Positions 1-64,000 of a stretch of DNA of 64,000 nucleotides are shown here, piece by piece. The first letter of the stretch is position 1, and every line of letters begins with the position of its first letter. The stretch is taken from contig CAVQVW010000004.1 of assembly GCA_963717285.1 (NCBI GenBank), forward strand, positions 28,494 to 92,493. The letters are read 5' to 3'. Position numbers and translations under genes: made by a program. Source of the DNA: an uncultured Thermoleophilia bacterium (GTDB lineage: Bacteria > Actinomycetota > Thermoleophilia > UBA2241). Under the pieces are notes generated by a model. It made no database searches and was not told where the DNA came from. It saw only the letters and a program-made list of their open reading frames with translations.

Positions 1-504
1 CTCGCTGTGCTCCAGATCTCCAGTCGACGCCTGTCTGTTGACCGCTCCGGAATCGGAGAAACCTAGGCGTTCGGCCACTGCCACGGATGCGGCGTTCTCC
101 TCGACGACGTAGGCGACAAGCCTTGACTGCGTCTCCCGTCGCAGGTGGTTCACCAGGGCACGCGAGGCATCTGTGGTGATTCCTTCGCCTTGGCGATGAG
201 AGACGACAGTGTAGTAGATCTCGATCTCTTCGCCGTCTGGGTTCGCGCCGCACGAGCGGAGATACTCGTCGGTTTCACGGTCCGCGATCGTGAGCGAGAA
301 CACCGCTGCATCCGTGTCGTAGGCCGCGATCACGTAGTCAAGCATCTGTGAGGCCCCGGCACGTGTCTTCTGTTCGGGAGTGAACGCCATGTAGCGGGTC
401 GCGTCTTCGTCAGCGAGGAATGCAGCGAAGGCGTCGAGGTTTTCGGGCTTGTGACGGCGCAAGACCATGCGACTGGTCGCTAGCTGATCTGGCACGCTGA
501 GCAT
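1..504 (-). CDS. GNAT family N-acetyltransferase (RimJ/RimL-like), 3' end runs off window
   Basis: Manual translation from ATG at 504: MLSVPDQLATSRMVLRRHKPENLDAFAAFLADEDATRYM...RQGEGITTDA...ENAASVAVAERLGF, matching the RimJ-type L.T.RL.LR, Q/RxxGxG and NxAS..V.ERLGF motifs. Confidence 0.8.
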   Translation of the reverse strand, partial: MLSVPDQLATSRMVLRRHKPENLDAFAAFLADEDATRYMAFTPEQKTRAGASQMLDYVIAAYDTDAAVFSLTIADRETDEYLRSCGANPDGEEIEIYYTVVSHRQGEGITTDASRALVNHLRRETQSRLVAYVVEENAASVAVAERLGFSDSGAVNRQASTGDLEHSE

Positions 505-742
505 GGGAGTCTCCTTGAGGCAGAACTCAGACCGAGAAACGGCCGTCGGCTTCTGTCGAGCAACTCCTCAGCATTCTGCAGAATCCCCTTGCCGCAGACC
601 GCATGCTTCTGCAGAAGACCCTACCACCAGCCTAGTGAACGTCATACAAGACCGCGAACGCGAACGGGGAGACGAGGAACGAGAATTGCGAAGGTACCGC
701 GATTCCGGCAAATGCTGCCTGGTGCTCGATGGTGGCAGGCGC

Positions 743-776
743 TCTCGTCGGCAGAATGTCGGCATCTGGCAGCAAT
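743..776. repeat. Element-end sequence with three arm-type direct repeats, identical to 27519-27552
   Basis: tctCGTCGGCAGaaTGTCGGCATcTGGCAGCAAt occurs identically at 743-776 and 27519-27552. Confidence 0.85.
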
Positions 777-830
777 CCGGGCGATCGTGCGGTGAGACCG
801 GCTCACGAAGATGCCATATGCAGGAACTTC

Positions 831-880
831 TGGTGACCCCGGCTGGAATCGAACCAGCGACACCAGGTTTAGGAAACCTG
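831..880 (-). repeat. att core: duplicated 3' half of tRNA-Arg(CCT)
   Basis: 837-880 is identical to 27613-27656 (anticodon arm through T-arm), and the copy ends in CCA at 831. Confidence 0.92.
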
Positions 881-995
881 CGGAAGGTGTGACGAGGCGT
901 CGTGTCCCGTGCCCACTAGTGCTGCACAGTCCAGGGTTCTGGCGGGGCTCAGTGTCGTGCTGTGATCAGCCGTATTAAACCGTGGTGTGGCCTCT

Positions 996-1015
996 TGTCG
1001 GCAAGTTGGCGGCAA
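996..1015. repeat. Two arm-type integrase-binding repeats
   Basis: TGTCGGCAA-gt-TGGCGGCAA, the same consensus as the triple repeat at 746-775 and 27522-27551. Confidence 0.65.
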
Positions 1016-1239
1016 CGGAGACTTGACAGTGAAGATGTCCCTGGCGCCTGCCTCTGTGAGGATGGCGCTGGGCTTCCTGCTGGCCGGTCTGACGCTAGTC
1101 TTGACTGACCGTGCGTGTCCTGCCCCTGATCTGTCGACCGTCCGCAGGGAGCTCCGTCCGTCAAGCACGCGACCGGAACGGGCGCCACTCTCCTCGAAGA
1201 GACGACCGGCAACGGTCGTTCGACGGGGAGGCTCACGTC

Positions 1240-1729
1240 ATGCTCATCGAGCTGGGAGCCTCAGGAACAGCGCCACAAGGCAGTCCTTGAGGTCCCCGCG
1301 GGCAACAGCGTGGTCGCGGTGGCGGGGCGCTACGGGGTCAGCCGCCAGACGCTGCACCGTTGGCTGCGACGCTACGCGCGTAGCGGCATCGGCGGTCTGG
1401 CCGACGCCTCTGCGCGACCGGGGCGCTGCCCGCATCGCACACCGCCGGCAGTCGAGGCGCGTATCGTCGAGATGCGCCTCGCCCACCCGCGCTGGGGGCC
1501 GCGCACGATCGCCCACTACCTGGCGCGGGAGGAGCTCGAGCGCCAACCCTCGCGCTCCTCGATCTATCGCTGCCTGGTGCGCCATCGCCCGATCGATCCC
1601 CAGAAGCGCCGTCGCAAGCGCGAGGACTACCGCCGCTTCAAGCGCCTGAAGGCCATGGAGCTCTGGCAGATGGACGTCATGGGCGGCGTGCAGCTCAGCG
1701 ATGGCCGCGTGAAGGCTTCCACCATCTGA
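1240..1729 (+). pseudogene. IS481-family transposase, frameshifted and truncated
   Basis: MLIELG.../EQRHKAVLEV.../VAGRYGVSRQTLHRWLRRY...HPRWGPRTI...ELWQMD, which stops just after the first DDE Asp. Confidence 0.8.
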
Positions 1730-1901
1730 CTGCTTCCCGGAGGCGAGCCTCAGGTTCCGGCAGCAACCGCGCCCGCACGAAGCCAAAGGCGGCGGAGAGA
1801 GCCGCAGATCCCGCCGTCTGTTTCTGTGTCGCCTACGGGGCTTGTAGGCACCCGCAAGGTGGATGCCGGTGCGTCGTATGCGCGAAGAGCGCTCTCGGCG
1901 A

Positions 1902-2402
1902 TCACGCAGCCTTGACCACCAACACGGGGACCGGTGACGCCTTGACGATCTTGGCGGCTGTCGATCCTAGCGCCACGCGCGCAAGTCCGGTGCGGCCCGT
2001 GTCACCCATGACGATGAGGTCGGCGTCCACGTCGGTGGCCGCCTGCAGGATGTTCCACGCGACGCTTCCCACACGGACTTGAGCGTGGCAGTCCACGCCG
2101 TTCACCCGGGAGAGGTCCCGTGCCACCGCCAGTCCCCAAACACAGGCCGCGGCTGTCTCAGGGCAGTCCTCGAGAGACGGTTCTTCGGGGAGCATCTCTG
2201 GTTCTTCGAGGCCGGTATAGACGCAGACCACTTCGAGCTTGGCGCCCAGAAGCTTGGCGAGCAGGACTGCGTGCTGCGTTGCCCGTACTGCTGGTGCTGA
2301 CCCATCGGTGGCGAGTAGAAGAGCGCTGGCGGAGTGGCGGATCACGCCAAGATCAGAGAGCGTCACGCTCTGCGCCTCACACGTGATGATGGGCTCCAGC
2401 AT
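1902..2402 (-). CDS. Universal stress protein (UspA family)
   Basis: LLLATDGSAPA...ADLIVMGDTGRTGLARVALGSTAAKIVKASPVPVLVV, with RBS GAGGAG upstream of ATG 2402. Confidence 0.9.
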   Translation of the reverse strand: MLEPIITCEAQSVTLSDLGVIRHSASALLLATDGSAPAVRATQHAVLLAKLLGAKLEVVCVYTGLEEPEMLPEEPSLEDCPETAAACVWGLAVARDLSRVNGVDCHAQVRVGSVAWNILQAATDVDADLIVMGDTGRTGLARVALGSTAAKIVKASPVPVLVVKAA

Positions 2403-2427
2403 GTCTCGGCTCTCCTCGTCACCGTGT

Positions 2428-2452
2428 ATTATACCTTGGGTTGCCAACCCAA
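2428..2452 (-). promoter_or_regulatory. TATAAT -10 box plus 8-1-8 palindromic operator upstream of usp
   Basis: Minus-strand TATAAT at 2428-2433 and a perfect inverted repeat TTGGGTTG-C-CAACCCAA at 2436-2452. Confidence 0.6.
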
Positions 2453-2512
2453 CAGCGCACTCGTTGCCATCACGGCCCCGACCCGCACCCCCGAAATCGG
2501 TCTGGTTGAAGC

Positions 2513-2733
2513 GTGGTCTTCCGACCGATGAAGGAGGCGCAGATCCTCGTCGCAGACTGGCGCCGGCTCCACAACGGCCTGCGGCCGCACAGCTCGCTGG
2601 GGCAACGCCCGCCGGCACCGGAGACGGTCGTCTTCCCGGGCTTCTCGCTGTCTGACTTCGCTCCGCCGAAACCTATGCCGGAGGTGGCTCTGGGACCAAC
2701 ATAGGAAGTGGACCGATGAGTGGGGTGCGGTCA
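2513..2733 (+). mobile_element. IS3-family (IS407-like) right-end remnant
   Basis: KEAQILVADWRRLHNGLRPHSSLGQRPPAPE is an IS3 OrfB C-terminus, followed by a terminal-repeat-like ...gtggaccgatgagtggggtgcggTCA. Confidence 0.75.
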
Positions 2734-2869
2734 TTGCCGGCACGAGGGCAGCTGTTAGGCCGTGCGCGGGATTGTGTCGGTGAGTCGTTTCCGCGCGCTG
2801 ATACTGAGACCCCCGTTGTCGCGGTCAGAACCCCGCACAGGTGCCACAAACTCCAGCTTGTACGCGCGA

Positions 2870-3162
2870 CTAGGCCTCATCCGAAGCGACGACCCCTACG
2901 CCCTTCCAGAACGCCACGCAGCCCGAGATCTGTCGCGCCGCGGGCTTCGGATCCGGGTAGTACCACGCCACCGCCTGCAGTTGCTCGCCGTCGACCTCAA
3001 CGTCGCAGTAGCTCGCCGCGCCCTTCCAAGGGCAAGCGGCCTGCTAGGCGCTCGGCTGCAGGTGGCTCATCTCGACCGAGTCCTGAGGGAAGTCTGGTTG
3101 CCCTCGACGACGATCGTCTCGTCGCTCTCGGCCAGTACCGCGTTCTTCCACTGGGCCTTCAT
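2870..3162 (-). pseudogene. DUF427 (NTP_transf_9) protein with frameshift and internal stop
   Basis: MKAQWKNAVLAESDETIVVEGN / FPQDSV...*QAACPWKGAASYCDVEVDG...AWYYPDPKPAARQISGCVAFWKGV, with RBS GAGGAGG. Confidence 0.8.
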
Positions 3163-3956
3163 GACGGCCTCCTCGACCTCGTCTCCTGAGCCTGAGTTCA
3201 CCTTGTTGCGTGAGCAAGCACTATCTACCCTTCTCGAAGCATCGACTGGGCTCGCTCGAGCTTGCTGCCACGGCCAACCGCCGGAAACTGGCGGGGGGTG
3301 GTCCGTCCTGCTCGTCCGAGCGTGTGCCGCAATAGACTGAGGAGACCGGGCGCAAGAGAGGGAGATACCAGCGGCAGCGAAGGTACTCAGTCGTCAGCGG
3401 CAGCCCCATCGCCGACAGCAACACCGACAGGGTCGTCAAGCGGCTTCTAGCCGCCACCGGCCAGGGAGAAGCCCGCCGCGGGGATGCGCTAGTCAGCGGT
3501 GGACTGAGGACCTTTGCCCGGCCGCTGAAGACGCACGAGACGCAGACGAGTGGGCAGGTCGGCTACGCCGCCGCGCAGCCACTGGCGACGTAGCCCGCTC
3601 GCCGTGGATCGTGATGGGCTCAGGTGCTTCGGAAACCCGAAGTCGAGCGTGATGTAGGCGTTGGGCCGCTCCATCGGCCACTCGGGATAGCGCTCCTCGA
3701 TGGCCTTGAGTGCGTCGTTGACGCTGAAGAGGATGACCCCGGTGGTCGCTTGCGGCCGATCGGGTGCAGCTGGCTGTTCGCCTTCGGCTCACAGGCCAGC
3801 TGCACAGTGGCCCCACTCTCAATCTTCTCGTACACCACGTCCGGGACACCAACCTCGGCGAATCTCCACTCACTGCGGCGACTCCCGCATTACCATTGGA
3901 ATTGGACCAAGGAACGGGGTCCGGTCAGTGGAACAGCACTATCGTGGCGATAATGA

Positions 3957-4670
3957 TCACACGTCAGTGACGCGCTCCGTCCACCGCTCATTCGGGCCGA
4001 CTGCGCCCGTCGGCCCAACCTCCAACTGGCCACGTGCGGCACGCAGCCGGCGACGAGCGACGGCCGTCAGCCCGGGCGCGACAGAAACGAGCACCACGCC
4101 GACGAGTACCAACGTCAGATTGTCCTTCACCCAGTCGATGTTGCCGAACCACATGCCGCCACCGACGAAGATGCCGACCCACAGGATGGCGCCGCTCACA
4201 TTGTAGAAGAGGAAACGCCCAGGGTGCATGTGCGCGATGCCGGCGACGAAAGGGGCGAACGTGCGCGCGAACGGCACGAAGCGGGCGAGGATGATGGTCT
4301 TGCCGCCGTGACGCTGGTAGAAGGCCTCGGTGCGGGCGATGTGCTGGGGGCGCACGAGACGACGCGGCTTGCTCAGCAGTCGGCGACCGCAGAAACGGCC
4401 GATGAGGTAGTTGGCCCCGTCACCGAGGACGGCGGCGGCCAGCAGGGAGGCGCCGAGCGCGAGCGGGTCAAGAACGCCCGCTCCCGCCAGCGTGCCGGCG
4501 GCGAACAGCAACGAGTCGCCTGGCAAGAACGGGGTGACGACGAGCCCGGTCTCGCAGAACACGATGGCAAAGAGGATGCCGTACACCCATTCGCCGAAGC
4601 GCTCCACAAGCATGCTCAAGTGCACGTCGACATGGATGAAGAAGTTGCTGACGCGCGAAACGCCGTCCAC
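3957..4670 (-). CDS. DedA family (VTT domain) membrane protein
   Basis: FCETGLVVTPFLPGDSLLFAAG...GGKTIILARFVPFARTFAPFVAG; start codon uncertain. Confidence 0.92.
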   Translation of the reverse strand: MDGVSRVSNFFIHVDVHLSMLVERFGEWVYGILFAIVFCETGLVVTPFLPGDSLLFAAGTLAGAGVLDPLALGASLLAAAVLGDGANYLIGRFCGRRLLSKPRRLVRPQHIARTEAFYQRHGGKTIILARFVPFARTFAPFVAGIAHMHPGRFLFYNVSGAILWVGIFVGGGMWFGNIDWVKDNLTLVLVGVVLVSVAPGLTAVARRRLRAARGQLEVGPTGAVGPNERWTERVTDV

Positions 4671-5014
4671 GCTCTTGCGGTCCCTTCGTCTAGCCTCGCA
4701 GCTCGAGCAAGCTGATGGAAGGCTACATCCCCCGGGTATCGTAGGCAATCGGAGGGCGCCTGCCGCTCGTGCGCCAGCACTCGAGATGGCAGGGGCTGGC
4801 GACGCCACCCAGGGGCCGCCGGCGCGAGAACGCAGAACTGGCCGCAGCATGCTTGGACTACGAGCTCGATCCGCACGACTACACTCAGGCCGTGCACAAC
4901 TTCCGCAACGCCCTTGGAATCGACGCCAAGGTTGATGAGCCCTGCCTCAAGACCGACCTCACCCGAGACGACCACTGCCGGCACTGGCACGCCCCGGGTT
5001 CCGCGGCGGCTGAG

Positions 5015-5926
5015 TTACTTGGGAACCATGCTATCTGCTGCGGTCTTCTGGTTGTAGAGCTCGAGCATCTGCTGCGGCGTGAGTCGTCGCATCCGCGTCT
5101 CTCCCCGGTGCCTCAGCGAGCGGTGCCGGCGTCGTGAGTTGTACCAGCCGACGTAGGTGACGAGAGCCAGCTCGAGGTCGAGGCGTGTCGGCCAGCGGTA
5201 GCGGCTGATGAGCTCGCGCTTGAGCGTCGAGATCACGCTCTCGGCCATGGCGTTGTCGAGCGCCGTGCCGGTGCGCCCGCGGCTCGGGGCGATGCCGGCT
5301 CTCTTCAGCCGCTCGGTGTACTCGTAGGATGTGTACTGGGAGCCGTTATCGCTGTGAGCCACGAGGCCACCTTCATGCTCCTGACGGGCGGCGAGAGCCA
5401 TCTCGAAGGCGTCCGTGACGAGACTCTGGCGCATGTGCGGTGCCAGCTGCCAGCCGACGATGCGCCGCGTATGGACGTCGAGCACGAGGGCGAGGTAGGC
5501 CCAGCCCTGCCAGGTGCGCACGTAGGTGAAGTCGGAGAGCCACACGGCGTCGGGGCGGGTGGCCGTGAAGTCCCGGCGCACGAGGTCCGGGGCGGCCAGC
5601 GGGGCGAGGCCCGGCAGGGTCGTCTTCTTGCTCTCGACCGGCCCCACGCCGACGAGGCCGTTCCCGCGCATCAGGCGCTCGACGGTGCAGCGGGCGACCC
5701 GGACGCCGGTCTCGTTCAGCTCGTCCCAGATCTTGAGCTGGCCGTAGACGCCGCCGCTGCCTGCGTGCACGCGGCGTATCTGGGCGAGCAGCCAGACGTC
5801 ACGCAGGGCGCGGGCCGAGGGTGGCCTGGTCCTGCGGGCGCGGTAGGCGCTCACCGAGACCTCGAGCTCCCGACAGATCGGCTCGACCCCGAGGCGGGCG
5901 CGGTTCGCATCGACGAAGGCGCTCAC
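5015..5926 (-). CDS. IS3-family transposase OrfB (DDE integrase core)
   Basis: VWLSDFTYVRT...HSDNGSQYTS...DNAMAESVISTLKRE...WYNSRRRH. Confidence 0.93.
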   Translation of the reverse strand: MSAFVDANRARLGVEPICRELEVSVSAYRARRTRPPSARALRDVWLLAQIRRVHAGSGGVYGQLKIWDELNETGVRVARCTVERLMRGNGLVGVGPVESKKTTLPGLAPLAAPDLVRRDFTATRPDAVWLSDFTYVRTWQGWAYLALVLDVHTRRIVGWQLAPHMRQSLVTDAFEMALAARQEHEGGLVAHSDNGSQYTSYEYTERLKRAGIAPSRGRTGTALDNAMAESVISTLKRELISRYRWPTRLDLELALVTYVGWYNSRRRHRSLRHRGETRMRRLTPQQMLELYNQKTAADSMVPK

Positions 5927-6225
5927 CTCGGACGGGGCTGGTCGAGCTCGCGGGCGAAAAACACGCTCGCCGCCTTGAGGATCTCGTTGGCGCGGCGCAG
6001 GTCACGGACCTCGCGGCGCAGCGTCGCCAGCTCCTCGCGCTCGGCGCTCGCTAGCCGGTCGGCGCGGGTGCCGTCGTCGGCCTCGTCCTGGCGCACCCAG
6101 ACGCGCAGGGTCTCGTGGTGGATGCCGAGGTCACGCGCGACCGCGGCGATCGGACGCTCCGACTCGCGGGCGATGCGCACACTGCGCTGCCGGAACTCCG
6201 GTGAGTACTTCGATGGTCTGGCCAT
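5923..6225 (-). CDS. IS3-family transposase OrfA (HTH)
   Basis: MARPSKYSPEFRQRSVR...VARDLGIHHETLRVWV...LRRANEILKAASVFFAREL; overlaps orfB. Confidence 0.93.
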   Translation of the reverse strand: MARPSKYSPEFRQRSVRIARESERPIAAVARDLGIHHETLRVWVRQDEADDGTRADRLASAEREELATLRREVRDLRRANEILKAASVFFARELDQPRPR

Positions 6226-6799
6226 GAGACGCGGTCTCCCTTCTCTGAGGATACGATCCTCCAAGAAACGGAGCCTCCGTCAAACCCGGGGCGTGCCACA
6301 CACGGGAGCCGAATCCGTCAATGGAGACCGCCGTCATGGTCCTCCTGGTGGTCGCGGTCGCCGCGACTGACCGGACCCCAATCGTCGGTCCACCTCCTAT
6401 GTTGGTGCGAGAGGCGTGGGATCCGGCGTGTCCGTTGTCGGCGAGCGAAAGGCGACCTGATCCCCGCAATCGTTCTGCGCACAGGTTATGGAGTTCTCCG
6501 AGCCAGACAAACAGGCGCGGTTTGCAGCCTTCTACACCAAGCTGCCGACGAGGTGCCGACACGCCCCAGATGCTCTGGCTTCCGCCAGGGCGGGTCAACT
6601 CCATAGGACCCGGCTCCCTTTTGTGGCCTAGTCCCCGCGACTGACAGCGCCACGAGCCCTCGGCGGACCGCGTGACAGGCCCCCCTCGGCTGCTGCCAAG
6701 GATCGCCCACTGCGTTGACAAGCGAGCCGTCGTAGTAGGCCTGTTCTCTCGTCCCCTTCCCGCAGTACGATGGCAACGTCTACTGGTGGTGGGAGACGG

Positions 6800-8026
6800 A
6801 TGGGCCCGAGCCTTCGTGGTATCGCTCGACTTGCGGCTTTCGCCGCCGCTCTTCTCGCGCTGCTGGCGCTGTCTTCCTGCGGCAACTCCCTCTCGGGAGA
6901 GGTGACCAGCGGGACGGGCAAGACCCCCATCCCCCAGGCGACCGTCGAGATCTCGGGACGTACCATGGTCACCGATGCGGAAGGCCGCTTCTCTGCCGAG
7001 GAGTTGGACGAGGGGGCGCAGAAGGTCACCGTCACGGTCGAGGGCTTCGAGCCCTTCACGACGGAAGTCGACGTGAGCGGGGAATCCACAGCGACGCTGT
7101 CGCTGCCAGACTCGGAGCTGCATGGCCGTGTCGTCGCGCTCTCACCCGATGAGTCCCCCCTACCGGCTGCCTCGGTCGCCCTCGACGACGTACCGCTCCC
7201 TCTGGATGGCCAGGGATCGTTCTCGGCTGTCGGACTCCCACCGGGGAAGTATCGGCTCACTGCTGGCGCTCCCGGCTACACAACCAAGCGCCTCCGAATC
7301 ACCCTTGAAGCCGGTTCCAACGAGCATGAGTTGGCCCTGCCGCTCACCCTCCTCGCATCAGAGTCCGCCTATCTGACAGCCATCCAGAAAGGAGAGGAGG
7401 ACAAGGCCTACGCGATGGTCGAAGCTACAACGACAGCCAAGATGAGTCAGAAGCTGTGGCGCAAGACACACGGGACGGCGGGAAGGAAGCTCAAGGCCTA
7501 TGAGCTGGGGAAGCCCAAGCGGCTGAACGGCTGGACCTCGCCGGAGACCGGCAAGTCCTTTCGGTCCGTCCGTGAGGTGCCCGTGACCCTGACCTGGCAG
7601 TCGTCGGGAGGCGGCTCGTGGAAGGAGGCGTCAGCCGACTACTGGGTCCTCGGCAAGAAAGGCTGGGAGTGGGTGGGCTCGTGGCAGGCTCCGACCATCA
7701 AGTCGTTCGCGCTGCGCGGCGAAGTAGCCCTGGGCTCGGGCAGCGTTGCCCTCATCATGCACGGGACGCTCACCGTGAGAACAGCGAGCCGCAAGCCCAT
7801 GCAGGCCAGGATCGCGTGCTGGGCGGATACCACGGGAGGCAGACGCGAGATGACGTTCACCCTGCCTCCCCCCAAGGAAGGAACGAGCACGCGCACGCAC
7901 GCTCTGAGCTGGACGCAGTCGACGGGGCTGCTCAACGCCTCGCACTACTTGGCGACCGCGGAGGTCGGCCTGCAGGGGAGATGGAGCAAGCCCTATGCCA
8001 CCGACTGGTGGTATGAGTATGAGTAG
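6800..8026 (+). CDS. Lipoprotein with carboxypeptidase-regulatory-like (Ig/transthyretin-fold) repeats
   Basis: Lipobox LSSC and repeated xSGxVT...PIPQATV...TDAEGRF / LPPGKYRLTAGAPGY motifs. Confidence 0.75.
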   Translation: MGPSLRGIARLAAFAAALLALLALSSCGNSLSGEVTSGTGKTPIPQATVEISGRTMVTDAEGRFSAEELDEGAQKVTVTVEGFEPFTTEVDVSGESTATLSLPDSELHGRVVALSPDESPLPAASVALDDVPLPLDGQGSFSAVGLPPGKYRLTAGAPGYTTKRLRITLEAGSNEHELALPLTLLASESAYLTAIQKGEEDKAYAMVEATTTAKMSQKLWRKTHGTAGRKLKAYELGKPKRLNGWTSPETGKSFRSVREVPVTLTWQSSGGGSWKEASADYWVLGKKGWEWVGSWQAPTIKSFALRGEVALGSGSVALIMHGTLTVRTASRKPMQARIACWADTTGGRREMTFTLPPPKEGTSTRTHALSWTQSTGLLNASHYLATAEVGLQGRWSKPYATDWWYEYE

Positions 8027-8918
8027 AGAGCTGCGAGTTGGGTTGCTCCCGCTGCTGCCGATCGTGACGGCACTGCTGCTCGCAGGATGCAGCGGGAGTA
8101 TCTCGGGGCAGGTCTTGAGCGCCACTGAGGGCGAGCCTGTCTCCGGCGTCACGGTGAGTGCAGACGGCACCTCACACACGACGGGACCCGATGGCACGTA
8201 CACGCTTCCGGAGGTGGCGACAGGAAGCCAGCTAGTCTCCCTGGAGAAGGCGGGATTCCCACCCCAGACGATAGAGGTCGATGTCCAGAGAGGGGCAAAC
8301 ACCGCCGACCTGAACCTCGCGGACGCCTTCCTCGAGGGTCGCATTCGAGAGATCGCCGTGAAGCCGAGGCGCATCCGGCGTGCCACCATCGCCGTCGACG
8401 ACCGAAGAACAGAGAGCGATTCGACGGGCTACTTCCGGATGAATCAGCTTGCGCCGGGCCCCCATTCGGCCACGATCACCGCTGCCAACCACGAGCCGCT
8501 GGACAAGAACATCGAACTCAGTGCCGGCCCGAACGAAGTGGACTTCAAGCTGCCCCTGACAGCTGTCGGTACGGCCAAGCGCTACGTGTCGGAGATCCGC
8601 TACGGCAGGCCTTCCGAGGCGTACCGGTACGTGAATCCAGATGTGAGGCAGGTCCTCAGGCAGTCCGAGTGGTACGCGCGGGAAGGGCAGCTCGGCGCGG
8701 ACATGCTCTCCTACCGGATCGCGGGCAGCCGCGCGATCGGGACGTGGACCTCACCAGACACCAAGAAGTCGTACTCATCGGTGCGAGAGGTTCGCAGAAG
8801 CGCCGTATGGATGGTGAGGATCGGTGCTCCCAACACGTGGGTGGAGCGGCGTGTCGACCACTGGGTCCAGGTGAAGGGCGTCTGGTACTGGCTAGGCACA
8901 CGCGAGGGGATCTTCTGA
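8013..8918 (+). CDS. Paralogous lipoprotein with carboxypeptidase-regulatory-like repeats
   Basis: Lipobox LAGC, ISGQV...PVSGVTV...TGPDGTY, and a C-terminal WTSPxTxKS..SVREV domain shared with the upstream gene. Confidence 0.75.
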   Translation: MSMSRELRVGLLPLLPIVTALLLAGCSGSISGQVLSATEGEPVSGVTVSADGTSHTTGPDGTYTLPEVATGSQLVSLEKAGFPPQTIEVDVQRGANTADLNLADAFLEGRIREIAVKPRRIRRATIAVDDRRTESDSTGYFRMNQLAPGPHSATITAANHEPLDKNIELSAGPNEVDFKLPLTAVGTAKRYVSEIRYGRPSEAYRYVNPDVRQVLRQSEWYAREGQLGADMLSYRIAGSRAIGTWTSPDTKKSYSSVREVRRSAVWMVRIGAPNTWVERRVDHWVQVKGVWYWLGTREGIF

Positions 8919-9080
8919 GACGCCGTGGGTCTGCGCTCCCCTGTGAGCGTGACTCACGCCATGTCCGCTAGTCGGAATGAAGTGACTGTCGCAGACCTTG
9001 CCGACGTGTCCGGCTAGCGGAAAGGCGCCTTGGCAGGCTTCGCGCTCTCGGCAGGCGGACCAGAAGTGACCGGATGGCCG

Positions 9081-10182
9081 TCAGCAAGGAAGCGCTGACG
9101 CTATGGCCAGAGGATCCGGCTTCACGAACTCACGACCGCGCAGCCAGAGATCGGCGGTCTCGGGCAACCTGAGGTAGACGGCCCGGGCGATGCCGAGGGT
9201 ACGTTCGGGGTGACGCTCCCAGGAGTGCTCTAAGGCGATCGAACCCAGCGCCGACTCGAGTGGCGAACTCGAGGAGAAGCGTTCCGCCCACGGTCCCAGG
9301 TGCTCGGCCGCAGCGATGAAGGCGCGCTTCTCAGCGTTGCAGCGCGCGTCGGCGACGACCAGGTTCTCGATGCCGTTGTCGGGCACGCGTGACCAGGGCA
9401 GGAAGTGGTCGACCTCGACTCTGTCGCGCAGCTTCTTCCCGCAGTAGAAGCAGGCGTTGTCCTGCAGCTCGCGCAGGGGAGGCAGGAGCCGCGCTGTGGA
9501 CACGCGCTCGGCGCCGAAGAGGAACTGCGTCAAGCCGGAATCGGCGAGCGCCTCGGCGTTGAAGCGCGTCACCAGATCCATCCACTTGGCCTCGATGAGC
9601 GGCCGCAGCAGAGCCGGCCAGCTGCACCAGGTAGTCGCCGGCCCCGCCGACGAAGACGAGACGTCGGTCGAACCCGGGCCGGCGCGCCTCGCCCGCCGTC
9701 ACCTGCGCATCCCAGGCGATCTCGTAGACGAACGGGTCGTGGGTGGCCCCCACGAACTGCAGACGCGGGATGGGCATCTCTATCAACTTCCACTCGACGC
9801 GCTCAAGGAGGTGCTGGAACGCCGCCGGCGCACTGCTGCGAGCTTCAGCAAGGGACGCCGAGGGATCGGGCGCGTGGCGCTCGCGGAAGGACTCGATGGC
9901 GCGCACGATCTCGGCCTGGCCCTTGGCGTTCTGGCGCAGCACGAGCGTCTCCTCCTGGGCGACGTAGGGACTCGTCTGCGGCCAGTAGAGCTCGAGGATG
10001 CGCTGGGCGAGGTCGGCGGTGGTCACCGTCGCAGGCGCTCTGCCCTCGGCTGTCGTGTGCTCCATGCAGGTGTCCATCAGGGCGAGCAGGAGGGCGTACT
10101 TGTAGGTGGCCGTGGTGCGGCCTTGATCGATGAGGGCGAGTAGGCGCTCGGCGAAGGCCAGTGCGCCGGGAGCCTCGCTCAC
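9081..10182 (-). CDS. HNH endonuclease with N-terminal helical domain (frameshift near 9605)
   Basis: N-part TTATYKYALLLAL and C-part CFYCG...EVDHFLPWSR...NLVVADARCN; GTG 10182 overlaps the HIT stop. Confidence 0.8.
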
Positions 10183-10565
10183 TCCTTCTCCCAGTAGGGC
10201 GCCAAACGGGGGATCACGTGGCGCACGCCGCCGCGGGGGTCCTCCACGTCGCCGGGGTAGCGAGGGATCACGTGCAGGTGGACGTGGGCGATCGTCTGAC
10301 CGGCCTCTGCGCCGACGTTGACCCCGAGGTTGAAGCTCTGCGCCCCATGCTCGATCCGCAGCTGCTCGCAGACCTCGCGGGCCAGCGACCAGAGGTCGGC
10401 GAACTCCTCCTCGCTGAGCTGCAGGAGATCGGCCTCGTGGCGCCGCGGCACGATGAGGGTGTGACCCGGACTGACGGGAAAAGCGTCGGAGATGGCGACG
10501 GCGCTCCCCCGGGAGAGTCCGGTGAGGCCATCGGCGATGCGCTCGCAGAAGGGACAATCAGCCAC
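10179..10565 (-). CDS. HIT family hydrolase
   Basis: CPFC...DAFPVSPGHTLIVPRRH...AGQTIAHVHLHVIPR (histidine triad). Confidence 0.93.
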   Translation of the reverse strand: MADCPFCERIADGLTGLSRGSAVAISDAFPVSPGHTLIVPRRHEADLLQLSEEEFADLWSLAREVCEQLRIEHGAQSFNLGVNVGAEAGQTIAHVHLHVIPRYPGDVEDPRGGVRHVIPRLAPYWEKE

Positions 10566-10697
10566 GGATGAACCCTGCTCGTCCTGCACTGATCCCCGCT
10601 CCATTCGCTGCCCCGTGGCGCTCGCTCGAAGTCTACCGGAGGAGCATTGCGGAGAGCGAGGGGTTCCACCCCGAAATCGGGCCGCACAGGTCTGCAC

Positions 10698-10905
10698 GAC
10701 CTGTCGGACGCCGAGAAGCGCTGCTCAGGGCGCCCTCGCCGCTCAATCGCCGACGCACCGTAGTCGAGCATCCTGCGTCGTAGTTCGCGTTTCGCGTCCT
10801 CCGAAGCCCCGTTCTGACCGCGTTCGAGCCTAGGAGGTCGTCAGAGCGGCCCGAAAAGCGAAGCAGGGCGAACCAGGATGACGCTATCTCAGCGCTGATG
10901 CGCAC
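10698..10905. repeat. 208-bp direct repeat, copy 1
   Basis: Ungapped match to 16717-16924 with about 19 substitutions by manual alignment. Confidence 0.9.
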
Positions 10906-11151
10906 ACGCATCGTGACCTACGGTCGCGGCGGGGAGCCTTCGGTGCTCCCTTCACCACCGTCGTTCCCGGGATGGGTGACGAATAGGATGGCGGTCGAGT
11001 GGAACTACGGTTCCGCGTTAGTTGACATATGGTTCAAGGACCGACCGAGGAGATGGCTGGTGCCGCAGAACACCGAACTGCTTGAGGCTAGACGACTCGA
11101 TGGTGAGGCGGCGGCCCGCGACCGGGAGTCTACGCCCGCAGCGGCGGAACG

Positions 11152-12735
11152 ATGACGGCCTCGCACTTCTTCACGCTCTCGCAAGTTACGGGGCGCATCG
11201 CCGAGGTACTCGCGCCGCACATGGGCAAGACCTTTTGGGTCCGGGCCGAGATCTCGTCAGGCAGGGAACGCGGTGGCTCCTTCTACTGCGACCTCGTCGA
11301 GACCGGCGAGAACGGTGCGATCAGCGCCAAGATGCGGTGCACTCTTTGGAGCCAGGACCTGGCGAGAATCAGGAAGAAGTTCGAGGAGGCTGGCGTTCCC
11401 CTGGTGTTCGATAGCGGCACCGAGGTCGGACTGTTGTGCTCGCTGCAGTACGACGCGCGCTATGGCCTCTCACTCCAGGCGCAGGACGCCGACCCGGCGT
11501 TCGCCGTCGGAGAACTCGAGTTGCGACGCCGCGCCATTCTACAGCGCCTTGAGAAGGAAGGGCTCTTCGAGCCGAACAAGCGCTTGCCGGTACCGTTGCT
11601 GCCCCAGCGCATGGGCGTCGTCACCAGCCGCTCGAGCGCGGCGTTCAGCGACTTCCTCAAGACGCTGACTCACCCCAAGTTCGGCTTTCGCATCCTGGTC
11701 GCCGACACCCAGATGCAGGGGCCGCAGACCGAAGCCTCGGCCCTGCGCGCGCTCGATGCCCTCGAACGCCTGAAGCCCGACCTCATCGTCATCATTCGCG
11801 GCGGCGGCAGCCGTACCGACCTTGCGTCTTTGGACAATGAGGCGGTCGCCCGACGTATCGCCGCCTGCCCGATACCTGTGTGGAGCGGGATCGGCCACGA
11901 GACCGACGAGAGCGTCATCGACTACGTCGCCAATATGCGCCACAAGACTCCAACGGCAGTCGCCACGGCCATCCTCGAACGCTTTGAAGAAGCTGCGAGC
12001 CACCTTGAGGTTGGAAGAGAGCGCCTCGGGACCACCTGGGCCTATCGTCAACAGATGGAGCGGCGGCGGTTCGAGCGCGACAGGACAGGCATACGCCAGG
12101 GAACGCGCAAGCTGGTTGACGTTTCAGGCGCGCAACTCGAACAGCGGCGGCAAGCTCTGCACCAGCGGGTCCAGAGGCGACTTGCCACCGAGCGCACCGC
12201 CCACGAGGCGACCCAGCAGCGAATCGTCTCAGCAAGCCGCTCCTTGCTACGCGCGGAGGCCGAGCGTCTTCGGAGCGCACGTAAACGCTTCCGCACCACT
12301 TGGGCCTATCGCCGCGAGATGGAGCGCCGCCGCTTCGAGCGCGACCGCACGGGCTTCCGGCACGGCACACGCAAGCTCACCGATGTAGCGCGGGCCGAAC
12401 TCGGGGGGCGCCGACACCGCTTCGCCGGCGCCGCTCGATCCGCCCTCGTCGTGATGGAGAGCGAACTGCGCGCACGCCGATCGCGCTTCACCCCGAAGCG
12501 CGCCCAAGCGCGGGCGGAGGCCGAGAGCAAGCGTCTGACGTCCAAGAGCCAGGCATTGCGGCTGGCTGACCCCGAGCAGAATCTCAAGCGAGGGTTCGCC
12601 CTCGTGTACGACCGCTCAGGCCGGGTGATAGCCTCAGTGCGCGGGCTTTCCCGAGGCGAGACCTTGACTACCCGAGTAGGCGACGGAAGCATCGCGAGTA
12701 GCGTGGAGAGCGTGGAGGTGGACGAACATGACTGA
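11152..12735 (+). CDS. xseA: Exodeoxyribonuclease VII large subunit with extended coiled-coil
   Basis: OB fold FWVRAEIS...FYCDL, GVVTSRSSAAFSDF, IIRGGGS..DL, SGIGHETD..VIDYVA...TPTAVA, and C-terminal PEQNLKRGFALV. Confidence 0.92.
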   Translation: MTASHFFTLSQVTGRIAEVLAPHMGKTFWVRAEISSGRERGGSFYCDLVETGENGAISAKMRCTLWSQDLARIRKKFEEAGVPLVFDSGTEVGLLCSLQYDARYGLSLQAQDADPAFAVGELELRRRAILQRLEKEGLFEPNKRLPVPLLPQRMGVVTSRSSAAFSDFLKTLTHPKFGFRILVADTQMQGPQTEASALRALDALERLKPDLIVIIRGGGSRTDLASLDNEAVARRIAACPIPVWSGIGHETDESVIDYVANMRHKTPTAVATAILERFEEAASHLEVGRERLGTTWAYRQQMERRRFERDRTGIRQGTRKLVDVSGAQLEQRRQALHQRVQRRLATERTAHEATQQRIVSASRSLLRAEAERLRSARKRFRTTWAYRREMERRRFERDRTGFRHGTRKLTDVARAELGGRRHRFAGAARSALVVMESELRARRSRFTPKRAQARAEAESKRLTSKSQALRLADPEQNLKRGFALVYDRSGRVIASVRGLSRGETLTTRVGDGSIASSVESVEVDEHD

Positions 12736-12940
12736 TGAGGAGCCGAAGCAGACCTACGAGCAGAAGATGGCGCGCCTGGACGAGATTCTGACGCGCATCG
12801 ACAATTCCGAGACGCCGATCGACGAACTCGCCGAGGATGTCAAGGAAGGTGCGCGTCTGATCAAGGACCTCGAGGCGAAGCTCAAGGAAGTCGAGACCGA
12901 GGTAGCGGACGCCTTCAAGGAACTGGAAGAGAAGGCGTAG
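12728..12940 (+). CDS. xseB: Exodeoxyribonuclease VII small subunit
   Basis: TYEQKMARLDEILTRIDNSETPIDELAEDVKEGARLIKDLEAKLKEVE; overlaps the xseA stop. Confidence 0.9.
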   Translation: MTDEEPKQTYEQKMARLDEILTRIDNSETPIDELAEDVKEGARLIKDLEAKLKEVETEVADAFKELEEKA

Positions 12941-12952
12941 AGGAAGCGCGCG

Positions 12953-13729
12953 TCATTCGCGCGTCTCCACGTTCGCCAAGTGACGCCTGTCCAGGTCGCC
13001 GATGACGCCGTCAATGAGCTTTCGATAGACCTCTGCCGCCGGGCCGACCTCCGAAACAGGTGGCCGCTTCGCCTGAAGGAACCGGGCCAGATCTGCATAG
13101 CTCATGAACTCGATAGCCATCCCTGCTGCAAGTTCCCGGAATCGCTTCTCTTGAGGACGGAAACCCTTGCGACTTCCGTTCAAGAACGACCCGACATCAG
13201 TCTGAATGGCCTGGCGCAGCTCAGCCACAGATGCAAAGCGCTCCTGCCAAAGGCCAGAGAAGTCCCCTTTGCCAAGCAAGAGCAGAGAATGGCTTCGCTG
13301 CCGACCCGTGTGGCTCTCGACGGCCACGCCGAGCAGAGCGTACTTGAGTACTTGCGTCACGCTACACCTGGCGCCGACCTTCATCTCGAGCGAGACGACA
13401 TCTGCGTCGGATGCGAAGAGGAGATCCGGCTGCATCGCCTTCTCGAGGTCGAACTCGGAGTCGACACTGCGGCCGTGCAGGGCGAACGCGTATTCGAAGG
13501 GTCGCGCGAACAGCTCCTCGAAGAGCGCGTTACGCAGGGATGACGGCGCCAGCAGGAAGAACTGCTCCAAGTTCTGGTTCAGCGTCACCTCGATGCGACG
13601 GAGGTGCCTCTTCACCTTCTCGGGCGTGTCGAGGCGGGCGCTCGCGTGCTTCTTGCGGCCGATGTGCTGCGGCTCCCAGTAGAAGAACTCGAGCGCCTCG
13701 TAGTAGCTATCGATCCAGCTCGGTTCCAC
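12953..13729 (-). CDS. Putative PD-(D/E)xK nuclease
   Basis: QPDLLF...SLEMKV...TQVLKY (PD..ExK..QxxxY), with RBS GAGGAGG before GTG 13729. Confidence 0.6.
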   Translation of the reverse strand: MEPSWIDSYYEALEFFYWEPQHIGRKKHASARLDTPEKVKRHLRRIEVTLNQNLEQFFLLAPSSLRNALFEELFARPFEYAFALHGRSVDSEFDLEKAMQPDLLFASDADVVSLEMKVGARCSVTQVLKYALLGVAVESHTGRQRSHSLLLLGKGDFSGLWQERFASVAELRQAIQTDVGSFLNGSRKGFRPQEKRFRELAAGMAIEFMSYADLARFLQAKRPPVSEVGPAAEVYRKLIDGVIGDLDRRHLANVETRE

Positions 13730-13834
13730 ATGCCCTCCTCTGGTTCCCGACTCGGGAGCACCTGCCCGAGGCCCGTCTTGCCTCGACTGCTCCATCGACC
13801 AGATGCCCGGCGTCTCGTACACGGAGTCTACGCT

Positions 13835-14833
13835 TCAGAAGCCGTACCGCTCCTCGATCCAAGCACACCACGACGTCCATTCCGATCCCTCGTCGCGCGC
13901 CTTCACCCACGCGATCCAGTCCTGGTGCGTGAACACGCAGAACGACGCCCTGCCGGGGAACAGGCCTCCCCAGTCGCTGACGTCATTGAGACCGGTCCTG
14001 CGCAACGAGTGCCTGAGCGTGTCGTTGCGCGCATCGAGGGCGACGCAAGAGACGACGAACTCGTACTCACCCGATGCCGCGATACCTTCGGCGAGTGCCT
14101 GCTGGCGCAGAAGCTGGTAGCCGGCCGTGGCTCCCGGACAGCACCGGAGACCAGCCAGCCGCTCGCTATCGACGGCGTCCCCGAGGCGCTCCCAGTACTT
14201 GCGACCCCAGGCGTGCTGATGGCAGAGCGTCGGGTCTGCCGAGACCGCGCCGGCATCCAGGCAGCGAGACCTGTCCGGGTTCGCCGGGCGAGACGCCGAA
14301 CCGACGGACCGTCGGGCGGAGCAAGGGTAGAACGAGTGCTCGGTCAGCTTGTTCTCGACGAGCAGCAGCCCCGTGCGACCGTTGACCAGGACGGCGATGT
14401 CGGGAGACGTCTGGCCACTGCCGCGCGACCCTCCGTCCTCGCCGAGAAGCTGCGCCGGCGACAGTTCGCCGGTCTCCGCGTACTCCAACTCGACCGAGTC
14501 CACAGTTCGGATGCCGCCGTGCACCTTCGCTCGAAGAAACGCGGCCAGAAGTGCGCGTCCGCCGTCGGTCTGACCAAACGGGAAGTAGGTGTTCACGCCG
14601 GACACCCAGGAGCTCTTCAGGTTGTGCGAGCCCGCATGTCGAGTGACACCATTCTTCGGCAAGTACTCAGAGAGTGGAGCGCGGACCTCATCCCACAGTG
14701 CGAGTTCCCAGAGTGATGCCGGCAGTATCCAGGGACGCCGGACCCCGTTCTGGGAACCCTGCTCGATCGTCTCGATGTGGTGGCCGCGCCACTCGACCTG
14801 CCGCTCGCTCATGTACTTGTCGAAGTCACGCAT
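13835..14833 (-). CDS. Putative restriction-endonuclease-fold protein (PGN_0703/REase-ARP-like)
   Basis: HNLKSS...N.YFPF...LEY...GQTSPDIA...LVENKLTE..F..C, Cys cluster, YQLLRQQALA. Confidence 0.65.
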   Translation of the reverse strand: MRDFDKYMSERQVEWRGHHIETIEQGSQNGVRRPWILPASLWELALWDEVRAPLSEYLPKNGVTRHAGSHNLKSSWVSGVNTYFPFGQTDGGRALLAAFLRAKVHGGIRTVDSVELEYAETGELSPAQLLGEDGGSRGSGQTSPDIAVLVNGRTGLLLVENKLTEHSFYPCSARRSVGSASRPANPDRSRCLDAGAVSADPTLCHQHAWGRKYWERLGDAVDSERLAGLRCCPGATAGYQLLRQQALAEGIAASGEYEFVVSCVALDARNDTLRHSLRRTGLNDVSDWGGLFPGRASFCVFTHQDWIAWVKARDEGSEWTSWCAWIEERYGF

Positions 14834-15124
14834 CCGTCTCCGATCAGAGCGCCGCTGGTGGCGGCCCGACAGTATCTCTCCCACGGGCAGGTACTCCGCA
14901 CTCTGCGTGAGATCACGGCCGCAAGCTGCCACCGCACCTCACGACGCTACCACCGATCTCGAAGGGCGACCAGAGGCCTCTCGATGGCGCCCTGCTCAGC
15001 GGGTGCGGCCTCGGAGCAGTCGGGCGAGTGCGGGTGCGCCCTGACTGTCTCAGAGGGCGCACGATTCATCTCCGACCTTTGGTCGGGGTGCTCCGGCTCT
15101 TCCGTCACCTCCCCCGTGTACCAT

Positions 15125-15904
15125 GTGGCCGTGGAGTCCGGACCACAGCGAATCGCCAGCGCGATTCACGCCGCCAACACCCAGGGGCGTGCCGCCTTGA
15201 TGATCTGCCTACCGTGGAACGAAAGCGTGGAGTGGCTGCTTGAGGCCGCACGCGTGTCCGTGGCCGCAGGCGCTGATCTTCTCGAGTTCCAGGTGCGGGC
15301 GCCCTACCATCCGAGTACGACGATCGATTCCGTCCGTGCCGTGGCGAGCTACGTCGATGCACCGTGCCTCATATGGTCGGACTTCGCCGTCGTCCACGCC
15401 TTCGCCATCGCCGAGGAGCAGCCCTGGCGCCTGGTGCCCGAGTGCGTCGATGCCGGCATCTGCGGCGTGGTGTGTCCCAGCGCCGAGGGCTGGATCGATG
15501 CGTTCGCAAGTGCCTGCGGCTGGGATCTCGCGTCGGTCAACTTCATGGCGCCCGATTTCGGGCCCGCGCACCTCGAGGCCGCCTGCAGAAGCACCCGCGG
15601 CTTCGCCTATGCGATAGGGCTCAAGACCAGTCCCGCGTCGGATCCGACAGTCGTCGCGACACTCGCTTGGTTCCTCGCGCAGGTACGCAAGACGAGCGGC
15701 CAGCCGGTCTTCGTCGGCGCCGGAGTCGCCACGCCGAAACAGGCGGCTCTGGCGGCCGCCTACGCCGACGGCGTCGCCGTGGCGAAGGCGGTCTTCGAGA
15801 CCATCGGCAGGGCGACCGGCCGCGGCGACGAAGGCATCGAGGCTCTCTCCGGTCTCGTGCGATCGATGCGGGTCACTCTCGAAGAAGCGGCGCGCCCGCG
15901 GTAG
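15125..15904 (+). CDS. Divergent tryptophan synthase alpha-chain-like TIM barrel protein
   Basis: GRAALM...AGADLLEF...TRGFAY...PVFVGAGVATPKQA...ADGVAV match TrpA, but the PFSDPxADG loop is missing. Confidence 0.7.
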   Translation: MAVESGPQRIASAIHAANTQGRAALMICLPWNESVEWLLEAARVSVAAGADLLEFQVRAPYHPSTTIDSVRAVASYVDAPCLIWSDFAVVHAFAIAEEQPWRLVPECVDAGICGVVCPSAEGWIDAFASACGWDLASVNFMAPDFGPAHLEAACRSTRGFAYAIGLKTSPASDPTVVATLAWFLAQVRKTSGQPVFVGAGVATPKQAALAAAYADGVAVAKAVFETIGRATGRGDEGIEALSGLVRSMRVTLEEAARPR

Positions 15905-15995
15905 CTGCAGTCGCGCGGTCTCCCGGCAGCCGAACTGACTCGAGAGCAAGCGAGAGGCGAGCACGAGGCTACGAGACACGGTCATGGATGCCCCC

Positions 15996-16424
15996 TCAGA
16001 ACGGGAACTCACCGTCGTCGTCCGCCTCCAGCGGAGGGAGCGGTGGCGCAGAGCCCGTCTCCTGCGTCGGGTAGCCGCCTCCGCCGCCGCTCTGGCCCTT
16101 GGGCGGAAAGACGACGTCGCCGGCGATGATCTTGACGGCGCTGCGCTTCTCGCCGGCCTCGGTCTGCCAGCGGTCCTGACGCAGGCGGCCGCTGATCTCG
16201 ACGTGGCTGCCCTTGTGCAACCACTCGGCGCAGTGCTCGGCAGTGGCGCCGAAGACGGTGACGTCGAAGTAGTCGGGGCGGTCCTGCCACTCGCCGTGCA
16301 GCTTCTCGCGGCCGTTCACGGCGACGGACAGGGAGCAGACGCTGTGGCCGCCTGCGGTGGTGCGCAGTTCGGGGTCCTTCGTCAAATTGCCGCTGATGGC
16401 GACGAGGTTGAGTGCCTTGCTCAC
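15996..16424 (-). CDS. ssb: Single-stranded DNA-binding protein
   Basis: LNLVAISGNLTKDPELRTT...KGSHVEISGRLRQDRW and acidic tail DDDGEFPF. Confidence 0.95.
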   Translation of the reverse strand: MSKALNLVAISGNLTKDPELRTTAGGHSVCSLSVAVNGREKLHGEWQDRPDYFDVTVFGATAEHCAEWLHKGSHVEISGRLRQDRWQTEAGEKRSAVKIIAGDVVFPPKGQSGGGGGYPTQETGSAPPLPPLEADDDGEFPF

Positions 16425-16473
16425 GGTTGCTCCTTCTCACGTGTGGGTGGGGCGCTCGCGTGCCCACGCCTCC

Positions 16474-16539
16474 CTACCGGTCGGTGACCAGCCAGAAGAT
16501 GACGACAGCGAGGACGATCAGCCAGAGGATGGTCATCAT
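16474..16539 (-). CDS. 21-aa hydrophobic single-TM peptide
   Basis: GAGGAGG RBS, then MMTILWLIVLAVVIFWLVTDR*; below the ORF-track length cutoff. Confidence 0.55.
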   Translation of the reverse strand: MMTILWLIVLAVVIFWLVTDR

Positions 16540-16716
16540 GGATCCTCCTCCCCTCGGACCGTCGGGTCGATCCGTATCGGCTTCCATAGTGACCCGAGAC
16601 AGGACCCGCTACTGGCTTCGTGCGGCCGCCGGTCCAGCAAGTGCTGTAGTGCCTGCCGGGATCAGTGTAGACCGGGTCGCGGACGGAGCGCTGTCCCAGC
16701 GGGAACAGGACACCCA

Positions 16717-16924
16717 GACCTGTCGGACGCCGAGAAGCGCTGCTCAGGGCGCCCTCGCCGCTCAATCGCCGACGCACCGTAGTCGAGTGTCCTGCGTCGT
16801 AGTTCGCATTTCGCGTCCTCCGAAGCCCCGTTCCGGCAAGGCTCGAGCCTGAGAGGGCGGGAGAGCGGCCCGAGAAGCGAAGCAGGGCGAACCAGGATGA
16901 CGCCATCTCGGCGCTATTGCGCAC
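16717..16924. repeat. 208-bp direct repeat, copy 2
   Basis: Match to 10698-10905; starts at the stop codon of the last gene of the leftward element operon. Confidence 0.9.
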
Positions 16925-17249
16925 GAGCTTCGCGCGTCTCCGACTGCACTGGAGAGTCCTCGACGTCCCCCCTGCCATCGTCCACGGGATCGCCCTCGCG
17001 CGCCACCAGCGCGATCTCGATCTCTGCGGCGAGCTCCCGAGCGTACCCATCGCCCTCGCGTTCGATCCAGCCGCACCAGGAGAGGTCCTCGGAGGGGGGC
17101 CAAGTCGGCGATCCGGCCCTCCGCAGCGAGAGGCGCACCAGACGGCCGAGGTGGGCGTGGGCGCAGAGTTCTGCCGATATCCTCTGTAGACGCGCGAGGC
17201 GCCGACGCAGCTCGCAGGGCGAGGGTCGAGGCGGTGGCGTGCGTCTCAC
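16914..17249 (-). CDS. Hypothetical element protein
   Basis: Start overlaps the stop of 17246-17659 (GTGA coupling) within the leftward operon. Confidence 0.5.
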   Translation of the reverse strand: MRRTPPPRPSPCELRRRLARLQRISAELCAHAHLGRLVRLSLRRAGSPTWPPSEDLSWCGWIEREGDGYARELAAEIEIALVAREGDPVDDGRGDVEDSPVQSETREARAQ

Positions 17250-17659
17250 GGGGTCTGCTCCTCCAGAGCGTTGAGGTCTGTCTCGAGGCGGACGAGGTCG
17301 GCCTCGAACGCCTCCAGCGAGAGGGGCTTCTCCCGGGTGAGACGCGCCAGGCCGAGCAGTGCGACCAGCCTGTCGAGGGTGGCGCGGGCGGAACGCAGGT
17401 CCCCGGCCGAGAGCTGACGTCTCATGATGAGCTCATAGCCGGCGATCGCGAGGCCCAGCTCGGCACGGCTGTCGACCTCGGCGCTCTCGCGCAGGCGCTC
17501 GAGGGCGGCGACCACGTACTGCTGGGCGGCACGCTCCCCGAGACCCCACCGCTCGCGCGCGAAGCGCACCACCGAACGACGCGGGGCGCGCGAGGCGAGG
17601 AGCTCAGAGAGCTCGGCCAAGCGCTGCTCGCGCTCGGCCCTAGTCGCTCGCCGGGGCAC
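17246..17659 (-). CDS. HTH protein, phage terminase-small-subunit-like
   Basis: N-terminal HTH (RSVVRFARERWGLGERAAQQYV), helical C-term ending LDRLVALLGL, and position directly after the ParB-MTase. Confidence 0.45.
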   Translation of the reverse strand: MPRRATRAEREQRLAELSELLASRAPRRSVVRFARERWGLGERAAQQYVVAALERLRESAEVDSRAELGLAIAGYELIMRRQLSAGDLRSARATLDRLVALLGLARLTREKPLSLEAFEADLVRLETDLNALEEQTP

Positions 17660-18904
17660 GATGCGCCTGCTTGCCGGTGAAACGCTCCCAGCGGGTCACG
17701 GCGACGTCGACGAAAGCCGGCGACGTGCTCGAGCGCGTAGCAGCACCCGGCCCGTGCTTCTCGCCGGCGATCAGGGCCGTGCCGGAGCCGCAGAAGGGCT
17801 CGTAGATGAGGCCGCCCGGCTTCGTGTGGTACCCGATGGGGCGACGCACGAGCTCGACCGGCTTCATCGTCGGATGCACGGAGCCCGGGGCGTCCTCGAT
17901 CCGGCTCTCGATCTCCCAGACCGCCTTCGCGTCGGCGGGAGGCTTGCTCTTCGGCATGTGGCCCTCCTGCCAGCCGTACATCATCGGCTCGTAGTCCCAC
18001 ATGAAGTGGCTGTAGGTCAGCACACTCCGTGTCTTCTTCCAGATCAGCACCTGATGGGGGAGGAGGCCGACCTTGCGCCACGCCTGCCAGACGACCTCGG
18101 TGCGCATGATGCCGAACCACTGGTAGATGGCGGCGTCGTCTTCGAGGGCGTGCTCGAGAGCCGTCTCCAGGAAGTCGACGTAGAAGTCGACCGAGTGCTC
18201 GTGGTCGAGGTAGGCGTCCCAGTGCTTGTCCTTCGTCGGCGCGCCCCTGTTCGCCTCGCTCGCCGGGTGGGCGCCGCCCTCGTAGTCGACGAGGTAGGGC
18301 GGGTCGGTGGCCATCAGTGCGGCGCGCCTGCCGTCCATCAGTCTGCTCGACGTCGTCGGCGTTGGTCGCGTCGCCGCAGAGCAGGCGGTGATCGCCGAGA
18401 AGGTAGAGGTCGCCGGGCTTGGCGACCGGCTCCTCGGCGGACATCCGGCACCTCGTCGGGGTCGCTGAGACCCGCGGTCGGCTCGGCGAGCAGCGCCGCG
18501 AGCTCTTCCGGATCGAAGCCGGTCACATCGAGCTCATAGCCCAGATCGATGAGCTCGCCAAGCTCGAGGGGGAGGAGCTCGGCGTCCCAGGAGGTGTCCT
18601 GGGCCGTGCGATTGTCCGTCAGCCGGTAGGCCTTGGCCTGCTCGGGAGTCAGATCCGTCGCGACGTGCACGGGCACCTTCTCGAGCCCAAGACGTTGCGC
18701 AGCGAGAAGTCTCGTGTGTCCGGCCAGAACCGTGCCGTCTTCGTCGACGACGATCGGTTGCCTCCAGCCGAACTCCGCGATCGAGGCGGCGACCTTGGCT
18801 ATCGCCGTCTCGGGGGCGACGCGGGGATTGCGCCGGTACGGAACGGGCTTCTCGATGGGCCACCAAGCAACCGCGAGATTCGTCTGTGCACTTCGGCTCA
18901 TCAT
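17640..18904 (-). CDS. ParB-N-domain / N4-N6 DNA methyltransferase fusion (several frameshifts)
   Basis: ParB part: PYRRNPR...SIAEFGWRQPIVVD...AGHTRLLAA...AYRLTDNR. MTase part: LGDHRLLCGDAT, TDPPY, HPTMKPVEL, EPFCGSGT. Confidence 0.88.
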
Positions 18905-19287
18905 CTCTCCTTGTCTCGAGATCGCTGGAACTGCTCGTTCGCGAAGGCCTCGTAGGTGGCTACTGCTTCGCGAAAGACCTCGAGGTCTTGGGAGCGATGC
19001 GCGATCTGCAGCTCCTCTTCGGCGGACCGCCAGCGCGCCTCATCGAGAAGCAACTCTGCTGGATAGGAACGGGTCAAGCGTGCGGAACAGGCAAGCAGCA
19101 GCTCATCGGCCGCTGCGCAGAAGTCGAGCCAGGCGAGGACTTCCCGCTTGTGGTCGATCAGGCTGGTCCGGAGACCATCGGGTAGTGGCTGTCCGAGCGG
19201 CGACTCCACGTGGAGGTGATCGCCGCTGCGCGAGAGGACGAGACCGGCGACGATAGCCTGCGCGACGAGGTCGGCACCCAGCCTCAT
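18901..19287 (-). CDS. TubC N-terminal docking-domain-like protein
   Basis: LVAQAIVAGLVLSRSGDHLHVESP...LRTSLIDHKREVLAWL. Confidence 0.6.
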   Translation of the reverse strand: MRLGADLVAQAIVAGLVLSRSGDHLHVESPLGQPLPDGLRTSLIDHKREVLAWLDFCAAADELLLACSARLTRSYPAELLLDEARWRSAEEELQIAHRSQDLEVFREAVATYEAFANEQFQRSRDKER

Positions 19288-21251
19288 GACAGGTCAGCGC
19301 TCCATGGAACCGGCTCGGTCTCGGTGTCGACGGCCTTGAGGGCGATGCTCGACGGTCTCGCTGAAAGCCTCCCGCACCTGCCATCGGTAGAACCTGAAAC
19401 ACTGGAACACCCGAGCTGCGCCGGCGTCGGCAGGCCATGCTCCGACGGTAGCGGCTCACCGATGCGCAGCTTGGCGGGGTGACCCTTGCGCGTCTCGTCG
19501 TCGACGAGCCACCCCCCGTGCCTGGCGCCTGCGACTCGCCTGGAGACCGAGGCCTTGCTGAGCTTGAGAGCCCGCTGGATGTCAGTCTGGCTGGCGCATG
19601 CGTGACCCTTGGCGATGTGCTCGGCGACCGCCCGAACGACCTCGCGAACCTTGCGGCCGGCGCCGCTGTTACTAGCCTTGTAGAGCTCGGCGACGAGCTG
19701 GAACACCTCCGCGTAGTCCTCTCGGGAAGCGATCAAGCGACCGGCTACGTCGCGCTGCCGATGAGCGTGTCGCAGCACCGTGACGGCCTTGACGAGCGAC
19801 AACAGGCGTGCGAAGTCGCGCGCCACACGTGTCTCGACCGGTTGTGAGGCCAAGTGCTCCGCGATCTCATCGGCGAACGGCACGACCACATCCCAGGGCG
19901 CCAACGCCTGCAGGTACTCCTGGAACGCCAGCAGCGCGGCGTCGGGCGCGGGCGTGCCGCCGGCCAGCTCGAGCAACGCCTGGGTGCGCAACGCGTGACC
20001 CATCTGCGCGTGGTCGTCAGGCACCTCGAGCGTGAAGACGCGGGTGTCGAGCTGCGCGCCCAGCCGTCGCGTGGAGGTCGTCACCAGAGTGGTCGGACCG
20101 GGCTTGGAGACCTCGCGCACGGTGTACTTGCCGGTCTCTGAGTCGCACACGGTGACCGCGTAGTGAAGATGATGGTCCTGCAGCATGTTGCGGATGGCGC
20201 TGGCGGCCGGGTTGTCCTCGCCGGCCGGCAGACTGTCCGACTCGCCGAAGACAGCCACGCGGTGCTCGAGTTCAGCGTCATCGTAGATGAGCGTGCGCGG
20301 CGAACCGGCGTCGATCGTGTGGACCGCCGCGGGGGGCATGTGGATGAGCACGACGTGGAGCGCGTAGCTCTTACCGGCGCCGGCCGGACCGAGGATGAGC
20401 AGATGTACCGGCATGGAGCCGGGCCTCATGGCCAACACGCGGCTGGTCACGGAGAGCAGGATCACGATCGGGGCGTTCAGGTCGCCGCCGTAGCCCTGGG
20501 CGTCGATCGCCTCGCGGTAGAGCTCGATGGGATCGTGGTGCGCTAGTACCGAGCGAGCGGCGGCGCGCAGCTCCGGCAGGCGAGCGTCCCGGCGCCCAGC
20601 GAGGATCTCACCGAACGGCAGCGCTGAGGCGCGCAGCTCGCCAACGAACGCGGCCACATCCACGCCGGCGACGTGGGCGTCGGAGATGTCCTTGGTGCCC
20701 TCAGGCGCAACGATCACACGCGCCTTGGGAATGTCACGGGCGATGCGCTCCGTGAAGTCCTCGGCGTCGGGCTCCTGCCAGATGTAGACATCGAGGCCCT
20801 CAAGCTGCTTCGCCATCTGAGGCTTCCAGTTGACCTTGCCGGGTACGCCGACGACCGGCAGACCGTAGTGCCAGCCGGTCCAGCAGTCGGACTCGCCCTC
20901 GACGATAAGCACCCAGCCTGCCTCGCGCATCGCTTCTAGCCGATGGACGCCGTAGAGATGGTGAGCCTTGTCGCTGCTGCGCCAGCGGAAGCGGTTGTCG
21001 ACGCCGTTCTTGGCCTTGTGCAGGGCGGTGCGAAAGCGCACGGCGAGCGTCCCGCCGTTGCGGTCGAGATACGGGATGGCCACGGCCGGCTTGCCGTTTC
21101 GCCTGCGTTCGCTGCAGCCGTACTCGCGCAGTTCCGATTCCAGCAGATGCTTGAGCTGCGCCAGCGACTCCAGCGTCACACCGGTATCGGGGTGTTCCAC
21201 TGTTTCAGGCCCTACCGCTGGATGAAGCGAGGGGTCCTTCTCGTCGCTCAT
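19284..21251 (-). CDS. TOPRIM primase - P-loop helicase - wHTH replication protein
   Basis: IPYLDRNG...RFR...LYG...LIVEGESDC (TOPRIM), GPAGAGKS Walker A, QLDTR arginine finger, and C-terminal wHTH SQTDIQRALKLSKASVSRR. Confidence 0.8.
   Translation of the reverse strand: MSDEKDPSLHPAVGPETVEHPDTGVTLESLAQLKHLLESELREYGCSERRRNGKPAVAIPYLDRNGGTLAVRFRTALHKAKNGVDNRFRWRSSDKAHHLYGVHRLEAMREAGWVLIVEGESDCWTGWHYGLPVVGVPGKVNWKPQMAKQLEGLDVYIWQEPDAEDFTERIARDIPKARVIVAPEGTKDISDAHVAGVDVAAFVGELRASALPFGEILAGRRDARLPELRAAARSVLAHHDPIELYREAIDAQGYGGDLNAPIVILLSVTSRVLAMRPGSMPVHLLILGPAGAGKSYALHVVLIHMPPAAVHTIDAGSPRTLIYDDAELEHRVAVFGESDSLPAGEDNPAASAIRNMLQDHHLHYAVTVCDSETGKYTVREVSKPGPTTLVTTSTRRLGAQLDTRVFTLEVPDDHAQMGHALRTQALLELAGGTPAPDAALLAFQEYLQALAPWDVVVPFADEIAEHLASQPVETRVARDFARLLSLVKAVTVLRHAHRQRDVAGRLIASREDYAEVFQLVAELYKASNSGAGRKVREVVRAVAEHIAKGHACASQTDIQRALKLSKASVSRRVAGARHGGWLVDDETRKGHPAKLRIGEPLPSEHGLPTPAQLGCSSVSGSTDGRCGRLSARPSSIALKAVDTETEPVPWSADLS
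19381..19412. repeat. 32-bp inverted repeat, left arm (partner 21190-21221)
   Basis: ccatcggtagaaCCTGAAACACTGGAACACCC versus the reverse complement of 21190-21221, ccagcggtagggCCTGAAACAGTGGAACACCC. Confidence 0.75.
21190..21221. repeat. 32-bp inverted repeat, right arm
   Basis: Partner of 19381-19412; 4 mismatches in 32 bp. Confidence 0.75.
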
Positions 21252-21535
21252 CGCCGCCTCACCGTGTCACGCTTCTCAGGGAAGAGATCACGCCAGGTCA
21301 GACCGAGGGCAGTGAGGACGGCATCCGTCTCACACCCAGCCCAGCAGTGCAGAAGGATGCGGCCGCCCCTTCCCTCAGCGATGCTCAGGCTGGGATGACC
21401 ATCGTCGTGTGCCGGACAGCGGGCGAGCCAGCCTCCGGCAGAGCGTCTCACGTCCGCGAGTCGCGAGAGGACGCAATCGAGGTTCTCCGCTGCGACGTCA
21501 ACCACGACAGCGTCCCCAGAGAGCTCGCTGAGCAC
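21248..21535 (-). CDS. Stand-alone primase zinc-binding (CHC2-like) domain
   Basis: WLARCPAHDDGHPSLSI...ILLHCWAGCETDAVLTALGL; its stop overlaps the primase start. Confidence 0.8.
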   Translation of the reverse strand: MLSELSGDAVVVDVAAENLDCVLSRLADVRRSAGGWLARCPAHDDGHPSLSIAEGRGGRILLHCWAGCETDAVLTALGLTWRDLFPEKRDTVRRR

Positions 21536-21721
21536 TTCTCGCGGGACGTGAAGCCCGCGTTCCTCCGCACCCCCCGTGGCGGAGGACGTATCGCACTACA
21601 TTGCAGCGCCGAAACCGCCCCAGAAGCCGAGACGGGGCATGCGGCCGACCCCTCACCCCACCGCCGTCGCCGACGTCGCTCTCGCTCTTCCACAACGCTG
21701 CATTGCAGCGTTTCACGGAGG

Positions 21722-22093
21722 TCATCGCTCGGCCTCCTCGTTCTTCCTCCAGACCGGGTTGCCCTTGCGCTTCGTGAACGGGTTGCGGCCCGTCCGGAAG
21801 GGATACAACCAGCAGGTCTTGCAGGGGCACGTCTTGACGTCGGCATGCGGCCGGCTCGGCTCCTCTACGCTGCCGTCGGCCATCCGCCAGGAGAACTCGT
21901 GGCCACCGTGGCAGGCGAGGCAATGAAGCTTGATCGCCTTCTGAGGTGTGAGCTTGCGACCGTCTAGGTTGCCGTAGCCGGCGCTCGTCGCCTCATCGAA
22001 GTTCTCAACGACGTAGCCGCTGGGACCTGGGGAACGCAGTGGACGCGATCGCGGCCGAGACTGAGAGTTTGAGATTCGCTTCTCCGAGCCCAT
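21722..22093 (-). CDS. Small Cys-rich phage/element protein
   Basis: TPQKAIKLHCLACHGG...VKTCPCKTCWLYPFRTGRNP, a pattern I associate with prophage hypothetical proteins. Confidence 0.6.
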   Translation of the reverse strand: MGSEKRISNSQSRPRSRPLRSPGPSGYVVENFDEATSAGYGNLDGRKLTPQKAIKLHCLACHGGHEFSWRMADGSVEEPSRPHADVKTCPCKTCWLYPFRTGRNPFTKRKGNPVWRKNEEAER

Positions 22094-22094
22094 G

Positions 22095-22379
22095 TCACAC
22101 CTCCCGTTCATGCGCCTGCGCCGGCTCGCATTGCTCCTCGAGGCCCAGCATGGCTAGCAGCTTGGCCGTCGGCACCAGCAAGCGCCCCGATATGCGGACT
22201 GCGGGAAGCGATCCGTCACGTGCCCCCTGATACGCCGTCGAGCGGCCGATGCCGAGGACGGCGGCAGCCTCCTCGATCGAGCAGGTGCTGCGACGGCGCA
22301 GACCCTCGAGGTCGACTGAGCAGATCTCCCGGCTCTCCGTCAAGCTGCGCCCCGTGCCTCTTGTCTCTTCGCGTCTCAT
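22095..22379 (-). CDS. Excisionase-like HTH_17 DNA-binding protein
   Basis: SIEEAAAVLGIGRSTAYQGARDGSLPAVRISGRLLVP. Confidence 0.85.
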   Translation of the reverse strand: MRREETRGTGRSLTESREICSVDLEGLRRRSTCSIEEAAAVLGIGRSTAYQGARDGSLPAVRISGRLLVPTAKLLAMLGLEEQCEPAQAHEREV

Positions 22380-22506
22380 GACTTGAACCGCCCCCTGATG
22401 CCTGGTATCGTTTGAGTCGTGCCCTTAACGAGTAATCCACTTAGGGAAATGTTAGGAGAGATAACCGTCATAATGCAACAGCCGCTAGCGTCACAGGAGA
22501 GGAAAC
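22380..22506. promoter_or_regulatory. AT-rich divergent promoter region (element switch)
   Basis: Relatively AT-rich spacer between divergent xis and regulator, with CATAAT at 22469-22474 and RBS AGGAGAGG before ATG 22507. Confidence 0.5.
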
Positions 22507-23655
22507 ATGAGCCGTGAAATCGGGACCAACGGGGAGTCCGACCTGGGCCTCTGGCGCGCTCTACGCGCCAGCGCCGTGGCACTAGACAATCACGGGGTCT
22601 TTCACCTGCGCACGTCCCACGAGCAACAGACCGCGGAGAGCTTCCTCGAACAGCGCGAGCGCTGGGATGCCGATCCCGAGCGCGCCGAGGCTAGGCACGA
22701 GCTGCGCTTGGGACCGCTCGAATACGAGCCGCTCAGTCAGCCCCGCCTGCCGAACGCCCTGGCGCGCATCGCCTCCGCCGCGGACACCGACTCCGAACGC
22801 ATCAGAAGCGTGAAGCTCAAGACCGAGCGGTGCCATCTCGCCAAGGGTGCACGGCGTCAGGATGCGAAGTGGCTGGCCCGGCACGAGGCCGCAGAGACGG
22901 CGGAACGGGCGGCCGTCAAGGAAATCGAGCGCTTCTACCGCTCCTACGGTCCACTCGGCTACCAGGCGGTGAAGAGCGACGAGTCCTGGCCCGAGAGCGG
23001 CGAGCCTCTCGGCTGGATCATCGCCGAGGCCCAGACGGTGCGCTTCGTCCTGGAGGTCATCGACGCCCTCAACCGCGACGATGTGCGGGATCTGAAGGCG
23101 GCGTTGGCCAGCCGGCGGCGACAGGACCCTGACGCAGAGAGCGAGCCACCGGACCCGGTGCTTGGCGGCCGGCTTGTGCACTACGCCGTCTGTCGCAAGG
23201 CAGAGTCCCACAGCTACAGCTGGAATCCAGACAAGGAGCCCCCGTTGGGCAGGGACGTCGGCTGGTACGACCCCAACGCTCGCTATCGACTGCGAGGCGG
23301 GGATGAGGCGGCGCTCACCGAGCACGCAGGCGACATCGTCAGAGATCTCGTGCGATTGCGTCTGCCCGAGCAGAAGTACGACTTCCTCTTCCGGGACGGC
23401 CGCTTCTGGGAGGTGCCACGCGGTGGTCCCTTGCTGCGAGCCATCTGGATACACATCAAGAACACCGCGACGAAACGCACCCAGATCCGTCGCTGCCGGG
23501 AGTGTGGCACGCCGTTTCTTGTCACCGATCGTCGCCAGCGATTCTGTCCGCCGGAGGGGCCAGGCGGCAAGTCACGCTGCCTCGCCAGGCGGCAGATGCG
23601 CGAGCTGCGAGCCGAGCGAGCGACAGCAAGTGCCGCTGCGCAGGACCCACAATGA
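22507..23655 (+). CDS. Protein with C-terminal CGNR-like zinc finger, putative regulator
   Basis: IRRCRECGTPFLVTDRRQRFC...SRCLARRQMRELR; ATGA overlap with the integrase. Confidence 0.6.
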   Translation: MSREIGTNGESDLGLWRALRASAVALDNHGVFHLRTSHEQQTAESFLEQRERWDADPERAEARHELRLGPLEYEPLSQPRLPNALARIASAADTDSERIRSVKLKTERCHLAKGARRQDAKWLARHEAAETAERAAVKEIERFYRSYGPLGYQAVKSDESWPESGEPLGWIIAEAQTVRFVLEVIDALNRDDVRDLKAALASRRRQDPDAESEPPDPVLGGRLVHYAVCRKAESHSYSWNPDKEPPLGRDVGWYDPNARYRLRGGDEAALTEHAGDIVRDLVRLRLPEQKYDFLFRDGRFWEVPRGGPLLRAIWIHIKNTATKRTQIRRCRECGTPFLVTDRRQRFCPPEGPGGKSRCLARRQMRELRAERATASAAAQDPQ

Positions 23656-24898
23656 GAGGCTCGGTCCGCCGCCGCGGAGACCCCGGCTCTTGGGAGTACA
23701 TCGTCGATGTCGGCCTGGCGGCGGCGCAACGCTGCACGGTCTGCAACAGGCGGTTCTGGATCGAGCGCCGCCCCAAGGATGACTGCCCCAGCTGCGGCGG
23801 CTGGCTCATCGAGACCGAAGAACGCCGCCGCCAGACGAAGGCCGGCTTCTCGACCCGCAAGGCCTGTCTCGCCGAGATGAACACGCTGCTCGTCGCCGTC
23901 GAGAAGCAGACCTACCAGGCGCCGACCAAGGCGAGCGTGCGCGAGTACCTCACGAAGGAGTGGCTGCCGGCCGTGAAGGCGACGATCCGCCCCTCGACCT
24001 ACAACTCCTACGTGCAGCATGTCGAATGTCACATCGTGCCGCACATCGGCTCCGTAAAGCTGCAGAAGCTCTCCGGAAGTCGGGTCAACGCCCTCTACGC
24101 GACACTCGCCGAGACTGGCAAGAAGGACGGCAGAAGCGGCCTCTCGCGCAGACGATCCACCACGTCCACGCCTGCCTGCACAAGGCCTGCAAGGACGCGG
24201 TGCGTTGGGGACACATCTCGAGGAACCCGCTCGATGCCGCCGACCCGCCGAAGACCAAGGGCGACGGCACGAGGGAGATGCGGACCTGGAGCGCCGAGCA
24301 GCTCGGGGCGTTCCTGACCTCAGTCGAGGACGATCGCCTCCACGCCCTCTGGCACACCATCGCCATGACCGGCATGCGACGCGGGGAGGCTCTCGGTCTG
24401 CGCTGGAGCGACGTCGACCTCGAGAACGCGAGACTATCGGTGCGACGCGCCCTCATCCCGACGAACCGAGACGTGGTCGTCAGCGAACCGAAGACGGCCA
24501 AGGGCCGACGTGTCATCGCCCTCGATCCGGACACCGTCGAGGTGCTCAAGGGACAGGCAGCCCGTCAGCTCGACGAACAGCGGGAGTGGGGCGAGGCCTG
24601 GACCGACAGCGGCCTGGTGTTCACGACGGAGAACGGCGAGGCGCTCGACCCGGAGTCGGTGTCGCGCTACTGGCGTCAGGCCGTGAAGAAGTCGATGCTG
24701 CCGCCGATCCGCCTGCACGACCTGCGGCACACGCATGCCACCCTGGCTCTGCAGGCCGGCATCCACCCCAAGGTCGTGAGTGAGCGCCTGGGTCACGCCA
24801 CCGTCTCGATCACGCTCGACACCTACTCGCACGCGATTCCGGCGATGCAAGAAGAGGCGGCGGAGAGGATTGCGGGGTTGGTGTTCGCGAGGGCGTAG
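23652..24898 (+). CDS. int: Tyrosine integrase (arm-binding + SAM-like + catalytic), frameshift near 24148
   Basis: MRGSVRRRG...GFSTRK, YLTKEWL, TGMRRGEALGLRWSD, PKT, RLHDLRHTHAT, RLGHA...TLDTYSH. Confidence 0.93.
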
Positions 24899-24931
24899 CA
24901 CGCCGAATCGAAATCGATCAAGGAGGCGAAG

Positions 24932-25276
24932 ATGGGCTCGTCCTACCTCTTCTCTTGCCCTTCCTGCGGCTACGAGGCCGAGGTGTCCGGCGGCCTCGAC
25001 TTCGGCATGGCGTGTGTCACCCATACGGTGAGCTGCCCGGACTGCAAGAAGCTGTCGGACGCGCTCATATCGACCAATCCCGGAGATGTGGTAGCGCCCA
25101 GGCTGCTGATCGACGACGAGGAGGGAGATCTCGATGTCCTTCCAGGCACGGTGCCTGAGCAGCTACGCTGCGAGACCGACCGCCGCCATACGGCGCGGCC
25201 GTGGGAACATCCTGGCCCATGTCCCCGCTGTGGCGCGACGCTCGTGAAGGGTGAGCTGGCGGTCGATTGGGACTAG
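24932..25276 (+). CDS. Small zinc-ribbon protein
   Basis: CPSCG, CPDCK and CPRCG motifs; RBS AGGAGG. Confidence 0.75.
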   Translation: MGSSYLFSCPSCGYEAEVSGGLDFGMACVTHTVSCPDCKKLSDALISTNPGDVVAPRLLIDDEEGDLDVLPGTVPEQLRCETDRRHTARPWEHPGPCPRCGATLVKGELAVDWD

Positions 25277-25366
25277 ACCATGCGGAAGCCTCGCATTCGA
25301 GGGTCTCTTCCCGATCGCCGGGAGTGAGCCCAGGAGTCTCGGCGGAAGGGACTGATCTCGTCTATC

Positions 25367-25476
25367 ACCACCCCACCATGTCAAGGTGGTCGCAGGGAAG
25401 TCGGCACACGACGGCGTCCGTCACGCTCGACACCTACTCGCACGCCGTCTCGGCCAAGCAGTGGGCGGCCGCGTAG
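25367..25476 (+). pseudogene. Degenerate duplicate of the integrase 3' end
   Basis: 25421-25445 is identical to 24810-24834 and encodes HTTASVTLDTYSHAV. Confidence 0.75.
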
Positions 25477-25565
25477 AGGGGCGCGGAGTGGATGCCTGCA
25501 GGGACGTGGGTCGCCGACAAGCACGCCGGGCACACGGGTCAGTCAACGCGAACCGGCCGAGACTG

Positions 25566-27337
25566 CTACCGGACCAGCGGCGTCCACACGAGCGCATGCG
25601 ATCCATGGTCGGCGTTGGCGCCACCGACCACCGTCCGCGAATCGTTCATGCCATGCGGCCGGCTGTGATGATGCTCGAAGAAGGGCAGCCAGACTACTTC
25701 GCCTGACGCTCGCCTCAACCACGGTCGCTCGTATCCATCTAGTTTCGTCTCCCCCACAACATCACCCACGTTGTTCATGGATGTGGCATGGTAGCCTGCT
25801 GGAGTCCCGAGACCCTGCCATCCTTCTCCGGGTCCGGCGACAAGAGCGATGCTCTCCCCCTTGGCGTTCCTTGCCGTGCCTAGCACGGTCCCATCGGCAT
25901 TGATCGAGGTTGGGTAGACTCCAGGGCGTTCATCAATCACGTCTGCCCTCCCTGCATTCGGGTTCCACTCCACAGCCTGGCACCGGTGCCCAACGTAGCC
26001 TACGACCAGGACCGTCCCGGCATCATTGGCATCCACCGCCTCCCCCAGTCACAGCCGAAATCGCGAAGAACGACCAGCTCGCCGTCGATCCAAGCCGCTG
26101 GTCGGTGCCCTAGCTGTCCCTTGGCGGGAACATCGACGCTCACCCACCCAGCGGCGAGGCCGCTGTCTGTGATGGCCGTTGCGCAGCTGTGAAGCTCGCG
26201 CTTCTCGCCGAGATCAACGAGACCGGCGGGGCCCCAGCGGACCGCATGCACCGACCCGTCGTACACAGTCGCTGCACCAACGACCTCCCCGTGGGAATTG
26301 ATGTGCCGAGGCGTTCCGATGAAGCCACAGCGCCGTGGCTCGTCGCCAGTCGTCCACGTCCAGGGGACGGCATCCTTCCCGCCGAGAGCATCGGGATGGT
26401 TGCCGTGACCAAGAACCGCATTCATGTCGTTGACGTCGACGGCGCGGCAGTGAACTAGGTCCCGGGGAGCGACCTCATGAAGCAAGTACGCAGCTTCGCC
26501 ATCGGGCACAGCGATCCGTGGTTGACAGGGGGCAAACGGAGCAGTGGGCTTGGACGAGGCGAAAGACGTGCCCACGAGCTTCCCCAGCGGACGCCCGAGC
26601 AGTCGCTCGAGTTCCTTCTTGTCCGGCGTTGGGAAGCCTCTGGCCATGACGCGGTCGGAGATTTGACCCTCGGTGGTCCCTCGCCCGTCTACCCGCACGG
26701 AGGTAACGGAGCAGTCCGGGCTGACAGTCTGGCGCGCAACAGGAGACTCGGAAGCCTCGCGATTCATGAGAGCAAGACGCTTGCGAATACGCTGAGGCTC
26801 GTCCTCCAGCCGAGAAGCTAGGCGCTCGAGTCGCCGGCGCGATGCCCGTGGCACAGCTGGCTTCTGGCCAGCCACGAACACGTGCGGTCGCCCTCGAAAG
26901 CTGCTCATTGAGACGATGAACGACGATTCCGCGTCGCGCATGCGACCAGAGCATTCCTCGAAGTTCGAGGCGAAGGCTACCCCGGGTACGCCCCTTAGGA
27001 AGAACGCCAGCACAAACGTGTGAGGCCGCAACAGCTTGGTTCTGGCCTTGATTGCTGCGATCCATCGAGCGCCCTCCTCCTGGAGAACTCGCGCAACGTC
27101 AGCGGGCTCCGCGTCCGAGAGCCCCGTCAGCCACTCCACGACGAAGTCAGACGTATCTCGCCCGTCCCAGCGACCAACGCCCGTGTAGGAGACGAGGCCA
27201 TCCCAGTCGCCGTACTGCAGCGTGACGCGTTTCGACGCGGCATCACTCAGAAGGTCGCCCGTGTCTGAGTTCGTGAGCCTGTGGTCAGCCGACTGATAGA
27301 TCGTCGCCTCGGTGAGCAGCGTGATGATGAGCGTCAT
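25566..27337 (-). CDS. Ntn-hydrolase (proteasome-beta/HslV-like) domain fused to HAF-repeat beta-propeller; frameshift near 26040
   Basis: After Met removal T1...D17-H-R19...K35...SYTG. C-terminal repeats INSHGEVVG, INADGTVLG, MNNVGDVVG, MNDSRTVVG...HALVW. The two frames join at a G homopolymer. Confidence 0.7.
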
Positions 27338-27518
27338 CGCTTGTGCCAGTCCATCGTCATCGTCTCGGCCTTTCGATGCGTTGCTGCGACAGCTACGAAA
27401 GGAGTCCAGACCTCCCAGCCGGAGCCAGTGGGAGTGTGGCCGGCTGCTGCACAGGGGCGAGGCGTATCAGGCCCGCCGTGCCGTCCCGTGCACGCTTGTG
27501 CGCCTCCGTGACGTCCGT

Positions 27519-27552
27519 TCTCGTCGGCAGAATGTCGGCATCTGGCAGCAAT
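27519..27552. repeat. Arm-type repeats at the tRNA-proximal element end
   Basis: Identical to 743-776, and followed by the shared ccatatgcagg-acttctgg motif. Confidence 0.85.
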
Positions 27553-27606
27553 TCGGGCGAAATGGCCGACACAGCCAACTCAGGAACTTCCATATGCAGG
27601 TACTTC

Positions 27607-27682
27607 TGGCGCCCCCGGCTGGAATCGAACCAGCGACACCAGGTTTAGGAAACCTGTGCTCTATCCACTGAGCTACGAGGGC
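27607..27682 (-). tRNA. tRNA-Arg (anticodon CCT)
   Basis: GCCCTCG TA GCTC AGTGGATA GAGC A CAGGT TTCCTAA ACCTG GTGTC GCTGG TTCGATT CCAGC CGGGGGC G CCA folds as a cloverleaf. Confidence 0.97.
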
Positions 27683-27734
27683 GCCGCGTGAGTGTAGCAG
27701 GAGTGCCGCGAGACCATAGACCCACTCCCCAGGG

Positions 27735-28292
27735 CTACTTGATCTGATCCGTAATCACGTCGTACCTGTAGCTGCGACTGGAGACACGCTCGTGCGTCAA
27801 GCGGGCGTGTTCGCGAGCGCTTTCGTCGAACGTCTCACCCTCGTCGCGGCCGAGTGCCAACCGCAGTGCGGCACCCTCGAGGATGAGCTCCGCTAGTGCC
27901 TCTTCGGCTTCCTCAGCCGACGCGTAGACGAAGGGGTGACCGGATTCAGCCCTCGTCCGCAGAGAGATCGGCTCGACCGACCTGAAGTCTACCTCGCGGC
28001 CTGTCATCTTCCATCCATCAGCCCCCATGCGGTTGGCGATACTCATCTGCCCGATGTCGGGGACGGGGGCGGCGTAGTCTCGCCGGCCCTGCCGTTGGGC
28101 CAAGACGTAGACGATCTCGTCCCCATCCTTCCCCTTGACCGTCGCGGCATGGATCCACTGCTCAACGATGCCTCGCCACACCCGTATGCGCATGCGAGCG
28201 CACGCGACGATCGCCGCCGGATTATCGCTCCCGGGCGCGATGATGTCGCCGAGCCACGCCTTCTTCATGACTTCCTGTTTGTCCTTGTCCAC
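27735..28292 (-). CDS. Hypothetical protein
   Basis: 185-aa ORF with protein-like composition and no recognised motif. Confidence 0.5.
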   Translation of the reverse strand: MDKDKQEVMKKAWLGDIIAPGSDNPAAIVACARMRIRVWRGIVEQWIHAATVKGKDGDEIVYVLAQRQGRRDYAAPVPDIGQMSIANRMGADGWKMTGREVDFRSVEPISLRTRAESGHPFVYASAEEAEEALAELILEGAALRLALGRDEGETFDESAREHARLTHERVSSRSYRYDVITDQIK

Positions 28293-28417
28293 TACTCACC
28301 CCCGGCCGCTGCCTGGTCACGATCTCAAGACTTGAGCCGAAGTCTACACGCGTGACGCGGCTGGTGCCTGAGGGCGTTCGAGCTCGATGAGAGGCGCTGG
28401 GGAGACCAAGCAGACGG

Positions 28418-28456
28418 CGACGGGGGCCGGCACTTGGTGAATGCCGGCCCCCGTCG
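28418..28456. terminator. 15-bp perfect hairpin downstream of the DUF5679 gene
   Basis: CGACGGGGGCCGGCA-9 nt-TGCCGGCCCCCGTCG; no U-tract. Confidence 0.6.
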
Positions 28457-28502
28457 GGCAAAATGCTATGTATGCAACCCGCTCACGCGGGAGCTGACTC
28501 CC

Positions 28503-28652
28503 CTACTTGCTCTTGCCGATCTTGAACATCTTGGTGCCGCACTCAGGACAAATGCCTTGGGTCGCGGGCTTGCCGTTCTTCATCGTAACGGCCTTCTCGC
28601 TCTTCATGACTCTCTTTGCGCGACACTTGACACAGTAGGCCTCAGTCGCCAT
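28503..28652 (-). CDS. DUF5679-type small zinc-ribbon protein
   Basis: MATEAYCVKCRAKRVM...KNGKPATQGICPECGTKMFKIG; RBS AGGAGA. Confidence 0.85.
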   Translation of the reverse strand: MATEAYCVKCRAKRVMKSEKAVTMKNGKPATQGICPECGTKMFKIGKSK

Positions 28653-28886
28653 GCGGGGGTCTCCTTTCGGACTTCGGGCCGTGTGCACACTGGGCGGACC
28701 GGTCTGCACGCCGCCCATATCTCGGCGAGCATACTACGGGGCCTCCACGCACGCAATGAGACTGGCGTTGCCTGCAGAGCGCACGGACTCGAAGCGCCGT
28801 GTTGCTCATCGCCCCCGCACTTGGTAGAACCATGGGGTCGGCGAGGCGTCAGTAGGCGCCCCGGACACGGGCTCGAGAGGATGGCA

Positions 28887-30215
28887 ATGACCGCGGAGCA
28901 TCAGGACAGGATCGCCAAGCTCATCAAGGACGAACGTGTGAAGCACATCCAGCTGTGGTTCACGGACATCCTCGGCAATCTCAAGATGGTCGAGATCCCC
29001 GACCGGCAGCTCCCCAGCGTCATGCAGAGCGGAGCGCCGTTCGACGGGTCATCGATCACCGGCTATGCGGAGATCGAGGAATCCGACATCGTGGCGATGC
29101 CCGACTGGGAGACCTTCAAGCTGCTGCCGTGGTCGCAGGCCACCGACAAGACGGCCTTCGTCTTCTGCGACGTTCTCGACCGCGACTTCGCGCCGTTCGA
29201 GGGCGACCCGCGCTGGGTCCTCAGGCGACAGCTCGATCGCGCCCGCAAGATGGGTCTCGATCTCTACGTCGGCCCGGAGCTCGAGTACTTCTACTTCAAG
29301 AGCCCCGACAAGCCCGAGGCGATCGACGACGGCGGCTACTTCGACGTGCTGCCGGACGATCTGGGCAACGACCTCCGCAAGCAGACCATGCGAGCCCTCG
29401 ACAAGCTCGGCATACCCATGGAAGCATCCCACCACGAGGTGGCCCCTTCGCAGCACGAGATCGACCCGCACTACGACAAGGCCCTCGCCATGGCCGACCG
29501 CGTCATGATCACGCGCCTGATCGTCAAGGAAGTCGCGGCCCACAACGGCGTCCACGCCACGTTCATGCCGAAGCCCCTCTACGGCCACGCCGGCAGCGGG
29601 ATGCACGTGCATCAGTCGCTGTTCCGCGGCAGCGAGAACGCCTTCTTCAGCGCCGACGACCCCGACCACCTCTCCAAGATCGCCAGAGGGTTCATCGCCG
29701 GTCAGCTCCGCCACATGCGCGAGATCACCTCGGTGCTCAACCAGTACGTGAACAGCTACAAGCGGCTCGTCCCCGGCTACGAGGCGCCGGTCTACATCAG
29801 CTGGGCGCACCGCAACCGCACCGCGCTCATCCGCGTGCCGCTCTACATCAAGGGCAAGGAGAGTACAGTCCGCGCCGAGGTGCGCAACCCAGACCCGGCC
29901 GCCAACCCCTACTTGGCTTTCGCCGTGTTGCTGGCCGCCGGTCTCGAGGGTATCGAGCAGGGATACGACCTGCCGCCGTCGGTCGAGCCCAACATCTACA
30001 AGATGAACGCCCAGCAGCGCGACGCCCACGGGCTGGAAGCGCTCCCCAACAACCTCTACGAGGCAGTCACCGCGACCAAGGACAGCGAGTTCGTACGACG
30101 CACGCTCGGCGACCACTGCTTCGAGCGCTTCGTGACCAACAAGCTCAACGAGTGGTACGAGTACCGCGAGCATGTCAGCGACTACGAGATCAAACGGTAT
30201 CTCTCGAAACTCTGA
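28887..30215 (+). CDS. glnA: Glutamine synthetase type I
   Basis: FDGSSITG, GPELEYF, HHEVAPSQHEI, TFMPKP...GSGMHVH, YKRLVPGYEAP, RNPDPAANPYL. Confidence 0.96.
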   Translation: MTAEHQDRIAKLIKDERVKHIQLWFTDILGNLKMVEIPDRQLPSVMQSGAPFDGSSITGYAEIEESDIVAMPDWETFKLLPWSQATDKTAFVFCDVLDRDFAPFEGDPRWVLRRQLDRARKMGLDLYVGPELEYFYFKSPDKPEAIDDGGYFDVLPDDLGNDLRKQTMRALDKLGIPMEASHHEVAPSQHEIDPHYDKALAMADRVMITRLIVKEVAAHNGVHATFMPKPLYGHAGSGMHVHQSLFRGSENAFFSADDPDHLSKIARGFIAGQLRHMREITSVLNQYVNSYKRLVPGYEAPVYISWAHRNRTALIRVPLYIKGKESTVRAEVRNPDPAANPYLAFAVLLAAGLEGIEQGYDLPPSVEPNIYKMNAQQRDAHGLEALPNNLYEAVTATKDSEFVRRTLGDHCFERFVTNKLNEWYEYREHVSDYEIKRYLSKL

Positions 30216-30249
30216 GAGAGCGAAGAAGTCGACAGACAGGACCAGTCCG

Positions 30250-31029
30250 ATGCCCTCCCTCACAGATCACCTCGCCGCCTGGATCCGCGACCAGGTGGCC
30301 GGCGGCGGCGGCCGGGGCGTCGTGTTCGGCGTCTCCGGCGGCATCGACTCCGCCGTCGTGGCGGGCCTCGCCCGGCGGGCCTTCCCGAAGCACGCGCTGG
30401 GCGTCCTCATGCCCTGCCACAGCGACCCGCAGGACGCCGAGGACGGCGCCCTCGTTGCGGAGCACTTCGGCATCGACGTCACGACGGTCGATCTCACGCC
30501 GGCGTTCGACGTCGTCGTGCAGACCCTCGCTGCGGCGAGCCCAGCACTGCTCGAGAGCCGCCTGGCGCTGGCCAACCTCAAGCCCCGCCTGCGCATGACG
30601 GCCCTGTACGCGCTGGCCAACCAGCTCGGCTACTTCGTAGCCGGCAGCAGCAACCGCAGCGAACTGGCCGTCGGCTACTTTACGAAGTACGGCGACGGCG
30701 GCGTCGACCTGCTGCCGCTTGGAAGCCTTGTCAAGCACGAGGTCCGGGAGATCGCGCTCGCGCTCGAGATTCCCGAACGCATCATCGCGAAGCCGCCCTC
30801 GGCCGGCCTCTGGGCCGGCCAGACCGACGAAGGCGACATGGGTCTCTCCTACAACGAGCTCGACGCCTACCTGCTGTCGGGAGAGGCGTCGGAGGACGTG
30901 AGGATCAGCGTCGACGCCATGCGCGCCGGCAGCGAACACAAGCGCGCCCTGCCCACGATCGCTCCGAGGCCAGATGATCCGACGGACGCAGCTCACCGCA
31001 CGGGCCCAACGGCGTCTGATACAGTTTGA
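30250..31029 (+). CDS. nadE: NH3-dependent NAD+ synthetase
   Basis: [41 protein letters not shown]. Confidence 0.95.
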
Positions 31030-31055
31030 CGCCCGTCGCATCCGGAGAGGGCACA

Positions 31056-32309
31056 GTGCCAGTCGTCGTCCAGAAATATGGGGGCACTTCGGTCGCCGAT
31101 GCGGCGCGCATCGGCAATGTCGCGCGGCGCATCGTCGCCACCTACGAGCAGGGCAACAGCGTCTGCGCCGTCGTGTCTGCGCGCGGCGACACCACAGACG
31201 AGCTGGTCGCTCTGGCCCACGAGATCACACCGCTTCCGCCTGAGCGCGAGATGGACATGCTCCTCTCGGCCGGCGAGCGCATCAGCTGCGCTCTGCTGGC
31301 CATGGCCATCCATCGCCTGGGCCGGGAGGCCGTGAGCTTCACCGGCTCGCAGGCCGGCATCGTCACGGACTCGGTGCACACTCGGGCACGCATCGTCGGC
31401 ATCAACCCCAGCCGCGTCCAGGAGGCCATGGCCGAGGGCCAGATCGTGCTGGTCGCCGGCTTCCAGGGAGTCAGCACCAACAGGGACGTCACGACGCTGG
31501 GTCGTGGTGGCTCCGACACCACCGCCGTGGCCTTGGCGCATGCCCTGAAGGCCAACGTGTGCGAGATCTACTCCGACGTCGATGGCGTCTACACCGCCAA
31601 CCCGAGTCTCGTCGCCAAGGCCCGCAAGATCGCGCACATCTCGTACGATGAGATGCTCGAGATGGCCGCGGCCGGCGCGCAAGTCCTCGCCGTGCGCGCC
31701 GTCGAGTACGCGCGCAGGTACGACATCCCGATCCACGTGCGCTCGAGCTTCTCCGATCACGAAGGCACCTGGGTCAGAGAGGAAGACCCGAACATGGAGA
31801 GCCCCATCATCAGATCCGTCACGTACACGACCGACGAAGCGCGGGTGACCGTGCGCGGGGTGCCCGACCAGCCGGGCGTGGCTGCTGAGGTGTTCGGCGC
31901 CCTCGCCGAGGCGCACGTCAACGTCGACATGATCATCCAGAACACCAGCGAGAGTGGTCATACCGATATCTCCTGCACCATCCCCATGGAGGACAGCGGC
32001 GTCGCCGATCTTGTCCTGCGCACGGTGATCGAGAGGCTGGGTGCCAAGGGCTACGTCACGGATGACAACATCGCCAAGATCAGTGTCATCGGCGTCGGCA
32101 TGCGCAGCAACCCCGGGGTGGCAGCGATGATGTTCAAGACGCTCGCCGGTCTCGGCATCAATCTCGACATGATCACCACGTCGCCGATCAAGATCTCGGC
32201 GGTGATCGCCAAGGACCGCGTCGACGAAGCAGTCCGCGTACTGCACGACGTCTTCGAGCTTGACACGGGCTGCATCCATCACGTGCAGGCCGACCGGGGC
32301 TCGTTCTGA
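31056..32309 (+). CDS. lysC: Aspartate kinase
   Basis: [33 protein letters not shown], and two ACT domains. Confidence 0.96.
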
Positions 32310-32311
32310 CG

Positions 32312-33358
32312 ATGGGCAGGCAGTACCGCGTCGCCATCGTAGGAGCCACAGGAGTCGTCGGGGGCACCGTCCGAAGCATCCTCGAGGAGAGGGCGTTCCC
32401 GGTAGGCGATCTGCGCCTCTTGGCCAGCGCACGCTCGGCCGGCCGTCGGCTCACGTTCGCGGGAGTCGAGCACGAGGTGCAGGAGCTCGGCGCCGACTCG
32501 TTCGCAGACGTGGATGTGGCCTTCTTCGCGGCCGGCGGTGCCATCAGCCGCGAGTTCGCACGACCGGCGACCGCCGCCGGAGCCACCGTCATCGACAAGT
32601 CGAGTGTGTTTCGGCTGCACCCAGAGGTGCCTCTGGTCGTGCCCGAGGTCAACGCCGAGCACCTTGAGGCGCACAAAGGCGTCATCGCCACTCCCAACTG
32701 CTCCACCATCCAGATGGTCGTGGCCCTGCGCCCCATCCACGATGCCGCGGGCATCGAACGGGTCGTCGTGAGCACCTACCAGGCGGTGTCGGGCAGCGGC
32801 CAGGGCGGCATCGCGGCACTCGATGGGCAGCTGCGTGAGTGGGCGGCCGGAGACACCGTGGGGCCGCGCTTCTACCCCCACCAGATCGCCCTCAACGTGC
32901 TACCGCACATCGACAGCTTCCTGCCCTCAGGGGCGACGAAGGAGGAGCAGAAGATGGTCGACGAGACGACCAAGATCTTCGCCGATCCCAGCATCAAGGT
33001 GACCGCCACCTGCGTGCGCGTGCCGGTGTTCGGCGCACACAGCGAAGCGGTCAACGTACAGACGAGGAGCAAGCTGATGGCCGACGAGGCCCGCGCCCTG
33101 CTGGCCGGCAGCCCCGGCATCCAGGTCGTAGACGATCCGCAGGAGTTGCAGTACCCCATGCCGCTGCCGGCCGAGGGCACTGATCCCGTCTACGTCGGCC
33201 GTATCCGTGAGGACGTCACGATTCCCAACGGCCTCGACCTCTGGATAGTCGCCGACAACCTGCGCAAGGGCGCCGCACTCAACGCCGTCCAGATCGCCGA
33301 GGAGCTCGTGCGACGCGACCTGTTGAACCGCGGTGCAGGTATACTGAGGTGGTCATGA
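32312..33358 (+). CDS. asd: Aspartate-semialdehyde dehydrogenase
   Basis: VAIVGATGVVG, PNCSTIQ, STYQAVSGSG, TCVRVPVFGAHS, DNLRKGAALNAVQI. Confidence 0.96.
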   Translation: MGRQYRVAIVGATGVVGGTVRSILEERAFPVGDLRLLASARSAGRRLTFAGVEHEVQELGADSFADVDVAFFAAGGAISREFARPATAAGATVIDKSSVFRLHPEVPLVVPEVNAEHLEAHKGVIATPNCSTIQMVVALRPIHDAAGIERVVVSTYQAVSGSGQGGIAALDGQLREWAAGDTVGPRFYPHQIALNVLPHIDSFLPSGATKEEQKMVDETTKIFADPSIKVTATCVRVPVFGAHSEAVNVQTRSKLMADEARALLAGSPGIQVVDDPQELQYPMPLPAEGTDPVYVGRIREDVTIPNGLDLWIVADNLRKGAALNAVQIAEELVRRDLLNRGAGILRWS

Positions 33359-34380
33359 ACGGCGCAGACACACCTCCGACACCAGACGCGCAGGCGACTC
33401 ACGACGTCGTGATCGTCGGCGCAGGCCCAGCCGGCCTCGCGGCGGGCATCTACTGCTCGCGTGCCCGCCTCGACACGGTCATCATCGACCGAAACATGGC
33501 AGGCGGCGTCATCGCCGTCACCGAGCTCGTCGAGAACTTCCCCGGCTTTCCCGGTGGCATCTCGGGATTCGAACTGGCCGATCGACTCAAGCGTCAAGCC
33601 ATGCAGTTCGGCGTCGATCTCCGCGAGATCACCGCGGTGACGGCGGTCAATCAGGAGAAGGACAACACCTACACGATCGTCACGGACCAAGGCGAACTGC
33701 GCACGAGAGCCGTGATCCTCGCCCCCGGCCGCGAGGCGAAGCGCAGCGGCATCCCCGGCGAGGAGGAGTTCATCGGCCGTGGCGTGAGCTGGTGCGCCAC
33801 CTGCGACGGCGCCCTGTATCGCGGACGCACGGTCGCGGTCGTCGGCGGCGGAGACTCGGCCGTCGAGGAGGGCATCTTCCTGACCAAGTTCGCCGAAAAG
33901 GTCTACCTCGTGCATCGTCGCGACGAGCTGCGAGCCGCCGAGGTCGCCCAGGAACGCGCCTTCTGCAATCCGAAGTTCGAGTTCGTCTGGGATTCCATCC
34001 CCCGACGCATCGTCGGCGACGACGTAGTCCGGGAGCTCGAGGTCGAGAACGTGAAGACGGGCGAGGTCCGCGGACTGCCCGTCAACGGCGTCTTCTTCTA
34101 CATCGGGAACACGCCGAACACACGCTTCCTGAAGGACGTCGTCGATCTCGATGACGGTGGGTACATCGTTACCGACGAACTGCTGCACACCAATCTCGCG
34201 GGCGTGTACGCCTGCGGCGACGCCCGCGCCAACCCGCTCAAGCAGATCGCGACCGCGGTGGGCGAGGGCGCTCTCGCCGCCATGCAAGCCGAGCACTATC
34301 TCTCCGCGGTCGCGTGTCTCATACCGGGCGCCAAGGAAGCGCCCGGCGGTGCCGCCCCCCGACCGGGGCCGCAAGGCTGA
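33355..34380 (+). CDS. trxB: Thioredoxin reductase
   Basis: GAGPAG, GVSWCATCDG, VGGGDSAVEE, GVYACGD. Confidence 0.95.
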   Translation: MNGADTPPTPDAQATHDVVIVGAGPAGLAAGIYCSRARLDTVIIDRNMAGGVIAVTELVENFPGFPGGISGFELADRLKRQAMQFGVDLREITAVTAVNQEKDNTYTIVTDQGELRTRAVILAPGREAKRSGIPGEEEFIGRGVSWCATCDGALYRGRTVAVVGGGDSAVEEGIFLTKFAEKVYLVHRRDELRAAEVAQERAFCNPKFEFVWDSIPRRIVGDDVVRELEVENVKTGEVRGLPVNGVFFYIGNTPNTRFLKDVVDLDDGGYIVTDELLHTNLAGVYACGDARANPLKQIATAVGEGALAAMQAEHYLSAVACLIPGAKEAPGGAAPRPGPQG

Positions 34381-34392
34381 CAGGAGGACCAC

Positions 34393-34707
34393 GTGGAGGC
34401 CGTCTCCCAGGACAACTTCGAATCCGAGGTCATCGAGTCTCCAGGCAGGGTCCTGGTCGACTTCTGGGCAGAGTGGTGCGGCCCCTGTCGCATGGTCGGC
34501 CCCGTGCTCGAGGAGATGGCAGCCGACTACCCGTCGGTCAAGTTCGTCAAGGTCAACGTCGATGAGGCGCCAGCCGTCGCGCAGCAGTTCGGCGTCATGA
34601 ACATCCCGACGATCCTCGCCTTCGAGGGCGGCGCGGTGAAGCAACGCGTGGTCGGCGCCATGGCCAAGACGAAACTGGCCGAGGAGCTTGGCTCTTTCCT
34701 CGGCTAG
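34393..34707 (+). CDS. trxA: Thioredoxin
   Basis: VDFWAEWCGPC. Confidence 0.96.
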   Translation: MEAVSQDNFESEVIESPGRVLVDFWAEWCGPCRMVGPVLEEMAADYPSVKFVKVNVDEAPAVAQQFGVMNIPTILAFEGGAVKQRVVGAMAKTKLAEELGSFLG

Positions 34708-35403
34708 TCTCGCTCCAGGCGCAAGCCGCAGACGTCGTAGCTGAACGAGATCGGCGCGGTCACTGAAGGCGACGTCCATCCCCATCTGCGCGGCGACCGG
34801 TAGTGCCTTGAAGCGCTCCCGCACGAGCGCTGCCTTGGAGGCCGGTGCACCCGCGGTCTGCAGCCAGTAGTCCAGATCCACGGTGCAGCGCACGCTCCCC
34901 CTGCGGCTCGCTCGAAGCCCGGCTTCGCCGGCCAAGCTCTCCAGCTCCTCGGGCCGGTAGTGACGGCGATGGGCCGGCTGCCGCAGCCGAGCCAGGTCGT
35001 TGAAGGCGTCATCGACAGCTTCGTCGACGACCGCATCGACGATCACCACGCGTCCGCCCTCGCGGGTCACTCGCCGCAGCTCGGCCAGCGCCGCGACAGG
35101 GTTGGCCGAGAGGTGCAGCACATCGCATCCCATGGCCAGTGAGAAGGTAGCGTCGGCATGGGGGAGCGAGAAGAGGTCGACCAGGGTGAACGCCATGTTC
35201 TCGAGACCCAGCTCCGAGGCCAGACGGAGCCCTTCCTCGAGCATGTCCGGGCGGTCGGCAGCTGCCTCCAGAGTGTCCACTTCCGGCGCCAGCGTGAACG
35301 CCGCCATCCCCGCGCCGGCGGCATAGTCGAGAACGACGTCCGTCGCGCTCGGCCCCGCCAGCTCGATCAGCAGATCAAGCGACTCATCGCGACTCTCCTT
35401 CAC
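34704..35403 (-). CDS. Class I SAM-dependent methyltransferase-like protein (frameshift near 34750)
   Basis: VLDYAAGAG, LPHADATFSL, ELRRVTREGGRVVIVD; the C-terminus continues in frame 34704-35036. Confidence 0.7.
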
Positions 35404-35450
35404 GCCGTCCCCCCCTTCAGTCGCCGGCCGCCAGCCCGGCGTCCGTCCCG

Positions 35451-38400
35451 TCAATCGCGAGCAACGGTGAAGATGGTCCCCGTAGCGGACAAACCGATCT
35501 CGACGTCGTGGCCCTCGATACGAGCCGTTTCACGATACTCCCCCCCAGTCCCACCGAACGCTAGCTCGCTTGCCAGGGTCTCGGACTTGATGGTCTCTTG
35601 ATGTCGCGTCACCAGTGACCGCAGCCCGTCGGGCGCCGCCAGCGTCAGACTGATGGTGTCCTCGATACGCAAATCGGCATTCTTGCGCGCAAGCTGAATA
35701 GCATGCACGAACTCGCGCGCCACGCCCTCCTCGCGCAGGGTGTCGTCGATCGCGGTCTTGAGGGCCACCGTACGCCCTCCTTCGCTCTCGACCTGGTACC
35801 CCTCGGGCGAGCTGGTCTCGATGAGCAGATCCTCCTCGACGAGACTGATCTCGCCCTCAGAGGTGGTGACCGTCACGGAGCCGGCGTCCCTGAGCCGGGC
35901 AACGAGGCCGCCGCCGTCGCCCAAGCTCAGCGCCACCCGGAGGGCGCCGAGCTGCTTGCCGAGCCGCGGGCCAAGCACCCTGAGGTTGGGCTTGACCGTG
36001 TAGGTGACCATCTCGCTCTCGTCGGCCACCGTGCGCAGATCCTTGACGTTGAGTTCGTCCAGCACGACCTCGCGCAGCGCCTCTACGGCGCGCCATTCGT
36101 CCGCCGGAAGCGCCACGACGACCTCGGCCAGGGGCTGCCTGGTCTTGACGGCGGCCGCATTGCGAGCCGCCCGACCAAGTTCGACGACGCGCCGCGCCGC
36201 GGCCATGTCGAACGACAGTCCAGTGTCGATGGCCTGCGCATCGCAGTCAGGCCAGGAGCAGAGATGGACGCTCTCCGGCGCCTCGACGTCGACGGAGCGC
36301 ACCAGGTTCTGGTACAGCTCCTCCGCGACGAACGGCGTGAACGGCGCCATGAGCTTGGCCACGGTCACCAGAGCCTCGTAGCAACGTGTGGTAGGCGGCC
36401 AGCTTGTCGCTGTCGCTCTCGCTCTTCCAGAAGCGGCGGCGGCTGCGCCGCACGTACCAGTTGCTCAGGTCGTCGACGAACTGCTGGATGGCGCGAGACG
36501 TACCGGTCGCATCGTAGTCCTCGAGCCCCTCTGTGACGGTCTGCACCAGCCCGTTGAGTTCGCTGATCAGCCACCGATCGAGCAGCGGTCTTTCAGTGAG
36601 AGGCACCGCCCGCTCAGCAGGGTCGAACCGGTCGATGTTGGCGTACACGGTGAAGAAGCTGTACGTGTTCCAGAGGGTGAGGAGGAACTTGCGCACGACC
36701 TCGTCGACCATCTCCGCACTGAAGCGCCGCGGACTCCAGGGGTTTTGGGCGGCGAACATGAACCAGCGGAAGGCATCGGCGCCCTGCCGGTCGAGGATCT
36801 CGTCGGGCTGGACGACGTTGCCTTTGCTCTTGCTCATCTTCTGACCCTCGGCATCCAGGATGTGCCCAAGACACAAGACGCGCTTGTACGAGCTGGAGCC
36901 TTCGACCAGGGTGGCCACGGCGAGCAGGCTGTAGAACCAGCCACGCGTCTGGTCGATCGCCTCCGCGATGAAGTCGGCGGGGAAGCGTTCGGCGAAGACA
37001 TCCTCGTTCTCGAACGGGTAGTGCCACTGCGCGAACGGCATGGCTCCGGAGTCGAACCACGCATCGATGACCTCGTTGACGCGACGCATCTCTCCCCGGC
37101 ACTGCGGACACTCGAGCACGACGTCGTCGACGTAGGGCCGGTGGAGCTCGAGATCGTCCGGCACCGGCCCTGCCGCCATCTCGCGCAGCTCGGCGACACT
37201 GCCCACGCAATGGACGTGCCCTCCCTCGCAGCGCCAGATCGGCAGCGGTGTGCCCCAGTACCGATCGCGGCTCAGTGCCCAGTCGATGTTGTTGGCGAGC
37301 CACTCGCCGAAGCGTCCGTGCTTGATGTGATCCGGGTACCAGACGATCTGGTCGTTGGCCTCGATCAGCTCGTCCTTGACGGCCGTGGTGCGGATGTACC
37401 AGGTCGCCTTGGCGTAGTAGAGAAGGGGGGTGTCGCAGCGCCAGCAGAACGGGTAGCTGTGCTCGTAGGGCTCGACGCCGAGCAGCAGACCGCGGCCCTC
37501 TAGATCCTCGGCGATGGCCGGGTCGGCGTCCTTGACGAAGCGCCCGGCCCACGGCGTGACGTCGGCGATGAACCTGCCCTCCGTGTCCACGGCGTTGACG
37601 ACGGGAAGATCGTTCTCTCGCCCCACGCGCATGTCGTCCTCACCGAAAGCGGGTGCAATGTGCACGATCCCGGTTCCGTCGGTGGTCGTCACGTAGTCGC
37701 CGGCGATGACGAAGTACGCCCGCGCGTCAGGCGTCATGTAGCGGAACGGCGGCTCGTACTCCAAACCGAGGAGGTCGCGGCCGACAAGCTCGCGCTCGGC
37801 CACGGCCTCCTTGCCGAGCACCTTCTCCCGCAAGTCGCGAGCGATCACGAAACGCTCGCCTCGGCTTCTCGCGAGAACGTAGGTGACGTCGGGGTGCACC
37901 GCCGCCGCCACGTTGCTGAGGAGGGTCCACGGCGTCGTCGTCCACACCGCCAGCGAGACCGGCGACGCATCGACGCCTCCCAGCCTGGTCGCCGCCTCCG
38001 GCACCAAGGGAAAGCGGACGTAGATCGAGTCGTCGGTCACATCTCTGTAGCCCTGCGCGACCTCGTGGCTGCTGATCGCCGTCCCGCAGCGCGGGCAGTA
38101 GGGCACGACCTTGTGGCCCTGGTAGAGAAGGTCCTTGTCCCAGATCTGGCGCAGGAGCCACCAGACCGTCTCGATGTACTCGTTCGTGTAGGTGTAGTAC
38201 GCGTCGTCCAGGTCGATCCAGAAGCCGATCCGCTCCGTGAAGACGTCCCACTCGGCAAGATACGCGGTGACGCTCTCGCGGCAGAGCGCGTTGAACTCCG
38301 CGATCCCGTACTCCTCGATCTGCTTCTTGCCGTCGATGCCGAGACGGCGTTCGACCTCAAGCTCGACGGGGAGTCCATGAGTGTCCCACCCGGCCTTCCG

Positions 38401-38658
38401 CGGCACGCGATAGCCGCGCATCGTCTTGTAGCGCGGGTAGAGATCCTTGAAGATGCGCGAGATGACGTGGTGGGATCCGGGGCGACCATTGCCCGTCGGA
38501 GGGCCCTCGTAGAACACGTAGACCGGTGCGTCCTCACGCCCTTCGAGGCTCTTCTCGAAGATGCGGTGCTCCTTCCAGAAAGCGAGGATGCGGGCGTCGA
38601 GCGCGGGAAGATCGACGCGCGGCGACACTTCGCTGAAGCGGGGTCGATCGTCGCTCAC
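35451..38658 (-). CDS. ileS: Isoleucyl-tRNA synthetase type 2 (frameshift near 36380)
   Basis: FYEGPPTGNGRPGSHH, GWDTHGLPVE, WTTTPWTL, GTGIVH, DWALSRDRYWG, KMSKS; the C-terminal IleRS2 domain is in 35451-36368. Confidence 0.95.
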
Positions 38659-38728
38659 CTGACTCGCTTTCGTCGCGTGGGCCGGGGGCGCGATTCTACC
38701 AGACCCCACCCTGCGCTAGACTGATGAC

Positions 38729-39475
38729 ATGACGGACCCCGCCGCGGCGCCGTTCGCGTCCACCGGAAGCCACCCCCGCATACTCGCCCTGCTCGACTAC
38801 GACGGCACGGTCACGACCCGGGAGTGCAACGAGATCGTCTTCCAGCGCCTCGTCGGCGACGCCTGGCGCCCCTTTGAGAACGAGGTGCGCGAAGGCCGCA
38901 TGAGTCACGCCGAATGCCTGCGACGACAGGTGGCGCTGGTCAGGGCGCCGCGAACAGAGTTCCTCGGCGCCCTGGTCGAGGCGGCCGAGCCGGTCCCGGG
39001 TCTGGCGGCGTTCTTCAGCGCGCTCGCAGAGCGCGGCGGCCACGCCGCCATCGTCAGCGCCGGCTTTCGCGAAGCGATCGAGTCCTTCTGGCACCGCGAG
39101 AAGCTGGCCCCTCTCGACACCTACGCGGGCGAACTCGTCGCAGGCGGCCCGAACGACGGTCCACCGCTCGGCATCGCCTTCAACGCAGCGTTCGGTGACT
39201 GCCCGCGCTGCGGTCCCGCCTCGTGCAAGGCGGCCGTGTTGAGAGCCCTTCGCCGCCCCGCCGACGTCGTTCTGGTCTTCGGCGATGGCGCCGGCGACCT
39301 CTGCATGGCTCGCGAAGCCGACCTCACGTTCGCGCGCGGCTTCCTCGCGCGGCGCTGTGAGGCCGAGGGCCTCCAATGGCGGCAGCTGCCAGACTACGAG
39401 GCCGTCTGGGCCCAGGTAGACACGTGGCTCAAGCACCGCGCCGTCCCGCGTGGCGAGCTCGTGCCGCCGACCTGA
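38729..39475 (+). CDS. HAD-IB phosphatase (MtnX-like)
   Basis: LLDYDGTVT, IVSAG, CK, FGDGAGDLCMAREAD. Confidence 0.85.
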   Translation: MTDPAAAPFASTGSHPRILALLDYDGTVTTRECNEIVFQRLVGDAWRPFENEVREGRMSHAECLRRQVALVRAPRTEFLGALVEAAEPVPGLAAFFSALAERGGHAAIVSAGFREAIESFWHREKLAPLDTYAGELVAGGPNDGPPLGIAFNAAFGDCPRCGPASCKAAVLRALRRPADVVLVFGDGAGDLCMAREADLTFARGFLARRCEAEGLQWRQLPDYEAVWAQVDTWLKHRAVPRGELVPPT

Positions 39476-39584
39476 GCGGCTTTCTGAGCCGCCGCCCATC
39501 ACGTATCATGTCGGCGGCCACGCGGCCCCGCGCCAAACGCACGAGCACCATGCGGCCGCTCCTCCTTCTCCATCCGGGTGACGC

Positions 39585-40004
39585 GTGAGACGACGGCTGA
39601 AGCGCAGCGGCAGACAGTTCGTGAAATTCGCCATCGTGGGCGGGGTCGGCACCGTCGTCAACCTCATCGTCCTCACGCTGAGTCTCAGCATCTGGGAGCA
39701 GTTCAACGCCACGACGCCGTTCGTGGTCGAGGTCTTGGCCAGCGGACTCGCGTTCCTCGTCGCCGTCGTCAACAACTTCCTCTTCAACCGCTGGTGGACG
39801 TTCCGCTCGACCGGCCCAGCTCACGTCGAGTTCGGCAAGTTCCTCACTGTGAGCCTCGCGGGCCTCGGCCTCAACACGCTCGCCTTCTCGCTCTTCCGTG
39901 GCCAGGTGGGCCTGCCGGTGCTCCTCAGCCAACTCCTGGCGATAGGCTGTGTCCTGCCTTTCAACTTCCTCGTGAACAAGTTCTGGAGCTTCCGCAGCGC
40001 GTGA
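39585..40004 (+). CDS. GtrA family protein
   Basis: QFVKFAIVGGVGT...NNFLFNRWWTF...NFLVNKFWSF. Confidence 0.9.
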   Translation: MRRRLKRSGRQFVKFAIVGGVGTVVNLIVLTLSLSIWEQFNATTPFVVEVLASGLAFLVAVVNNFLFNRWWTFRSTGPAHVEFGKFLTVSLAGLGLNTLAFSLFRGQVGLPVLLSQLLAIGCVLPFNFLVNKFWSFRSA

Positions 40005-41308
40005 ACGCCCTCTCGCATCGCAGCAGCCTCCACCCACTGAACGCCGCTCTGGTCGTGCTCCTGAGCACCAGCCTGACGCTCGTCGTGCTCCTGTTCCTGC
40101 TCCCCAATCTCTGGTACGGGCTGCACGACATCAGCGATATCCCCGTCTACCACGATTACGCCGACAGGATCGCGATCGGCGAGACGCCCTTCGCCGACGA
40201 CTTCAGGATCGAGTACCCACCGCTCGCCGTCCCTCTGTTTCGGCTCCCCGGCCACGTCGAGGACTTCACCCTGTACGCAAGGTGGTTCAGCACGTGGATG
40301 GGGGTCCTGACGCTCGCCGCCGCCGCTCTCACAGCGTTTGTCGCCAGCCGCCTCTGGCCCAGCGGACGGCGCGCCTATGCGGCGGCAGTACTCTTTCCCG
40401 TCGGCGTGGGATTGACGGGAGCGATCATCGTCAATCGCTACGATGTGGCGGTGGCGCTGGTCGTCGCCGCACTCCTCGTCTGTCTCGTCCAGCGTTGGTA
40501 CGCGGGCGCCGCCCTCGTCCTCGGAGTAGGCTTCGCCCTCAAGATCACACCGGCGGCGATCCTCCCGCTCGTCTTGATCTTCGCCGGCCCACCGCGACGA
40601 TGGCTCTGGCCGATCGCCGCGTTCACGGTCGCCGCCCTGGCGCCCTTCCTTCAGTATCTGCTGGCCTCACCACGCGGCGTCTGGCACGTCTTCCAGTACC
40701 ACATCGAGCGACCGCTGCAGATCGAGAGCGTCCTCGGCACCCCCATGCTCGTGGGCCAGCTCCTCGGCGCCAACTGGGCGGAGGCCGGGCACAGTCACGG
40801 ATCGCACAGCCTCGTGGCGCCGGGGGCCGAGCTCGCCGCAGCCGCATCGGGAGCCCTCACGTTGCTGGCCGTGCTCGCCGTCTACGCTCTGGTATGGCGA
40901 CGTCGCCGACGCCTCCGAGACACCCGCCAGGACCAAGTGCTCGCCGTACTCGCCCTGATTCTCGCGCTGATGACGTTCAGCAAGGTGCTGTCGCCACAGT
41001 ACGTCATCTGGCTTCTGCCGGCCTGGGCGCTGGTCGGCGCCGGCGACCGTGTCTTGGCGATCCTCGGCGGTCTCCTGCTTCTGCTCACGCAGATCGAATT
41101 CCCCGCGCTCTACTCAGACCTGCTCAGGATGGAACCCGGAGCGCTGACCGTCGTCATCGTGCGCAACGCCCTGTTGCTTCTCTTCTTCGCCGTCACGTGC
41201 TGGCGACTGTCGAAGCTCCCGAAGAGCGCAGAGGCCAGTCGCGAGCAATCTCTACGCTCGCTGACCGCGCCTCCGACCGAACGACGTGCGGTGCCACCAG
41301 TCGCGTAG
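40001..41308 (+). CDS. GT87/DUF2029 (GT-C) membrane glycosyltransferase
   Basis: DIPVY...EYPPLA...RYD...KITP...RPLQIES...KVLSPQYVIW. Confidence 0.8.
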   Translation: MNALSHRSSLHPLNAALVVLLSTSLTLVVLLFLLPNLWYGLHDISDIPVYHDYADRIAIGETPFADDFRIEYPPLAVPLFRLPGHVEDFTLYARWFSTWMGVLTLAAAALTAFVASRLWPSGRRAYAAAVLFPVGVGLTGAIIVNRYDVAVALVVAALLVCLVQRWYAGAALVLGVGFALKITPAAILPLVLIFAGPPRRWLWPIAAFTVAALAPFLQYLLASPRGVWHVFQYHIERPLQIESVLGTPMLVGQLLGANWAEAGHSHGSHSLVAPGAELAAAASGALTLLAVLAVYALVWRRRRRLRDTRQDQVLAVLALILALMTFSKVLSPQYVIWLLPAWALVGAGDRVLAILGGLLLLLTQIEFPALYSDLLRMEPGALTVVIVRNALLLLFFAVTCWRLSKLPKSAEASREQSLRSLTAPPTERRAVPPVA

Positions 41309-42031
41309 CACGAGAACGATGAAGCGGCCGTTGTGCCGCGAGTAGCGACGCCAGAGACGACGCGGCTCGCACGCCAGTCGAAAGACCCATTCCAGCCCCA
41401 GGCGCTGCATCCATCTGGGCGCCGTCCTCACGCTGCCCGAGAGCATGTCGAAAGCGGCGCCCACCCCCACCATGACACAGTCGAGGCGCTCGCGATGGGC
41501 GAACATCCACTGCTCCTGGCGAGGGCAGCCTAGACTCACGAACAGCAGCTGGACGCCGGCCGCCTCGATCGCGGCGACGGCGTCCTCGTCCTCGCTGGAC
41601 GTGAGCTCGCGGAATGGGGGAGACCAGCAGTAGCTCACGTCGAGCGCCGGATCGCGGGAGAGCAGTCGGCGCCTGACCTCTTCGAGCACCTCTGGTCGGC
41701 CGCCGTAGAGCCCCACACGGAGTCCCCTGCGTGCAGCAAGGGAAGTGGCGGCCATCATCACGTCCAGCCCCCGTGCCTGGCGTGCGTCCCGGACGCCCTG
41801 AAGGCGGCACGCCCACACCAGCGGTCGTCCATCGCAAACCGTGAGGTCGGCGGCCGCAAGATGAGCGGCGAACGAGGGTTCATCCCATGCGTCCATGACC
41901 ATGTGCACGTTGGCGGCGCAGACCACACGGCCCCCGCCGTCGGCGGCCCAGGCCCCGATCACGCTGCTCGCCTCATCGACGCTGACGGGCAGCACGAGGG
42001 TCTCGAGAATGCGCACGGACTGGAGCGTCAT
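41252..42031 (-). CDS. WecB/TagA/CpsF family glycosyltransferase (GT26)
   Basis: ANVH, DGRPLVW, GLDVM, SPPFR, LGCPRQE, GVGAAFD, RAPRWMQRLGLEWVFRL..EPRRLWRRY. Confidence 0.93.
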   Translation of the reverse strand: MTLQSVRILETLVLPVSVDEASSVIGAWAADGGGRVVCAANVHMVMDAWDEPSFAAHLAAADLTVCDGRPLVWACRLQGVRDARQARGLDVMMAATSLAARRGLRVGLYGGRPEVLEEVRRRLLSRDPALDVSYCWSPPFRELTSSEDEDAVAAIEAAGVQLLFVSLGCPRQEQWMFAHRERLDCVMVGVGAAFDMLSGSVRTAPRWMQRLGLEWVFRLACEPRRLWRRYSRHNGRFIVLVLRDWWHRTSFGRRRGQRA

Positions 42032-43146
42032 GACGTATGCGGGCAGCTCGCCGCCGCGGTCCACATGACATGGGCATACGGCGGCATGACACGGTCGGGG
42101 GCGAACGTAGCGACCTTCGCCAAGTTCGCCCTGCCCATCTGCTCGCGCAATGTCTCGTCGTCCAGCAGCCGCTTGATCTCCTCGGCGAGCACCTCCGGCC
42201 GCCGCGGCGGCACGAACAGGACGTGCTCCCCCTGGACCAGGTGGTCTGCGCAACCTCTGATGCGTGTGGTGATGACGGGCAGGCTGTACCCCATCGCCTC
42301 AGTCACCGCCACGGGGAAACCCTCGAAGTAGGACGGCAGCACGAACACGTCCGCCTCCCGATACACACGGTCGAGATCGGCGCCATTCACGTACCCCAGC
42401 AACTCGACCGAGTCGTCGATACCCATGAGACTCGCGCGCCTTGCCAGCTCCTCAGCGGCGGGTCCGCGACCCGCGATCACCAGCCGACAGGGCCGCTCGC
42501 GGCGCACCATGACGAACGCGTCCAGCAGGTCGAACACGCCCTTCTCCGGGGTCAGCCGCGCGACCGTCAGCAATGTCGGCGTGTGGCCCGCCGGCCGCGG
42601 TTCGCGCACGAACCCCGGGACAGCCGGCACGAACGGGTTCACCACGACCTCGTACGACACGTCGGATGCGAAGCGCTGCCATTCGACCTGCTCTTCCGTG
42701 GACAGCAGCAGGACCACGGCGGCGCGCCGTGCCAGGATCCGCGACAGCGCCTTCAGCAACCTGTTGCCCTTTCCCTCCAGCCGATTCGACTGGCTTCCGT
42801 GGAGGTGCACGACGAGCGGCGGCCGGCCAGAGCGAACGCTCAGAGCGAGTGGAACGTCGCGAAGAAGGCCGCGCCAGTTGTGCGACGTCGCCACGTAGAC
42901 GACGTCGGGCCGCAACGAGCGGAGGCGGCGGTGCACGCGCAACAGGTCGCTGGCCCGACCGAGCACCTTGGCCGGCAGCGGCTCATGTCCCGCGGTATGC
43001 GCGCTCCAACCCGCGATGGCGACCTCACACCCACAACGTCGCAGACCGTCGGCCATCAGCGGCGCCAGTTTCGGCAGCGGACCACCGATGGCGGGGAACC
43101 CGGTGAGCATGAGGACACGCAGAGGCCGCGACCCGCGACCACTCAC
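42028..43146 (-). CDS. GT4 family glycosyltransferase
   Basis: ARLTPEKG...ADVFVLPSYFEGFPVAVTEAMG. Confidence 0.9.
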   Translation of the reverse strand: MSGRGSRPLRVLMLTGFPAIGGPLPKLAPLMADGLRRCGCEVAIAGWSAHTAGHEPLPAKVLGRASDLLRVHRRLRSLRPDVVYVATSHNWRGLLRDVPLALSVRSGRPPLVVHLHGSQSNRLEGKGNRLLKALSRILARRAAVVLLLSTEEQVEWQRFASDVSYEVVVNPFVPAVPGFVREPRPAGHTPTLLTVARLTPEKGVFDLLDAFVMVRRERPCRLVIAGRGPAAEELARRASLMGIDDSVELLGYVNGADLDRVYREADVFVLPSYFEGFPVAVTEAMGYSLPVITTRIRGCADHLVQGEHVLFVPPRRPEVLAEEIKRLLDDETLREQMGRANLAKVATFAPDRVMPPYAHVMWTAAASCPHTS

Positions 43147-44867
43147 TCAGGCCCTCCTCGGGGATTGACAGGGGCGACGGGCTTCGCGGGCTGTCGGCCG
43201 CGCTCGCTGGCGTCGCCTTGAGCCGGTGCCGAGCGGTAGCCGTAGTAGCCTCCGCGCCGCTTGGCCACGACCTCAATGAGACCAAGCTTGCGGCACGGAA
43301 GAGGCGCGATCTGCGCGCGCGCCTGCTGAAGCGCCGGCCGTTTGACGAGCTCCGCGTTGACGATGAAGAGCATCGCATCGACATTGGGTGCGATGGCTGC
43401 CGCATCCCCCACCGGGAGCATGGCCGGCGTGTCCACCAGCACGAGATCCGCTTCGCCGGCCAGTTCTTCGAGGATATCCCCGAAGCGATGCGAAGCCACG
43501 ACCTCGCCTGGGTTGGGAGGCAGCGGACCGCTTGTCAACACGCGCAGAATGGGCGCGTCGCCGTTCGCGTCCGGCCATAGCCAGTCGCTCGCGCTGCTCC
43601 CACCATCGTCCTGCCCCGAGGGGTCCTTGAGCGTCCGCACTGCCCCAGTCTTGACCTCGTCGGCGGTCATGACCGTCGCGCCGTTCTGCCGAGGGCTCGA
43701 GGTGAGCGCGACCGAGACAAGGGCGTGCCTTGTGTCCGCCTTGCGTGCCAGCACCGACGAGAGGCCGACCGCGTTCTTCAATCCCATGTACGTATGGACC
43801 TTCGGGCTGCGCAGGTCCGCGTCGACCAAGATGACGTGCTTGCCGGCGAGAGCCATCGAGACCGCGAGGTTGCAGGCGGTCACGCTCTTGCCTTCGGCCT
43901 GCAGTGAGCTGGAGATCATGATGCTGCGGATGTCATCGTCTATGTTGACGAAGTCGAGGTTGTTGCGCAGAAGGCGATAGGCCTCCGCCATGGGCCCCGA
44001 CGGATTGGAGACCGTCTGCAGCACGCCCTTCTCGCGGTTCTTGCGTGACACCGGGGGAACATCGCCCATGACGGGGAGGCCGAGTAGCTCGGACATCTGT
44101 TCCCCGCCACTGACGCGCGTGTTGAACTGCTCGAGGAGAAACGCGAGTCCGATGCCGAGCACCAGCCCCGCCACAAGCGAGAGGATGACGCCGCGCTGCT
44201 TGTCCGGCTCGAATGGTGCGGAGGCCGGCACGGCCGCCGTGATCGTTCGGAAGCTGCCGGTCGAGCTTGCCTCGAGGAGCTCGAGCTGCTGCAGGGTGGA
44301 GAGGAGGGATTGGTACTCGCTGGTGCCTCGCTGGGTCTGGCCGAGAGCAGCGAGTTGTCCCTCGACGACGGCGATCGCCTCGCTGACCTGGCCGCGAGCA
44401 CTGCTGCGACCCCAGGCCAGGAAGGCGGCGGCGTACGCGTTGGCAGCGTCAGCGGCCGCCTTGGGGTCTGGGGAGGCGCCGACGATGCTCACGATGTTGG
44501 AGTAGGCGTCCTGAACGCCCGGCGTCAACTCGGCATCGACGCTGTAGCCCGCTTGAAGAGTCGATTCATCCATCAGCTCACGGGCGTCGGCCGCCACCTT
44601 GGAGCTGGCGATTACGGCAGGCACGCTCTCGATCTCGGCCTGCTGCGCCGTTCTGTCGATGAACGACTGCGAGAGCGGGTTGGCGATGTCGATCGACTTC
44701 ACGTAGATCAACTGCGCTGTGGACGAGTACATCGGCGTCCGGGTCCACGTATACGCGATGCCCGCGGCCGTCACGACGATGACGACCGCGATGACGAGGC
44801 GCTTCCACCGCGCCAGCACGCGCAGGTAGGCGTGCAGAGAGAGTCCGTCGCTAGCTTGTTCCGTCAT
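43143..44867 (-). CDS. Wzc-like polysaccharide co-polymerase / tyrosine autokinase
   Basis: Wzz N-terminus, AEAYRLLRNNL, Walker A EGKS, VDADLRSP, VDTPA, C-terminal GGYYGY. Confidence 0.9.
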   Translation of the reverse strand: MTEQASDGLSLHAYLRVLARWKRLVIAVVIVVTAAGIAYTWTRTPMYSSTAQLIYVKSIDIANPLSQSFIDRTAQQAEIESVPAVIASSKVAADARELMDESTLQAGYSVDAELTPGVQDAYSNIVSIVGASPDPKAAADAANAYAAAFLAWGRSSARGQVSEAIAVVEGQLAALGQTQRGTSEYQSLLSTLQQLELLEASSTGSFRTITAAVPASAPFEPDKQRGVILSLVAGLVLGIGLAFLLEQFNTRVSGGEQMSELLGLPVMGDVPPVSRKNREKGVLQTVSNPSGPMAEAYRLLRNNLDFVNIDDDIRSIMISSSLQAEGKSVTACNLAVSMALAGKHVILVDADLRSPKVHTYMGLKNAVGLSSVLARKADTRHALVSVALTSSPRQNGATVMTADEVKTGAVRTLKDPSGQDDGGSSASDWLWPDANGDAPILRVLTSGPLPPNPGEVVASHRFGDILEELAGEADLVLVDTPAMLPVGDAAAIAPNVDAMLFIVNAELVKRPALQQARAQIAPLPCRKLGLIEVVAKRRGGYYGYRSAPAQGDASERGRQPAKPVAPVNPRGGPE

Positions 44868-44907
44868 CCCGCCCTCTCGTAGTCACTGTTCGAATGCCCA
44901 AGTGCTC

Positions 44908-46260
44908 TCACTCCCTCACCGGGGCGCCTGCCCCAAGGATATCGGCAAGAGCCGCACGAGTGTGAACCCCGACCTCAGCAAGCTCGGAAGGCCGCGCCTG
45001 CGCAATGATCTCGGCGTAGACCTCGATTGTTCGGGCGACCACCGCGGACGGCTCGTTCCTCCGCTGCGCTGTGAGCCGGGCGGCTGCACCCAGACGGACG
45101 GCGAGGCCGCGATCGCCCAGGACTCGCAGGAGGGCCGCGGCCAAGGCGCGCTCGTCTCCGCGCTCGACCAGCAGGCCCTCGTCGCCGTCCTCGATGAGCG
45201 TGGGGATGCCGCCGACGCGCGTCGCGACGATCGGCGTCCCGACGAGCATCGCCTCGACGACCGCGTTCGGGCTGTTGTCCACGTGCGACGGGTAGGCGAA
45301 GACGTCGGCTCTCCGCAGCTCGGCCACGATGCCCTCGGGCCCCAGGCGCCCTAGCCACTCGACCTGCTCTTCGACGCCGAGCCGCCGAACCACGCTGCGG
45401 TAGAGACCGTCGACCTCCGACCCCGGCTCCACTCCTGCGATGCGCAGCCTCACGTCGGAACGACCCCATGCCCGAAGGATCCGCAGGGCGGCCAGAAGAC
45501 ACTCTGTCCCCTTCCCCAGCATGGCGCTGGACGTCGAGTAGATAGTCGGGCCACCACGCCTGGAGGGCTCCCACTGCGCCGCGTAGAACTCCGGGCGGAT
45601 CACCTCATCGCAGTGGAAGTACTGCGCCCCGGGGTTCCTGTCGGCGAGCATCCGCCGATCCCACTCGGTGCGCCCGATGAACCAGCGGCCGCAGTGCAGG
45701 ATGCAGGCTTCGCGCAGCGCCTGGCGCCGCAGCACGACATACCGATGAACGACACCGCGCCCCTTGAGGAACTCGGCGCTCGCGATGAGCCGCGCGATCT
45801 CCCGCCGGGAGCGACCTGCGAAGTACGCTTGCTCGTAGGCGCCGAGGATGCCTTGCAGAGAGATGACGAACGGCACCGGGGCGAGATGCGTTGCGAGCAA
45901 GCCGAACGCGCCCTCCGTCCCGTGCACGTGAACGATATCCGGCTTGAGTTCGCGCACGAGCGCTGCGGCGGCCACAAGACTCTCGTGCGGCGGGAGCTGG
46001 TGGCGCCAGCCATGGGCGATGCGAGCGACGCGGGACCTGGCCGGGCGCGCGCCCGGCACGTCCAGGTAGAGCAGCCCATCCTCCTCGAACGGCGCAAACG
46101 CTCGCTCGCCCGGTGTCGCGATCGCCAGCTCGACGCCGGCTTGGGCCTTGAGCAGCTGGGCCAGGGCGTCGACCCAGGCCTGAGGCCCGGGGAAGTCGGG
46201 CAGGCCGAGACGCCGGCGAACCGGTTGAGGCTGCCAGTCCGTGAACCAGAGGACCCTCAC
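44908..46260 (-). CDS. GT4 family glycosyltransferase
   Basis: PDIVHVHGTE, KG, PSHVDNSPNAVVEAM. Confidence 0.88.
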   Translation of the reverse strand: MRVLWFTDWQPQPVRRRLGLPDFPGPQAWVDALAQLLKAQAGVELAIATPGERAFAPFEEDGLLYLDVPGARPARSRVARIAHGWRHQLPPHESLVAAAALVRELKPDIVHVHGTEGAFGLLATHLAPVPFVISLQGILGAYEQAYFAGRSRREIARLIASAEFLKGRGVVHRYVVLRRQALREACILHCGRWFIGRTEWDRRMLADRNPGAQYFHCDEVIRPEFYAAQWEPSRRGGPTIYSTSSAMLGKGTECLLAALRILRAWGRSDVRLRIAGVEPGSEVDGLYRSVVRRLGVEEQVEWLGRLGPEGIVAELRRADVFAYPSHVDNSPNAVVEAMLVGTPIVATRVGGIPTLIEDGDEGLLVERGDERALAAALLRVLGDRGLAVRLGAAARLTAQRRNEPSAVVARTIEVYAEIIAQARPSELAEVGVHTRAALADILGAGAPVRE

Positions 46261-47324
46261 GGGGACTCCCCGCCCCTCGGCAGGACACGTCGTTTCGCCG
46301 CTCCGGCGACCCGTCGCAGCTGTTTCAGCCGAAGATCTATGGGCTCGACCAACCTCAAGAACGACCTGGCCGCCACGTACGCCGGCGATCTCAAGAGCCG
46401 CGCCACATCGTCCATGGGCCTGGTCCGGATGCCGAGACGGCCCGCGACTATATCCGCGCCCATCGCCTCGATTTGAGGCGGCTGCGGCCCCTCGAAGCTC
46501 TGGAGCCAGCTTAGATACTGATAGGCATTGTGCACCCGATACGGGCGCTTCAGGGTGAGATAGGACTGCTCCAGCCAGCGACGCCCTTCCCCACCATCGA
46601 ACCAGCCGTCGAACATCGCCCAGTTCGAGTAGTACTCGACCTTCTCGATCGCCTGTTCGGGAAAGAGCAGGGAGTAGTGGTACATGACGACCCCCATCCC
46701 CGCCATGTCCCGGCCGGTCAGGTGATGCAGTTCGCGCGTGTCGCGACCCTCTTCGTCGGTCACCGTCGGAGGACGGTGGCTGGCGTACGAATACCCCGGG
46801 CCCCACCTGAACAGGCGATGGTAGTCGGCCGCGCCCCTGCGCAGGAACCAGCCGTCGGCCACGCAGCGGGGGCTGCCCCAGAACGTGTAGGTCGGGAACG
46901 TGACCGCGGTGATCGACGGTTCGGCGGCCAGAAGGGCGAGCATCTTCCACATGTCGCCGGGCAGGTAGAACTCATCGACGTCGACTTGCCAAAGGTAGTC
47001 GCCCGTGGCCCGCTTCGCGTAGGCCCGGCTCTGCTCGTCCTTCTCGCCCGGCCAGAAGCCATCCGGATGGCCGTCCTCCTCAGCCGTTACGATGGTCAGC
47101 TTGCCCTCGGGGTCCTCCTCGCGAGCGAACCGGTGGAGCTCGTCGACGGTACCGTCGCGCGAGTGCCCGTCGGCCGTGGCGATGCGGGCCGCGCCCGGCG
47201 CGGCGCCCTCCACGACGACGATCTGGTGTGCAAACGGGTAGAGCGACCGCAGGTTGTAGGGAAGAAAGGGCATGCCGTTCAGGACGATCATGCCGAAGGT
47301 CACCTGTGGCTTCACGGCTCCCAT
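46257..47324 (-). CDS. GT2-like glycosyltransferase
   Basis: FGMIVLNG...SRDGT...DYLWQVDVDEFY. Confidence 0.75.
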   Translation of the reverse strand: MGAVKPQVTFGMIVLNGMPFLPYNLRSLYPFAHQIVVVEGAAPGAARIATADGHSRDGTVDELHRFAREEDPEGKLTIVTAEEDGHPDGFWPGEKDEQSRAYAKRATGDYLWQVDVDEFYLPGDMWKMLALLAAEPSITAVTFPTYTFWGSPRCVADGWFLRRGAADYHRLFRWGPGYSYASHRPPTVTDEEGRDTRELHHLTGRDMAGMGVVMYHYSLLFPEQAIEKVEYYSNWAMFDGWFDGGEGRRWLEQSYLTLKRPYRVHNAYQYLSWLQSFEGPQPPQIEAMGADIVAGRLGIRTRPMDDVARLLRSPAYVAARSFLRLVEPIDLRLKQLRRVAGAAKRRVLPRGGESP

Positions 47325-48742
47325 CGCGCGGCCTCCGCAGCATCTTGTACCACACGCGCAGCGTCCCTGCGCCGCAGGAGGGTCTCGATTGGGCGCAGGG
47401 TGAGATAGGCGAAGTAGGCGTCCACTCGTCGTTCGCTGAACCCCGCAGCCTCGAGCGCACCGATGCCTCGCCGAAAGCCCTTCACCCAGCCGAGCCGCGC
47501 GAACGCCTCGTGAGTCAGTCCAAGTGGCCCGACCATTCGATTGATCCATCGCACGTACTCGGGGCGCACGGCCTCGCGCAGCAGCCGCTCACTGAGCGGT
47601 CGCAGCGGAACACGCCGCATCGCGCGGTAGTTGAGGAAGTTCCGCTCGTCGGCTGCGAACCTCTCCTTCTCGAGATCGAGCCCATGCTTCGCGAACACCT
47701 CGTGCTGCCAGCGACGCCCCTCCCGCTCCTTGCTGGGCAGGGTGAGCATCCGCATGGCGATGTCGATGTCGAGGAAGGGCGCCCGCGGCTGCAGTCCGAG
47801 CGCTGCCGGGACCGTGAGTAGGTACGACAGGAGCTGCATGCGCAGCCGCACGACCGTGAGCACCCTGGGCAGCACCTCGCGCCGTATTCGGGGCTGTTCG
47901 TCCAGCAGGCGGCGGAGTCCAAGACGCTCGCTCCAGAACTGGCTCATGCGCGAGTCCGCGCACATGTGGCCATAGCGGAACACCTCCAGCAGGTCCTCCG
48001 GGCTGTCCAGCGTCTCGATGACGCGGACCTCGGGGTCATCGCCGGCGAACCACTCGCCGCAGGCGCCCGAGAGGACCGCGGCGCCCGAGCCGACACGGGA
48101 GAGTATGTAACGGTAGAACTCGATGTGGTACATGCCGTGAGCGTGAGTGGAGACGCCGAACATGGCGTCCCAGTCGTCCAGGTAGTGGTGGAAGTCCCCG
48201 AGAGGGACCAGCTCCCAGCGGATACCGAGTCGACGCGCCACCTCGGCCGCCTTCACGGCCTCCATCGAGCGCGCGGGATCGTCGCTCACCCCGTAGGTGA
48301 AGGCCCGCACACGTGGCCGGTCCTCGAGAAGCAGGTCGATCATCCGCGAGTCGTGTCCACCGCTGGTAGGCACGACGATCTCGCCGGGGACGGCCGCGGC
48401 GGCGGAGTTGACCTTGGCCGTCATCACTTCGAGCAGTTCGTCTACACTGGTCTTGCGCTCGAGCCAGTCGAGGGCGGGATCCTCACCTTGCTCGACGCGC
48501 AGGCCGTCCGGTCCCGAGTACAGGCGCGACGAGTGGCGCAGGACGAGGACGTCGCGAACCGGCGTGCGCCCGAAGACCGAGAACCCGAAGTCGAGGTAGT
48601 CGTTGAACCCCTCAGGGTCGAACTCGAGGTTCGGCAGGTCGATGACCTCATTGATATTGTGGCTCGCGCTGCCCGTTCGGACGTTGTAGAAGCAGGGGCG
48701 TGAGGCGACCCAGTCGGACTCGTAGAGCAGCCGCTCCTGCAT
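47312..48742 (-). CDS. Asparagine-synthetase-like amide ligase lacking a glutaminase domain
   Basis: PTSGGHDSR (PP-loop), LSGACGE, APFLD; no N-terminal Cys2. Confidence 0.75.
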   Translation of the reverse strand: MQERLLYESDWVASRPCFYNVRTGSASHNINEVIDLPNLEFDPEGFNDYLDFGFSVFGRTPVRDVLVLRHSSRLYSGPDGLRVEQGEDPALDWLERKTSVDELLEVMTAKVNSAAAAVPGEIVVPTSGGHDSRMIDLLLEDRPRVRAFTYGVSDDPARSMEAVKAAEVARRLGIRWELVPLGDFHHYLDDWDAMFGVSTHAHGMYHIEFYRYILSRVGSGAAVLSGACGEWFAGDDPEVRVIETLDSPEDLLEVFRYGHMCADSRMSQFWSERLGLRRLLDEQPRIRREVLPRVLTVVRLRMQLLSYLLTVPAALGLQPRAPFLDIDIAMRMLTLPSKEREGRRWQHEVFAKHGLDLEKERFAADERNFLNYRAMRRVPLRPLSERLLREAVRPEYVRWINRMVGPLGLTHEAFARLGWVKGFRRGIGALEAAGFSERRVDAYFAYLTLRPIETLLRRRDAARVVQDAAEAARWEP

Positions 48743-48758
48743 GGGCGCCGAGATCCCC

Positions 48759-50174
48759 TCAGCCGACCGCACGTGATTCCTCCTTGGGCGCGGGCAGGAG
48801 CTCAGTCCCTGCGGGCGCTGCCTTGGCGCGCCGGCGCCACGTCTCGGCGGCCAGCAGAGCGAACACCCAAAGGCCCATGGGGTAGCGCGCGGGATTGAGG
48901 AACGTCCACGAGACGAACCCCTCGAGCAAGGTCCCCACCAGGACGCCGAACAAGACGAGAGCGAGGAACTCGGCATCCCCGTCGCCGCTCAGCGCCAACC
49001 GCAGCGCTCGAAGCGCTGCCAAGCCGTACATCAGCACGACGAGAAGGACTCCCACGAGGCCCAGCCGATAGAGGATCGGCACCCACACCAGATCGGAGCT
49101 CATGAGCCGGATCTCCCCGGCCAGCGGATCCTGTGCAGGAGGGCCGAAGCCCTGGCCCACCCAGGGCCCGACAGGTCCCAGCCAATCGTAGACACGCTCC
49201 AGCTTCTCCTGCCTGTTCTGCAGATTGGCGTCGCCAGTCAGACTGCCCGTGGCGGTCGCCTCACCGATCCTCGACGCGACGTAGGCCGACTGCACGGGTA
49301 GTGCGGTGAACGCGATGCCGACGAAGGCGACGCCGATGGCGAGGATCACGACGGCGCGCCGGACGGCGAGTCCTGCCTGCGCCCGCTTGACGAGGCGCAC
49401 GCCGAGCACGAGGAGCAGGACGACGAGCGCGATGAGGAGGAGCGAGCGGGTGTACGAGACCCAGAGAGCCCCGAGCGTCACGATCATGGCGCCGACCCAG
49501 AAGACCGTCCAGGTGCGTCTGGCGAACATGTAGGCCAGCGACAGGATGAGAAACGGCGGCATGAAGTAGAAGCTGCGCGTGAGGCGCTGGCCCATGAAGG
49601 TCACGGTCTGATACTCGGTCGCCTCGTAGATCGGCAGCTGCAACCCCTGGTGAAGGACGAAGAGACCTGCGGCGGCGGTGTTGACGACGACGAGGGCCTT
49701 GATGAAGTCCAGGGTGTCGCGGCGGCTCGCGCTGCACAGGATGGCGCGCAGGAGGAAGTAGCCGACGAACAGGTAGATGAAGCCCTTGGCCTGCACAATG
49801 ACCTGCGACAGTTCGCCGAACCGGAGCCAGCTGAGGAAGACCTCGAGCACCGCCAGTCCCGCGATGCCGGCGATGACGAGTTCCTCGGGTGGCGCCAGCG
49901 CCGGCCCGAACGGCGCCGCTCGCGGGCGCGATCGGTGCCAGACGGGCAGCAACAGGTCGAAGTACAGCAACCAGACGATGACGAGCCAGATCATGAGGTG
50001 GGTGGAGGGCGAGAAGCGTCCGGGGACCCAGAAGATCCTCGCGTTCTGGAAGAAGACCGCATCGCTCATGAACATGAGGAACGGTATGCCCAGCAGGAAC
50101 ACGCGCCGGCGGAAGGACATCCCTACGAAGAACAGCAGAAGAACGGCGGGCAGCGCGAAGCGGATGATATTCAC
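48759..50174 (-). CDS. O-antigen ligase/polymerase-like (Wzy/WaaL) membrane protein
   Basis: Multiple TM helices with SYTRS, R...WVGQGFG and LGLVG. Confidence 0.7.
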   Translation of the reverse strand: MNIIRFALPAVLLLFFVGMSFRRRVFLLGIPFLMFMSDAVFFQNARIFWVPGRFSPSTHLMIWLVIVWLLYFDLLLPVWHRSRPRAAPFGPALAPPEELVIAGIAGLAVLEVFLSWLRFGELSQVIVQAKGFIYLFVGYFLLRAILCSASRRDTLDFIKALVVVNTAAAGLFVLHQGLQLPIYEATEYQTVTFMGQRLTRSFYFMPPFLILSLAYMFARRTWTVFWVGAMIVTLGALWVSYTRSLLLIALVVLLLVLGVRLVKRAQAGLAVRRAVVILAIGVAFVGIAFTALPVQSAYVASRIGEATATGSLTGDANLQNRQEKLERVYDWLGPVGPWVGQGFGPPAQDPLAGEIRLMSSDLVWVPILYRLGLVGVLLVVLMYGLAALRALRLALSGDGDAEFLALVLFGVLVGTLLEGFVSWTFLNPARYPMGLWVFALLAAETWRRRAKAAPAGTELLPAPKEESRAVG

Positions 50175-51490
50175 TCCTGCCCGCCCTCCCCGTCGACCGG
50201 CGCGGCCCACCGCACCGCAGGCAGAGGCGCGCCCTCGCCGCTTCCCGTCACGGCGGTGGTCACCGCCGCCGTGAGTCGCTCAGTCGTGAAGCACGCCATG
50301 TAGCTGTCGATGGCGTCCGTATACGTCTCGTGGCCGCGCCTTTCGAGATCACGGAACCTCCGCCGCAGGTCGCCCCAGTCGCCGTCGCGGAATGTCATAC
50401 CGACCCCGAAGGAGTGTGCGCGATAGGCCATCAGGCCGCGCCCGGGCACCAGGACCGGTCGACCGGCAGCGAGCGCCTGCAGCATGACCCCGCTCGAACC
50501 GTCGTGGTGCCTGTACGGGAGCACGACGCAGCGCGCGGCTCGCAGGAAGAGATCGGCCGTAGCCGACGACTGGTAGTGACCGCCCGTCTCGAGCAAGGTC
50601 CCGCGCGCCGCGAGGGCTGCGCGCAGTCTGCGCACGTCGCCGTCGGACGACTCGCCGTCGAGGGCGAGACGTCCGCAGTGAAGCACGCAGGCGTCCTCCT
50701 CCAGCGCCAGCCGGAGAAGGATGTCGTAGCCGCGTCGATGCTGGTTCGTCCCGACGTAGGCAAGAACGCGGCGCCTGGGCTGAGTCGCCAGGAACTCCCG
50801 CACTCGCAAACTCCACTCCGCGGTCTCGGCCCGCTCCTCGGCCGGCTCCTCAGCATCCCGGAAGATGTCGGGCATCCAGCGATGGCTCGACGCGTGCAGG
50901 CTCGCGTAGCGCTCGTCCAGCACCAGCGCCGCAGACACGGGACAACGACGTGGCAGCAGGACCTCGTGGAAGACCTTGTCGGTGATTCCATCCCGACCGA
51001 GTCGGCTCCTGAGCCCCTGCTTCGCGCGAGCCGCGAACGCGGGCGGCGGCCGATACTGGTAGTTGGTGGAGCGGATGAAGAGGCCCGCGACGCGCCCCGG
51101 GAGCCGGCGTCCGCGCCGCACTCCAGCTGCGAGAGCAGGCAGGAGGTCGTCTGCCTCCGTCAGCAGCGTCACCCGCGCTCCGCTCTGCTGAATGAGATCC
51201 GCCACGTTCTCCAGGGTCGGGCGATATGGCATCGGACCGCCGTCGATGTCGAGCATCTCGACCGACGGATCGGCGGCCAGCCGGGCCAGGCGCGGGGACG
51301 CGGCCCCGCCCCCCCGCGGCAGATGCGCAGCGACGACAGTGCAGTATCCCATGCCGGCAAGGATCCGGGCCAGCGCCTGACAATACACCAGACGATGCCC
51401 TTCAAGGCTGGGCGATATCAGAAGGGCGACGGATCCATCCGTTGACCTTGACAGCGACTCCACTGCGAGGTCAGGACGATCCGTTCGCAC
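50171..51490 (-). CDS. GT-B glycosyltransferase
   Basis: GHRLVY, VGTNQHRRG, VVLPY...SSGVMLQALAAGRPVLVP. Confidence 0.75.
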   Translation of the reverse strand: MRTDRPDLAVESLSRSTDGSVALLISPSLEGHRLVYCQALARILAGMGYCTVVAAHLPRGGGAASPRLARLAADPSVEMLDIDGGPMPYRPTLENVADLIQQSGARVTLLTEADDLLPALAAGVRRGRRLPGRVAGLFIRSTNYQYRPPPAFAARAKQGLRSRLGRDGITDKVFHEVLLPRRCPVSAALVLDERYASLHASSHRWMPDIFRDAEEPAEERAETAEWSLRVREFLATQPRRRVLAYVGTNQHRRGYDILLRLALEEDACVLHCGRLALDGESSDGDVRRLRAALAARGTLLETGGHYQSSATADLFLRAARCVVLPYRHHDGSSGVMLQALAAGRPVLVPGRGLMAYRAHSFGVGMTFRDGDWGDLRRRFRDLERRGHETYTDAIDSYMACFTTERLTAAVTTAVTGSGEGAPLPAVRWAAPVDGEGGQE

Positions 51491-52739
51491 GCCACCACTT
51501 GAGCAGCGGCGCGACCGCGCCAGGCCTTGCGGCAGCCAAAGTGACGACCGCTGTTGGGTCCTCGTGGACCTCGAAGGACAGCGCAGGCAGGTGTGCGATC
51601 CAGCGCACGCGATCGATGCTGATCCGTGCGTTCACGGCGTAGCGGCCAGTGTTGAGCAGATGCGGATCGACCTCGCACCGCAGCGAGTTCCTCCCCACGC
51701 CCAAGTCGGGGCGTTCCTCTGCTACCGCGTCCGTCTGGTACGTTCTGAACGCCACCGATCCATCGGCCAGGGTAAGGTCGAAGCCGATCGTGAGATCGTT
51801 CGGGACGCGCGCGATGTCCACGTCCATCTCGACAGCGAACGGTTCGCTCTTGACCACCACCGGCGTTGGCCGGTCGCCGGCGCCGAGGACCCGCACGGCC
51901 GCCAGCCGGACGTCAGCGTCGCCGGGGCGCTCGTCGCCGGACCACTCGACCGAACCATCGGAGCCCCACTGAAGCTGAAGGTACTCGTCGACGACCTTCG
52001 TCGGCGGGCCCTCGTTCACGACATGCCCTGACTTGAGTTGGACGACCCGGCTACAGAGGCTGCGGACAGCCTGCATGTTGTGGCTCACGAACAGAACAGT
52101 GCGTCCGGAGCCGGCGACGTCCTCCATGCGACCCAAGCAGCGACGCTGAAAGGCAGCGTCCCCGACCGACAGCACCTCATCGATGATGAGGACCTCGGGC
52201 TCGAGGTGCGCCGCCACGGCGAACGCCAGACGAACGTACATCCCGCTCGAGTAGCGCTTCACTGGCGTGTCGAGAAACCGAGAGATCTCAGAGAACTCGA
52301 CGATCTCATCGAACCGCTGGCTGATCTCGACCCGGCTCATGCCGAGGATAGCGCCGTTGAGGTAGATGTTTTCCCGGCCCGTGAGCTCGGGGTGAAACCC
52401 GGTCCCGACCTCGAGGAGGCTGCCGACACGGCCGATGAGCTCGATCGTCCCCTCGGTCGGCTCGGTGATGCGCGAGAGGAGCTTGAGCAGCGTGCTCTTG
52501 CCGGCGCCGTTGCCGCCGATGAGACCGAGGACCTCGCCCTCCTGGACCTCAAGGGAGATATCGCGCAGGGCCCACAAAGTCTCGTTGCGGTACGTCGCTG
52601 CTCCGGGGTGCCGGATGCGGGCGATGGGCCTCTTGACAGCGGCGGTGAGCGCGTCACGAAGGGTGGCGCTTCTTTGAACGGCACCGCCGATGACGTACCG
52701 CTTGCCCACACCGTCCATGCGAACGCTCATGCTGCTCAT
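51471..52739 (-). CDS. wzt: Polysaccharide ABC transporter ATPase with C-terminal carbohydrate-binding domain
   Basis: GGNGAGKSTLL, GFHPELTGRENI, YSSGMYVRLAF, IDEVLSVGD. Confidence 0.93.
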   Translation of the reverse strand: MSSMSVRMDGVGKRYVIGGAVQRSATLRDALTAAVKRPIARIRHPGAATYRNETLWALRDISLEVQEGEVLGLIGGNGAGKSTLLKLLSRITEPTEGTIELIGRVGSLLEVGTGFHPELTGRENIYLNGAILGMSRVEISQRFDEIVEFSEISRFLDTPVKRYSSGMYVRLAFAVAAHLEPEVLIIDEVLSVGDAAFQRRCLGRMEDVAGSGRTVLFVSHNMQAVRSLCSRVVQLKSGHVVNEGPPTKVVDEYLQLQWGSDGSVEWSGDERPGDADVRLAAVRVLGAGDRPTPVVVKSEPFAVEMDVDIARVPNDLTIGFDLTLADGSVAFRTYQTDAVAEERPDLGVGRNSLRCEVDPHLLNTGRYAVNARISIDRVRWIAHLPALSFEVHEDPTAVVTLAAARPGAVAPLLKWWRANGSS

Positions 52740-52742
52740 CGC

Positions 52743-53615
52743 CTACACCACATCCGCGAACGTGCGCTCCATGCGCTTGAAGTACATGAGGCCGGTCACG
52801 AGCAGGAGGGTCACGATGATGGCCGACGCGACCAGTAGCAGATTCGGCGGGTCTCCCCCGTAAAGGGCCCAGCGGAAACCCTGGATGACGCCGATCATCG
52901 GGTTGAGGGCGAGCAGGATCCTCTGCCATCCCTCAGGATCCTCGGGAATCTGCCAGAAGACCGCAGACAGGAACATCCAGAGCTGTACGAGGAACGGGAT
53001 GATGTATTGGACGTCGCGATACAGGACGTTCAGCGCCGAGAGCCACAGGCCGCAAGCCAGGGCGGTCACCATCGCCAGCAGGACGAGGAGGGGAAGCGCG
53101 ACGATGTGCCAGCTGAATGGCAGCCCGTAGCCCACCATGAGGACGAGGAAGACCGCGAACGCGATGACGAAGTCCACGAGTCCCCCGATGACTGCCGAGA
53201 TCGGAATCACGAGCCGCGGGAAGTAGATCTTGGTTATCAGGCTGGCGCTGCCCACGAGACTGATCCCAGAGCGCGATAGCGAGCCGGCGAACAGCTGCCA
53301 AGGCAGCAGGGCGGCGTAGACGAAGATCGGATATGGGATCTCCTGCCCCGCTACGACGGTAGGCGTGTACTCGATCTTCATCAGGCGCTGGAAGACGATG
53401 GTGAAGACGACCATCGTCAGGACAGGCTGGAGTACGGCCCACGCGATGCCGAGCACTGCCTGCTTGTAGCGGACCTTGATGTCGCGCCACGTGAGGAAGT
53501 AGAGCAGCTCGCGATACTCCCAGACCTCACCCAGATTGGGCGCCGCCCAGCCGCGGGTCGGCTTGATCAGCCGTTTCGTCCTGACGGCCTCAGCGGCCGA
53601 AACATCAGTTGCCAT
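52743..53615 (-). CDS. wzm: Polysaccharide ABC transporter permease
   Basis: YRELLYFLTWRDIKVRYKQAVLG, KIYFPR, YRDV, LNPM. Confidence 0.93.
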   Translation of the reverse strand: MATDVSAAEAVRTKRLIKPTRGWAAPNLGEVWEYRELLYFLTWRDIKVRYKQAVLGIAWAVLQPVLTMVVFTIVFQRLMKIEYTPTVVAGQEIPYPIFVYAALLPWQLFAGSLSRSGISLVGSASLITKIYFPRLVIPISAVIGGLVDFVIAFAVFLVLMVGYGLPFSWHIVALPLLVLLAMVTALACGLWLSALNVLYRDVQYIIPFLVQLWMFLSAVFWQIPEDPEGWQRILLALNPMIGVIQGFRWALYGGDPPNLLLVASAIIVTLLLVTGLMYFKRMERTFADVV

Positions 53616-53880
53616 CCCACTCCGTCTCAGATGCCCAAGCAGACTGCGGACTCAAGGTGTCCCATGCGCAGCCCCGCTTCCGAAATCCGTACACAGGCCC
53701 GGTGACGCTTATCGGCAGCGAGCCCTCAATTCCTGAACCGGGATGCCGACGCCTCCATCGACGAAGTGCTGAAGGCACGAATCGATCGATCCACGAGACG
53801 ATGGCCCCCGCGTCAGCCGCCCCCTCCCCGCCGCACGGGCACCCGACGCCTCTCGTTCGCTGGATCGGAAGGAGGCAGTA

Positions 53881-55511
53881 GTGTTCAAGGTGAAGACCCT
53901 CCCCGCAGTCGTCACCGCCGCCTTTCTCTTCGCGTTCGCGTGGTCCGCGGCTCCCGCGGAAGCGCACACGGACGCCCACTACCTGCAGGACCGTCTGGCC
54001 CGGTTCGACGACTACGGCGCCAATCTGCACAAGCGTATCACCAAGCTGACCAAGCAAGCCCCGAAGGAACGTGGCAGCGCCAGGTTCCGCGCCCGCGTGC
54101 GCAGCGCCGACCTCCAGCTGCTGCGCATGAACAAGAACCTCGCACGCTTCAATCGCGCGCTGCTCGAGCGTCCCGGCATCGATGCGGGCGTCGCCGAGAG
54201 CCTGCTGGCCGGCAACGCCGAGGCCCGGCACATCGACCGCGACGCACTGCGGATGAACTCCCGTGCATTGCACCGCAAGGGCAGGACCGACCTCAACGGC
54301 AGGGTCTCCCTGCGCTACTCCGAGTCGCGCGCGCTCAGTACGAAGATCCGCGACAAGGTCGAGAAGGGCAAGAAGAGGGGTCACGACCGCGACCAGGCGC
54401 CAGACGAGCCGACCCCGACACCGGCGCCCATGCCCGCTCGCCCACGCCGACCCCGACTCCGGCACCCACCCCTGCTCCCACCCCGACGCCGACTCCGGTG
54501 CCGTCGGTCACGCCGACTCCCACACCGACGCCGACGGTGACGCCGACCCCTGCGCCGACGCCGACTCCGTGGGTAACGCCCACGCCGACACCGACCCCCA
54601 CCCCGACTCCGTGGGTCACCCCCACGCCCACTCCCACGGTGACGCCGACGGTGACGCCGACGCCGACTCCGACGCCCACGGTGGCGCCAAGCGGCACGCC
54701 GACTCCCAGCAAGACCATCGCCAACGTCGTCCTCCAGGACGGCCAGGTGTACGACGGCTATACATTCACTGGCGGAAGTTCAGTCAGAGGCGTCATCCAC
54801 ATCGACTACGACGTGCGGAACGTGACCATCAGAAACTCGATCGTCAAGGCGGGTCCGCAGAACGGCATCACCATCAACGCCGACGGCGGGACTGAAGTCC
54901 GCAACATCCGCTTCGAGAATGTCACGGTCATGTCGCAGCCCCGCATGGGCTTCGAGTGCACCGACCGCTCGAGCAACGGCATGTGGAGTGGCATCGACCT
55001 CGTCGACATGGTCTTCGAGCCGCAGGGCAATCAGGCCATCAGCTTCGACGGTCCGGCTGGCGCCGGCGACTCTACCGTCGACAACGTCACCATCAAGGGT
55101 GCAGGCACCAGCTCCACGCAACCGTGGGGCAACGCGTTCGAGATCAACGGCCCGTCGAACATGACGGTCCGCAACTGCCACTTCTATCAGCCGCGCAACC
55201 ACGTCTTGAACCTTCAGCGACACTCATCTGGGCCAAGCGGATGGGTCCTCGAGAACAACGTCTTCGATACAACGACGCGCTACCAGTCCGTCAAGCAGGA
55301 GAGCGACTCGCAAGTCGTTCTCGGACTCAACGTCGTGGGTGGCGTCTACCGCAACAACACGATCATCTCTTCGGCTCCGGGCGGGAGCGTCGCCTATCTG
55401 TCTGCGTGCCGCGACATGGACTGGCGCACCTCCGCGTGGCGCGACGCGACGAACCGCAGCGGCTACTCGACGCCGACGCGCGTGAACGGATGCTCCGGCA
55501 ACCTCTTCTGA
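53881..55511 (+). CDS. Secreted protein: signal peptide, helical domain, Pro/Thr linker, right-handed beta-helix (frameshift near 54437)
   Basis: Signal peptide ...APAEA/H, (PT)n linker, and NVTIRNS / NIRFENVT / DNVTI / NMTVRNC beta-helix coils. Confidence 0.7.
54410..54710 (+). repeat. Coding Pro-Thr tandem repeat
   Basis: Iterated ccg-acN hexamers encoding PTPTPT. Confidence 0.9.
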
Positions 55512-55539
55512 CGGTCGACGTGCCGGGCTCGTGACCGAC

Positions 55540-55589
55540 GCGTAGGGGCCGGGGATGACCGCACAGGCGGCTCGCCCCGGCCCCTACGC
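55540..55589. terminator. 15-bp perfect hairpin after the secreted-protein gene
   Basis: GCGTAGGGGCCGGGG-20 nt-CCCCGGCCCCTACGC. Confidence 0.55.
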
Positions 55590-55837
55590 ACGTCCCGCCC
55601 ACGCTCTCAGGCTCGCGAAGACCCCATCGAGCCCCCGCTCGACTGCTAGACTGACGGCCACCTGTGGATACCACGCGCGCGACTCCGGACAGGGGCTGCT
55701 GCACCGGCAGCTACCTGCCGATAGAGGCCGGGAAGCTCGATCCGCCGGCCGGAGCCGACGGCTGACACCAAGGGGAGCCGAGTGCCGAGCAAGACAGATG
55801 CGACGACCTGTGCCATGCGCGGAGCGGGCTCGACCGG

Positions 55838-56689
55838 ATGAGCGCCGTGCCGCGCATCTCCGTGGTCACTCCCTCCTTCAATCAGAAGGATTTCGTCTCC
55901 ACAACGCTCTCGTCGGTGCTGGATCAGCAGTACCCCGGACTCGAGTACGTCGTCATCGACGGGGGCTCGACCGACGGCAGCGTCGAGGTCATCGAGGGCC
56001 ACGCGGACCGCCTCGCCTACTGGGTCAGTGAGCCCGACGAAGGCCACGCGAACGCCCTGAACAAAGGCTTCGCCCGGACCACGGGCGAGATCATGTGCTG
56101 GATCAACAGCTCGGACCTCCACTTCCCCTGGACCCTCGCCACCGTGGCCGAGATATTCACCCAGCTGCCGCAGGTCGAGTGGATCATGGGCGTCCCCAGC
56201 GAGTTCGACGAGGATGGCGGTCTCAAGGACGTCCACGCCGGCTTCACCAGCGCCTACGATGTCCTCGCAGGCCATGCCCGCTCGATCCAGCAGGAGTCGG
56301 TCTTCTGGCGCCGGAGGCTGTGGGAGAGAGCGGGGAGCTGCGTCACCGAGGAGTTCAAGCGCGCCGCCGACTTCGAGCTCTGGCTCCGCTACTTCTCGTT
56401 GACCCCCCTCTGTCACGTGCAGACGGTCCTCGGCGGCTTCCGGGTCCACGAGGACCGGCTGGGCGATGCCGGCGGCGGTCACTACCAGCGCGAGATGGAC
56501 GCCTTGCTGGCGCGCTTCCGCGCCCGGCAGGATCAGCGCACGCTGCGACGCGCACGGATGGTCGCGGCCATCGGACCCGGTCGACGGAAGGTGATAGGCG
56601 AAGCGCTGCATCGCGCGGGGGTGTGGCCGTGGTATCGGCACCCCAGGATCGTCTTCGACTTCGACACCAGGCGATGGACGCTCCTCTAG
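55838..56689 (+). CDS. GT2 family glycosyltransferase
   Basis: ISVVTPSFNQ...IDGGSTDGS...ALNKGF...WINSSD...DFELWLR. Confidence 0.92.
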   Translation: MSAVPRISVVTPSFNQKDFVSTTLSSVLDQQYPGLEYVVIDGGSTDGSVEVIEGHADRLAYWVSEPDEGHANALNKGFARTTGEIMCWINSSDLHFPWTLATVAEIFTQLPQVEWIMGVPSEFDEDGGLKDVHAGFTSAYDVLAGHARSIQQESVFWRRRLWERAGSCVTEEFKRAADFELWLRYFSLTPLCHVQTVLGGFRVHEDRLGDAGGGHYQREMDALLARFRARQDQRTLRRARMVAAIGPGRRKVIGEALHRAGVWPWYRHPRIVFDFDTRRWTLL

Positions 56690-59073
56690 GCCGCAGACAA
56701 GGCGCGCCCGAGCGCCTGTCCGAGCCCGGCCGACGGCGCCTCCACGTCGTGTTCCTCATCCGGTCGTTCGGCTTTCCCGAGGGCATGGCCGCCACGCACC
56801 GGGTCAGGCTGCTCGGACGGGCACTCATCGAGCAGGGCGCGTCCGTCCGCGTGCTGTGTACTCGGGTGAGCGAGCTCCCAGGAGAGGTCCTCAGCGCGGA
56901 GACCAAGGGCACGACCCCGGAGGGCATCTCCTTCCGCTACACGACGCACTCGACCGTGCGCTCCGACTCCTTCATCGTCCGGCGTCTGCGCGAAGCGCTC
57001 GGCTTCGTCGGCGCCCTCGTTGAGCTGACCAGCATGCGGCGACGCGGATCGCTCGACTGCGTCTACCTCACGGCCGCGCCCGACGGCTGGCGGCTGAGCG
57101 TCTGGCTCCTCGTCCGTGCGATGAACGCGCAGCATGTGCCCGTGGTCGTCGAGTTCAATGAGCTGCCGGGCGACGCCACCTGGTTGCCCAGCCTGATCTC
57201 GCATCGCTTCTCCCATCTCGACGGCATGTCGGGAGCAGTCGCGATCTCTCGGTGGCTGGCCGAATGGGTGTCAGCGGAAGCGAAGCGCATCCACCGGAGC
57301 GTCGCGCAGATCGAGATCCCCATCGTGGTGGACACCGCCGAGCAGCGACCGGAGCCGTACCCGGATGGCACGCCGACGCTCGTCTACTCCGCCTCCACCG
57401 AGTACGGGAGAGCCGTCACGTTCCTCCTCAAGGCCATGCCCATCGTGTGGCGCAGGCACGGCGACTGCAGGTTGGTCGTCACAGGCATGCGGCCCGACGT
57501 CGTCACCGACCTCGTGACCCGCGAGGGTCTAAGGGACACGCTGGCGGATGGTCGCGTGGTGTCCGTCGGCTACGTCGACAGACCGCGCCTGCTGGAGCTT
57601 CACAGGGAGGCTTCAGCTCTCCTGATCCCCCTGTTCGACGACCTGCGGTCGCGCGCTCGCTTCCCGACCAAGGTCGGCGAGTACCTGGCGTCCGGCCGCC
57701 CGGTGGTCACGACCGACGTCGGTGAGACGGAACGATACCTGGGCGACGCGGTCACGGCGTACGTGGCGACACCAAGCGACCCCACCTCGTTTGCCGACCG
57801 CATCATCGAGGTGCTGGACGATCCTGCCAGGGCGGCGGCGATCGGCCAAGCGGGTCGCCGCCTCGCCGAGGAGGACTTCGACTACTCACTGCATGGACCG
57901 GCGCTCCACACCTTCCTCACCAGTCTCTCGGCGGCACCCGCGAAGAAGCCGCCGTCGGTCCGGGCAAGCGGCTCGGCCGAAGTCGGACGAGCGACCGGAT
58001 GGTTCCCACGCGCGAGCAGGATGGCAGACAAACCGGAAGCTTCCGGTCGGGCCGAGGGCTCGAGCATCCTCCCCATACGACTCGCCGTGACGATCGACAC
58101 CGAGGCGGACAGTCAGTGGGATGCCGGCGTACCCGTGACGACGCGGAACGTCGCCTACTGGGAGCCGTTTCAGGAGCTGTGCGAGACGTATGGGGTCGCG
58201 CCGACCTACCTCGTGGCGACGGAGATCGTCGAGGACGACAGGGCCCGTGACCTGCTGGGCGGCTGGGCACAAAGTGGTGCAGCCGAGATCGGTGCGCACC
58301 TGCATCCATGGACGACACCTCCCTACGTCGACCGGCCCGGCCTCCGCTACAACGATGCCGCACACGCCTACCCCTCCCAGCTGCCGGACGACCTCCTGGG
58401 CGAGAAGTTGACCGTGCTCACGAGACAGATAGGCGACGCGTTCGGCCGCGCTCCCACGTCGTATCGCGCCGGCAGGTTTGGCTTCGACACCCGTGCGGCG
58501 CGTCATCTGGCCCGCCTCGGATACAGCGTGGACTCCTCCGTGACCCCCTTGTCGTCCTGGCGCGCCCATCCCGGCAGAGATGGCGAGGGCGGCCCGGACT
58601 TCCGTCACCACTCGCCCCACCCCTTCCGAATCGAAGGCACGGGCGATCCTGATCTCCTGGAGATCCCGGTCACGGTTCTCGCGACCTACCAGCCGCTGGC
58701 GCGCTCGCGCGCCCTTCTCGAGGCCTATCGCTCGCTCCCGGTGCGGGGTGCGCGCAAGCTGGCCTTTTCACGCTGGCTTCTGCCACAACCCATGTGGCTG
58801 ACGCCCGACCCTCGCTACGATGCCGAGGACCTTGTTTCGGTGTGGCGATGTGCACAGCAAGCCCGACATCGGACGGCCGTCATGATGTTCCACAGCAGCG
58901 AGTTGATGCCGGGTGGCAGCCCGTTCCGCAAGGACGCGCGCTCTGTCCGCGAGTTGCTCGAGTCCCTGGATGCCTTCTTCTCGACCGTACGCGCGGCGGG
59001 CGGCGCGTTCGCGACCCTCTCGGCAATGGCTGAGGATCTCGAGAGCGAGCCCTTGAGGACGCGCCCGCTATGA
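56674..59073 (+). CDS. GT4 glycosyltransferase fused to polysaccharide deacetylase (CE4/WalW-like)
   Basis: GT4: FPTKVGEYLASGRPVVTTDVG. Deacetylase: VTIDTEAD, EIGAHLHPW, YRAGRFG, DSSV, LLEIP, FHSSEL. No stop between the two. Confidence 0.8.
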   Translation: MDAPLGRRQGAPERLSEPGRRRLHVVFLIRSFGFPEGMAATHRVRLLGRALIEQGASVRVLCTRVSELPGEVLSAETKGTTPEGISFRYTTHSTVRSDSFIVRRLREALGFVGALVELTSMRRRGSLDCVYLTAAPDGWRLSVWLLVRAMNAQHVPVVVEFNELPGDATWLPSLISHRFSHLDGMSGAVAISRWLAEWVSAEAKRIHRSVAQIEIPIVVDTAEQRPEPYPDGTPTLVYSASTEYGRAVTFLLKAMPIVWRRHGDCRLVVTGMRPDVVTDLVTREGLRDTLADGRVVSVGYVDRPRLLELHREASALLIPLFDDLRSRARFPTKVGEYLASGRPVVTTDVGETERYLGDAVTAYVATPSDPTSFADRIIEVLDDPARAAAIGQAGRRLAEEDFDYSLHGPALHTFLTSLSAAPAKKPPSVRASGSAEVGRATGWFPRASRMADKPEASGRAEGSSILPIRLAVTIDTEADSQWDAGVPVTTRNVAYWEPFQELCETYGVAPTYLVATEIVEDDRARDLLGGWAQSGAAEIGAHLHPWTTPPYVDRPGLRYNDAAHAYPSQLPDDLLGEKLTVLTRQIGDAFGRAPTSYRAGRFGFDTRAARHLARLGYSVDSSVTPLSSWRAHPGRDGEGGPDFRHHSPHPFRIEGTGDPDLLEIPVTVLATYQPLARSRALLEAYRSLPVRGARKLAFSRWLLPQPMWLTPDPRYDAEDLVSVWRCAQQARHRTAVMMFHSSELMPGGSPFRKDARSVRELLESLDAFFSTVRAAGGAFATLSAMAEDLESEPLRTRPL

Positions 59074-60149
59074 GGCTGCTGCTTCTCGCGGATTGCCTCG
59101 AGAACGGCGGTCTCGAACGACAGATGTCGCTCTTGGCCACGAACATGCCGGACGGTTGGGAGGCGCGTGTGTGGGCGTTGCAGGGCGGGGCGTTCGAGGA
59201 GTACCTGCTGGAAGCGGGGGTGCCGGTGCTCGTGCGCGAACGCCGGGGCCGCTTCGATCCAGTTCCCGCCGCTCGGCTCTGGCACGACATCCGCTCCTGG
59301 AGGCCAGACGTGGCACACGCCTGGAGCTGGATGTCGATGCTCGCAGCCGGGCCTGCGTGTCGCCGGCGCAACGTCCCGATCGTCGACGGCACCATCCAGA
59401 CCGGCGCCTACCGCCGCGAGCTTCTCGGGCTGAACCGTCTGGGCATGTCATTTGCGACGCTGGTGGCGGCCAATACGCAAGCCGGCCTCGATGCGTGGGG
59501 GGTCGCCAAGGCGAAAGGCCGGGTCGTGCACAACGGCTTCGACTGGTCGCGTATCCCCCAGCAGCGCCCAATCCAGCCGCACGACCCCACCGGCACCACA
59601 GTCGTGATGACCGCGAGAATGGCGCCAGAGAAGCACTATGACGTCGTCATCGCCGGCGCCCGCAGGCTGAACCGCGAACGCCGAGGCTGGCGCTTCATCC
59701 TGGTCGGTGACGGACCCGACCGCCGGCGCCTCATTGAACAGGCCTCCGATCTGGTCACCGAGGGCGTCGTCGCCTTCCCTCGACCCGGTCTCGAAGTGCT
59801 CGACCTGGTGCGAGACGCCGACATCGGCGTGCTCATGACCAACCCAGCGCTCGCCTACGAAGGCCTGTCCAACTCCATCATGGAGTACATGGCCCTCGGA
59901 CTGCCGGTGGTCTGCGGCGACGGTGGCGGCAACCCGGAGCTCGTCCTCAACGGCACGACCGGGTTCATCGTCCCGCCGGGCGACGCAGGGGAGCTGGCGC
60001 GGCGTCTTTCCTACCTTCGCGACCACCCCGGGGAGCGACAGGCGATGGGTGCCGCCGGCCGGGCGCGCATCCGCGACGAGTTCTCACTTAAGACCATGGT
60101 CGACGGGATGATGGCCGTCTATGAGGAGGCGATGGCCCGAGGGGCTTGA
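59070..60149 (+). CDS. GT4 family glycosyltransferase
   Basis: GGLER, HNGFD, ARMAPEK, EGLSNSIMEYMALGLPVV. Confidence 0.92.
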   Translation: MRLLLLADCLENGGLERQMSLLATNMPDGWEARVWALQGGAFEEYLLEAGVPVLVRERRGRFDPVPAARLWHDIRSWRPDVAHAWSWMSMLAAGPACRRRNVPIVDGTIQTGAYRRELLGLNRLGMSFATLVAANTQAGLDAWGVAKAKGRVVHNGFDWSRIPQQRPIQPHDPTGTTVVMTARMAPEKHYDVVIAGARRLNRERRGWRFILVGDGPDRRRLIEQASDLVTEGVVAFPRPGLEVLDLVRDADIGVLMTNPALAYEGLSNSIMEYMALGLPVVCGDGGGNPELVLNGTTGFIVPPGDAGELARRLSYLRDHPGERQAMGAAGRARIRDEFSLKTMVDGMMAVYEEAMARGA

Positions 60150-60150
60150 C

Positions 60151-61374
60151 TCAGCCTTCCTTCTGCCCTCGCGACGGGAGCTGTCGCCCGCGTCGCAAGC
60201 GGCCGGCGACGCCCGACCCGAAGCGAGCCGCGGACAGCGCCGAGGGCATAGGATCGTCCCAGCGGAAGTAGGGCAAGACCTGTCGATGCGCGATGCTCTG
60301 GAGCCATCCGGCGGTGCTCATCCTGCCGTCCGCGCGCAGGGCGAGGAAGCCACGCAGATCGGCGCCCGGGAACCAGTAGCGGAGCCCCAGCTCGTACTTG
60401 CGCCCCTTGAGCTGTGGACCAGGGTTCCCGACCAAGCGGTCGTACACGAAGAGCGCCAGGTCGTAGCCGCTGGCGACGAGCAAGGCGTTCGCCGCGGTGA
60501 AGCGAGCGTTGCACTCGATGACCTTCAACACGCCGTCTCTGTCGTCCCGCTTGAACTCGACGTTGCCCACACCGCGAAGGCCGGCGGACCGGAATAGTCG
60601 CAGCCCCAGCTCTCGCACCTCGGGGTTCCAGTCCGTGACGTGATAGCAGCCAAGACCTCGGCCCTCCGGAAAGCGCCTCACGACCCTCTTCGTGAAATCG
60701 CAGAGGGCCTCGCCGTTCTGGTCCACGTAGGTGTAGTAGCTGCAGAGACGGTCGTCGGGCCCGGGGATCTCCTCAAGAAGGACGAGTTCGAGGCCGGCCG
60801 CCTCGCAGCGCTCGTAGGCAGCGAGCAGATCGGCGTAGTCGACAGCGCGAAAGAACTTGTCGCCGAAGACCGCCTGGAACCTGTGGGAGTAGAGCGGCTT
60901 CAGAATCAAGGGATAGACGTACTCCTCGCGGCGCTCCTTGACGTCCTTCAGACTCTCGACGTGCCAGAACTGTGGCGTGGGCACCCCCGCCTCTCTCGCC
61001 GCCTGGTAGGTGGAGAGCTTGCTCAGCAGACGGCGCTGGGGCCCCGGGTCAGAGATGTCGAGCACGAACCTCTCGCCAAGCTCCTTGCGATGATCGATGA
61101 GGATCTCGATGCCGGCGTCACAACAGGCGAGCAGCACCGCTCCTCGAAGCGGCTCCGAGCGCGAGCTCAGAAGGTACTCCGCCCACACATCTTGAGGCGC
61201 ACCGCTTGGGAGCTGGATCGAACGGGCAAAACGCGAGCGCAAGCTGGGGGAGTCTTCAAGCAGGTAGACGTCGACGCCGTGCCGACCGAGACTCCTGGCC
61301 ACAGACAAGGCGTTCCCTGCCGCGCCGCCCATGAGTATGGCGGGCGGGAGGCCGCGGTGCTGCGCGCGACTCAT
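60151..61374 (-). CDS. ATP-grasp carboxylate-amine ligase (D-aspartate-ligase-like)
   Basis: ARSLGRHGV, SK, GVPTP, YPLILKP, EEIPG, NVEFKRD..DG.LKVIECNAR. Confidence 0.85.
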   Translation of the reverse strand: MSRAQHRGLPPAILMGGAAGNALSVARSLGRHGVDVYLLEDSPSLRSRFARSIQLPSGAPQDVWAEYLLSSRSEPLRGAVLLACCDAGIEILIDHRKELGERFVLDISDPGPQRRLLSKLSTYQAAREAGVPTPQFWHVESLKDVKERREEYVYPLILKPLYSHRFQAVFGDKFFRAVDYADLLAAYERCEAAGLELVLLEEIPGPDDRLCSYYTYVDQNGEALCDFTKRVVRRFPEGRGLGCYHVTDWNPEVRELGLRLFRSAGLRGVGNVEFKRDDRDGVLKVIECNARFTAANALLVASGYDLALFVYDRLVGNPGPQLKGRKYELGLRYWFPGADLRGFLALRADGRMSTAGWLQSIAHRQVLPYFRWDDPMPSALSAARFGSGVAGRLRRGRQLPSRGQKEG

Positions 61375-62453
61375 CCTGAATGCGCTCCAAGAAGCCGTTC
61401 CAGGATCAACCTCGCCACCCGTGTCCCGCCGTCGCGCTTCTTGTAGTGGTAGTGGTGGCCCGGCGTGGTATTGACCTCCAGGACCACTCCACCCGACTCC
61501 TCAAGCGGTACGGACGGATCGCCCGTGATGACGTCGACACCGGCGAGACGCGCGCCGACGGCGGCGGCTGCTACTGCGCCGGCCTCCGCGAGCGCGGGGC
61601 AGACCGCATGCAGGGCCGCCTCGTTGTCCTCCCGCCGATTGTCGTTGACCACCGTCTTCACCTGCACCGCTTCTCCAGCACCCGGTACCGACCCCATCCC
61701 GAGGCCCTGCCGGCGCAGGGTGTTGCGCAAGTCGTGGTCGACCCGGATGACCGTCTGGGCAGTGTCCATGCCTCCCCGCACGCGGGCGGCGTTCTCTACC
61801 TTCATGAGCTGCGCGATCGTCGACTTCCCATCCCCGCGCACCGTCGGTGGACGACGGTGGACCGCATCGAGAAGCTCGCCGTCGAGGTAGAGGAGGCGGT
61901 AGTTGCCGCCCGAGGCTTGCTCCTCGATCACGATCTGGCGAGACCAGGCCGCCGCTCTCGCCATCGCCCTGGCAAGCGGGCGCTCACCCGTGACGCCAGT
62001 CGTCACGCCGGCCCCGGCGGCGCTGTCGATGGCGGGCTTCACGACGCATGGTGCGCCGAGTGACTCGGCGAAGCTGCGAGCCTGGTCGAGCTGGTCGAGG
62101 CGACAGACGAGGTGTCGCGGCACCGGCAGCCCCGCCTCGCTCAGCAGCCGGTACACCGCCGGCTTGTCGCCGGCCAGTGCGAGGGTCACGGGGTCGTCGA
62201 GAGAGGTCAGATTGTCGCGCACCCGGATGGTCACTCCATCGCGCCCGATCTCGAGCATCCGCCCGCCAAGCTCCCTGACCGACGCGCCCACGCTGTCGGC
62301 CGCGTCCCTCCAGACAGCCTGGTAGAAGATGGCGCGCTGTTCCGTCATGGACGTACTCGCCGAGGCCCTGGCGAGCACCCGCCGCATGACGTTGTCGTAG
62401 AGGGCCAGGGGGCCGACCAGACGCTGCGTGATGTCAGGCACCGGGAAGGCCAT
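61371..62453 (-). CDS. ATP-grasp ligase, cyanophycin-synthetase N-terminal-like
   Basis: DK...GLPVP, VVKP...GAGVT, IEEQ..G.NYR, GDGKSTIAQL, AGVDVI, VLEVNTTPG. Confidence 0.82.
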   Translation of the reverse strand: MAFPVPDITQRLVGPLALYDNVMRRVLARASASTSMTEQRAIFYQAVWRDAADSVGASVRELGGRMLEIGRDGVTIRVRDNLTSLDDPVTLALAGDKPAVYRLLSEAGLPVPRHLVCRLDQLDQARSFAESLGAPCVVKPAIDSAAGAGVTTGVTGERPLARAMARAAAWSRQIVIEEQASGGNYRLLYLDGELLDAVHRRPPTVRGDGKSTIAQLMKVENAARVRGGMDTAQTVIRVDHDLRNTLRRQGLGMGSVPGAGEAVQVKTVVNDNRREDNEAALHAVCPALAEAGAVAAAAVGARLAGVDVITGDPSVPLEESGGVVLEVNTTPGHHYHYKKRDGGTRVARLILERLLGAHSG

Positions 62454-62675
62454 GTCAGGGCGCCGTGACGTAGGCGGTCTCACCATTCCACACGGATCGC
62501 GAGGACTCCACTGGCGCTCCTTCCGGCCCAGTCCCATCAGCGGGGCCTGCCGCGATTCTATCCTAGGCGCCTTCCTAAGCGACGCCGTCGCCATTCCCGC
62601 CCGTGCCGCAGCGTTGCCCACCTGCGTCGGCGGTCGCTGTCGACGGACGTAGGACACACGGGTAGACTCGTAGCC

Positions 62676-63773
62676 GTGCCAGTCATGCCTGCCCAAGCGC
62701 TCAGCACGTCGGTCTGCTATCCGGACCTCAGTGCCACCGTGCATTTCCGCAGTCCACCGCAGGGCGCCGCGGAGGAACTGCCCGGGCTCTACGGCAGCAT
62801 CTTCTCCACGGCAGCCTGGTTCCGGATCTTCGATGGCGCACAGGCGGACGGAGCGTGCATTCTGAAGGAACCGCGCCATGTCTTGTTCTTCTCCCTCGCT
62901 GACGACACGCTCGAGGTCCTGAACAAGGCGTTCCCGATGGCGCCCGAGGACGCCAAGCGGGCCTGCAAGACGCTCTTTCGCGCTTTTCCGCAGGCGCGGC
63001 GCATCCACCTCGAAGTGATGTTCCAGCCGCAGCGGCTAGAACTGCCTCTGCGAGTGCTCTGCTGGGCCGATGACATGGTCATAGACCTGCCAACGGCTGC
63101 CGATGACTACACCGAGATGCTGGGCAAACGCACACGCAAGAACCTCCGCAATGCCGCAAACCGGCTGCGCCGCGACCACCCCGACGTCACGACCCGTGTG
63201 TCCGTTGCCGGCGGCGACACCGACAGGCTGTTCGACAGGTTTCTCGAATGGCATCTCGCCAGCTGCGCGAGACGCGGCATAGAGTCCGGCTACGTGAGCA
63301 AGCCAGAGCAGGCCGCTCAGACGAGGGCCCTGATCGCAGAATCCGGCGAGGCACAGACGACGCTGATCGACGGACGCCCCACGGCGGTCGAGTTCCTCTT
63401 CTTCGTGGGAAACGAGGCCACGCTCTATGCCGGAGCGTACGACCCAGAGCACGGCGATCTCAGCCTCGGCTTCCTGTCCACCTACTGGGCGGTCCTCGAG
63501 TCCCTCCGCAGAGGTGCGCGCCGCTGTCATCTGCTGTGGGGGACGGACTACTACAAGGAGCGTCTCGGAGCTCACCCCCATCGGGCGGTGCGGCTCTCGG
63601 TATTCCGCTCACCGGCGGCTCGGCTTGCCTCTCTGGATGAAGCGCAGGAAGTAGCCCTGCGGAACCTTCGGCGCAACGGTCAGCACGAGTACTGGCGCGC
63701 CCGACATGCCGCCGGGCACGCACTGAGAGACCTGCGCGACCGGGCAGCAAAGGTCGCCCAGCATGGGGATTGA
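62676..63773 (+). CDS. GNAT acetyltransferase, CelD/BcsL (Acetyltransf_6) family
   Basis: LGKRTRKNLRNAANRL...AYDPEHGDLSLG...GTDYYKERLG. Confidence 0.8.
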   Translation: MPVMPAQALSTSVCYPDLSATVHFRSPPQGAAEELPGLYGSIFSTAAWFRIFDGAQADGACILKEPRHVLFFSLADDTLEVLNKAFPMAPEDAKRACKTLFRAFPQARRIHLEVMFQPQRLELPLRVLCWADDMVIDLPTAADDYTEMLGKRTRKNLRNAANRLRRDHPDVTTRVSVAGGDTDRLFDRFLEWHLASCARRGIESGYVSKPEQAAQTRALIAESGEAQTTLIDGRPTAVEFLFFVGNEATLYAGAYDPEHGDLSLGFLSTYWAVLESLRRGARRCHLLWGTDYYKERLGAHPHRAVRLSVFRSPAARLASLDEAQEVALRNLRRNGQHEYWRARHAAGHALRDLRDRAAKVAQHGD

Positions 63774-64000
63774 GATTGACCAGCGCCTCGACTTCCCCGA
63801 CCTCGGGGCACAGGTCTACCCGAATCACGTACCGGACGGCCTCGGCGAGGAACTCCCGGGCCTCTACAACACCCTGTTCAGCACCATCGACTGGTTCGAG
63901 ATCGAGGACGGCGCTACGGCGACGGGGGCGTGCATTCTGGAGCGACCTCGCCATGTGCTGCTGTTTCACAGACACGGGGGCACGATCGAGATCCTGAACA
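63763..64000 (+). CDS. Paralogous CelD/BcsL-like GNAT, truncated by window end
   Basis: MGIEIDQRLDFPDL...EELPGLYNTLFST..WF..DG...GACILERPRHVL matches the N-terminus of 62676-63773. Confidence 0.75.
   Translation, partial: MGIEIDQRLDFPDLGAQVYPNHVPDGLGEELPGLYNTLFSTIDWFEIEDGATATGACILERPRHVLLFHRHGGTIEILN

Follow-up and report, generated by a model that had tools for sequence, protein, structure and literature searches.

A predicted proteasome-type threonine hydrolase fused to a HAF-repeat propeller at the tRNA-proximal end of an integrative island in an uncultured Thermoleophilia bacterium

The window analyzed here is a stretch of 64,000 nucleotides from an uncultured Thermoleophilia bacterium. 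On its minus strand, from 27337 to 25566, lies a gene for a single protein of about 600 amino acids that is split in this assembly by a deficit of one base and reads as two overlapping open reading frames, ORF A (27337..26000, 445 aa) and ORF B (26036..25566, 156 aa), both on the minus strand. The gene is cargo of a 26.7-kb integrative island (about 881-27606) bounded by direct repeats, and it occupies the tRNA-proximal end. The integration target, identified with ARAGORN, is a tRNA-Arg(CCT) on the minus strand (27607-27682), whose 3′ end lies 270 nt from the start codon of the gene. A repeat search (families D3 and D4) placed the right-hand, tRNA-proximal terminal direct repeat at 27473-27656 and its left-hand copy at 697-880; the repeat takes in 50 nt from the 3′ part of the tRNA, present in truncated form at 831-880, and 27590-27656 is 96% identical to 814-880. 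On the other side of the gene, on the plus strand, is the tyrosine integrase of the island (23502..24898), recognized by the Pfam models Phage_int_SAM_3 and Phage_integrase on two overlapping ORFs and read in two frames owing to a one-base shift near 24150-24160. The tRNA and repeats on one side and the integrase on the other bear out the att-end placement given to the gene in an initial annotation of the sequence. Convergent with the 3′ end of the gene, the ORF translation at 25390..25476 (plus strand) shows what is left of the C-terminus of another integrase, “TASVTLDTYSHAV”, as judged by eye against the C-terminus of the integrase, “HATVSITLDTYSHAI”. Other island genes encode excisionase-like, primase-like, SSB and methylase products. 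A scan of 25300-27700 yielded no promoter-like site and a single terminator-like site, which is inside the gene and at chance level.

The missing base belongs to a homopolymer at 26042..26046, a run of five C on the plus strand and five G on the coding strand. One added G restores the frame and gives “...DFGCDWGEAVDANDAGTVLVVGY...”, in agreement with the “WGxAVDxND” of homologs. The initial annotation had proposed such a G near 26040 and a check of reads at 26040-26046, and the base does appear in other sequence data: a near-identical metagenome contig of 151 nt has an additional C behind 26041 (one contig at depth 2, from a public DNA run with 8% of sampled words that covers only 25858-26149 of the stretch), and a second, near-identical assembly runs in frame straight through the junction (P0009). 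Because both are in frame here, the break is probably an assembly or sequencing error. The second assembly has frame shifts of its own elsewhere, at two or more positions (P0002, P0009); shifts that fall at differing places suggest assembly errors more than inherited lesions. None of the sequencing runs listed was an RNA run carrying the sequence of the gene. In this genome the gene might be a pseudogene that is decaying together with its island, independently of what the family does in other organisms; this would fit its frameshift, the frameshift of the adjacent integrase and the second, truncated integrase that adjoins it. We nevertheless regard this as improbable, given the position of the missing base in a five-base homopolymer, its presence in the public contig, the second assembly with its shifts elsewhere, and the unbroken long housekeeping ORFs in the rest of the window.

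The N-terminal domain (aa 1-226, 26660..27337, minus strand) is very likely a proteasome-type N-terminal nucleophile (Ntn) hydrolase in both fold and active site, an assignment that draws on an AlphaFold2 model, structural comparison with VIA-align and Foldseek, and conservation. The model is well determined (pLDDT 93.5, pTM 0.89) and shows an alpha-beta-beta-alpha sandwich of the Ntn type, whose strands and helices H1-H4 follow one another as in the proteasome: five strands come first, then H1-H2, another four strands, H3-H4 and further strands. VIA-align superposed model residues 2..226 on residues 1..210 of the proteasome beta chain 8adn_Z and the Anbu chain 5loy_A with Z 18.3 (rmsd 2.9-3.0 over 183-188 residues); HslV gave Z 14.0 and BPH Z 13.2. 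Lower matches were Connectase (Z 10.9), acid ceramidase and NAAA (Z 11.0) and the penicillin and bile-salt acylases (Z 8-9). Foldseek likewise ranked proteasome beta, Anbu and taspase highest (E ~5e-6, probability 1.00), and one of the nearest ESM Atlas clusters has PF00227 on 14% of its members. The fold read from the sequence in the initial annotation, that of proteasome beta and HslV, is thus the one found by the comparison with Ntn hydrolases it had called for. Sequence profiles do not reach this relationship. The Pfam scan returned no PF00227 match even at E≤1, its sole match at that level being a sub-threshold DUF3466 on ORF B, and the protein accordingly lies outside the Pfam family as modeled while sharing its fold; a profile of 11 relatives matched no PDB sequence at E≤10, and hhalign against 12 actinobacterial PrcB sequences gave a non-significant probability of 0.4%. 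We infer that the protein carries no signal peptide, because residues 3-8 of the model form strand S1 of the fold.

The predicted active site begins at the second residue of the chain. Thr2 falls on the mature Thr1 of solved proteasome-type chains in VIA-align, model residue 2 lying on residue 1 of 5loy_A, 6e5b_K, 8oix_L, 1m4y_A, 5ovs_A and 6zw0_A. Conservation was counted in 153 family proteins, the denominators being the sequences that cover each column, and marks the candidate catalytic residues Thr2 (27332-27334; 143/143), Asp18 (27284-27286; 149/149) and Lys36 (27230-27232; 148/149), together with candidates Gly53 (27179-27181; 147/149) and Ser124 (26966-26968; 148/149), all encoded on the minus strand, a degree of conservation well beyond chance; these five and Gly157 are invariant in an alignment of 87 sequences. 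The T1, D17, R19, K35 and “SYTG” glycine (G52) of the initial annotation, numbered after loss of Met1, are all present as read, and their possible lack of conservation, which would have told against the assignment, was not borne out for the catalytic residues named. In the model Asp18 ends the strand 12-18, Lys36 stands just before the strand 37-41 and Gly53 follows directly on the strand 45-52; by invariance and secondary-structure position, rather than by measured superposition, they would be the equivalents of proteasome Asp17, Lys33 and Gly47. No counterparts of proteasome Asp166 and Ser169 were recognized in the domain, which counts against the assignment. The start is equally well marked: 125 of 155 proteins begin M/V/L-T-[LVF], most of the longer gene calls carry this motif just inside, and the open frame has no start codon upstream within the window, so that the Met-Thr start holds. 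Removal of Met1, itself predicted, would expose threonine as residue 1 with no propeptide. Thr1 would then act as the nucleophile, helped by Asp17 and Lys35. Gly52 is the candidate for the oxyanion glycine, and Ser123 is the putative equivalent of Ser129; we consider peptidase chemistry at this site reasonably probable.

Beyond the core comes a family-specific extension and linker (aa 227-278; 26504..26659, minus strand), modeled as additional strands plus one helix. It is the part of the protein that varies most (21.7% mean pairwise identity), and within it Cys271 is near-invariant (118/125). The remainder is a beta-propeller of HAF repeats. Its first part extends to the frame break (26042..26503, minus strand), with a match to the HAF_rpt model TIGR02913 at aa 346-378; the rest, about blades 4-7 and the stop codon (25566..26041, minus strand), lies in ORF B, which has a HAF_rpt match of its own and aligns to intact relatives. 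TIGR02913 scores 26.9 and 24.8 bits on the two ORF pieces, above the cut-off of 22.65, and matches 47/80 full-length relatives (best E 5e-46), in accordance with the roughly 300 residues of HAF-type repeats reported initially. A full-length homolog model (pLDDT 95.2, pTM 0.92) forms a propeller over residues 279-595, probably seven-bladed, and indicates two tightly packed domains in a fixed arrangement. The closest structural match of the C-terminal domain is the propeller of CylK (Z 28.8), followed by integrin alpha propellers (Z 22-24) and those of the trilobed protease and S9 peptidases (Z 20-22). Mean pairwise identity is 34.9% in the catalytic core versus 26.0% in the propeller. HAF repeats occur mostly in secreted proteins according to the TIGRFAM description, which counts against the explanation we prefer below.

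Set beside proteasome beta, HslV, BPH and Anbu, the N-terminal domain has the same fold and element order, an N-terminal threonine on Thr1, invariant Asp and Lys and near-invariant Gly and Ser. It differs in the lack of detectable sequence-profile similarity, in insertions of two residues before the Lys and three before the Gly, and in the C-terminal extension of ~50 residues and propeller of ~315 residues. Whereas Anbu has a long C-terminal helix H5, our protein continues as strands and propeller, and whereas the genes of the proteasome types belong to the core genome, ours is on mobile islands. The absence of a propeptide is a shared trait: of the homologs in the 2021 survey by Fuchs, Alva and Lupas, only proteasome beta and HslV are reported to possess one (PMC8665760). 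HslVU and the 20S proteasome are accompanied by a dedicated AAA+ unfoldase or alpha-subunit, unlike our gene: Pfam scans of the window flanks and of the surroundings of 31 related loci turned up neither an AAA+ unfoldase nor a partner with PF00227, and the organism's own genome, 97% complete, encodes no PF00227 protein, in line with the initial reading that no ATPase or alpha-subunit partner is present. Connectase (the MJ0548 family) is a monomeric proteasome homolog that also has Thr1 and no propeptide (PMC8665760). Its fold is without H1 and H2 and carries two inserted helices after S3, in contrast to our protein, which possesses the helices (62-70 and 78-100) and not the insertion.

The propeller-gated peptidases, namely prolyl oligopeptidase, acylaminoacyl peptidase (S9), tricorn and the trilobed protease, resemble our protein in joining a catalytic domain to a seven-bladed propeller (Z 20-22). 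Their catalytic domain is a serine alpha/beta hydrolase or of tricorn type and their propeller is N-terminal or central, unlike our C-terminal one, and the likeness is architectural only. CylK (7ron), a Friedel-Crafts alkylating enzyme, aligns with the C-terminal domain over 303 residues at 12% identity, while its N-terminal domain and chemistry are unrelated to our protein.

The same survey cataloged 22 new proteasome homologs, one of which, the “Distant Actinobacterial proteasome Homolog” (DAH), is described as distant, with active-site residues kept and an extra C-terminal domain that matches no known structure; it is found in Actinobacteria, Proteobacteria, other bacteria and phages, is represented by WP_085249540.1 and is placed in group II (PMC8665760). 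Our family is probably DAH, by likeness of description rather than of sequence: its range centers on Actinomycetota with phage members, it has a C-terminal domain and the active-site residues, and in structure proteasome beta and Anbu come closer to it than HslV and BPH do, in agreement with group II. It departs from the description in that the C-terminal domain is clearly a HAF propeller and the context is one of tRNA-linked islands and defense neighborhoods, whereas the genomic context of the new homologs is called uninformative (PMC8665760). The initial view, in which the architecture was not recognized as described, needs to be qualified accordingly, since the account of DAH fits the family.

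The distribution of the family is sporadic and moves horizontally. Our gene was not found in any of 30 relatives, 18 of them of the same genus, and gave one weak match in 400 other genomes of the phylum, while a metagenome-rich library holds at least 670 family representatives or sequence clusters at E≤0.001. Most members come from Actinomycetota, with others in Gammaproteobacteria, Gemmatimonadales and Gordonia phages. The survey of neighborhoods called for at the outset took in 8 genome loci and 23 non-redundant metagenome loci, the latter gathered with an 11-member alignment. Defense-type genes lie within about 5 kb at 3/8 genome loci: at L005 the gene stands between an Mrr-helicase and AbiTii, at L009 its neighbors are SoFic, HNH and a Schlafen-type helicase, and at L007 they are Dsr1 and PDC-S39. 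Near 7/23 metagenome loci the defense neighbors comprise HsdR with NotI/methylase, HsdM/S, DUF2397/2398, Schlafen, Cas1, WYL and M78/DUF4411. These are raw counts, unadjusted for any background. Integrase, transposase or resolvase genes accompany a further 2 genome and 4 metagenome loci, and a tRNA lies within about 1.7 kb at 7/30 loci. Neither defense nor mobility genes are seen at 12/23 metagenome loci and 2 to 3 of the 8 genome loci, roughly half of the whole. The related neighborhoods share no conserved partner gene. Searches of known defense and phage families were also negative: both ORF pieces matched 0 families of PADLOC-DB 2.0.0 at E≤1, with no defense-protein HMM among them, and PHROGs has no matching model for the protein.

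A link to phages surfaced only via a divergent 337-aa variant at locus L040 and via Foldseek. Gordonia phage Nymphadora gp30 (289 aa) matches with E 6e-14 and TM 0.65 over the whole 300-residue model, and BLASTP aligns 156 aa at 34% identity; the T, D, K, TG and SNFE coincide, the blocks being MTL..., SDRRLT, NK, FTG and ISNFE. It resembles the N-terminal domain, differs in its length and its lack of a propeller, and has its gene in a phage genome and not on a chromosomal island; this gene lies about 3.5 kb from the integrase in a temperate phage. The homolog is present in nine records of six phages (Nymphadora, BatStarr, Eviarto, TimTam, Herod and Bosnia), annotated as hypothetical. Direct tblastn was negative for the N-terminal domain of the window against plasmids and, up to E 10, against phages, as it was for family member P0142 against phages. 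Nymphadora is mentioned only as a target phage in the available part of PMC6426606.

We tentatively explain these observations, at a little under even probability for the whole, by a cytosolic Thr1 peptidase that is guided by its propeller and acts in phage or mobile-element conflict. The enzyme would cleave the peptide bonds of a single specific protein, or of a small number of them, recognized by the propeller, which most likely chooses or admits the substrate as in proteases of the prolyl-oligopeptidase and tricorn types; either an invader protein would be destroyed or a host protein would be cut once an invader protein is bound. To the conflict role as such, which could be defense against phages or rival mobile elements, we give slightly less credence still, and the effector or sensor function suggested in the initial annotation is a putative one, read from gene neighborhoods. 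In the limited literature collection searched, no paper dealt with phage defense by a proteasome-like enzyme or an Ntn hydrolase, and HAF repeats came up in a single, unrelated paper. The most specific version, in which the family is the first proteasome-fold, single-protein, ATP-independent immune sensor-effector, seems doubtful: here the HAF propeller would capture a protein from a phage or plasmid, the Thr1 site, constitutively mature for want of a propeptide, would cut the captured protein or a host target, and temperate actinophages would carry the propeller-less version for warfare.

An ordinary cytosolic peptidase outside any conflict would explain several of the same facts. Its propeller would filter oligopeptides toward Thr1, and the gene would be a nutritional or quality-control hitch-hiker on islands; the match of the C-terminal domain to S9 and trilobed protease propellers (Z 20-22), the lack of a partner gene and of a PADLOC model, the unremarkable neighbors at about half of the loci and the uninformative context given for the new homologs (PMC8665760) would all be expected. 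A sporadic range (0/30 relatives, one weak match in 400 genomes), recurrent placement where islands end in a tRNA or integrase and next to restriction, Abi or Schlafen-type genes, and a homolog in temperate phages would be unusual for a housekeeping peptidase, and we judge this reading unlikely. The site might alternatively not be that of a protease at all, and serve a Connectase-like transpeptidase or ligase, or an amidase on a non-protein substrate in the manner of the acylases, ceramidase-like or taspase/asparaginase-type enzymes. Connectase, acid ceramidase, NAAA and the acylases also superpose from model residue 2, the best match of the propeller belongs to a small-molecule alkylating enzyme (CylK, Z 28.8), and the conserved H564, D584, H588 and C272 (P0014) are without explanation. 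However, the proteasome-type peptidases are far closer (Z 16-18 versus 8-11 for the others), the Thr/Asp/Lys/Gly pattern is described as specific to the proteasome family (PMC8665760), and our protein, unlike Connectase, has H1 and H2; such chemistry is accordingly quite improbable.

The preferred reading of a self-contained, propeller-guided peptidase must also be weighed against assembly of the HslV/BPH kind, with N-terminal domains lining the chamber of a hexameric or heptameric ring and propellers outside as substrate recruiters. All characterized members except Connectase are reported to form rings, and isolated proteasome subunits to be inactive before assembly (PMC8665760). Connectase, for its part, indicates that family members can act outside rings on a single specific target (PMC8665760; see also PMC7980362). 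In the full-length model the propeller is packed firmly on the Ntn domain (pTM 0.92) and may occupy the ring interfaces, and the neighborhoods hold no unfoldase partner; we consider a ring highly improbable. A homo-oligomer test with three copies of the N-terminal domain (residues 1-265) scored 0.00, was run without controls and is evidence for neither side.

The family joins a fully conserved proteasome-type active site and a substrate-recognition propeller in one chain. To our knowledge, nearly all that is known of proteasome-type threonine peptidases concerns ring-shaped degradation machines fed by unfoldases. The precedent is Connectase, a monomeric member of the proteasome family with a quite different task that is confined to methanogenic archaea. 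If the propeller-guided peptidase is real, it would reveal how a Thr1 site is kept under control where rings, propeptides and ATPases are all absent, may extend the genes of mobile-element conflict by a new enzymatic class, and would assign a role to one of the 22 proteasome homologs that were cataloged as orphans in 2021. It would also be an enzyme that is easily probed, as covalent proteasome inhibitors and activity probes exist.

A minor observation concerns residues away from the candidate catalytic set. In P0014 numbering, conservation is strong at His564, Asp584 and His588 of the last blade and at Cys272 of the linker. In the same numbering H564, D584, H588 and W592 are 91-100% conserved, and in our gene the conserved C-terminal motifs “LP..HH” and “DHGxHAxxW” are encoded within the 25566..26041 part.

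The protein encoded on the minus strand at 27337-25566 joins an N-terminal domain of proteasome-type fold, bearing a conserved Thr1, Asp, Lys, Gly and Ser set and no propeptide, to a firmly attached propeller. The N-terminal domain (residues 1-226) has no match in Pfam, PADLOC or PHROGs, NCBIfam recognizes only the HAF repeat further downstream and nothing in the domain itself, and sequence-profile methods yield no link of the family to PF00227 or PrcB. An AlphaFold2 model built on an 87-sequence alignment (pLDDT 93.5, pTM 0.89) arranges the domain as five strands, two helices, four strands and two helices followed by further strands, and Foldseek against the PDB ranks proteasome beta subunits, Anbu and a circularly permuted taspase on top (E ~5e-6). 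When the model was compared with 48,161 chains by VIA-align, Anbu and a proteasome beta subunit from a microsporidian each scored Z 18.3 (183-188 residues, rmsd ~3.0), ahead of HslV (14.0), BPH (13.2), Connectase (10.9) and other Ntn hydrolases (8-11). Moreover, residue 2 of the model falls on residue 1 of chains whose first residue is the mature nucleophile (5loy_A, 6e5b_K, 8oix_L, 1m4y_A, 5ovs_A and 6zw0_A). On the basis of these matches and this alignment, the predicted proteasome-type fold and the placement of a threonine at the nucleophile position are well supported; the candidate Asp, Lys and Gly equivalents are assigned by their invariance and their location at the ends of matching strands.

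An exhaustive phmmer search recovered 670 cluster representatives at E<=0.001 (321 at E<=1e-10), mostly ~600 aa long and aligned from the first residue. The invariant columns of the 87-sequence alignment are T2, D18, K36, G53, S124 and G157 (counting Met1), and a set of 153 proteins retains T2 in 143/143, D18 in 149/149, K36 and S124 each in 148/149, and G53 and N125 each in 147/149. Together with AlphaFold2, Foldseek and VIA-align, these residues lend strong support to the structural interpretation of the initial annotation, an Ntn hydrolase of the proteasome-beta kind. The protein starts with M/V/L-T-[LVF] in 125 of 155 cases, and most longer gene calls hold this motif a few residues inside, which suggests that their starts are mis-called. 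No upstream start codon lies within the gene's open frame in the window.

Two overlapping minus-strand ORFs, of 445 aa by ORF translation (27337..26000) and 156 aa (ORF B, 26036..25566), make up this one gene. The N-terminus of the first reads MTLIITLLTEATIYQSADHRLT...SKRVTL...VSYTGVG, in which Thr1, Asp17, Arg19, Lys35 and Gly52 (numbered without Met1) stand as originally described, and the initial observation held in every detail that could be checked. The frames meet at a five-G run on the coding strand (a C run at 26042-26046 on the plus strand), where one added G produces DFGCDWGEAVDANDAGTVLVVGY, in agreement with the consensus of intact relatives, WGxAVDxND. The restoration of a G at ~26040, proposed earlier, gives the relatives' consensus, and the extra base recurs elsewhere: a 151-nt contig (depth 2) from a public freshwater-sediment metagenome run, aligned on 26000-26149, differs by one substitution and one C inserted behind 26041, and P0009, a protein of a second assembly from a near-identical strain, crosses the junction in the restored frame. 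A neighbour of the metagenome contig is identical across 25858-26008. The second assembly goes out of frame elsewhere (P0002 after ...EDEPQR and P0009 after ...VIDER), and since two assemblies break the same gene at different sites, indel errors are favoured over an inherited lesion and the gene is probably intact in the organism. That this strain holds a dead copy is unlikely, and we retain this reading because the adjacent integrase is likewise read in two frames.

A model of P0014, a full-length 595-aa relative whose N-terminal domain is 48% identical, was built from 80 sequences (pLDDT 95.2, pTM 0.92), and its high pTM predicts a single fixed arrangement of the two domains. Residues 279-595 of this model form a beta-propeller, with the CylK propeller as top structural match (Z 28.8), followed by the seven-bladed integrin alpha (Z 22-24) and by the propellers of trilobed protease and S9 peptidases (Z 20-22). 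From seven HA..W-type repeats counted by eye in the window's protein, we infer seven blades. HAF_rpt matches 47 of the 80 relatives, and mean pairwise identity is higher in the catalytic core (34.9%) than in the propeller (26.0%). In P0014, conservation reaches 91-100% at the last-blade residues H564, D584, H588 and W592 and at C272 of the linker, and ORF B holds the last-blade counterpart, LPFFEHHH...DHGSHALVW. This His/Asp/Cys cluster exceeds the usual HAF motif and might bind a metal, form a second active site or touch the Thr1 pocket. The scan that gave the HAF_rpt matches also found TPR-repeat models on one full-length relative of the 80-sequence alignment (PEP_TPR_lipo, E 7e-19), and the HAF region is missing from a 337-aa variant and from 289-aa phage proteins, so the catalytic domain may be paired with varying C-terminal modules.

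The gene is horizontally mobile and sporadic, sits at island ends, and has a homologue in temperate phages. Its start lies 270 nt from the 3' end of a tRNA-Arg(CCT) (27607-27682, minus strand); no other gene separates it from the att site, and the integrase lies further inward. A direct repeat (697-880 paired with 27473-27656), which takes in the last 50 nt of the tRNA at its 3' end (96% identity), encloses a 26.7-kb island. Portions 697-813 and 27473-27589 of the repeat extend ~130 nt past the tRNA 3' end, with ~75% identity overall and near-identity over the last ~45 nt; the element's att region therefore carries sequence similar to what flanks the tRNA downstream in the chromosome. The island's tyrosine integrase (23502-24898, plus strand) occupies overlapping frames, 23502-24317 and 23960-24898, with an apparent single-base shift near 24150-24160, not within a long homopolymer, that could be assembly error or real decay. 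Between integrase and gene are a zinc-ribbon ORF (24932-25276) and then, adjoining the gene's 3' end, the C-terminal stub of a second integrase (TASVTLDTYSHAV; 25390-25476, plus strand), a hint that the gene arrived with an older element or through a rearrangement. Because they share the island, a REase-ARP-type nuclease (13835-14932, minus strand) and a type II-like DNA methylase (17640-18338, minus strand; PADLOC MTase_II, E 2.9e-39) are possible further defence cargo.

None of 30 relatives, 18 from the same genus, yielded the gene, and 400 other genomes of the phylum gave a single weak match, the 337-aa variant, which has the same MTLIIT...SDRRLT...NK...SYTG signature and a differing C-terminus. 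Eight loci lie in species genomes (Mycobacterium, Mycolicibacterium, Jongsikchunia, other Actinomycetota, one Gemmatimonadales fragment and one gammaproteobacterium) and 72 in metagenomes; 45 of the latter, longer ones picked by eye, were inspected, and removal of near-duplicates and loci without a full ORF left 23, with 139 neighbouring ORFs. No recurrent partner gene was found across the 8 genome and 23 metagenome loci. Defence-type genes lie within ~5 kb at three of the eight genome loci, one flanked by Mrr-helicase and AbiTii (L005), one near SoFic, HNH and a Schlafen-type helicase (L009) and one near Dsr1 and PDC-S39 (L007), and near 7 of the 23 metagenome loci (HsdR with NotI/methylase; HsdM/S; DUF2397/2398, presumably Wadjet-like, with HipA and PIN; Schlafen AlbA_2; Cas1/HNH; M78/DUF4411/Schlafen helicase; WYL), raw counts from which enrichment beside defence genes is an impression, not a statistic. 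Integrases, transposases or resolvases accompany two more genome and four more metagenome loci. At 7 of 30 loci a tRNA stands within ~1.7 kb of the gene; widening the distance to 6 kb and counting tmRNA as well raises this to 10 of 30. At the genome loci the gene has a lower GC3 than its neighbours.

In a Foldseek search of viral models, an uncharacterised protein from Gordonia phage Nymphadora, 289 aa long, stood well clear of the rest (E 6e-14, TM 0.65-0.67, 313 columns). A tblastn search with the 337-aa variant (L040) found this phage homologue in nine records of six Gordonia phages as gene 30, annotated as hypothetical protein: a stand-alone Ntn-domain homologue at 5001-5870 in Nymphadora (NC_031061.1), present also in BatStarr, Eviarto, TimTam, Herod and Bosnia. 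Its translation begins (M)TLVQTLLT...VSDRRLT...NKAV...FTG...ISNFE, and BLASTP aligns these motifs with the window's N-terminal domain at 34% identity over 156 aa. Gene 30 directly follows the minor tail genes, on the opposite strand, and stands between them and the integrase region, ~3.5 kb from the tyrosine integrase. In temperate phages of Gordonia and mycobacteria, prophage-expressed genes can protect against other phages, in an account whose available text does not treat Nymphadora gene 30 (PMC6426606).

The initial annotation regarded the architecture as undescribed, which stands in part. Fuchs, Alva and Lupas catalogued 22 new proteasome homologues by fold and active-site residues, among them DAH, the Distant Actinobacterial proteasome Homolog (77 sequences at nr90), which ranges over Actinobacteria, Proteobacteria, Cyanobacteria, other bacteria and phages and has an extra C-terminal domain said to match no known structure (PMC8665760). 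Compared by description, DAH is the best fit among that paper's table entries, and we consider it fairly likely that the present family is DAH. Going beyond the available text of the catalogue, which reports no informative genomic context for any new family, are the identification of the C-terminal domain as a HAF propeller, the setting in a tRNA island with defence neighbours and the relationship to gene 30 of Gordonia phages. The literature searched contains no paper on what DAH does, none that gives Ntn or proteasome-like enzymes a role in phage defence and none on the fusion of a proteasome-like domain to HAF repeats.

Methionine aminopeptidase removes Met before small second residues, and HslV is a precedent for a Thr1 freed by Met removal; on these grounds the same step would free Thr1 here, and Thr1 would attack peptide bonds in proteasome fashion. 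As there is neither propeptide nor partner ATPase, control would have to come from the propeller, which might admit certain substrates only, in the manner of S9 and tricorn-type peptidases, or recognise one particular protein. Judging by the genomic surroundings, the protein bound or cut could belong to an invading phage or mobile element, or be a host protein cleaved in response. A conflict function can reasonably be inferred, and the reading as a whole, a propeller-guided Thr1 peptidase in phage or mobile-element conflict, is one we favour tentatively.

A peptidase with no part in conflict is a doubtful alternative, to be set beside the 12 of 23 metagenome loci that have neither defence nor mobility genes. 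Chemistry of another kind at the Thr1 site is improbable, and assembly into a ring more improbable still. The window's own genome (2.76 Mb, 97% complete) yielded no PF00227 (proteasome/HslV family) protein.

The remaining cargo of the island comprises SSB, a primase-like protein and an excisionase-like HTH, and, near xseA and xseB, an IS3-type transposase (5015-6264) and a pair of proteins with CarboxypepD_reg domains (6770-8918). The genes xseA and xseB, for the large and small subunits of exonuclease VII (11152-12940, plus strand), are normally core genes and lie here inside the repeat-bounded island. A 228-nt direct repeat within the island (10686-10913 and 16705-16932, 88% identity, 6 kb apart) suggests that the island may be composite.
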